Source: Myxococcota bacterium (lineage in GTDB: Bacteria > Myxococcota > XYA12-FULL-58-9 > JALHOP01). Taken from it: 24,285 nucleotides of DNA. The DNA is taken from the NCBI GenBank assembly GCA_041288095.1, contig JBGGMJ010000114.1, positions 1-24,285 on the forward strand, written 5' to 3'. The notes below the pieces were generated by a model. It had not been told where the DNA came from. It saw nothing but the letters and a program-made list of their open reading frames with translations, and ran no database searches. This document shows, one piece after another, positions 1 to 24,285 of the stretch (positions are counted from its first letter, which is position 1; every line of letters begins with the position of its first letter). The translations under genes and the position numbers were made by a program.

Positions 1-296
1 ACCCGACGATGCCGCCGGTCGAAACCCAATACCGAGCGCTCGAGGCCTTCAAGGACAAGCCCATGATCATCCGCTGGCTCCTCGCCGACGGCATGACCTA
101 CGAGGGCGCCAAGGAGGCGTATGAGCCTTTCGACACGCTCAAGGGCGTCGATCCGGAAAATCGAAGGGCGCTTGCCGAAATTATCGCTAGACACGACGCC
201 GGCTCCGTAGTGGTTGTGAACAACCAAGCCGAGGGGTCCGCCCCGCTTTCCGTGGCTGCGCTTGCAGACGCGGTGGTTACTCGTCGCCGGAGCTAG
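1..296 (+). CDS. DUF72 (YecE-like) family protein, C-terminal part (5'-truncated by window)
   Basis: Frame is open from the window edge (..PTMPPVETQ). IIRWLL..MTYEGAKEAYEPFD and VVVNNQAEGSAPLSV resemble the DUF72 C-terminus (RW..., NNKAEGSAPL). Confidence 0.7.
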   Translation, partial: PTMPPVETQYRALEAFKDKPMIIRWLLADGMTYEGAKEAYEPFDTLKGVDPENRRALAEIIARHDAGSVVVVNNQAEGSAPLSVAALADAVVTRRRS

Positions 297-300
297 CTCG

Positions 301-1605
301 ATGAAATTGCGTGTTTTGGGTGCTGCCGCCGTCCTCGCGGTGCTCGCTTATCCGTTACCGTCGTATGCGTCGTTTCACTTCACCTTGATCAACGAGGTCT
401 TCGCCGGCTCGCAGTACGACGGCGACGTTCAGTACATCGAGATCAAGGCCTACTCGGGCAGCCAGAACCTCTTCAACGGTCAGAGCCTAACCATCTCCGA
501 CCGCAACAATGTCACGACGACGCTGACGTTCAACCGGAACCTCCCCGGCAGCGCCAGTCAGATGACGGTGCTGATCGCGACCCAAGCCGCGGCCGCGCGC
601 CTGAACGTAACGCCTGACTTCATCATGCAGCCCGTGATCGATCGCGAGGGCGGCAAGATTTGCTTCGTCGGCGTCGATTGCTTCGCCTGGGGCACCTTCA
701 ATGGCACGACGGGGACGGGCGCCAATGACTTCGGCACGAAGTACGAGGCAACGAATGGGCTTCCGCTCGACCAGGCCGTCGTCCGCGATGACGGAGGCGA
801 TGTATTGCAGGCGAGCGACGACACCAACGACAGCGCCGCGGATTTTGACGCAGGGACACCGACACCACGCAATAACGCCGGTGTCACCGGCGACTACCTG
901 CCCGACTGCGGCAACGGAGCGGAAGACAGCGGCGAAGAGTGCGACGACGCCAACACCTCCCAGACCGACGCCTGCAGCGTGCGCTGCGAGGACGCCGAGT
1001 GCGGTGACGGCATCGCCCAAACCGGGGGTGTCGAGGAGTGCGACGACGGCAACGGCGTGAACACCGATGCTTGCCGCAACGACTGCCAGCTCCCCGCGTG
1101 TGGCGACGGCGTGGTCTCGACCGGAGAACAATGCGAGCCGCCGAGCACCGCGACGTGCACCGACACCTGCTTGGTCATCAATGTCGGCTGCGGCGACGGC
1201 CTGCCCGACGCCGGTGAAGAGTGCGACGACGGCAACACCGCGAGCAACGACGGCTGCCGCGGCAACTGCACCAACGAGGTCTGCGGCGACGGCATCGTCG
1301 ACTTCGACGAGGACTGCGACGACGGTAACACCGCGAACGGCGATAGCTGCCGTGGCGACTGCCAGGTGCCCGGTTGCGGCGACAGCGTCGTCGACGCCGG
1401 CGAGACCTGCGACGACGGCAACACCACCGTGGGCGACGGCTGCGACGCGACCTGCATCATCGAGGAAGACGATCACGATCACGAGGAGCCGGGCGACGAG
1501 GACCCGGTGGCCGAAGACGACGGCTGCGCGTCGACCAAGCCCAACCTCGCGTGGCTCGCGATGTTTCTGGCGATCATCGGCGGCCGCCTGATCCGCCGGC
1601 GGTGA
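301..1605 (+). CDS. Secreted/surface protein with Myxococcus cysteine-rich repeats (DUF4215-like), N-terminal lamin-tail-like domain and C-terminal MYXO-CTERM-like sorting signal
   Basis: ATG at 301 with GGAG upstream. Signal peptide MKLRVLGAAAVLAVLAYPLPSYA, then INEV..QYIEI (lamin-tail-like), six CGDG..EECDDGN..DxC repeats, and a tail DDGCASTKPNLAWLAMFLAIIGGRLIRRR. Confidence 0.85.
   Translation: MKLRVLGAAAVLAVLAYPLPSYASFHFTLINEVFAGSQYDGDVQYIEIKAYSGSQNLFNGQSLTISDRNNVTTTLTFNRNLPGSASQMTVLIATQAAAARLNVTPDFIMQPVIDREGGKICFVGVDCFAWGTFNGTTGTGANDFGTKYEATNGLPLDQAVVRDDGGDVLQASDDTNDSAADFDAGTPTPRNNAGVTGDYLPDCGNGAEDSGEECDDANTSQTDACSVRCEDAECGDGIAQTGGVEECDDGNGVNTDACRNDCQLPACGDGVVSTGEQCEPPSTATCTDTCLVINVGCGDGLPDAGEECDDGNTASNDGCRGNCTNEVCGDGIVDFDEDCDDGNTANGDSCRGDCQVPGCGDSVVDAGETCDDGNTTVGDGCDATCIIEEDDHDHEEPGDEDPVAEDDGCASTKPNLAWLAMFLAIIGGRLIRRR
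907..1464 (+). repeat. Six tandem ~30-aa Cys-rich repeats (CG[DN]G-x-EECDDGN-x-DxC-x3-C)
   Basis: Units start CGNGAED, CGDGIAQ, CGDGVVS, CGDGLPD, CGDGIVD, CGDSVVD. The DNA repeats tgcggcgacggc and tgcgacgacggcaac. The third unit is degenerate (EQCEPP). Confidence 0.9.
1522..1605 (+). other. MYXO-CTERM-like protein sorting signal
   Basis: GC dipeptide, then a hydrophobic helix (LAWLAMFLAIIGG), then a basic tail RLIRRR-stop. Confidence 0.7.
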
Positions 1606-1683
1606 TTGGGCGCACGCGGGGACCTGTCAGGTCGGCAGGCTCCAAACCCGGAACGCTGGGGGTGGGCTGCCGAGCATGAAGGC

Positions 1684-2310
1684 ATGACCCCAGAAATTCG
1701 CCCGTCGCCCACTAGCCCAACGATCGTCGATAGCGCAGGTGCCCAACACGGCAGCACCGCAGCCGCATCTCCGCCTCTCGGGCATGCCATGCAGTCGCCG
1801 GGCGAAGCCCAAGCCCCGCAAGCTCCACCTTCGATCGAGGCCGCGACGGCCCGCAAAGTGACGGTCCCTTCGCGCGAGCACTTTCTCGCCTTGATCGCGG
1901 AAGCCGCCCAGCTCGGCACAGTCACCCTCGAGAGCTACCCCCGCTTCGACCAACTTCTCTACTATTTGATCGACGCCAACGTCTTCGGGAAGCACTACGC
2001 CAAAGAGGCGGGGCTCACGGTCTCGCCCGCCGAAGAACGCGACGCCCCAACGAAGATGTCCGTCAAAGCAGTCAATGGCGGTTACGACGTCACGATGGTC
2101 CGTCTCTTCGAGGTGGGTGACCGCCTGCCCTACGAAAAGACGAGCGACGCGACAGTGCGCCTCACCGAAACCGGCGGTCAGGTGACCATTGGCCGCGAGC
2201 GCAAGGTCGCTGCCAACGAGGAGGCGGCCAAGGCGAAGCCCTGGTTGCCAATCCTCGGCGCGCTGGGCGCGCTGCGCGCCATCGTCTCGAAGATCTTCGG
2301 CAGGGATTAA
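1684..2310 (+). CDS. Hypothetical protein with P/S/A-rich disordered N-terminus and C-terminal amphipathic helix
   Basis: ORF with host-like codon use. ATG at 1684 preferred to TTG at 1606. Its stop shares TTAA (2307-2310) with the convergent pilT stop. Confidence 0.6.
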   Translation: MTPEIRPSPTSPTIVDSAGAQHGSTAAASPPLGHAMQSPGEAQAPQAPPSIEAATARKVTVPSREHFLALIAEAAQLGTVTLESYPRFDQLLYYLIDANVFGKHYAKEAGLTVSPAEERDAPTKMSVKAVNGGYDVTMVRLFEVGDRLPYEKTSDATVRLTETGGQVTIGRERKVAANEEAAKAKPWLPILGALGALRAIVSKIFGRD

Positions 2311-3380
2311 GCGTCAGGGGGCAAGAGCTCTTCGAAGCGCTGCTTGTTGGTGGCCTTCATGTAGGCCTCCTTCGGTAGCACCCTGCCCTCTTTCACCAAG
2401 GCGAAGAGGGCGTCGTCCATGGCCTGCATGCCGAGATTCTTTCCGCTCTGGATGATCGAGTAGATCATCGGCGTGTTGCCTTCGCGGATGACGTTCGGCA
2501 GGCCCGGCGTGCGCACCAAGATCTCGTTGACGGCGCAGCGGCCCTTGCCGTCGGCGGTGGGCAACAGGAGCTGCGAAACGATGCCGGCGATCGACTCCGA
2601 CAACGTCGTCCGGACCTGCGACTGCTGATCCGCGGGGAACGCGTCGATCAAACGGTCGATGGTCTTGGCCGCGCTGTTGGTGTGCAGCGTCCCGAAGACC
2701 AAGACGCCCATCTCGGCCGCGGTGATCGCGAGCGCTATGGTCTCGAGGTCGCGCATTTCGCCGACGAGGATGACGTCGGCGTCCTCGCGGATTGCCGCGC
2801 GTAACGCGGTGCCGAAGCTCTCGGTGTCTGCGCCGACCTCGCGCTGCGAGAACACGCTCTTCTTGTTCTGGTGCACGAACTCGACGGGATCCTCGATGGT
2901 GACGATGTGCTTCGCGTACGTCGAGTTGATGGTGTCGATGACGCCGGCGAGCGTCGTCGATTTACCCGAGCCGGTCGGACCGGTGACGAGCACCAAGCCC
3001 TGCTGCAGGTGCGCGAACTTCTCGATGGCGGGTGGCAGCTTGAGCTGGGCGAGGGGCACGATTTTGTCGGGGATGATGCGGAACACCGCGCCGGCGCCGT
3101 TCTCCTGTCTCAAGAAGTTGGCGCGGAAACGCGCGAAGCCCTCCATGCCGTAGGCGAAGTCGAGGTCGCCCGTCGTGTCGTATTCTTGCCACTGCTTGGC
3201 GCTGCACATCTCTTGCAGCAACGCGCGCAGGTCTTCGTCCGTCAAAACGGGCCAGCCTTCGACGTCTTCGAGCGAGCCGTTTTTGCGGATGCGCGGCGCG
3301 AGCCCGGCGGCCATGTGCAAGTCCGAGCCGCCTTTGTCCTTGAGATAACGGAAGAGCTGATCGATGCGGGCCATGGTCAT
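2307..3380 (-). CDS. pilT: Type IV pilus retraction ATPase, PilT/PilU family
   Basis: GSDLH, Walker A GPTGSGKSTT, TIEDPVE, AIREDADVILVGEMRDLET, GTLHT, NVIRE and GMQ motifs. ATGA overlap with the upstream paralog. Start could be 3374. Confidence 0.93.
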   Translation of the reverse strand: MTMARIDQLFRYLKDKGGSDLHMAAGLAPRIRKNGSLEDVEGWPVLTDEDLRALLQEMCSAKQWQEYDTTGDLDFAYGMEGFARFRANFLRQENGAGAVFRIIPDKIVPLAQLKLPPAIEKFAHLQQGLVLVTGPTGSGKSTTLAGVIDTINSTYAKHIVTIEDPVEFVHQNKKSVFSQREVGADTESFGTALRAAIREDADVILVGEMRDLETIALAITAAEMGVLVFGTLHTNSAAKTIDRLIDAFPADQQSQVRTTLSESIAGIVSQLLLPTADGKGRCAVNEILVRTPGLPNVIREGNTPMIYSIIQSGKNLGMQAMDDALFALVKEGRVLPKEAYMKATNKQRFEELLPPDA

Positions 3381-4756
3381 GCCCCTTTCAGCTTGGCGGG
3401 TTCTTCGGCGTGTTTCATCGCTTCCTCGAGAGTGACGACGCCCTTCTTCACCAGGTCGCGCAGCGCATCGTCGAGCAGCACCATGCCTTGCGATACGCCG
3501 GTCTGCATCGCCGAGCGGATCTGGAAGGTCTTGTCCTCGCGGATGAGATTGCCGACCGCCTTGTTGACGACCAGCACCTCGAGCGCGAGCGTGCGACCTT
3601 TACCGTCGGCGCGCGGCACGAGTCGCTGCGACACCACGGCGCGCAGCGACTCCGAGACCATGGTGCGGATCTGCGCCTGCTGCGCGGGTGGAAAAACGCC
3701 GAGCAGGCGATTGATGGTGCGGATGGCGTTGTTGGTGTGCAGGGTCGCGAGCACCAAGTGACCGGTCTCGGCCGCGGTCAACGCGAGCGAAATGGTCTCG
3801 AGGTCACGGAGCTCACCCAGCGCGATGACATCGGGATCTTCGCGCAGCGCGCCACGCAGGGCGCGCGCGAAGCTCGCGGTGTGCTTGCCAGCCTGTCGCT
3901 GATTCACCGAGCAGCGCTTGGGCGTGTGCACGTATTCGATCGGGTCTTCGACGGTGATGATATGATCACGCCGCTCTTCGTTGATGATGTTGACGAGCGC
4001 CGCGAGCGTCGATGACTTGCCGCAACCCGCGGGCCCAGTGAGCAGCACCATGCCCTGGTGAAAGTTCGTGAACTTGGCGAGCGACGCCGGTAGCCCGAGC
4101 TCTTGCAAGGTGGGCGGCTTCTCGGAGATGGCGCGCAGCACGCAGTCGGTCCCGCGCTGCTGGCGATAAGCGTTTCCACGAAAGCGGCCGACGCCGTCGA
4201 GGGTGTACGCGAAGTCGACCTGACCCTTTTCGTCGAGGATGGCGCGCTGCCCATCGTCGAGGAGTTGCATGACCAAGCCCGCGGAGCGCGCGGGAGTCAG
4301 CGGATCAGCCTCGACGTCGTGCAAGACGCCATGTACGCGATAGCGGATGGGCGCGCCGGCATGCAGGTGAATGTCGCTGGCTCCGTCGGCGACCGCTTTC
4401 TTGAGCAGCTCGACGTGACCGACGCTCGACGTGGCGCTCACCGTCGGGCGCCGAGTCGCGGCCATGTTCGCCACTGCCTGCGCCGCCGCGCCGGCGACCG
4501 GCTCTCCCGAGGCTGGCGCGGGAGCCGGCTTGGGTGCCGTCGTTTGCTGCTTGGCCAGGTACTCGCGCTGCACCTTCATCAACTGCTCGAGCTGAGCCGC
4601 GTTGATGACCCCCTTGGCAACGAGGAGCTGACCCAAGGGCTGCGAGCCGCCCGCGCGTGCTTGGTCGCGGGTGGCTTGGTTGATCTGGTCGAGGGTAGCG
4701 AGCTTGTAGTGAACGGCGAGACGCCCGAGGAGGCCGTCCGTATTGGCGTCACTCAT
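3377..4756 (-). CDS. pilT: PilT-family ATPase with N-terminal MshEN-like extension
   Basis: ASDIH, Walker A GPAGCGKSST, TVEDPIE, ALREDPDVIALGELRDLET, ATLHT and AVGNLIRE. About 110 aa N-terminal extension with two LG-x-L..Q repeats and a Pro/Ala linker. Confidence 0.9.
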   Translation of the reverse strand: MSDANTDGLLGRLAVHYKLATLDQINQATRDQARAGGSQPLGQLLVAKGVINAAQLEQLMKVQREYLAKQQTTAPKPAPAPASGEPVAGAAAQAVANMAATRRPTVSATSSVGHVELLKKAVADGASDIHLHAGAPIRYRVHGVLHDVEADPLTPARSAGLVMQLLDDGQRAILDEKGQVDFAYTLDGVGRFRGNAYRQQRGTDCVLRAISEKPPTLQELGLPASLAKFTNFHQGMVLLTGPAGCGKSSTLAALVNIINEERRDHIITVEDPIEYVHTPKRCSVNQRQAGKHTASFARALRGALREDPDVIALGELRDLETISLALTAAETGHLVLATLHTNNAIRTINRLLGVFPPAQQAQIRTMVSESLRAVVSQRLVPRADGKGRTLALEVLVVNKAVGNLIREDKTFQIRSAMQTGVSQGMVLLDDALRDLVKKGVVTLEEAMKHAEEPAKLKGA

Positions 4757-4826
4757 GGGGCTATACGGTACAGAGAACCGACTCTTGCCGCCAATCTATG
4801 ATGATCGATAGACTAGGTTTAACGCC
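4757..4826. promoter_or_regulatory. Divergent overlapping promoter region between pilT operon and fur
   Basis: Plus strand: TTGCCG(4785-4790)-N18-TAGACT(4809-4814). Minus strand: TTGGCG(4794-4789)-N18-TACCGT(4770-4765). Inverted repeat TCTAT-N8-ATAGA at 4795-4812. Confidence 0.45.
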
Positions 4827-5273
4827 ATGACCGGAAGCCCAACCACCTCGTCGCGCCTCGAGCTGCTTTGTGAGCAGCGCGGTCTCCGTATGACGGACCA
4901 GCGCCGGGTCATCGCGCGCGTGCTCTCCGACGCCGAAGATCACCCCGACGTCGACCAGGTCTACCGCCGCGCCACCGAAATCGACCCGCGCATCAGCATC
5001 GCCACGGTCTACCGCACCCTGCGGCTCTTCGAGGAAGCCAACATCCTCGAGCGTCACGATTTCCGCGATGGGCGGGCCCGCTACGAAGAGACGCGTGAGA
5101 CGCACCACGACCACTTGATCGACACCGAGAGCGGCACCGTCGTCGAGTTCCAGAACGCCGAAATCGAAGCCCTCCAGCACAAGATCGCCAAGGAGCTGGG
5201 ATACGAGCTGGTCGGGCACCGCCTCGAGCTCTACGCCGTGCCGCTCAACTCGAAGCGTCCGAAGAAGTCGTAG
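4827..5273 (+). CDS. fur: Fur/Mur family metal-uptake transcriptional regulator
   Basis: GLRMTDQRRVI, HPDVDQVY, ISIATVYRTL, HHDHLID and HRLELYA motifs. Confidence 0.95.
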   Translation: MTGSPTTSSRLELLCEQRGLRMTDQRRVIARVLSDAEDHPDVDQVYRRATEIDPRISIATVYRTLRLFEEANILERHDFRDGRARYEETRETHHDHLIDTESGTVVEFQNAEIEALQHKIAKELGYELVGHRLELYAVPLNSKRPKKS

Positions 5274-5833
5274 TGTTCGAGCTCATCGACCGGTGGGACC
5301 ACGAGGCCATGGATTGGCTCGCGGCGAATGTCCACACCATCGTGCTCGACTTGCCGATGCGCATCTTCTCGAGCTTCTGGGCGTTCAGCTGGCTCATTCT
5401 CGGGATCGCGGTGTGGTTGGTCTGGCGAGGCGGCGATCGGGGTCGGATCCTCGTGATCACCGCGCTGTTGTTGGTGCTGCTGACCGACCAGCTGGCCGCG
5501 AGCATCATCAAGCCGCTGGTTGCGAGGCCGCGGCCGTACGGCGGCGGCGGCTCGTTTTCCTTCCCCTCGGTGCACGCCACCAACATCGCGGCGCAGGCGA
5601 CGCTTTTCGCGCGCTTCTATCCGAAGATCACCGCGGCCTTCGGGCTGATCGCGGTGCTCGTCGGCTTTTCACGCGTTTATCTCGAGAAACACTACCCGAG
5701 CGACGTCATCGGCGGAGCGCTCCTCGGAATAGTGCTTGGTGGGTGCGCTTCTTGGGCCGCTTTACGCTGGGGCAACCGCGCCATGGCGTGGACAAAGAGC
5801 AAGTGGATGAAAAGTCACAGGTCCGCTCCTTGA
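5273..5833 (+). CDS. PAP2 family membrane phosphatase (undecaprenyl-PP/lipid phosphatase-like)
   Basis: C1 KPLVARPRP, C2 SFPSVH and C3 SRVYLEKHYPSDV, with several TM helices. GTG start overlaps the fur stop (TAGTG). Confidence 0.9.
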   Translation: MFELIDRWDHEAMDWLAANVHTIVLDLPMRIFSSFWAFSWLILGIAVWLVWRGGDRGRILVITALLLVLLTDQLAASIIKPLVARPRPYGGGGSFSFPSVHATNIAAQATLFARFYPKITAAFGLIAVLVGFSRVYLEKHYPSDVIGGALLGIVLGGCASWAALRWGNRAMAWTKSKWMKSHRSAP

Positions 5834-5869
5834 TTCGCGCGCCCGTGTCGGCCAAAAGTCCTCGCATCC

Positions 5870-7309
5870 ATGTCTAGTCGCAATCTCACGCAGCGCCGCA
5901 CCAAGGTCGTCGCGACCCTGGGCCCCGCCACCGATAGCCCGGAGATGATCCGCAAGCTCATCGACGCGGGCATGAACATGGCGCGCATCAATGGCTCGCA
6001 CGGCGATCACGAGACGCACGCCCGCACCATCGCCGCCATTCGCGAGCAAGCCCATGAAGCCCGCCGCGCCGTCGGTATCCTCTTCGACTTGCAAGGCCCC
6101 AAGATCCGCGTCGGCAAGTTCGAAGGCCCACCCAAGCCCGTGAAGGTCGGCGATATCGTGTCGTTCGCGGTCGGGCGCGCACCCACCGGTGACGAGCTCC
6201 CCAGCGATTACGAAGGCCTCGACCGCGACGTCCAGCCGGGCCAACCGCTGCTCATCGACGACGGCAACATCATTCTGCAGATCACCCACGTCGAGAAGGG
6301 CTTGGTTCGGGCCCGCGTCTTGAACGACGGCGCCATCGCTCAACGCAAGGGCATGAATCTGCCGCAGAGCATCGTGTCCGCTCCAGCGATCACCGAGAAG
6401 GACCGGGCGGACGTGCTCTTCGCGGTGCAGCAGAAGGCCGACTGCATCGCCATGTCGTTCGTGCGACGCCCGCAAGACGTGCTCGAGCTCAAGGAGCTCT
6501 TGGCGTCGGTGGGCGCGCAAACACCGATCATCTCGAAGATCGAAAAACCACAGGCGCTGCAGAACCTGCGCGGCATCCTCGAGGTGTCGTGGGGCGTCAT
6601 GGTGGCCCGCGGCGATCTCGGCGTCGAGCTATCCCCCGAAGAAGTGCCGATGGCGCAGAAGCGCATCATTCGCGAAGCGTTGCGTATCGGCCGCCCGGTC
6701 ATCACGGCGACCCAGATGCTCGACAGCATGACGCGCAACCCACGTCCGACGCGTGCCGAGGCCTCCGACGTCGCCAACGCGGTGCTCGACGGCACCGACG
6801 CGGTGATGCTCTCGGGCGAGACCGCCTCGGGCAAATACCCGCTCGAGTCCATCACCATGATGGACAAGATCATCGAAGCGACCGAGAAGACGCTGCAACC
6901 GAACCCGCAAGCGCGGCGCCGTGAGCGCGGCCTCGACACCTCCGACAAGGTGGTCATCGACTCGGGCTGCAACGTCGCGGCGCAGCTGCACGCGCACGCC
7001 ATCGTCGCCTTTACCCTGCGTGGCACCACCGCGGTGCTCTGCTCGCAACGCAGGCCATTGACACCAATCATCGCCTTCACGCCGTCGCCGCAGGTGCGCG
7101 ATCTGATGAGCGTCGTCTGGGGTGTGCAGCCGCACATCATCAGCCAGCCGGCGGAGACCACCGAGAAGATCTTCGAGGAGCTCGACTCGGCGCTCTTGAG
7201 CGCGCAGCTCGCCGAGAAGGGTGACCGCCTCGTGGTGATGATGAGCTCGCCGAAGATGCGTCACGGTCCGACGAACGTCATGACCGTGCACCAGGTCGGC
7301 TACACCTAG
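5870..7309 (+). CDS. pyk: Pyruvate kinase
   Basis: RRTKVVATLGPA, DLQGPKIR, SKIEK, GVMVARGDLGVE, ATQMLDSM, PTRAEASDVANAVLDGTDAVMLSGETA. Confidence 0.97.
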   Translation: MSSRNLTQRRTKVVATLGPATDSPEMIRKLIDAGMNMARINGSHGDHETHARTIAAIREQAHEARRAVGILFDLQGPKIRVGKFEGPPKPVKVGDIVSFAVGRAPTGDELPSDYEGLDRDVQPGQPLLIDDGNIILQITHVEKGLVRARVLNDGAIAQRKGMNLPQSIVSAPAITEKDRADVLFAVQQKADCIAMSFVRRPQDVLELKELLASVGAQTPIISKIEKPQALQNLRGILEVSWGVMVARGDLGVELSPEEVPMAQKRIIREALRIGRPVITATQMLDSMTRNPRPTRAEASDVANAVLDGTDAVMLSGETASGKYPLESITMMDKIIEATEKTLQPNPQARRRERGLDTSDKVVIDSGCNVAAQLHAHAIVAFTLRGTTAVLCSQRRPLTPIIAFTPSPQVRDLMSVVWGVQPHIISQPAETTEKIFEELDSALLSAQLAEKGDRLVVMMSSPKMRHGPTNVMTVHQVGYT

Positions 7310-7318
7310 GCGCCGCAA

Positions 7319-7954
7319 ATGCGCTGGCTCGTTCTCGCCGTCATCGCCAGTGGCGCGTGCGCAACGCCGCGCACGCACCGCACCGGGCAGCCACTGGTGC
7401 TCGCCGCCGATCCCGCGCGCGGGCCTTGTGAAGAAGCGGCGTGGGTAGCGCTCGCGCCAACTCACGTCGGTGCCGAGGCTCAGGAGACGGTCGCGGCCAC
7501 GCAGAGCTGGATCATGTACAGCACGCACAACGAGTCTGCGGATGGTCTCGCCGCCTACCAGAAGGGCCTCGAGCTGCGGCTCACCAGCGAGCAGACCGCG
7601 CGCCTCATTGGCAACACGATGTTGCGGCCCGACATCGACGCTGACGTGAGAGCCATTCACAAGAAGAAGTCGACCGCGACCGGCTTCCTCGTCGGCGGGC
7701 TCGTCGCCACCGTCATCGGTGGCGGCATTGCTTTGGCGGATCTCGAGAACCCGACCGTGGGCCTGTCGATCATGGGCGTGGGCCTGGTGGCTGAGCTCGT
7801 CGCTTTGATGATTCGCCCTCATAACGCGGACGTCGCGTGGGCGGAGGTTCGCGACCGCATCTTCCTGGAAGGCGAAACCGACATTCCCGCGCTCGTCACC
7901 GGCGTCGATGCCGCCAACCAACGCACACGGGCATCCTGCGACGAGCAACCCTGA
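7319..7954 (+). CDS. Hypothetical lipoprotein with C-terminal TM hairpin
   Basis: MRWLVLAVIASGAC lipobox-like signal and two Gly-rich hydrophobic helices near the C-terminus. Starts 9 nt after pyk. Confidence 0.65.
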   Translation: MRWLVLAVIASGACATPRTHRTGQPLVLAADPARGPCEEAAWVALAPTHVGAEAQETVAATQSWIMYSTHNESADGLAAYQKGLELRLTSEQTARLIGNTMLRPDIDADVRAIHKKKSTATGFLVGGLVATVIGGGIALADLENPTVGLSIMGVGLVAELVALMIRPHNADVAWAEVRDRIFLEGETDIPALVTGVDAANQRTRASCDEQP

Positions 7955-8035
7955 TCGCCAACGCGGACGCCAGCGCGTCGATTGACGCCCTTCGTCGCCG
8001 GGGCTATCGAGCCGGCGGCCGACCGCGGCTACAGC

Positions 8036-9361
8036 ATGCTCAGCCTTCTCGTTGCGACGATGCTCGCCCAACCAGCAAATCCAGGCCTACTGGACGCGGC
8101 GCGCGCCGCGCTGCGGCATCCGAAGGTGCGCTCGTGTGTAGCAGACCGGCAGGTCATCGAAGCCCGGCATGACGAGGCGCGGGCCGGGCAGCTCCCATCG
8201 CTATCGCTCGCGGCACAACTGAATCGCGGCACCGGCAACGTGGTACCCGGATCGTCGTTCGCAACACCTGGAACCCCGGTCAGCGCTGGGCCGCCGCGTG
8301 GCGCGAGCTTCGACAGCGGCACGTGGACGACCATCGCCAGCTTGGGGGTGAGCTTCGAGGTCGCAAACTTCGTGCGGCGCATGCGCGAGGTCGATGCCCA
8401 GCTCGCCCGAGTAGAGAGCGCGCGGGAACGTGAAGCGGTTTGTGCGCTCGATGCCGCCTACGAAGCGGGATCGGCGTTTCTCGATGTCGCGGCGCTCACC
8501 GCCGCGCTAAAGGCCGTCGATGCCGACCGCGGTCGTGCCGAAGCTCTGCGATCGCGGACGGCGGCGCTCGCCAAGGCAGCGCTGCGACCCGGCGCGGAGC
8601 TGGCGCAGGCCGACGCCGAGCTCGCCGGAGTCGAGGCGCGAGCCGCGACGTTGCGACGCGATCTGCGCCTGGCGCAAGCTCGCCTCGCCGAAGCCATGGG
8701 TATCGAAGAGCTCCCGGTGATGACGCTCGAGTTGCCAGCGGTGACGGCCAGTGAGCGCGAAGTGGCCGCGCATCCGCGCATGCGCGGTGCGGCCCGCGAC
8801 GTCGACGCATCGGAGCGCTTCGTCGCCGTGGCGCGCACCGGCTACCTGCCGCGGCTCGAGGTCGCGGCGGCGCTCTGGGCTCGCGGCAGCGGCTACCCGG
8901 GCGCGGCCGGTGAACAGCTCGGCCGGAGCGGCAATGGCCTCACGCCCGATGTCGCCAATTGGCTCGCTGGCGTCGTCGTCAGCTGGGACATCTTCGATCT
9001 TCCCGAGACGCGCGCTCGCGTCGCCGGCGCCGAGGCTGAAGCGGCGGGCAGACACGCAGCGTACGACGCGACCCGGCTTAGCCTGGTCAACCAACTCGAG
9101 GGCGCACGCGCCAGCGTCGTCGAAGCTCAGGCGGTACTGCGGCACACGGCGCCGGCCGTCGAAGCATCGCGCCTGGCTCTTGCGCAAGCAGAGGCACGCT
9201 ACGCCAGCGGCCTCTCTGATTTCCTCGACGTCGCTCGCGTGCGACAGCTGCTGACCGACGCCGAGCTCGCGCACATCGCGGCCGAAGTCGGGTTGGCCCG
9301 CGCGACCATCACTTTGGCGCGAGCCATGGGTGACGTCGGCGCCCTCACGGAGCCGCGCTAA
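8036..9361 (+). CDS. TolC-family outer membrane efflux protein
   Basis: Two OEP halves (AGQLPSLSL / TGYLPRLEV) and AEARYASGLSDFLDV. ATG at 8036 gives a signal peptide. TAATG overlap with the RND gene. Confidence 0.85.
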   Translation: MLSLLVATMLAQPANPGLLDAARAALRHPKVRSCVADRQVIEARHDEARAGQLPSLSLAAQLNRGTGNVVPGSSFATPGTPVSAGPPRGASFDSGTWTTIASLGVSFEVANFVRRMREVDAQLARVESAREREAVCALDAAYEAGSAFLDVAALTAALKAVDADRGRAEALRSRTAALAKAALRPGAELAQADAELAGVEARAATLRRDLRLAQARLAEAMGIEELPVMTLELPAVTASEREVAAHPRMRGAARDVDASERFVAVARTGYLPRLEVAAALWARGSGYPGAAGEQLGRSGNGLTPDVANWLAGVVVSWDIFDLPETRARVAGAEAEAAGRHAAYDATRLSLVNQLEGARASVVEAQAVLRHTAPAVEASRLALAQAEARYASGLSDFLDVARVRQLLTDAELAHIAAEVGLARATITLARAMGDVGALTEPR

Positions 9362-12300
9362 TGCCCATCGTGCTCGCTGCGTTGCGCCGGCCGTACACCG
9401 TCGTGGTCGTGGCGCTCGCCATCACTGTCGCGGCAGCCTTCTCGATCGCCCGCGCACCGGTCGACATATTTCCGTCGCTCGGCGTGCCCGTCATTTACAT
9501 CGTCCAGCCGTACGCCGGGATGACGCCGACGCAGATGGAGAGTCAGCTCGTCAATTACTACGAGTATCATTTTCTCTACGTCGCTGGCGTCGAGCACGTC
9601 GAGTCGCAGTCGATCCAAGGGATGGGGCTCATCAAGCTCTACTTCCACCCCGGCACGGACATCGCGCAGGCAATGGCCCAGACGACGGCGATGGCGTTCC
9701 GTTCGATCGCGTTCATGCCGGCCGGCACGCTACCGCCGTTCATGGTGCGCTTCGACGCCGGCTCGATCCCGGTTGGCCAGCTGGTCTTCAGCAGCGGCAC
9801 ACGCGGTGAGGCGGCGGTCCAGGACACCGCGCTCAACACCGTGCGTCCCATGCTAGCTACCCTGCCGGGCGTCTCGGCCCCACCACCCTCCGGCGGCAAA
9901 GTGCGCACCATCGTCGGCTACTTGGATCCCGAGCGTATGCGGGCCCACGGCCTGTCGCCGGATGACGTGGCGCGTGCCATTGCCCGCGCCAACGTGGTGC
10001 TGCCGGCGGGAAATCTCCGCGTCGGCGACACCACGATGATCGCCGAGACCAACGCCCTCGTCGCCCGTCCGCAAGATCTCGAGAACGTCTCGATACGCGA
10101 GCACGCCGGCACGCACGTTTACCTGCGGGACCTCGGCCGCATCGCCGACGATGCGGACATCGTCTACAATGTCGCCCTCGTGAACGGTCGCCGCACCGTC
10201 TACATGCCCGTGACCAAGCGTGCTGACGCGTCGACGCTCGACGTCGTGCGCGCGGTCAAAAACGCGTTGCCGCGCATGCGGGCCGCTATGCCGGACGACG
10301 TCGCTCTGAGCTTCGAGTTCGATCAGTCGCGCTACGTGACCCGGTCCGTGGTTGGCCTCGTCGAGGAGGGCGCACTGGGCGCACTGCTCACTGGCCTCGT
10401 GGTGCTACTTTTCCTGCGCTCCTGGCGGTCGGCGCTCATCGTCATGCTGACGATCCCGTTGTCTGTTTTAGCAGGCATCATCGGCTTGCGTCTCGCCGGC
10501 CAGACGTTGAACGTCATGACGCTCAGCGGCTTGGCCATGGCCATCGGGATCCTGGTGGACGAGGCCACGGTGGCCATCGAGAACATTCACACCCATCTCG
10601 CGACTGACGCTTCTCCGAGCCGGGCGGTGGTCGACGCGATGCGCGAGGTAACCTTGCCGCGCGTGCTGGCGCTCCTGTGTATCCTCTCGGTGTTCCTACC
10701 ATCGTTCTTCATGGTCGGGGTGAGCGCCTCGCTCTTCCCGCCGCTGGCGCTCGCTGTCGGGTTCACGATGATCGCCTCGTATGTCATCTCGACAGCGCTC
10801 GTCCCAGTGCTGTCCGTGTGGTGGCTACGTCGCGAGAAGCATCACGGCAGTGGCCAACCGCTCATCGCCGTGCGGTACGAGCGGCTGGTCACTGACATCT
10901 TGCGGCGGCCGTGGCTTGCGCTCGTGGTCTACGCCGCGCTCCTCGTTCCAGGTGCGCTGCTCGCCACACGCATCGGCACGGAGCTATTTCCACGTGTCGA
11001 CGCTGGCGAGATGCAACTGCGCATTCGCGCGCCCGCAGGCACTGGCCTCGAGCGCACGACGGAGCTGGTACGCGCCATCGAGCGCATCGTCCGCGAGGAA
11101 GCGGGCGAAGGGCATGTCGCTATCACGCTCGCCAACATCGGTAACCCCGCGTGGACGTTTCCGGTCAACGCCGTCTACGTCTTCAACGCCGGTCCACATG
11201 AAGCCACACTCATGGTGGCGCTCCAGGGCTCCGGCCGACCGTCCGTGCGCGACCTCGAGGGTCGCTTGCGCGCACGCTTCCACAGCGAGCTCCCCGAAAT
11301 GCGCGTGTCATTCGAGCCGGGCGATATCGTCTCGCGCGTGATGAGCTTTGGCGCCAGCGCTCCGGTGCATGTGAGCATCACCGGCAAGAGCCTGCAGGCG
11401 ATTCGCAAACACGCCGAGACTATTCGCGACGCTCTGGCCGTTCGCACCGAGCTCAGCGACGTGCAGATCCCCATGGCGCTCGATTATCCCACGATGCACG
11501 TGGAGATCGACCGCGAGCGGGCGGCCCTTCTCGGCCTAGACGCGCAGAGCATCGGCCGGTCCCTGGTCACCGCGACCTCATCCACGATCCTGACGACCCC
11601 GCTCTTTTGGACCGACCCCGCGAGTGGCAATCCCTACCGGGTGGCCCTGCGTGTGCCCGAGCGCGAGATGCGCGGCGCGGATGACGTCGCGACAACGCCC
11701 GTCGGCGACGTCGACGGATCGGTGGTGACGCTGGGCCAGGTGGCGGCCGTGTATCCGACGACGACGCCTGGGGAAGTCGACCGCTATAACAATCAACGAA
11801 CCGTCGTGGTAACGGCCAATGTCGCTGAAGCGGACTTGGGCACCGCGACACGCGTTGTTGCTGATACGCTCGTGGGTCTCCCACCACCCAAGGGGATCGC
11901 GGTGGCGGTCCATGGCCAAGCCGAGCAACTGCAAACCACGATGGCGAGCCTGCGCACCGGTTTGTTGCTCACGGTGATCATCGTGCTGCTCCTCTTGGTC
12001 GCTGCCTTCCAATCGATTCGTGACGCAGCTGCCGTCCTGGTGACGACACCGGCGGTGTTCGTCGGTGTGGCGCTGGCGCTGTTTCTGACCGGTGGCACCT
12101 GGAACGTGCAGTCGTTGATCGGGACGATCATGGCGATCGGCGTCTCGATGGCGAACGCGGTGCTGCTCGTGACCTTCGCGCGGGATCGCCTCGTTGCCGG
12201 CGACCAGCGGCTGAGCGCCGCGGCTTCGGCGGCCGTGGCGCGGCTACGGCCGATCGTCATGACGAGCATCGCCATGGTGGCAGGCATGCTGCCAATCGCG

Positions 12301-12465
12301 CTCGCTATTGGCGAGGGGGGCGAGCAAACCTCACCGCTGGGTCGCGCCGTCATCGGTGGGCTCCTCGCCTCGACCGTGGCAACGTTGTTCGTCTTGCCCG
12401 CTGCGTACGCGCAGTTCGCCCAACGGCGCTACCGTGACCCCTCTCTCTTGGAGACGACCTCGTGA
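9361..12465 (+). CDS. RND efflux transporter permease subunit (AcrB/AcrD/AcrF family)
   Basis: 1034 aa. ALRRPYTV, PVDIFP, TLNVMTLSGLAMAIGILVDEATVAIENI, RLRPIVMTSIAMVAGMLP and PLGRAVIGGLL motifs. Confidence 0.95.
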   Translation: MPIVLAALRRPYTVVVVALAITVAAAFSIARAPVDIFPSLGVPVIYIVQPYAGMTPTQMESQLVNYYEYHFLYVAGVEHVESQSIQGMGLIKLYFHPGTDIAQAMAQTTAMAFRSIAFMPAGTLPPFMVRFDAGSIPVGQLVFSSGTRGEAAVQDTALNTVRPMLATLPGVSAPPPSGGKVRTIVGYLDPERMRAHGLSPDDVARAIARANVVLPAGNLRVGDTTMIAETNALVARPQDLENVSIREHAGTHVYLRDLGRIADDADIVYNVALVNGRRTVYMPVTKRADASTLDVVRAVKNALPRMRAAMPDDVALSFEFDQSRYVTRSVVGLVEEGALGALLTGLVVLLFLRSWRSALIVMLTIPLSVLAGIIGLRLAGQTLNVMTLSGLAMAIGILVDEATVAIENIHTHLATDASPSRAVVDAMREVTLPRVLALLCILSVFLPSFFMVGVSASLFPPLALAVGFTMIASYVISTALVPVLSVWWLRREKHHGSGQPLIAVRYERLVTDILRRPWLALVVYAALLVPGALLATRIGTELFPRVDAGEMQLRIRAPAGTGLERTTELVRAIERIVREEAGEGHVAITLANIGNPAWTFPVNAVYVFNAGPHEATLMVALQGSGRPSVRDLEGRLRARFHSELPEMRVSFEPGDIVSRVMSFGASAPVHVSITGKSLQAIRKHAETIRDALAVRTELSDVQIPMALDYPTMHVEIDRERAALLGLDAQSIGRSLVTATSSTILTTPLFWTDPASGNPYRVALRVPEREMRGADDVATTPVGDVDGSVVTLGQVAAVYPTTTPGEVDRYNNQRTVVVTANVAEADLGTATRVVADTLVGLPPPKGIAVAVHGQAEQLQTTMASLRTGLLLTVIIVLLLLVAAFQSIRDAAAVLVTTPAVFVGVALALFLTGGTWNVQSLIGTIMAIGVSMANAVLLVTFARDRLVAGDQRLSAAASAAVARLRPIVMTSIAMVAGMLPIALAIGEGGEQTSPLGRAVIGGLLASTVATLFVLPAAYAQFAQRRYRDPSLLETTS

Positions 12466-13487
12466 TGCGGCGTGCTGCGCTCTTTGCGCTCCTGATCCAC
12501 GGCTGCCAGGCCCAGAGCGACGCGCCTCCGCCCCCCGAGGCGCGATCGACACCGGTGATCGAGACGTTCTCTCTCGCGGTCGCGAGCGTCGAAATGACGG
12601 TATCGCTGCCCGGCGAGCTCTCGCCTTACGAAGCCGTCGACATCCGCGCGCGGGTATCGGGTTTGATCTCGGCATTGTCCGTCGATCGCGGCTCGAAGGT
12701 GCGCAAGGACGACGTCCTGCTGCGGTTGCGCGCTCCCGAGCTCTCCGCCCAGCGCGCCGAGGCGCAAGCGCGCTCGCGCACCCAGGAAAGCACGCTGAAG
12801 CGCCTGGAAGAGGCGGCCCAAACGCCCGGCGCCGTCGCCACCAACGAGGTCGACATCGCTCGGACGACCCTCGAGGCCGAGCGAGCGCGCACCGCGTCTC
12901 TGGAGGCTCTCGAGAGCTACACGAGCATCCGGGCGCCGTTTGCCGGCATCGTCACCAAGCGCTACGTGCACCCGGGTGCGCTCGTTTCACCGACTGACCG
13001 CGACCCGCTGCTACGTCTCGAAGACGTGTCCCGCCTGCGTCTCACGGTCGCGGTGCCGGAGCATGCGAGCGGCTCCCTGACTCTCGGCGAAAGCGTCCCC
13101 TTCACGGTCGCGGCATACCCGGGCGAACGCTTCATGGGTGTGATCCAACGATCGGCGGGCTCGATCGACACGACTACCCGTACCCTGCCGGTCGAGCTCG
13201 ATGTCGCGAACGCCGACAATCGTCTGGCGCCCGGCAGCTATGCACAGGTGGCTTGGCCCGTTCGTCACGAACGAACGTTCATGGTTCCACGGACGGCGCT
13301 CGTTCAAACCGCGACGCGCCTGTTCGTGATCTGCGTCCGCGAAGGCAAAGCAGCGCGAGTCGAGGTCCGTCGTGGTCTCACACGAGGCGACGATGTCGAG
13401 ATCTTCGGCGAGGTGCGCGAGGGCGACCGTCTCATCAAGCGCGCCTCGGAGGACATCGCTGAAGGGGCGACTGTGAACGCGACCTGA
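12465..13487 (+). CDS. RND efflux periplasmic adaptor (membrane fusion lipoprotein)
   Basis: Lipobox LLIHGC, IRARVSG..VDRGSKV, IRAPFAGIV, IDTTTRTL and LAPGSYA. TGATG overlap with the RND stop. Confidence 0.92.
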   Translation: MRRAALFALLIHGCQAQSDAPPPPEARSTPVIETFSLAVASVEMTVSLPGELSPYEAVDIRARVSGLISALSVDRGSKVRKDDVLLRLRAPELSAQRAEAQARSRTQESTLKRLEEAAQTPGAVATNEVDIARTTLEAERARTASLEALESYTSIRAPFAGIVTKRYVHPGALVSPTDRDPLLRLEDVSRLRLTVAVPEHASGSLTLGESVPFTVAAYPGERFMGVIQRSAGSIDTTTRTLPVELDVANADNRLAPGSYAQVAWPVRHERTFMVPRTALVQTATRLFVICVREGKAARVEVRRGLTRGDDVEIFGEVREGDRLIKRASEDIAEGATVNAT

Positions 13488-13545
13488 CGGGACGGCGTCC
13501 ACGCATTATGAGCCGGACACCTCCATGGGATAGAGTCCCGGCCGA

Positions 13546-16254
13546 ATGGTGACCTTCTTCCTGGTCGTGCTGGGCGGGTTGATGGGGGCGGCGGCCGATG
13601 AAGCCAACGGGGCGTTCATCGGGATGATCATCGGCTATCTGGCCGCGCGGCTGATCGTCGATCATCAGCGACGCAAAAAGCTGGATGAGCGGCTGAAGGC
13701 GCTGGAGCTGCAGGTGGCGCTGCTGCAAGGCGGGTCACGCGTGAGCGCGGCGCAGGCACCCATCGTGACACCGGTGCCGGTGACGCCCGCGGCGATTCGC
13801 GCGGCGAGCGAAGATGATTTGCCGGCGTCGGAGAGGAAGACGGTCGAGCTGGGGGCTCCCGAGCACTTGGTGGCCGAGAGCCGATCACCGACTGCCGAGA
13901 GCCGAGAGCCGGTAGCGCCGTTGTTTCCGGCGGCGCCTTCGGGCCCCGATCCCATCGAGCGTCTGCGCGCGCTCATCTTCGGCGGCAACACGGTCGTCCG
14001 CGTCGGCGTCATCATCCTGCTCTTCGGCGTCGGCTTCCTCGTCAAATACGGCGCCGAGCACGGCATGTTTCCGATCGAGCTGCGCCTCATCGGCGCCGTC
14101 ATCCTCGGCATGGGCTTGCTGATCGTCGGCTTCCGCCTGCGCAACAAGCGCCTCGCCTACGCCGTGAGCCTGCAAGGTGGCGGCATCGGCACCATTTACT
14201 TGGTCACCTTCGCGGCGCTGAAGATTTACGAGCTCATCCCGCACGGCGCGGCGCTCGCGGTCTTCGTGGTGCTCGCGGTCGCGACGGCCTTCCTCGCCAT
14301 CGTGCAGGATGCTCTGGCGCTCGCGGTGCTCGGCGTCCTCGGCGGCTTCCTCGCGCCCATCCTGGCGTCGAACAACAGCGGCAACTTCGTCGCGCTCTTC
14401 ACCTACTACGCCATTCTCAACGCGGCGATCCTCGTCATCTCCTGGTTCAAGGACTGGCGCGTCCTGAACCTCTTGGGCTTCACCTGCACCTTCCTCGTCG
14501 GCACGGCGTGGGGCCTTTCGGCCTACCAGCCCGAGAACTACGCCTGGACCCAGTTCTTCCTGGCGCTGTTCTTCGTGTTCTACGCGACCATCGCGGTCTT
14601 CTACGCGGTGAAGCGGCCGGCGAAGAGCCGCGGCATCATCGACGGGACACTGGTGTTCGGACTGCCCGCTATAGCGTTCGCGCTGCAAGTGGGATTGGTG
14701 AAGGACACGCCCTGGGGACTCGCCGTCTCGGCCGTCGTCGTCGCCGGCTTCTACATCGGCGTGGCGTCGATCGTCTGGAAGAAGTCGCCGGAGCACGGCC
14801 GCTCGCTCGCCGAGGCCTTCACCGCGCTCGGTGTCGTGTTCGTCACCATGGCGATCCCCTTCGCGCTCAACGCGAGCTGGACCGCCGCTGCCTACGCGCT
14901 CGAGGGTGCCGGCCTCGTCTGGGTGGGTCGTCGCCAGAAGAAGCCGCTCGCCGAAGCCGCGGGCGTCCTCTTGCAGTTCGCCGCCGGCGTCACCTTCGAT
15001 TCGCCTGGCTCGGCCGAGCTCAGCCAACCGGTCATCGATGCGATCTATCCGTATGCGTTCCTACGCGCCGTTGGTGCCCTCGCGTCGGCCTACTTCCTGC
15101 GCACGCGCGTCTCGGCGATCTCGTCGGTAGCGCAGGGACTCTTGGTCGTGTGGGCCATCGCTTGGCTCACCGGCGGCACCATCTACGACATCTTCGATCA
15201 CGACGAGAACAAGCACTTCGCCGTCATCACCCTGGGCGCGATCACGGTCCACGCCCTCCTCCTCGACCTGATCGGCAAGCGCCTCGCGTGGACGGCCGGT
15301 CGCCTCGGGGCCCTGTTGCTCGGGGCCCAGCTCGCGGTCGGCGTCGTCATCTGGGCCATCCTCGAGCTCGGCTTCGAAGAGCAGCAAGATTGGTCGTGGG
15401 CCGGCTGGCTGTTCGCTTTAGCGGTCTGGATGTTGCTGCTGAAACGTCAGGATAAAGAGACCTACCCGAAGACCTTGGCGGTCGCATACGGCGTGACGCC
15501 GCTCCTCGTCTCGACGGCACTCGCGGGCATTGCCTATCTGCACATCGACCGACACGTCCCCGAGGGTGTCTGGTCCGCCGTCGCGGCCGCGCTCATCCCC
15601 GCGTTCGTGTTGTTCGCGTTCCTGGCCGCCGACTTGCGCGATCGCTGGCCCATGGTCACGCACCGCGCCGCCGTCATCAACGGCTTCGTGCCCGTCGTCG
15701 TATACCTGCTCTTCTGGAGTCTCGGCGGCAGCTTCGGCAGCGACGGTGATCCATCGCCGCTCCCTTACGTGCCACTGCTCACGCCGCTCGATCTCACGCA
15801 GGCGTTCATCATTCTGGCGGGCGTCGCCTGGGCCCTGCGCGTCCGTGTCCGCTATCCCGAACGCTTCGAGGCGTTGCGCGTGCCGTTCATCGCGGTGCTC
15901 TGTTTCGTGCTCTTCGCGCACCTCTCCGCGGTCTGCGTGCGCAGCTGCCACTACTACGCCGGCGTGCCCTGGGATTGGGACGACCTCATGGACTCGACGG
16001 TGGTGCAGACCTCGTTGTCGATCGCCTGGACGGTCATCGCCCTCGTGGTGACGGCGCTCGCTTCGCGCAAGAAGTGGCGGGTCGTGTGGATGGTCGGTGG
16101 TGCCTTGCTCGGCGTCGTCGTGCTCAAGCTCTTCATCGTCGACCTGTCACACATCCAGACGGTAGCTCGCATCATCTCGTTCCTGGTCGTTGGTCTCTTG
16201 CTCTTGCTCATCGGCTGGATCTCGCCGGTGCCGCCACGCTTGGCGCGCGCCTGA
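13546..16254 (+). CDS. DUF2339 domain multi-pass membrane protein
   Basis: GGNTVVRVGVIILLFGVGFLVKY, PIELRL, LQGGGIG, LGGFLAPIL, DGTLVFGLP and the C-terminal KLFIVDLS..RIISFLVVG..IGWISPVPP. Confidence 0.9.
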   Translation: MVTFFLVVLGGLMGAAADEANGAFIGMIIGYLAARLIVDHQRRKKLDERLKALELQVALLQGGSRVSAAQAPIVTPVPVTPAAIRAASEDDLPASERKTVELGAPEHLVAESRSPTAESREPVAPLFPAAPSGPDPIERLRALIFGGNTVVRVGVIILLFGVGFLVKYGAEHGMFPIELRLIGAVILGMGLLIVGFRLRNKRLAYAVSLQGGGIGTIYLVTFAALKIYELIPHGAALAVFVVLAVATAFLAIVQDALALAVLGVLGGFLAPILASNNSGNFVALFTYYAILNAAILVISWFKDWRVLNLLGFTCTFLVGTAWGLSAYQPENYAWTQFFLALFFVFYATIAVFYAVKRPAKSRGIIDGTLVFGLPAIAFALQVGLVKDTPWGLAVSAVVVAGFYIGVASIVWKKSPEHGRSLAEAFTALGVVFVTMAIPFALNASWTAAAYALEGAGLVWVGRRQKKPLAEAAGVLLQFAAGVTFDSPGSAELSQPVIDAIYPYAFLRAVGALASAYFLRTRVSAISSVAQGLLVVWAIAWLTGGTIYDIFDHDENKHFAVITLGAITVHALLLDLIGKRLAWTAGRLGALLLGAQLAVGVVIWAILELGFEEQQDWSWAGWLFALAVWMLLLKRQDKETYPKTLAVAYGVTPLLVSTALAGIAYLHIDRHVPEGVWSAVAAALIPAFVLFAFLAADLRDRWPMVTHRAAVINGFVPVVVYLLFWSLGGSFGSDGDPSPLPYVPLLTPLDLTQAFIILAGVAWALRVRVRYPERFEALRVPFIAVLCFVLFAHLSAVCVRSCHYYAGVPWDWDDLMDSTVVQTSLSIAWTVIALVVTALASRKKWRVVWMVGGALLGVVVLKLFIVDLSHIQTVARIISFLVVGLLLLLIGWISPVPPRLARA
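13873..13914 (+). repeat. Degenerate tandem heptamer array, 6 x 7 bp (consensus GCCGAGA), inside the DUF2339 linker
   Basis: GCCGAGA GCCGATC ACCGACT GCCGAGA GCCGAGA GCCGGTA. The 42 bp length keeps the frame (AESRSPTAESREPV). Confidence 0.75.
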
Positions 16255-16269
16255 CGTAACGGAGCTCAC

Positions 16270-17628
16270 GTGCACTATCTCGCGCTCGTTGCCGCCATAG
16301 CGGCCACACCCCAAAACGACATTCAGGTCAAACGCGACGACTTCGCGTACGGCGCGACCCTCGAGGTCGACCCCGAGCACGCGCTCCAGCGCCTGGTCGT
16401 ACCGGTCACGATCTACGAGCAGCTCACGCGCGACGACGCCGCCGATCTGGCGGTGTTCAACGCATCGGGCAGCCAGGTGCCGCACGCGCTGCGCCGCGCC
16501 AGCGAGTCGGTCCGCGAGAACCCCGACGTGAGTCTGCCTGTGTTCCCGCTCAAGGCGACCTCGCAGGCCAACGCGGGCAGCGTCGAGATCACCGTCGAGC
16601 GCGGTGCCAGCGGCGCCGTCACCAAGGTGAGCACCAAGGACTCAGGGGGCGACGCGACGAGCGTGCTCACCGCGTATCTCGTCGACGCCTCGAGCGTCAC
16701 GCAACCCATTCGCAGCCTCACCTTCCGCTGGAAGGGAGACTCCGCGAGCTTCGTGCAGCATCTGTCGATCGCGGCGGGCGACGATCTGCAGAGCTGGTCC
16801 ACCGTCGCCGCGGACGTCACCGTCGCGAGCCTCACCCACGACGGACACCGCATCGAAAAGGAGCGCATCGAGATCGCCCCGGTGCGCGCCAAATATCTAC
16901 GCGTCACCTGGCCGGGGAATGCGCCGCCGCGCGAGCTCGACGTCGTGGTCGCGGGTCTCGCGAGCAGCGTCACCGAACCAGTGCGCGACTGGGCGGAAGG
17001 TGGCGAGGTCACGACCCCACGGCCGGGTGTCTACCGTTTCCACCTCTCCGGCTTCCGGCCGGTCGACCGCGTCCGCATCAACCTGCCGGAGGACAACACG
17101 CTCGCCGAGGCGACGCTCTCGAGCGCCGACAACGTCGAGGGTCCGTGGAGTACTCGTTATAACGGACTCATCTACCGACTCGACAAAAACGGCGTCGGCC
17201 CGGTGACCATCAACGTCGGCGACGTCGCCGATCCATTCTGGCAGCTCGAGGTCAGCACCCAGGGTGGCGGCATCGGCAACGGCGCGCCAAAGTTCGACGT
17301 GGGCTGGCTGCCGCACGAGCTGCTCTTCGTGCGCCGCGGTGAGCCACCGTTCACCATCGCCTACGGCAACGCCAACCACGGGGTCCAGAGCTTCGATCCG
17401 ACGGCGCTCGCCAGCATGGCGCGCATGGAGGGTGGCGAGTCGCTGGGCGCGGCGCGCATCACCGAGGCGAAAGTGACGCTCGGCGGTCCTTCGAAGCTCA
17501 CACCCGAGCCGCCGGACACGACGCTCCCGATCCGGCGCATCGTCCTGTGGGCCTCGCTCGCCGCGGCGGTACTTCTGCTCGGCTGGATGAGCCTCAGACT
17601 GTTCAAACAGATGGGCTCTGCCGCCTGA
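16270..17628 (+). CDS. DUF3999 family protein (usual partner of DUF2339)
   Basis: GTG start with GGAG at 16261. Signal peptide, DLAVFNASGSQVPHAL, DDLQSW, LLFVRRGEPPFTIAYG and C-terminal TM VLWASLAAAVLLLGWMSLRL. Confidence 0.85.
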   Translation: MHYLALVAAIAATPQNDIQVKRDDFAYGATLEVDPEHALQRLVVPVTIYEQLTRDDAADLAVFNASGSQVPHALRRASESVRENPDVSLPVFPLKATSQANAGSVEITVERGASGAVTKVSTKDSGGDATSVLTAYLVDASSVTQPIRSLTFRWKGDSASFVQHLSIAAGDDLQSWSTVAADVTVASLTHDGHRIEKERIEIAPVRAKYLRVTWPGNAPPRELDVVVAGLASSVTEPVRDWAEGGEVTTPRPGVYRFHLSGFRPVDRVRINLPEDNTLAEATLSSADNVEGPWSTRYNGLIYRLDKNGVGPVTINVGDVADPFWQLEVSTQGGGIGNGAPKFDVGWLPHELLFVRRGEPPFTIAYGNANHGVQSFDPTALASMARMEGGESLGAARITEAKVTLGGPSKLTPEPPDTTLPIRRIVLWASLAAAVLLLGWMSLRLFKQMGSAA

Positions 17629-17648
17629 ACCTATGGTAGAGAAGCCGC

Positions 17649-19031
17649 ATGTTTCTAGTTAGGCGCGCTGGCGCGACCCCCCTTTTGGTCGCGGCGGTGT
17701 TCGTATCGACCGCGCTCGCCTGGGTCGTGCCGGTGCTCTGGCCCACGGGCACGACGGCGACGCCGCTCTACGCCATCCGGTCCGCTGCGGCGTGCAACAC
17801 CTGCCACATCGAGCCCGCCGGTTGGTACAACCCGCCCGACGACGCCGGCCGCAAGTGCACCCTCGACTGCACCGGCTGTCACATCAGCAAGACCGGCGGC
17901 GGTCTGCGCACCGCGACCGGCGACTTCTACGGCTACGAGAGCCTCGCGATGTTCGGCTCGCACCCCGGCGACGGCGTCGACCCGAGCAAATATCGGGACC
18001 CCGACGACAGCTACAGCACCAAGGGTCGTTATCGTTTCTGGGAAGGCTTCTCCGGCTGGCAGGCCGGCAAGACGCCGATGGTCAAAGTGAAGGATCGCTT
18101 CGGTCCCATCGAGCCCGACCCCAAGCTCAAGTGGGGCGCCGACGTGCGCATCTTCGGCTACCTGCCGCTCGGCAGCGAAGAGTCGCCGAAGGTCTTCCCG
18201 ATGCAGGCCGAAGTTTACGGCTTCGCCAAACCGGCGAAGAACATCTCAATCTACGGCACCGTCGGCCTGCAGGGCGATCGCCGCGACCTCATCCAGAAAG
18301 GCGAGTGGCACGATCGCTTCGCCATTCGCGAGCTCTGGATTCAAGCCGACAATTTCAAGAACAACGGGTACGTCCGCGCCGGCAGATTCACCAAGCCCTT
18401 CGGATGGCGTCACCCCAACCACACCCTCTTCACGCGCGCGGGCCTCGACTACGATCAATACGCGCAAGTCTTCGGCGCCGAGATCGGAGTGGCGCCGAAT
18501 TACCCGTACGCCAATCTCGCGGTCTTCTATCAAGGCATCGAGAAGTGGCCGGGTGAGCAACAAGACACCGGCTACGGCGCGGCGCTCACGGCGGGCGTTC
18601 GCGATCTAGGCTGGCAGCTCGGCGGCAGCGCCGAGATCTTGAAAATCACCGAAGCCGGCACGACGAACATCGGCGCGGGCACGCAGGTCACGGCCGGTCC
18701 ATTGTGGGCCCTGAATCTCTATCCGTTCACGATCCTCGGTGAAGCCGATTTCCGCGCCTACAACCCCGTCGAGCGCGCCGACACGGCGTACCAACTCTTC
18801 ATCTTCCACGAGCTCGACTACATGCCGACGCGCGGCATCAACATTTTCGGCACCTACGAGTGGCAAGACGTGAACCTCGTGAACCGCGAGGATCACCGCC
18901 AGCGCTTCTCGGTCGGCGCCGACTGGAACATCTACAAAGGCTGGCAGGTCACCGCGCAGTACCGCCGCCTCTACCAAGCGACGACGTTCCTCTCGAACGA
19001 TCTGCTCCTGATGCTGCACTTCTGGATCTGA
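17649..19031 (+). CDS. Putative cytochrome c-porin fusion (Cyc2-like) with two CxxCH motifs
   Basis: N-terminal hydrophobic signal, ATPLYAIRSAAACNTCH (CNTCH at 17793-17807) and CTGCH (17868-17882) followed by TGGGLR. The rest is amphipathic beta-strands (YVRAGRFTKPFG) ending LLLMLHFWI. Confidence 0.7.
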   Translation: MFLVRRAGATPLLVAAVFVSTALAWVVPVLWPTGTTATPLYAIRSAAACNTCHIEPAGWYNPPDDAGRKCTLDCTGCHISKTGGGLRTATGDFYGYESLAMFGSHPGDGVDPSKYRDPDDSYSTKGRYRFWEGFSGWQAGKTPMVKVKDRFGPIEPDPKLKWGADVRIFGYLPLGSEESPKVFPMQAEVYGFAKPAKNISIYGTVGLQGDRRDLIQKGEWHDRFAIRELWIQADNFKNNGYVRAGRFTKPFGWRHPNHTLFTRAGLDYDQYAQVFGAEIGVAPNYPYANLAVFYQGIEKWPGEQQDTGYGAALTAGVRDLGWQLGGSAEILKITEAGTTNIGAGTQVTAGPLWALNLYPFTILGEADFRAYNPVERADTAYQLFIFHELDYMPTRGINIFGTYEWQDVNLVNREDHRQRFSVGADWNIYKGWQVTAQYRRLYQATTFLSNDLLLMLHFWI

Positions 19032-19055
19032 GGCGATCGCGTTAAGGTGGGGTGA

Positions 19056-20162
19056 ATGTTCACCCCCACTCTCGTGCTCGTCACGCTCATCGCCGGCCCA
19101 GAGGTCGTCGTCATCGACTCACGCGGCGACGGCTTCCGCTCCGAGACCAGCGTCAACGGCTTCCCCACCGAGCACATGCCGTCGGTGCAATCGATCAGCG
19201 AAAGGACGACCGGCTATCCCTCCTGGGATCACCGTTGCTTCCCGGTACATCCCTACTTCTTGAGGCCGGGCGCCAACACCGCGGTGATGACCTACACCTT
19301 CGACGAGAGCCTGGTGGCCCGCGAAGAGAAGGGCCCTTGGACGCAAAGCGTGGAGGTCGTGACCAGCACTCTCGTTGACGAGGCGCAGCCAGTGTCGCTC
19401 GCCAAACAAAGCGGGCCCGCCCTCACCCGCGCCGCCAACAAGAAGCCACAGAAGCTCACCGTGACCTTCAAGCTGCCTACCGATCCACCGGCCTGGGGTT
19501 GGATGAAGGGTGTCGCTATAGCGGACAACAAGGAGGCCGCCGCGAGCCTCTACGCGGAATATCAGAAGCTCTGGGCGACTCTCGAAGGCTTGCCCAAGCA
19601 GACACCCGCCGACCGCGACGCTTTCCGGGCGGCGACGCGCGCCAGCACCGCCGAGTTCATCCGCGCCAGCGAATCGCGCGGCAAGCGTTACACGTTCGTC
19701 GAGGACCTCACGCACGCCGCCGGAGTCCTCGGCATGCCGGGAGAATTCCCGCCCGTGCCCGAGCCGAAGGGCAAGGCGAAGACGAAGAAGGCGGAAGACC
19801 CGAAGGTGCTTGCGCCCCCGAGCCTCGCGCCCGTCCACGACGCGCCGTCCGACACGGGTCCCAATGATTGGCCGCATCTCAAATGGGTCCCGCTGCCCGC
19901 GGCCGGCTCGACCAAGCTCGTCGTCTTCGCCGGCGGGCGGCTCGCAAAGCTCGTCAACACGGGCGGCGGCCATACCTTCACGTTCGCGAGCAATTGGACC
20001 GACGGTCCCTGGAGCTCCCGCGGCACCGACAAGCTCTCGTTCGAGGCCTGGTATCGCAAGAACGCCGCCGGTGCTTGGGAGCTCGACGCGCTCTACCCCA
20101 CGTATTGGGCGAACATCGCCAGCCTCTCGGTTAGCTCCATGGTGGACGGCATGGCATTCTAG
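19056..20162 (+). CDS. Hypothetical exported protein
   Basis: 368 aa ORF with host-like codon use and a short hydrophobic N-terminus MFTPTLVLVTLIAG. Confidence 0.7.
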   Translation: MFTPTLVLVTLIAGPEVVVIDSRGDGFRSETSVNGFPTEHMPSVQSISERTTGYPSWDHRCFPVHPYFLRPGANTAVMTYTFDESLVAREEKGPWTQSVEVVTSTLVDEAQPVSLAKQSGPALTRAANKKPQKLTVTFKLPTDPPAWGWMKGVAIADNKEAAASLYAEYQKLWATLEGLPKQTPADRDAFRAATRASTAEFIRASESRGKRYTFVEDLTHAAGVLGMPGEFPPVPEPKGKAKTKKAEDPKVLAPPSLAPVHDAPSDTGPNDWPHLKWVPLPAAGSTKLVVFAGGRLAKLVNTGGGHTFTFASNWTDGPWSSRGTDKLSFEAWYRKNAAGAWELDALYPTYWANIASLSVSSMVDGMAF

Positions 20163-20172
20163 GCGGAGCGCC

Positions 20173-21117
20173 ATGGCCCCCATCGACGCCAAGATAGACC
20201 TCGCAAACCCGCGCCATTTGGCCGCGGCCCGAGGTCTCGCCGCCGCCGTGCGCGATCTCGACAAGCGCGGCGTCGCGGGCGCGGAGGTCAAGCTTCACCT
20301 CCCCCAAGCCGGTGGCGGTAGGGACGTCGTCGTGGTCGGCGATCCACGAGCGCTCGCCGCCCGGGCCGAGACCGCTTTCGCGGAGCAGATCGCGCGCGCC
20401 TTGAACAAGCTCGCCGGCGGCGAACCGCCCGAGGAGCACGGCGTTTCAGCGTGGCGGACGGCGACGCGGGCGGCGTTGAGCACCGGGACCAGGGCGGTCA
20501 CGATCATCAAGCCACCGCTCGTGCAGGCGGGACGCGCCGTCGCCGCGAGAACCCCCGACGTCGTCAAGAGGCGGGGCGCGCAAGCCGGCGCGGCCGTCAT
20601 GTGGGGCCTCAATGAGGGCTTGAGCCTGCTGGGCCAGGTGGTCCGCGGCACCGAGAGGGGCCGCCGCCTCATGCAGCGCATCAGCAACTCGCACCTCGTC
20701 GCCGAGCGCGCCTACGTCGAGGTGCGCGAAACCAACGGTCTTCACTACGTTTACGCGCCGTGGGTCGTCGACCCGATCGCGACGCTCGCCAATGAGAGCT
20801 TCGCGTTCCGCCTCAACATGACCTCGAGCACCATCGGCTTCGTGCCCTTCACCGCGCCGGCTATCCAAGCCTTGGCGGCGGGCTGGCTCTACGCCTGGGG
20901 CTGGACGTACAGCACCTCGCCCGAGGGCGAAGCCTCGAAGAACATGGCCATCGAAGCCGCCATTCAAACGCTCGCGACCGTCGTCCCAGGCCCAGGCTGG
21001 GTGACACTGCCGGCGGCTCTCGTCGCCGGGGGCGCCGACTCCGCGGAGATCAGCGAAGGTATCGAGCGTGGCGATCCGTTCGTCACCTTCAGCTGGTCGC
21101 GCACCGGACGGCCCTGA
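20173..21117 (+). CDS. Hypothetical protein with C-terminal hydrophobic helices
   Basis: ATG at 20173 preceded by GGAG, 10 nt after the previous stop. The upstream extension to 19810 overlaps the previous CDS and is rejected. Confidence 0.65.
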   Translation: MAPIDAKIDLANPRHLAAARGLAAAVRDLDKRGVAGAEVKLHLPQAGGGRDVVVVGDPRALAARAETAFAEQIARALNKLAGGEPPEEHGVSAWRTATRAALSTGTRAVTIIKPPLVQAGRAVAARTPDVVKRRGAQAGAAVMWGLNEGLSLLGQVVRGTERGRRLMQRISNSHLVAERAYVEVRETNGLHYVYAPWVVDPIATLANESFAFRLNMTSSTIGFVPFTAPAIQALAAGWLYAWGWTYSTSPEGEASKNMAIEAAIQTLATVVPGPGWVTLPAALVAGGADSAEISEGIERGDPFVTFSWSRTGRP

Positions 21118-21123
21118 GAGGCG

Positions 21124-21468
21124 CTACTCGCTCGTGTCCGCCGGGGGCGCGCCGATCTCGACCCACTTGAGGAAGGCCGCGCGGTCGATCGGCGACATCG
21201 GTGGGTCGGTGAGCGGCGGCATGATGCCCGCGTCGACGAGGTCGCGCGCATCGATGCGGCGCTCGTAGAGCGTCTCGTAGGTGTCGCCGTCGAACTCGCC
21301 CTGCGGGTTCGAGCTGTTGTGGCAGCGCAGGCAGTAGTTGGCGGTGACCTGCGCAATCTCACGGTAGGTCGGCCGCTCGGGCACCTCTTGGAGCACACTC
21401 GTGTTCTCGCTGCCGAAACCGGGGCAGGCGGTGAGAGCCAGAAGGACGAGAGGAAGAAGCCGGCGCAT
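21124..21468 (-). CDS. Monoheme c-type cytochrome lipoprotein (planctomycete cytochrome C-like domain)
   Basis: MRRLLPLVLLALTAC lipobox, CLRCH heme site, distal MPP and WVEIGAP. Alternative start at 21483. Confidence 0.8.
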   Translation of the reverse strand: MRRLLPLVLLALTACPGFGSENTSVLQEVPERPTYREIAQVTANYCLRCHNSSNPQGEFDGDTYETLYERRIDARDLVDAGIMPPLTDPPMSPIDRAAFLKWVEIGAPPADTSE

Positions 21469-21494
21469 ACGAATGCGTGGCATATAGCACCACC

Positions 21495-22898
21495 CTAGCG
21501 GACGCGCAGCTCCCAAACGATGTTGCTGGTCACGACCGACGCTTCCGCCGGGTTCGGCTTGTAGACGTTCATCACGAAGTGGCGCACCGCGTCCTCGACC
21601 TGCGGCACGAAGGGCACCAGCTCGATGCTCAACACCTTACGGCGCCGATCGACGTGCAGCAGCAAGTGACCCTCTTCGGTCGTGCCGTGGACGAGACTCC
21701 AGTCGCGCTCGCCCGGGTGCACGACGCGATGGGTGAGCGTGAGGTCCGCGGCCTTTTCGACGACGTCGACCAGCAGGTCGAGGAAATACGGCATGGCGAA
21801 GCGCAGCTCGCCGATGTCCTCGAAGGTGCCGATGAAGCTCGGGCGACGCTGGGCGAAGTCTTCGCGATAGAGATTGAGCGGCACGGAGAACGCGTCCGCT
21901 AAAACGGTCGGCTTCGTGCTCTCGGTGAGCGACAGCTCGACCCAGTCGCTCTCGTACCAGTGGAGCTTCGCGGCGTGCGTGTAGTAGCGGTTGTGGCGCG
22001 CGTGCCAGGCGTCGATGCGCAGGCCGAGCTCGCTTGCGACCTTCTTGAAGAGCTTGGTGGTCGGAGGGAAGACCGCCGAGAGCAAGCGGCCACCCGGCTT
22101 GCACAGCGCGATGGCGCGCGACAGGAACAGCTCGAAGCACTCGCGATTCGCCATCGGGTCGGTGAGGACGACGTCGTAGAGCCCGAGCAGCTCGGGCGGC
22201 ATCGGGTCACGCAGGTCGACCTCGCGCGTCTCGATGGAGACACCCTGCTCGCGCGCCGCATCGCCCAAGAAGCGCAGCAGGAAGTCGTCGATGTCGAAGA
22301 CGCTCACCTCGTGGCCGAGCATGGCGAGTGGCATGGCGACCAGATCGTCGTCGCCCAAGCACAAGACCTTCTTCTTGCCGACCACCGTGGCGTCGCCGAC
22401 GGTCAGGGCAAGGCGCACCGCGGTCTCGGGGAGCACTGGGCACTGGCCGATCTGCTCGAAGAAGCGCTTGCGACGGGCATGCGCGCGCAAGGTCGCTTCG
22501 TGCGCCGCTTTGACGCGTGGCGACCAACCGACCGACAGCTCACGGCCGACCACCGCGTCGAGGCCGCCGATGACACCCGCTAACACGGAGTCCGACTTGG
22601 GCGGGCCCTCGGCGAGGAAGCCCGCGGCAACGAGCTTCGGCGCCAGCTGCTCGACGCCCTTCATGTCCCAGCCGAGGGCGAGCTGCTCCAACGCGTTCAC
22701 GTAACGAAAGTCGACGGTCAGCTCGTCGTCACCGTTGAGATCGACGAGGCGCGAGTTGGTGGGGCCGATCGACAGGATGATGCCGTCGGCCAAATGATAG
22801 AGCTGCGTCGCGCCTTCGGGCGGTGTCCGCGCCGGCGGAATACGCGGTAATTTGTCGAGCTGCAGGGACTCGAGGACGGCGAGGCGTGACGTATTCAT
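21495..22898 (-). CDS. BpsA-like (branched-chain polyamine synthase / bis-aminopropyl spermidine synthase family) aminopropyltransferase fused to a C-terminal degenerate AdoMetDC-fold domain
   Basis: Q..VLPETAVR, VLCLGDDDL (GDDD at 22344-22355), VFDIDD, VDLRDPMP, YDVVLTDP and LFLSRAIALCKPGG match the BpsA_C/DUF43 pattern. The C-terminal ~115 aa align without gaps to the neighbouring SpeD. Confidence 0.82.
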   Translation of the reverse strand: MNTSRLAVLESLQLDKLPRIPPARTPPEGATQLYHLADGIILSIGPTNSRLVDLNGDDELTVDFRYVNALEQLALGWDMKGVEQLAPKLVAAGFLAEGPPKSDSVLAGVIGGLDAVVGRELSVGWSPRVKAAHEATLRAHARRKRFFEQIGQCPVLPETAVRLALTVGDATVVGKKKVLCLGDDDLVAMPLAMLGHEVSVFDIDDFLLRFLGDAAREQGVSIETREVDLRDPMPPELLGLYDVVLTDPMANRECFELFLSRAIALCKPGGRLLSAVFPPTTKLFKKVASELGLRIDAWHARHNRYYTHAAKLHWYESDWVELSLTESTKPTVLADAFSVPLNLYREDFAQRRPSFIGTFEDIGELRFAMPYFLDLLVDVVEKAADLTLTHRVVHPGERDWSLVHGTTEEGHLLLHVDRRRKVLSIELVPFVPQVEDAVRHFVMNVYKPNPAEASVVTSNIVWELRVR

Positions 22899-23887
22899 GC
22901 GAACACCGTCCGCTCAGGCGTGCGCTCGGTGCGCCGTGGCCGCACCCGCGTGTCTTCGTCGGCGAAGAGCGTGAACGCCGCGGTCATGGTGGCGTGATCG
23001 AGCGCGTCGTCGTAGGGCACGAAGCTCACCAGCAAGTGGCCGAGCTCGGGATTGAGCTCGGCGACGAAGCCTCGACCCTCGTCGTCGTACCAACAGAGGA
23101 TGTGCTTGTCTTCGTAGGTCTTGAGATCGGAGAGCTCGGGCTTGCGGCCGGAGATCTCCGCGACCTTGGCGCCGAAGGTCTCGAGGGTCGCGCCGCGCGC
23201 GAGATCGAGACCATCCATGTCGAACCAAGCGTAGGGCGGTGCATCGACGCTCACTGGCAAGAGCTGTGACAGCTCACCGCTGCGCGGAGCCGGCAGCTCG
23301 GGCACGCTGGTCGCGATGGCGCCGGACAAGAGCACGAGGTCTCCGGCGCCGTCGGCAACGTGGCCACCCGCGAACAGCGTGTGATCCACTTCTCGTTGAT
23401 AGCCGATCACCTTCACGCCCATGACGCGCACGTGCTCGTAGAAGCCGCGGTCGAACGGCCAGCGCAGGCGAGCGATGACGGTGCCGGAAGGACCGACTGA
23501 CGCTAAAGCGGACTCAAGCCGAGCAGCGGTCAACGCGAGGTCCGATGCTTCGAACACCGAGACGTCGGCGACCACTTCTTTCACGGGCGGCGCATCGGCG
23601 CGCACCACTTTGACGGACACGTTCGCGAGCTGGCCCGCCAAGCCGTCGACGTCACCGAAGAGCACGACGCGCTTGGGATGCAGTCCCTCAATGGCAACCG
23701 CGCGCCGCACCACCGACGACGGCAAGGTGGCCCGTTCGCCCAGCACCAACGGAATTCCTTCGCGAGCCCGCGCTTCACGCACCCGCGCCACGCGCTCGCC
23801 GTGTGCTTGCATGAAGCCGGGGAGCGAGCCGCTGTACATGCTGTCGAGCGCGGCGAGTCGTCTCGCGAGGGTGTCTACGTCGTGCAT
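22895..23887 (-). CDS. Degenerate paralog of the BpsA-AdoMetDC fusion (probable pseudoenzyme)
   Basis: GERATLPSSVVRRA..KRVVLFGDVDGL parallels GQCPVLPETAVRLA..KKVLCLGDDDLV. The C-terminal NPELGHLLVSFVPY parallels WPENGVMFIDI and KVLSIELVPF. ATGA overlap with the downstream gene. Start could be TTG at 23926. Confidence 0.7.
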   Translation of the reverse strand: MHDVDTLARRLAALDSMYSGSLPGFMQAHGERVARVREARAREGIPLVLGERATLPSSVVRRAVAIEGLHPKRVVLFGDVDGLAGQLANVSVKVVRADAPPVKEVVADVSVFEASDLALTAARLESALASVGPSGTVIARLRWPFDRGFYEHVRVMGVKVIGYQREVDHTLFAGGHVADGAGDLVLLSGAIATSVPELPAPRSGELSQLLPVSVDAPPYAWFDMDGLDLARGATLETFGAKVAEISGRKPELSDLKTYEDKHILCWYDDEGRGFVAELNPELGHLLVSFVPYDDALDHATMTAAFTLFADEDTRVRPRRTERTPERTVFA

Positions 23888-23893
23888 CTTGAG

Positions 23894-23922
23894 GTCGTAG
23901 AAAGCAGGAAACGCGCGGGCAA
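23894..23922 (-). promoter_or_regulatory. Candidate internal leaderless promoter TTGCCC-N17-TACGAC, 6 nt before ATG 23887
   Basis: Exact 17-nt spacing and no Shine-Dalgarno before the ATG. The -10 lacks its final T. Confidence 0.3.
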
Positions 23923-23938
23923 ACAATTAGGCGCTGGT

Positions 23939-24285
23939 TCAGCCGACGCGCGTGCGCAGATTCTGATCGCGGCACTCGTACGCCAGGTTGTCGCGCTTGA
24001 TGGCCGCATGCGGGACGTTGCGGCAGATGCTCTCGAAGGCGGCGCGGGCCGCGACCTCGCCGGAGCACGAAGCGATGTCGATGAACATGACGCCGTTCTC
24101 GGGCCAGGTGTGAATGGCGATGTGCGACTCGGAGAGGATGACGGCGCCGGTGAGGCCCTGCGGATCGAAGACGTGCAGGTAGCGGTGCAGCTCGGTGAAG
24201 TTCCCGGCTGACACGGCGTCGGTGAGCACACGGTGCATGTGCGCCGGATCGTTCAAGTGCTCGAACGAACAGCCTTCGAGCGTGG
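23939..24285 (-). CDS. speD: S-adenosylmethionine decarboxylase proenzyme (class 1b), 5'-truncated by window
   Basis: HVFDPQGLTGAVILSESHIAIHTWPENG..DIASC, with an intact E-S self-cleavage site and catalytic Cys. The frame stays open to the window edge (TLEGCSFEHLND). Confidence 0.93.
   Translation of the reverse strand, partial: TLEGCSFEHLNDPAHMHRVLTDAVSAGNFTELHRYLHVFDPQGLTGAVILSESHIAIHTWPENGVMFIDIASCSGEVAARAAFESICRNVPHAAIKRDNLAYECRDQNLRTRVG

Follow-up and report, generated by a model that had tools for sequence, protein, structure and literature searches.

A Predicted AdoMetDC-Fold Domain Lacking Catalytic Residues in a Bacterial BpsA-Family Aminopropyltransferase-Like Protein and in Its Degenerate Paralog

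Introduction

The question raised by this locus is what a domain that resembles S-adenosylmethionine decarboxylase (AdoMetDC) and has lost its catalytic residues may be doing at the C-terminus of a BpsA-type aminopropyltransferase encoded in one unit with a genuine AdoMetDC. The locus lies in a stretch of 24,285 nt from a Myxococcota bacterium (contig JBGGMJ010000114.1, assembly GCA_041288095.1), hereafter called the window. A minus-strand unit in the window has the gene order speD, ORF2, ORF1, i.e., AdoMetDC, a degenerate BpsA paralog, and the BpsA-type transferase. It had been proposed in a preliminary description of this DNA that the last part of ORF1 is a dead AdoMetDC that acts as a bacterial prozyme-like or docking module. 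Here we examined this proposal by sequence and profile comparison, structure prediction, and complex modelling.

Results

Gene Organization and Linkage

The first gene of the unit, speD (23939..24283, minus strand), encodes a class-1 S-adenosylmethionine decarboxylase proenzyme, of which 114 of 122 aa are present before the window ends. It is followed by ORF2 (22895..23926, minus strand; a degenerate paralog of the BpsA-like enzyme, 343 aa counted from a TTG codon) and by ORF1 (21495..22898, minus strand; a BpsA-family aminopropyltransferase-like protein of 467 aa). The relatives of ORF2 begin at Met14 (23887) and not at the TTG. The ORF2 stop codon and the ORF1 start codon, as read from the sequence, overlap in an ATGA at 22895..22898 (minus strand), which is the usual arrangement for translational coupling.

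Linkage was counted over five loci, the window plus L001, L002, L003, and L004. ORF2 is found directly upstream of ORF1 in 5/5 loci, including L004 at 46%/30% identity, and speD is directly upstream of the ORF2-ORF1 pair in 4/5 loci. The exception is L004, where SpeD was not found in the 10.3 kb of a contig that carries ORF2-ORF1 and begins 1.7 kb upstream. Furthermore, ORF2 and ORF1 are fused in two predicted proteins, P0159 (840 aa) and P0054 (781 aa), with the gene order kept and with unrelated linkers; SpeD is part of neither. Each fusion is a single predicted protein and may be a read-through or frameshift artefact at the 4-nt overlap. Thirteen ORF2-type sequences were found vs. about 59 ORF1-type matches, in a search that requires shared 5-residue words.

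A small ORF downstream of ORF1 (21124..21516, minus strand; 130 aa) has a CxxCH motif and a signal-peptide-like start, and overlaps the end of ORF1 by 22 nt, provided that its TTG start is real. Its cytochrome c matches are weak only (Pfam Cytochrome_CBB3, 0.0073, below cutoff). The window and L001 have it immediately after ORF1; in L002 and L003 it lies 1.4-1.7 kb away, and L004 lacks it. Its membership in the speD-ORF2-ORF1 unit is doubtful.

SpeD Is a Genuine AdoMetDC

The window SpeD matches Pfam AdoMet_dc at 1.6e-25 and NCBIfam TIGR03330 with 86 bits (cutoff 75.65), and its ESH processing site and Cys are intact. The complete 122-aa form is encoded at L001:4604-4972. SpeD has every column that is invariant among 53 relatives, and the pyruvoyl Ser itself is invariant in 53/53 of them. 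Since SpeD keeps all the invariant residues, its sequence does not suggest that it depends on an activating partner.

The Catalytic Part of ORF1 Is BpsA-Like

Residues 142-267 of ORF1 match Pfam BpsA_C (PF01861) at 7.4e-23 (81.5 bits; the cutoff is 27). When the ORF1 family profile (59 close matches) was compared with the PDB, N4-bis(aminopropyl)spermidine synthase 5xnc was matched at 3e-23, and the full-length profile found BpsA and methyltransferases only (10 sequences at E<=10). The GDDD motif at ORF1 residues 182-185 (22344..22355, minus strand) aligns with the GDDD of solved BpsA, where this motif is essential (PMC12979288), and is invariant in 54/54 ORF1-family sequences. The relatives of ORF1 come from metagenome-assembled genomes labelled Myxococcota, Bdellovibrionales, or Deltaproteobacteria.

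Fold and Sequence Likeness of the ORF1 C-Terminal Domain

From model and alignment together, the AdoMetDC-fold domain of ORF1 was placed at residues 352-467 (about 116 aa; 21498..21845, minus strand). AlphaFold2 modelled residues 340-467 with a pLDDT of 93.7 and a pTM of 0.84, and the pLDDT was 96-98 up to the last block, i.e., the C-terminus is predicted to be folded. The preliminary description had made its reading depend on a structural match to AdoMetDC, and such a match was obtained: the five best PDB matches of the model in Foldseek are all class-1 AdoMetDC (2iii, 1vr7_A, 1tlu_A, 1vr7_B, and 1tmi_A), with E from 3.7e-4 to 3.7e-3, TM 0.58-0.66, and rmsd 2.2-2.6 A over 90-92 columns. Human spermine synthase (3c6k) is in the same list at rank 16 (E 0.041). 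The fold evidence is strong that the ORF1 C-terminal domain is, as modelled, an AdoMetDC half-sandwich.

Direct sequence comparison gave a less uniform result. The coordinates and the ungapped 73-residue alignment to SpeD, with 13 identities counted by hand in the preliminary description, were reproduced exactly on realignment (ORF1 residues 358-430 vs. window SpeD residues 1-73). This alignment has a BLOSUM62 score of 28 and is the best 73-residue diagonal of all ORF1 vs. SpeD; none of 300 shuffled ORF1 sequences reached that score (maximum 25). Two-sequence BLASTP of ORF1 vs. SpeD gave E 0.004 with 21/91 identities. The profile-profile comparison that had been suggested as a check returned the same register at E 0.0023 over 86 columns, a value reached by 0/40 column-shuffled SpeD profiles (best 0.033), but the hhalign probability was just 12.7% and the reversed SpeD profile scored 0.0077. 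BLASTP of the ORF1 domain vs. the 53 SpeD relatives gave a best E of 1.3, no better than the N-terminal-half controls (0.5-0.9), and the ORF2 domain likewise stayed at noise level. Neither AdoMet_dc (Pfam) nor TIGR03330 (NCBIfam) matched ORF1 or ORF2 at E<=1, phmmer searches of PDB sequences with the ORF1 and ORF2 domains singly did not find AdoMetDC, and an ESM Atlas search with the ORF1 domain gave no usable match. Judged from sequence alone, the likeness of the ORF1 domain to AdoMetDC is marginal.

Loss of the Catalytic Residues in ORF1

In the alignment, the ESH of SpeD faces EEGH at ORF1 residues 408-411 (21666..21677, minus strand). The hhalign register agrees in setting Gly410 (21669..21671, minus strand) opposite the pyruvoyl-forming Ser of ESH and Phe430 (21609..21611, minus strand) opposite the catalytic Cys. 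Both substitutions had been described before. The pyruvoyl-Ser column in 54 ORF1-family sequences is G in 51, C in 2, and S in 1, and the catalytic-Cys column has C in 0/54 and F in 37/54. Pro429, just before Phe430, is invariant (54/54), and 42/54 sequences retain His415, the residue that faces the second His in the motif of SpeD. With the processing Ser and the catalytic Cys missing, the ORF1 domain cannot become a pyruvoyl enzyme, as had been claimed, and is not a decarboxylase.

ORF2 Is a Degenerate Paralog With the Same Kind of Domain

No family match was found for ORF2 in Pfam or NCBIfam. When its N-terminal 227 aa were compared with the ORF1 family by hhalign (ORF2 family, 10 matches), the probability was 95%, with E 3.7e-8 over 163 columns. 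In this register the site of GDDD is occupied by GDVDG (23642..23656, minus strand), in which Val replaces the second Asp (Asp159 of Tk-BpsA). The Asp159 equivalent is present in 0/13 ORF2-type sequences (8 V, 1 T, 1 A, 1 P, and 2 with the region deleted), and ORF2 is probably a pseudoenzyme to judge from these substitutions.

AlphaFold2 and Foldseek placed a second AdoMetDC-fold domain at ORF2 residues ~231-343 (22898..23236, minus strand), modelled with a pLDDT of 88.9 and the topology b-a-b-b-b-b-a-b-b. On top of its Foldseek list are 2iii (1.2e-4), 1vr7, 1tmi, and 1tlu, with TM 0.61-0.65; human spermine synthase 3c6k holds ranks 5-9 (E 1.2e-3) and the prozyme 5tvm_E rank 33 (E 0.026). The beta3-beta4 turn reads DDEGRG (23069..23086, minus strand) and has no conserved Ser. 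The hhalign comparisons established no sequence link for this domain, with E 0.35 vs. the SpeD family and E 0.028, in the wrong register, vs. the ORF1 domain. Leads from ESM Atlas for the ORF2 domain were methyltransferase-like and low-scoring (TM 0.33-0.41 by query) and were rejected. The preliminary description had missed that ORF2 is a BpsA paralog in a degenerate state, that the dead domain recurs in it, and that it adjoins ORF1 in all five loci and is joined to ORF1 in two predicted fusion proteins.

Complex Model of the Two Dead Domains

The sole pairing modelled was that of the ORF1 dead domain with the ORF2 dead domain, together with three controls. The complex scored 0.62 vs. 0.02 for the best control and passed a mark that is reached by 116/157 solved complexes and 2/215 mismatched pairs. 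Three runs share at least 50% of contacts, with a partner pLDDT of 75-79. The modelled contacts fall on alternate strand residues, which indicates sheet-face packing in the model, and sheet-face packing is the dimerisation mode of the bacterial half-enzymes (PMC5201418). This pass indicates likeness and not binding, and it may stem from dimers already known to the predictor, namely the solved homodimers of AdoMetDC and the dimer of spermine synthase. As a single pairing was modelled, the heteromer is not discriminated from homodimers or from pairings with SpeD.

The predicted interface of ORF1 is not more conserved than the remaining domain (mean entropy 2.23 vs. 2.05, permutation p 0.82), and most of the near-invariant residues of the ORF1 domain (D378, R391, R418, R439, K447, and R465) are outside the listed interface. 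The modelled inter-sheet face is lined by Trp400 (51/54), Gly410 (51/54), His415 (42/54), and Asp417 (47/54).

Discussion

Possible Roles of the Dead Domains

We give about an even chance to the reading that the two dead domains form a hetero-oligomerisation module that ties ORF1 to ORF2. Bacterial AdoMetDC is built of two half-sandwiches packed sheet against sheet, and the dead halves of ORF1 and ORF2 would stack likewise, as they do in the model, and would hold the two proteins in a heteromer. ORF2 would then be a non-catalytic partner of ORF1, with a scaffolding or regulatory role, and the oligomerisation module would be a reused form of the enzyme that acts in the preceding pathway step, a situation with a parallel in human spermine synthase. 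The adjacency of ORF2 and ORF1 where SpeD was not seen, in the 46%-identical L004, and the two fusions suggest that the dead domains pair with each other first. A wider version of this reading would extend the prozyme principle to bacteria and to the next step of the pathway. An active BpsA-type transferase would be obligatorily paired with its dead paralog, the two dead half-sandwiches would rebuild a pseudo-AdoMetDC, and its relic cleft would either retain binding of an adenosyl ligand or recruit SpeD, which would couple the supply of the labile aminopropyl donor to its use. This wider version is unlikely.

ORF1 and ORF2 could also each self-pair through the dead domain, in the manner of human spermine synthase, with a separate role for ORF2. 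Precedents are that enzyme (PMC13700777), whose structure is among the Foldseek matches, and the homodimers formed by bacterial AdoMetDC half-sandwiches (PMC5201418). However, self-pairing leaves unexplained why a degenerate paralog stands beside ORF1 in 5/5 loci and has been fused to it twice, and we regard it as unlikely. Another reading is the docking of the dead domain on SpeD in place of one protomer, resulting either in prozyme-like activation or in channelling of decarboxylated AdoMet (dcAdoMet) to the transferase. The speD gene directly upstream in 4/5 loci is in line with such docking, as are the conservation of His415 in 42/54 sequences and the shared fold, which would in principle allow a half-sandwich to pack against a protomer of SpeD. 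The same linkage may extend to relatives down to 54% identity, as is suggested by equal-sized contigs (P0005/P0085, 10788; P0002/P0079/P0145, 5785). On the other hand, SpeD was not seen in the 10.3 kb of L004, whose contig begins 1.7 kb upstream, is in neither fusion, and, with all its invariant residues, looks self-sufficient; the prozyme mechanism itself rests on a eukaryote-specific edge-to-edge dimer and an autoinhibitory N-terminus (PMC5201418). Docking on SpeD is doubtful.

Two further explanations concern the domain itself. There is a slim chance that the relic cleft is a ligand sensor, which would bind AdoMet, dcAdoMet, or methylthioadenosine and exert allosteric control over the transferase; this would be compatible with any of the oligomer models. 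Trp400, Gly410, His415, and Asp417 lie on the modelled inter-sheet face, in the place of the AdoMetDC active site, but conservation of the face as a whole does not exceed that of the other parts of the domain, and the ORF2 domain has no recognisable sequence in common with the ORF1 domain (hhalign E 0.028, mis-registered). Convergence or chance, i.e., a generic alpha/beta sandwich not derived from AdoMetDC, would account for the weak sequence statistics (hhalign probability and reversed control, noise-level BLASTP, and no Pfam match) and for the unrelated RnlA and CENP-N among the lower-ranked Foldseek matches. We consider it highly improbable: the two domains, modelled independently, found the same AdoMetDC entries first, with TM around 0.6 vs. 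0.4-0.45 for unrelated folds; the sequence register sets Gly exactly at the processing Ser, with the next His kept; the context is a polyamine operon with a genuine AdoMetDC adjoining; and spermine synthase is a documented case of such recruitment (PMC13700777).

Implications

Aminopropyltransferases would have recruited a dead AdoMetDC domain independently on two or more occasions, once in the spermine synthase of animals and once in a BpsA lineage of bacteria; the catalytic scaffolds are unrelated, and the domain is N-terminal in the former and C-terminal in the latter. The locus offers a compact bacterial system of an enzyme and its dead paralog in polyamine synthesis, a pathway whose best-studied pseudoenzyme regulators are trypanosomatid (PMC5201418). 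For annotation, about 59 proteins carry no label beyond 'bis-aminopropyl spermidine synthase family' or 'hypothetical', and their C-terminal domain is unannotated; the partner ORF2 belongs to no annotated family. No earlier description of the architecture of BpsA plus dead AdoMetDC was found in the literature searched, the coverage of which excludes most subscription journals, and its absence is not proven.

Comparison With Known Systems

Solved BpsA (Tk-BpsA 5xnc and Tt-BpsA 6j27) shares PF01861 and GDDD with ORF1; enzymes of the BpsA family produce branched polyamines aminopropylated at N4. The solved chains have 371-375 aa, and their match to ORF1 ends near residue 310. The C-terminus of BpsA is a short flexible acidic region, which has been described as the aminopropyl carrier (PMC12979288); ORF1 is predicted to have, instead of this acidic tail, a folded AdoMetDC-like domain of about 116 aa. 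The hosts of ORF1, unlike those of solved BpsA, are not thermophiles.

The class-1 bacterial AdoMetDC of T. maritima (1tlu/1vr7) and A. aeolicus (2iii) has fold and topology in common with the dead domains as modelled, and has the beta3-turn-beta4 motif in the same sequence register as the ORF1 domain. Unlike class-1 SpeD, the dead domains lack the pyruvoyl Ser and the catalytic Cys, have no Pfam or NCBIfam match, and are not free-standing. Eukaryotic AdoMetDC has two non-identical halves joined in a single alpha-beta-beta-alpha sandwich (PMC5201418). As modelled, ORF1 and ORF2 would together give a hetero counterpart of it in which both halves are dead. The eukaryotic halves are in one active chain, whereas here they are in two proteins (one chain in P0159 and P0054), and none can be processed.

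The trypanosomatid prozyme has both halves of the full eukaryotic AdoMetDC. It forms an edge-to-edge dimer with the active enzyme, relieves its autoinhibition, and is reported from trypanosomatids only (PMC5201418). Like the dead domains modelled here, the prozyme (5tvm) is a catalytically dead AdoMetDC relative that lacks the processing residues; in the polyamine pathway it works through oligomerisation (PMC5201418), as the dead domains may do. It is a free-standing two-half protein, in contrast to the single half-sandwich of about 116 aa fused to another enzyme here. The prozyme trait of an unprocessed dead AdoMetDC paralog is therefore found in a broad sense only, as a domain and not as a free paralog. 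Of the prozyme-like module proposed in the preliminary description, the fold (Foldseek TM 0.58-0.66) and the catalytic loss stand, but the prozyme, with its two halves and edge-to-edge contact, is a poor structural model.

By analogy, the closest precedent appears to be the N-terminal domain of human spermine synthase, which is closer than the prozyme: this domain is AdoMetDC-like, non-catalytic, and required for dimer formation (PMC13700777). In human spermine synthase (3c6k/3c6m), as in ORF1 according to its model, a non-catalytic AdoMetDC-like domain is fused to a dcAdoMet-dependent aminopropyltransferase. The animal enzyme carries this domain N-terminally on a SpeE-type catalytic domain and is the homodimer of one gene product, whereas the bacterial domains described here are C-terminal, belong to BpsA-type proteins (PF01861), and occur both in ORF1 and in its degenerate paralog ORF2, which were modelled as a pair.

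ORF1 Is a BpsA-Type Enzyme With a Degenerate AdoMetDC Domain

ORF1 (21495-22898, minus strand) encodes a BpsA-like protein of 467 aa, and the region singled out in the preliminary description lies at its 3' end. The Pfam BpsA_C match (7.4e-23) is restricted to residues 142-267. The profile of 54 ORF1 family members matched solved N4-bis(aminopropyl)spermidine synthases in the PDB (5xnc, 3e-23), with the 5xnc match stopping near residue 310 of the ~371-aa solved chains, and GDDD is present in 54 out of 54 members. This alignment excludes the short or fragmentary proteins P0007, P0045, P0055, P0058, and P0059, the fusion P0054, and 16 canonical BpsA-like matches that cover the catalytic core only. 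The 403-aa protein P0163 has a recognizable C-terminal dead domain (phmmer E 9.8e-4), with no GDDD string visible in its sequence, and may represent a third, degenerate architecture.

The C-terminal region had been described as looking like a catalytically dead AdoMetDC from an alignment with the neighboring SpeD, with identities counted by hand. A script reproduced this alignment exactly (73 ungapped residues, 13 identities), with EEGH at 21666-21677, Gly410 facing the processing Ser, and Phe430 facing the catalytic Cys. The diagonal is the best of all between ORF1 and SpeD, its score was attained by none of 300 ORF1 shuffles, and two-sequence BLASTP gave an E value of 0.004. When the profiles of the ORF1 domain family and the SpeD family were compared, this register was recovered across 86 columns, though weakly (E 0.0023, probability 12.7%); this E value was attained by 0/40 column-shuffled SpeD profiles, while a reversed SpeD profile attained 0.0077. 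BLASTP of the domain against 53 SpeD relatives stayed at noise level, no better than N-terminal-half controls, and AdoMetDC was not found for ORF1 by Pfam, by phmmer against PDB sequences, or by the full-length family profile against the PDB. Given these mixed searches and controls, the likeness to AdoMetDC by sequence alone is marginal.

Structure comparison of a predicted model settles the fold as AdoMetDC. Residues 340-467, modeled with AlphaFold2 from an alignment of 52 relatives (mean pLDDT 93.7, pTM 0.84), show the topology strand - helix - four strands - helix - two strands. In Foldseek against the PDB, ranks 1-5 are all class-1 AdoMetDC chains (A. aeolicus 2iii; T. maritima 1vr7_A, 1tlu_A, 1vr7_B, and 1tmi_A) with E 3.7e-4 to 3.7e-3, TM 0.58-0.66, and rmsd 2.2-2.6 A; unrelated proteins below them have TM 0.45 or lower, and rank 16 belongs to human spermine synthase 3c6k. 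Among the 54 family members, the Gly410 column, equivalent to the processing Ser of SpeD, contains Gly in 51, Cys in 2, and Ser in 1; the Phe430 column, equivalent to the catalytic Cys, contains no Cys and Phe in 37; His415, equivalent to the second His of the SpeD motif, is His in 42. From the fold and the Gly410 and Phe430 counts we concluded that the domain is a degenerate AdoMetDC half-sandwich in which the pyruvoyl group cannot form. The single Ser in the Gly410 column is in P0039 and the Cys residues are in P0010 and P0011, preceded by Lys, Glu, and Asp, respectively.

ORF2 Is a Degenerate Paralog Carrying Its Own Dead Domain

ORF2 (22895-23926, minus strand; 343 aa) lies directly upstream of ORF1 and matched no family in Pfam or NCBIfam. 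By hhalign its N-terminal 227 aa are related to the ORF1 family's catalytic part (95%, E 3.7e-8, 163 columns), with GDVD at the place of GDDD. The middle Asp is found in 0/13 ORF2-type sequences, a count that excludes the fragment P0144 (Val in 8, Thr, Ala, and Pro in 1 each, region deleted in 2). In Tk-BpsA the GDDD motif is indispensable, and Asp159 and Asp160 position the donor, as stated in a 2026 review (PMC12979288). This paralogy and the lost Asp make ORF2 a probable pseudoenzyme.

According to hhalign, the C-terminal ~113 aa of ORF2 resemble neither SpeD nor the ORF1 domain in sequence. The AlphaFold2 model of this stretch (pLDDT 88.9) has the same topology as the ORF1 domain, and Foldseek places 2iii, 1vr7, 1tmi, and 1tlu on top (E 1.2e-4 to 2.7e-4, TM 0.61-0.65), followed by human spermine synthase 3c6k (1.2e-3) and then human AdoMetDC; 5tvm_E, a chain of the T. 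brucei AdoMetDC/prozyme entry, is at rank 33. Since topology and ranking match those of ORF1, the models indicate that a dead AdoMetDC-fold domain is common to both paralogs.

Gene Linkage, Fusions, and Neighboring Genes

The stop of ORF2 and the start of ORF1 overlap in ATGA, and ORF2 immediately precedes ORF1 both in the window and in each of the four related loci (tblastn map). In the most distant locus, L004, the pair is still adjacent at 46% (ORF1) and 30% (ORF2) identity to the window, and its ORF2 protein matches the ORF2 family at 99.9% in hhalign. Among 1.84 billion representatives searched with phmmer, only 23 proteins matched the ORF1 domain (E<=0.001): 14 have 372-467 aa and are matched at or close to the C-terminus, seven are shorter (87-269 aa) and possibly fragments, and two are long. 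In the latter, P0159 (840 aa) and P0054 (781 aa), an ORF2-type protein, complete with its own dead domain, runs on into an ORF1-type protein through linkers that differ between the two. Gene fusions are classic evidence for two proteins working as one unit; these predicted fusions may be artefacts at the 4-nt overlap. In the ORF1 half of P0159, GDGD replaces the otherwise invariant GDDD; provided that this fusion is real, the lineage may have an altered or inactive transferase.

The speD gene (23939-24283, minus strand; truncated by the window end) is immediately upstream of ORF2-ORF1 in the window and in L001, L002, and L003. It was not seen in the 10.3 kb of L004, where an amine oxidase gene and then the contig start lie upstream; this flavin amine oxidase (L004 3-1385, plus strand; Pfam Amino_oxidase 1.4e-13), in speD's place, could be a polyamine oxidase connected with the same pathway. 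SpeD matches Pfam AdoMet_dc (1.6e-25) and NCBIfam TIGR03330 above cutoff. The full-length protein (122 aa), taken from L001 (97% identical), agrees with 53 relatives at all of their invariant columns, the E-S-H processing site and the Cys among them. A Gly-x-His near the N-terminus, the majority in the 53-sequence alignment, is missing from this clade's SpeD (L001 4604-4972; window 23939-24283), and its N-terminal strand also differs in reading from the majority.

A 130-aa ORF (21124-21516, minus strand) overlaps the ORF1 3' end and contains a CxxCH motif (CLRCH); cytochrome c matches in Pfam were sub-threshold only. Its N-terminus is signal- or lipoprotein-like, with a putative lipobox. In the window and L001 this ORF comes directly downstream of ORF1; in L002 and L003 it lies 1.4-1.7 kb further away, and L004 lacks it. 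A 460-aa ORF (17649-19031, plus strand), with no Pfam match and two CxxCH near its N-terminus (CNTCH, CTGCH), may encode a novel multihaem or outer-membrane protein. Housekeeping and envelope genes, all unrelated, make up the remainder (262-16254); they encode a DUF4215 protein, two T2SSE-type ATPases, pyruvate kinase, an RND efflux set (OEP, AcrB-type, HlyD-type), and a DUF2339/DUF3999 pair.

Modeled Pairing of the Two Dead Domains

Complex modeling covered one pair, the ORF1 and ORF2 dead domains, which scored 0.62 (runs 0.58, 0.66, and 0.62; best of three controls 0.02). That mark is attained by 116 out of 157 solved complexes and 2 out of 215 mismatched pairs; these counts apply approximately, as own alignments were used. 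The runs share at least 50% of contacts, with partner pLDDT of 75-79. Contacts, including ORF1 Trp400, Gly410, His415, and Asp417 and ORF2 Tyr232, Trp234, Tyr280, and Glu290, fall on alternate residues in all strands, so the two sheets face each other in the model. Two bacterial AdoMetDC half-enzymes make a sandwich of the alpha-beta-beta-alpha type by such facing of sheets, according to a figure legend (PMC5201418, Figure 7). Since AdoMetDC-type dimers are already solved, the passing score may reflect the model's familiarity with that family, and it shows likeness, not binding. In ORF1, conservation of the listed interface residues does not exceed that of the remaining domain (entropy 2.23 vs. 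2.05, p 0.82), and most of the domain's nearly invariant charged residues lie outside the listed interface; both count against a conserved ORF1/ORF2 interface.

Discussion

Both domains have the AdoMetDC fold with catalytic residues lost, ORF2 is degenerate, and the pair is linked and, in two predicted proteins, fused. We propose that the dead domains would serve as an oligomerization module joining ORF1 to ORF2. A prozyme-like action on SpeD, suggested in the preliminary description by analogy with trypanosomatids, is possible, but SpeD looks self-sufficient, L004 shows no speD in its 10.3 kb, and SpeD is part of neither P0159 nor P0054; the prozyme mechanism also depends on eukaryote-specific features (PMC5201418). 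The dead domains could also form homodimers, or keep a relic cleft with a putative ligand-sensing role, and either could coexist with an ORF1/ORF2 heteromer.

Among known cases, human spermine synthase comes closest: its N-terminal domain (residues 1-117) is described as AdoMetDC-like, without a direct catalytic part, and critical both to stability and to formation of the dimer (PMC13700777, PMC11203672). No account of a dead AdoMetDC domain on a BpsA-type enzyme was found in the literature searched, with partial coverage. Animals are already known to have an aminopropyltransferase that bears a dead AdoMetDC domain, whereas here the host protein is a bacterial BpsA-type enzyme, the domain is at the C-terminus, it is found in two paralogs, one a probable pseudoenzyme, and the modeled pairing is between different chains.

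Follow-up and report, generated by a model that had tools for sequence, protein, structure and literature searches.

Branched polyamines stabilise macromolecules in (hyper)thermophiles. The closest described enzyme is BpsA (N4-bis(aminopropyl)spermidine synthase, EC 2.5.1.128; structures 5XNF/5XNC for the Thermococcus kodakarensis enzyme, Tk-BpsA, and 6J27 for that of Thermus thermophilus, Tth-BpsA), orthologues of which are described in a 2026 review as restricted to (hyper)thermophiles; according to the same source its GDDD motif is indispensable for catalysis and positions the aminopropyl group of decarboxylated S-adenosylmethionine (dcSAM), and Asp225, Glu259, Tyr290 and Tyr316 of Tk-BpsA are the acceptor-activating residues (PMC12979288). 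Aminopropyltransferases are also found joined to S-adenosylmethionine decarboxylase (AdoMetDC) domains. Human spermine synthase has an AdoMetDC-derived N-terminal domain, described as having lost decarboxylase function and sequence similarity and kept its role in dimerisation, and bacterial AdoMetDC-SpdSyn/SpmSyn fusions unite the decarboxylase with the aminopropyltransferase in a single chain (PMC12803844). No publication describing a BpsA/AdoMetDC fusion turned up in our literature searches, in agreement with an earlier sequence-only reading of the locus described here, which had not recognised its architecture from the literature. Fusion of an aminopropyltransferase to a dead AdoMetDC domain has, as a general principle, already been published.

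Organisation of the locus

The window, i.e., the whole stretch of 24,285 nucleotides that was analysed, carries on its minus strand three co-directional ORFs, speD, p2 and p3, which are those picked out by the sequence-only reading. Their features are as follows:

23939..24285, minus strand: speD, class 1b pyruvoyl S-adenosylmethionine decarboxylase proenzyme, assigned by Pfam, TIGR03330 and invariant residues
22895..23887, minus strand: p2, 330 aa, degenerate p3 paralogue, predicted pseudo-aminopropyltransferase
23303..23887, minus strand: p2 N-terminal region (residues 1-195), degenerate BpsA-like Rossmann domain
22898..23245, minus strand: p2 C-terminal domain (residues 215-330), AdoMetDC-like fold by Foldseek match to 2iii
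22895..22898, minus strand: ATGA overlap of the p2 TGA and the p3 ATG, read straight off the sequence
21495..22898, minus strand: p3, 467 aa, BpsA-family protein, predicted catalytic aminopropyltransferase subunit
21879..22478, minus strand: p3 catalytic core (residues 141-340) with GDDD, D247-P248 and N303/Y305/Y306
21498..21866, minus strand: p3 C-terminal domain (residues 345-467), predicted dead AdoMetDC-like domain

The speD ORF (23939..24283) runs open to the end of the window, with 114 aa visible and the stop codon at 23939-23941; judged by a 122-aa full-length orthologue in a related locus (L001), 8 codons of its 5′ end lie outside. For p2 an alternative TTG start at 23926 would give 343 aa (ORF 22895..23926), and the ATG at 23887 is favoured because most of ten close homologues begin at the equivalent ATG. 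The overlap of the p2 stop and p3 start codons at 22895-22898, which had been noticed before, was confirmed and is predicted to couple translation of the two genes. Relatives of the locus come from MAGs labelled Myxococcota, Bdellovibrionales or Deltaproteobacteria; the Myxococcota label is carried by close relatives, as expected from the suggestion of a myxobacteria-like host.

SpeD is predicted to be an active decarboxylase

SpeD matched Pfam AdoMet_dc (PF02675) at E 1.6e-25 and TIGR03330 at 86 bits (cutoff 75.65), in both cases above cutoff, and its family profile, searched against the PDB, found the solved AdoMetDCs 1tlu, 1vr7 and 2iii at about 1e-38. The protein has F47, G51, S61, H62, H66, W68, P69 and E70, which are all the residues invariant in the 56-sequence family alignment; the E-S-H cleavage site, the HTWPE motif and the active-site Cys are all present. 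Based on family membership and these intact residues, SpeD is probably a normal self-processing class 1b AdoMetDC making dcSAM, as had been proposed. Enzymes of this class work as dimers.

p3 belongs to the BpsA family

Pfam BpsA_C (PF01861) matched residues 142-267 of p3 (E 7.4e-23, 81.5 bits, cutoff 27), with only the first half of the profile aligned (positions 12-139 of 243). Using the AF2 model of p3 (pLDDT 90.9), Foldseek gave Tk-BpsA 5xnf (E 9.7e-16; TM 0.54 normalised to target, 246 columns) and Tth-BpsA 6j27 as best matches, and the top nine were all BpsA or the Pyrococcus homologue 2qm3. Identity to the solved BpsAs is 24-28%. We found 59 near-full-length homologues of p3, and the family profile matched Tk-BpsA at E 3e-23 in a PDB profile search.

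Ten residues of p3 were invariant in 54/54 sequences: G182, D183, D184, D185, D247, P248, Y305, Y306, Y344 and E346. The first four form the GDDD motif (residues 182-185, nt 22344-22355), which in an HMM alignment falls on residues 157-160 of Tk-BpsA, with D247 on Asp225 and Y305 on Tyr290. The p3 residue aligned with Glu259 is non-acidic, and Tyr316 falls outside the alignment, with Y315 as the candidate equivalent. By profile match, fold and GDDD, p3 is a BpsA-family (PF01861) protein, so the earlier description of a BpsA-like gene stands, and we predict that it is a catalytic BpsA-type aminopropyltransferase. Most likely it aminopropylates a polyamine acceptor to give a branched or longer polyamine; we infer the acceptor, the product and even the use of dcSAM.

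The flexible acidic C-terminal tail that serves as aminopropyl carrier in Tk-BpsA is absent from p3, which has a folded 120-residue domain instead, and the chemistry may therefore differ from that of Tk-BpsA. The conserved Y344-x-E346 linker, a region of low pLDDT (65), might substitute for the tail. These differences bear on the alternative that p3 is not a polyamine synthase and passes an aminopropyl or methyl group to some other acceptor, e.g., a protein, lipid or secondary metabolite, or to p2 at its basic tail. Such a role would be in keeping with the half-length profile match, the low identity to solved BpsAs, the loss of Glu259 and of the carrier tail, the conserved basic motif at the end of p2, and the fact that no other polyamine gene was found in the window or conserved across related loci. 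We nevertheless regard it as quite improbable, as GDDD, which in BpsA positions the aminopropyl group of dcSAM (PMC12979288), is invariant, the closest structures are all BpsA, and the association with AdoMetDC in several phyla, by operon or by fusion, points to the use of dcSAM.

p2 is a degenerate paralogue under selection

No match to p2 was found in Pfam and NCBIfam. Yet the p2 and p3 cores aligned in hhalign with a probability of 98.7% (P 2.2e-16), and the p2-family profile, searched against 1.84 billion representatives, found p3-family members over most of their length (e.g., P0056, E 3.8e-7). Foldseek with the AF2 model of p2 (pLDDT 86.6) returned 2qm3 and the BpsA structures 5xnc/5xnf (E 9e-6 to 8e-5, TM about 0.4); human spermine synthase (3c6k_A) was also among the matches, at rank 25 with 102 columns. 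As the C-terminal domains of the two proteins are likewise related (hhalign probability 92%, P 6.6e-7), these comparisons indicate that p2 is a true distant paralogue of p3 along its whole length.

At residues 78-81 p2 carries GDVD where p3 has GDDD. The middle Asp, equivalent to Asp159 of Tk-BpsA, is present in 1/68 members of the p2 family, which keeps D-x-D-G; the DP motif is not conserved. With this essential residue lost, p2 is predicted to be catalytically dead, and its earlier description as a degenerate tandem paralogue is well supported.

A functionless, decaying duplicate would also be expected to have lost its catalytic motifs and to lack a family match, and distant p2 homologues have an insert of roughly 25 residues, as well as some 70 residues at the N-terminus, that the clade of the window has lost. 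This explanation is very improbable, however. The reading frame stays open and conserved in homologues with identities of 91% to as little as 21%, 74 representatives were found at E<=1e-10 among 1.84e9 proteins, the gene holds a constant place upstream of p3, the fold is predicted with confidence, and the C-terminal residues are strongly conserved: the protein ends in the basic motif T-R-x-R-P-x-R-T, with R314 in 66/68 sequences. We conclude that p2 is under selection and not decaying.

Both paralogues end in predicted AdoMetDC-like domains

With the p2 model Foldseek also matched the Aquifex AdoMetDC 2iii (E 1.7e-4, probability 1.00; TM 0.62 normalised to target, 117 columns for a target of 120 residues). 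From its length and the secondary-structure order (beta-alpha-beta-beta-beta-beta-alpha in the AF2 model) the match is assigned to the C-terminal domain of p2, for which an AdoMetDC fold is thereby predicted. The corresponding domain of p3 (beta-alpha-beta4-alpha-beta2, pLDDT above 90 over the domain) is supported as AdoMetDC-like indirectly, by secondary-structure order, by the homology to the p2 domain given above, and by a weak, in-register profile match to SpeD.

In that comparison, the p3 domain aligned with the SpeD family over 91 in-register columns (hhalign P 3.7e-4); the score of 26.6 exceeded those of all 40 column-shuffled nulls (mean 10.9, max 15.8), and the probability varied between 13 and 41% with the alignment used. 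A merged profile of the two C-terminal domains matched SpeD with a probability of 72% (P 3.3e-5, 101 columns). The p2 domain alone gave no significant match, 4/40 shuffles reaching its score, and a negative control, the p2 N-terminal domain against a 10-sequence SpeD profile, gave P 0.0022. Direct searches were negative: 0/15 p3 C-terminal domains matched Pfam AdoMet_dc at E<=10, no AdoMetDC was among the 15 matches of their profile to the PDB at E<=10, and a SpeD HMM run with filters off at E<=10 had no match, p2 and p3 ORFs included, in 12 loci (L006, L008, L010-L013, L015-L020). At E<=1e-3 across all 80 loci, the same HMM matched SpeD ORFs and two fusion ORFs only.

At the position of the pyruvoyl-forming Ser, p3 has Gly410 (nt 21669-21671); among 54 sequences this position is Gly in 51, Cys in 2 and Ser in 1. 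The p3 domain also has D-R-x for W-P-E and Phe for Cys. The p2 domain has G-x-G at the processing site, with Ser in <=4/68 sequences. As the pyruvoyl Ser is not conserved in either family, both domains are predicted to be dead as decarboxylases. The sequence-only reading had proposed such dead domains at the ends of both proteins and had made the case depend on their fold; the p2 model matches 2iii by fold, and the p3 domain is supported by the indirect route.

Could the dead domains be ligand sensors, binding SAM, dcSAM or MTA and allosterically tuning the transferase to donor supply? The fold is retained and confidently modelled, P429 of the p3 domain does not vary and R418 and D417 hardly do, and in the hhalign alignment several conserved charged residues lie at the active-site strand-turn-strand of SpeD. 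None of the ligand or catalytic residues of SpeD (Ser, W-P-E, Cys) is kept, however, and the closest precedent, human spermine synthase, is described as using its domain for dimerisation, which makes sensing a rather improbable function.

The conserved core of the locus is the p2-p3 pair

A p3-like gene with the C-terminal domain occurs in 17 loci. In 15 of these p2 stands immediately upstream of p3, and of the remaining two, one is truncated at its contig end. Single-chain p2-p3 fusions also occur (P0093 of 840 aa, P0054 of 781 aa, and P0171, a more distant case), although these are metagenome predictions and might reflect frameshift errors where the two genes overlap at ATGA. Of 12 assessable loci, 8 have speD in the vicinity: it heads the operon in 6 and lies close by in 2. 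In the other 4 no SpeD was found in the available flanks at E<=10 with filters off. Conservation had been expected of all three genes, and it holds for the p2-p3 pair, which is the conserved core, and less regularly for SpeD.

Two other proteins, in loci L044 and L069, are fusions of BpsA_C with a full AdoMet_dc domain (Pfam 8e-46 and 8e-38; 8e-41 and 1e-35, respectively). They come from Clostridia and Dysgonamonadaceae MAGs, have the same domain order as p3 and keep QESH..HTWPE intact, and so look active as judged by their residues.

These results bear on whether SpeD joins p2 and p3 in one complex, a dead domain replacing a SpeD protomer or docking a SpeD dimer, with prozyme-like regulation and handover of dcSAM. 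The homology of the dead domains to a family that works as dimers is consistent with this, as is the position of speD at the head of, or near, most assessable operons, and the covalent BpsA_C-AdoMet_dc fusions imply that proximity of the two activities was selected. A dead paralogue is, moreover, reported to activate AdoMetDC in trypanosomes (PMC5201418). On the other hand, SpeD was not found in the available flanks of a third of the assessable p2-p3 loci, none of 186 collected proteins has SpeD fused to p2 or p3, SpeD looks ordinary and self-sufficient (a TIGR03330 equivalog), and with two dead domains available self-pairing is more economical. We therefore consider such a complex unlikely. 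Its furthest form, a bacterial polyamine metabolon in which SpeD would be active only when bound to the transferase via a prozyme-like dead domain, with dcSAM channelled into a branched or long-chain polyamine, is improbable. If true, the path to animal spermine synthase would have been taken once more, independently and in a second transferase family, and branched or long-chain polyamines would be made by bacteria not known as thermophiles.

Proposed mechanism

The reading that we prefer, and to which we give an even chance, is that speD-p2-p3 is an operon for dcSAM-dependent aminopropyl transfer in which SpeD feeds a p2/p3 heteromer and the dead domains serve assembly. SpeD would process itself and make dcSAM, and p3 would catalyse aminopropyl transfer, most likely to a polyamine acceptor. 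The dead p2 most likely pairs with p3 as an obligate heteromer, as suggested by the ATGA coupling, the constant adjacency and the natural p2-p3 fusions. The C-terminal domains of p2 and p3 would derive from a class 1b AdoMetDC that had earlier become joined to the transferase; other phyla have fusions of the same domain order in which both parts still look active. The dead domains of the two proteins may pair like the protomers of an AdoMetDC dimer, by analogy with the dimerisation domain of human spermine synthase (PMC12803844), and were probably kept as an assembly module.

A conserved, selected BpsA-family system in Myxococcota-labelled genomes suggests that BpsA chemistry, or something related to it, is put to other uses. 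Three stages of a single evolutionary path appear to be preserved in the loci: speD as a gene of its own, an active-looking fusion (L044, L069), and a dead-domain fusion accompanied by a pseudoenzyme paralogue. The same path, taken in an unrelated transferase family, is the one proposed for animal spermine synthase. With these stages preserved, the role of a dead AdoMetDC domain in assembly, sensing or activation can be tested in a simple three-gene bacterial system.

Comparison with known systems

p3 shares with BpsA its catalytic fold and family, the GDDD motif together with the equivalents of Asp225 and Tyr290, and a genetic link to dcSAM supply. It differs in ending in a folded dead AdoMetDC-like domain of ~120 residues, where Tk-BpsA has a short flexible acidic tail, in being accompanied by a degenerate paralogue, and in the labels of its relatives (Myxococcota, Bdellovibrionales or Deltaproteobacteria) as against the (hyper)thermophiles of BpsA.

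The L044/L069 proteins are the BpsA-family counterpart of the AdoMetDC-SpdSyn/SpmSyn fusions, in which the AdoMetDC is described as N-terminal and active and the transferase as SpeE-type; unlike those fusions, the window has predicted dead AdoMetDC-like domains and a separate speD.

The trypanosomatid AdoMetDC/prozyme, DHS and PRMT1 pairs likewise combine a dead paralogue with an active enzyme (PMC5201418, PMC3663545). The prozyme pair consists of eukaryotic class 2 AdoMetDCs for which heterodimer activation is reported as proven, whereas p2 and p3 are a dead and an active transferase by homology, marked as a pair by the degeneracy of p2, the adjacency and the fusions, and any effect on SpeD is hypothetical.

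Human/animal spermine synthase (3C6K) likewise joins an aminopropyltransferase to a dead domain derived from a class 1b AdoMetDC. Its transferase is SpeE-type and that of p3 BpsA-type; its dead domain is N-terminal, and those of p2 and p3 are C-terminal; and it is a homodimer encoded by one gene, whereas p2/p3 would be a pair of active and dead paralogues.

Organization of the polyamine cluster

Reading of the ORFs in the final 2.8 kb of the window revealed three co-directional genes on the minus strand, and the sequence-only reading had placed and described this three-gene cluster correctly:

23939..24283, minus strand, fragment of speD, open at the window end
22895..23926, minus strand, p2, a degenerate paralogue of p3; the start used by homologues, ATG 23887, gives 330 aa
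21495..22898, minus strand, p3, a BpsA-family protein of 467 aa

The start of p3 overlaps the p2 stop in an ATGA at 22895-22898, and a gap of 51 nt separates the end of speD from the p2 ATG. Other polyamine genes were not found in the window, and a promoter and terminator scan of 20900-24285 gave nothing fitting an operon above shuffle expectation. The surroundings comprise:

21127-21516, minus strand, 130-aa ORF immediately following p3; it carries a single CxxCH haem motif and a lipoprotein-like signal and has no Pfam match
19056-20159, plus strand, large ORF without a Pfam match
17649-19028, plus strand, large ORF (460 aa) without a Pfam match, with a signal-like N-terminus, two CxxCH motifs and then a long stretch of beta-barrel-like composition
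2310-17625, ordinary genes, none polyamine-related: two T2SSE/PilB-type ATPases, Fur, PAP2 phosphatase, pyruvate kinase, an RND efflux set (OEP, AcrB, HlyD) and a DUF2339/DUF3999 pair

Starting from TTG, the 130-aa ORF overlaps the end of p3 by 22 nt, and from the ATG at 21483 it leaves a gap of 11 nt. An ORF of equal length and position is present in the related locus L001; a different gene adjoins p3 in L002, which makes it unlikely that the 130-aa ORF belongs to the module.

SpeD has the features of an ordinary decarboxylase

The 114 visible SpeD residues match Pfam AdoMet_dc (E 1.6e-25) and score above the cutoff of the NCBIfam equivalog TIGR03330 (86 vs. 75.65 bits). Since the L001 orthologue is 122 aa long, only 8 residues lie beyond the window. 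The SpeD family profile matches the solved class 1b enzymes 1tlu, 1vr7 and 2iii at ~1e-38. All family invariants of a 56-sequence alignment (F47, G51, S61, H62, H66, W68, P69, E70) are kept within "LSESHIAIHTWPE", and SpeD looks like an ordinary, self-processing S-adenosylmethionine decarboxylase (AdoMetDC).

p3 carries a BpsA-type core

Pfam BpsA_C was found on p3 residues 142-267 (E 7.4e-23), covering only profile positions 12-139 of 243. A database search returned 75 matches, 59 of them near-full-length (E <= 3e-61, 36-97% identity). The AF2 model of p3, built from an alignment of 54 sequences (pLDDT 90.9, pTM 0.80), had as its top PDB fold matches the BpsA of Thermococcus kodakarensis (Tk-BpsA, 5xnf, E 9.7e-16), that of Thermus thermophilus (6j27) and a Pyrococcus homologue (2qm3), and the p3 family profile matched Tk-BpsA with an E-value of 3e-23. 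Profile alignment places p3 G182-D185 on the Tk-BpsA GDDD motif (157-160), D247 on Asp225 and Y305 on Tyr290, all invariant in 54/54 family sequences. The GDDD motif of BpsA is indispensable and positions the aminopropyl group of decarboxylated S-adenosylmethionine (dcSAM), and Asp225 and Tyr290 of Tk-BpsA help to activate the acceptor (PMC12979288).

Differences from Tk-BpsA were also seen. The p3 residue aligned with Glu259 is non-acidic, and in place of the short acidic C-terminal carrier tail of Tk-BpsA p3 has an additional folded domain. Where the Tk-BpsA tail would begin, p3 carries a conserved linker of low pLDDT, Y344-x-E346. Cys153 of p3, in GQCPVLPET (window 22440-22442, minus strand), is invariant in all 54 family sequences, whereas the corresponding residue of Tk-BpsA is Ala (QAYVTPET); this subfamily-specific residue lies near the active-site entrance.

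p2 is a degenerate paralogue of p3

p2 had no Pfam or NCBIfam match, and a word-indexed search found 10 homologues. Searched against 1.84 billion representatives, a 19-sequence p2 profile retrieved 113 proteins with E <= 1e-3, of which 74 reached E <= 1e-10; its weakest matches were p3-family members aligned over most of both proteins, such as the collected homologues P0056 (E 3.8e-7, query 21-326 on 75-416) and P0058 (28-341 on 1-347). With hhalign, the p2 N-terminal domain matched the p3 core (98.7%, P 2.2e-16) and the two C-terminal domains matched each other (92%, P 6.6e-7). As the profile search and hhalign matches extend over both domains, p2 and p3 are tandem paralogues of common two-part architecture. 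Pairwise BLASTP did not rise above noise (p2 vs. p3, E 0.041; SpeD vs. p3, E 0.049; SpeD vs. p2, E 5). A fold search with the p2 AF2 model (pLDDT 86.6) matched 2qm3 and the BpsA structures with E-values of 9e-6 to 1.5e-4 and a TM of ~0.4.

The GDDD equivalent of p2 in the window is GDVD, and the pattern among 68 family members is x-D-x-D-G. Its middle position, corresponding to the essential Asp159 of Tk-BpsA, is Asp in only 1/68, and the D-P motif is not conserved in the p2 family. Judged from the frame, which is open down to 21% identity among homologues, and from the conserved C-terminus, p2 is nonetheless clearly maintained despite its degenerate motif. Residues 313-320 (window 22898-22960, minus strand) form a conserved basic C-terminal motif, T-R-x-R-P-x-R-T, in which R314 is present in 66/68; Tk-BpsA ends in an acidic carrier tail. 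This basic motif might extend into the active site of p3, which is acidic.

AdoMetDC-like C-terminal domains

The p2 and p3 models both end in a beta-alpha-beta-beta-beta-beta-alpha domain, with the following elements (E, strand; H, helix):

p2: E220-225, H235-246, E250-257, E262-268, E273-279, E284-289, H294-308
p3: E354-360, H370-383, E389-395, E400-406, E411-417, E422-428, H432-446, then two more strands

An AdoMetDC-like domain had been proposed for both proteins from the sequence. For p2 the fold bears this out: Aquifex AdoMetDC 2iii was Foldseek rank 9 (E 1.7e-4, probability 1.00), with a TM of 0.62 normalised to target over 117 columns of the 120-residue target, and human spermine synthase 3c6k was rank 25, over 102 columns. 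Match length and secondary-structure order suggest that both matches fall on the p2 C-terminal domain.

For p3 the proposal is backed by homology to the p2 domain and by hhalign to SpeD, but not by Pfam or PDB-sequence matches. At least 500 methyltransferase-fold matches filled the list of the full-length p3 fold search, so that it was uninformative on the C-terminal domain, for which the evidence is indirect. The p3 C-domain profile aligned with the SpeD family over 91 in-register columns (P 3.7e-4, probability 36%), and its score of 26.6 lay above every one of 40 nulls made by column shuffling (mean 10.9, sd 2.0, max 15.8) and the reversed-profile control (18.0). A merged profile of both C-domains raised the probability to 72% (P 3.3e-5, 101 columns). 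A smaller alignment gave p3 only 13% probability, the p2 C-domain alone was not significant against SpeD (P 0.019-0.27; 4/40 shuffles reach the score), and one negative control in an early hhalign run reached P 0.0022. Pfam AdoMet_dc (PF02675) matched 0/15 p3 C-domains at E <= 10, the p3 C-domain profile gave only chance matches and no AdoMetDC among PDB sequences, and an ESM Atlas search gave no usable feature match for this domain or that of the homologue P0042.

In the SpeD alignment the E-S-H processing site corresponds to E-G-H in p3 (position 410 in 54 members: Gly 51, Cys 2, Ser 1), W-P-E to D-R-x, and the active-site Cys to Phe. At the processing-site turn p2 has G-x-G, with Ser in <=4/68. 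Neither domain is predicted to form the pyruvoyl group, and both would therefore be dead as decarboxylases.

Conservation of the cluster

Gene neighbourhoods were counted in a sample of 80 fetched loci carrying p3-family relatives. The p3 C-domain profile matched 17/80 (L001-L015, L017, L018), and a p2 homologue lies directly upstream of p3 in 15/17 (L001-L015); of the two exceptions, L017 is truncated at its contig end, and no p2 homologue lies within 2.9 kb of p3 in L018. The position of SpeD in the 15 p2-p3 loci varies:

first gene, directly upstream of p2: L001, L002, L003, L005, L009, L014 (6 of 15)
~1.4 kb upstream, beyond an opposite-strand kinase gene: L004 (1 of 15)
downstream, on the other strand: L007 (1 of 15)
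not found in the available flanks at E <= 10, filters off: L006, L012, L013, L015 (4 of 15)
hidden by contig ends: L008, L010, L011 (3 of 15)

L001-L003 share 93-97% identity with the window; they are not independent lineages. As to conservation of the trio, the p2-p3 pair stood firm, but SpeD was not found in the available flanks of four loci. Single-chain p2-p3 proteins occur in P0093 (840 aa), P0054 (781 aa) and, more distantly, P0171 (810 aa); as metagenome predictions, they may be genuine fusions or may have arisen from a frameshift error in the ATGA overlap.

No gene outside the trio was conserved among the related loci, whose flanks hold TPR proteins, kinases, APH-family proteins, an amine oxidase (L006) or an asparagine synthase (L005). 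The flavin amine oxidase (L006:3-1382, plus strand) lies upstream of p2 in a locus without speD, and APH-family phosphotransferases lie upstream of speD (L009:3437-4318, plus strand) or directly upstream of p2 (L013:3632-4771, plus strand). Accessory functions in some lineages are possible for these genes.

SpeD profile matches were found in 17/80 loci in total, and a stand-alone SpeD is also encoded beside PF01861 genes of other phyla (L021, L022, L024, L050, L055 and L072 among them). BpsA_C followed by a complete AdoMet_dc in a single protein was found in 2 of 80 loci:

L044:2501-4186, plus strand, 562 aa, Clostridia MAG, PF01861 8e-46 and PF02675 8e-38 (profile 1-107 of 107)
L069:5506-7173, plus strand, 556 aa, Dysgonamonadaceae MAG, PF01861 8e-41 and PF02675 1e-35

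Both share the domain order of p3 and keep QESH...HTWPE and the Cys, so that their decarboxylase looks active. They are candidate evolutionary intermediates.

PF01861 relatives, at most candidate bpsA orthologues, occur in many genomes of Paenibacillus and Brevibacillus and also in MAGs that bear the labels Myxococcota, Bdellovibrionales, Deltaproteobacteria or Planctomycetota. Many cultured Bacillota among L023-L080 (Paenibacillus, Brevibacillus, Aneurinibacillus, Cohnella and others) have core-only homologues with 29-37% identity to p3 residues ~149-337, a few of them with adjacent speD (L033, L050, L055, L072). A passage of a 2026 review confines bpsA to thermophiles (PMC12979288). The Bacillota homologues sit uneasily with that view.

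Proposed mechanism and comparison with known systems

The best-supported reading is that SpeD would make dcSAM and that p3 would use it in a BpsA-type aminopropyl transfer to a polyamine acceptor, with p2 as its dead paralogous partner, probably in a heteromer. The dead AdoMetDC-like domains would most simply serve as an assembly module. The sequence-only reading had instead proposed a heteromeric complex of all three proteins, in which these domains dock or regulate SpeD and channel dcSAM. For SpeD docking or activation, the AdoMetDC/prozyme pair of trypanosomatids offers a precedent (PMC5201418), but this proposal gained no support here; a complex prediction of p3 and p2 with SpeD as partner (score 0.00, mark 0.32), run without folding of the controls, carries no weight either way.

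In our literature searches, neither a BpsA/AdoMetDC fusion nor a BpsA pseudoenzyme paralogue nor a Myxococcota homologue of BpsA was described in any paper found, and the BpsA_C-AdoMet_dc architecture of L044 and L069 was likewise absent; DUF43xx names drowned out the DUF43 search. As a principle, an aminopropyltransferase bearing a dead AdoMetDC domain is already known. According to PMC12803844, the AdoMetDC-derived domain of human spermine synthase has lost its decarboxylase function and is essential through its part in dimer formation, and bacterial AdoMetDC-aminopropyltransferase fusions are presumed to be its ancestors. Compared with spermine synthase, the window appears to repeat the story in the unrelated BpsA family, with the addition of a pseudoenzyme paralogue.
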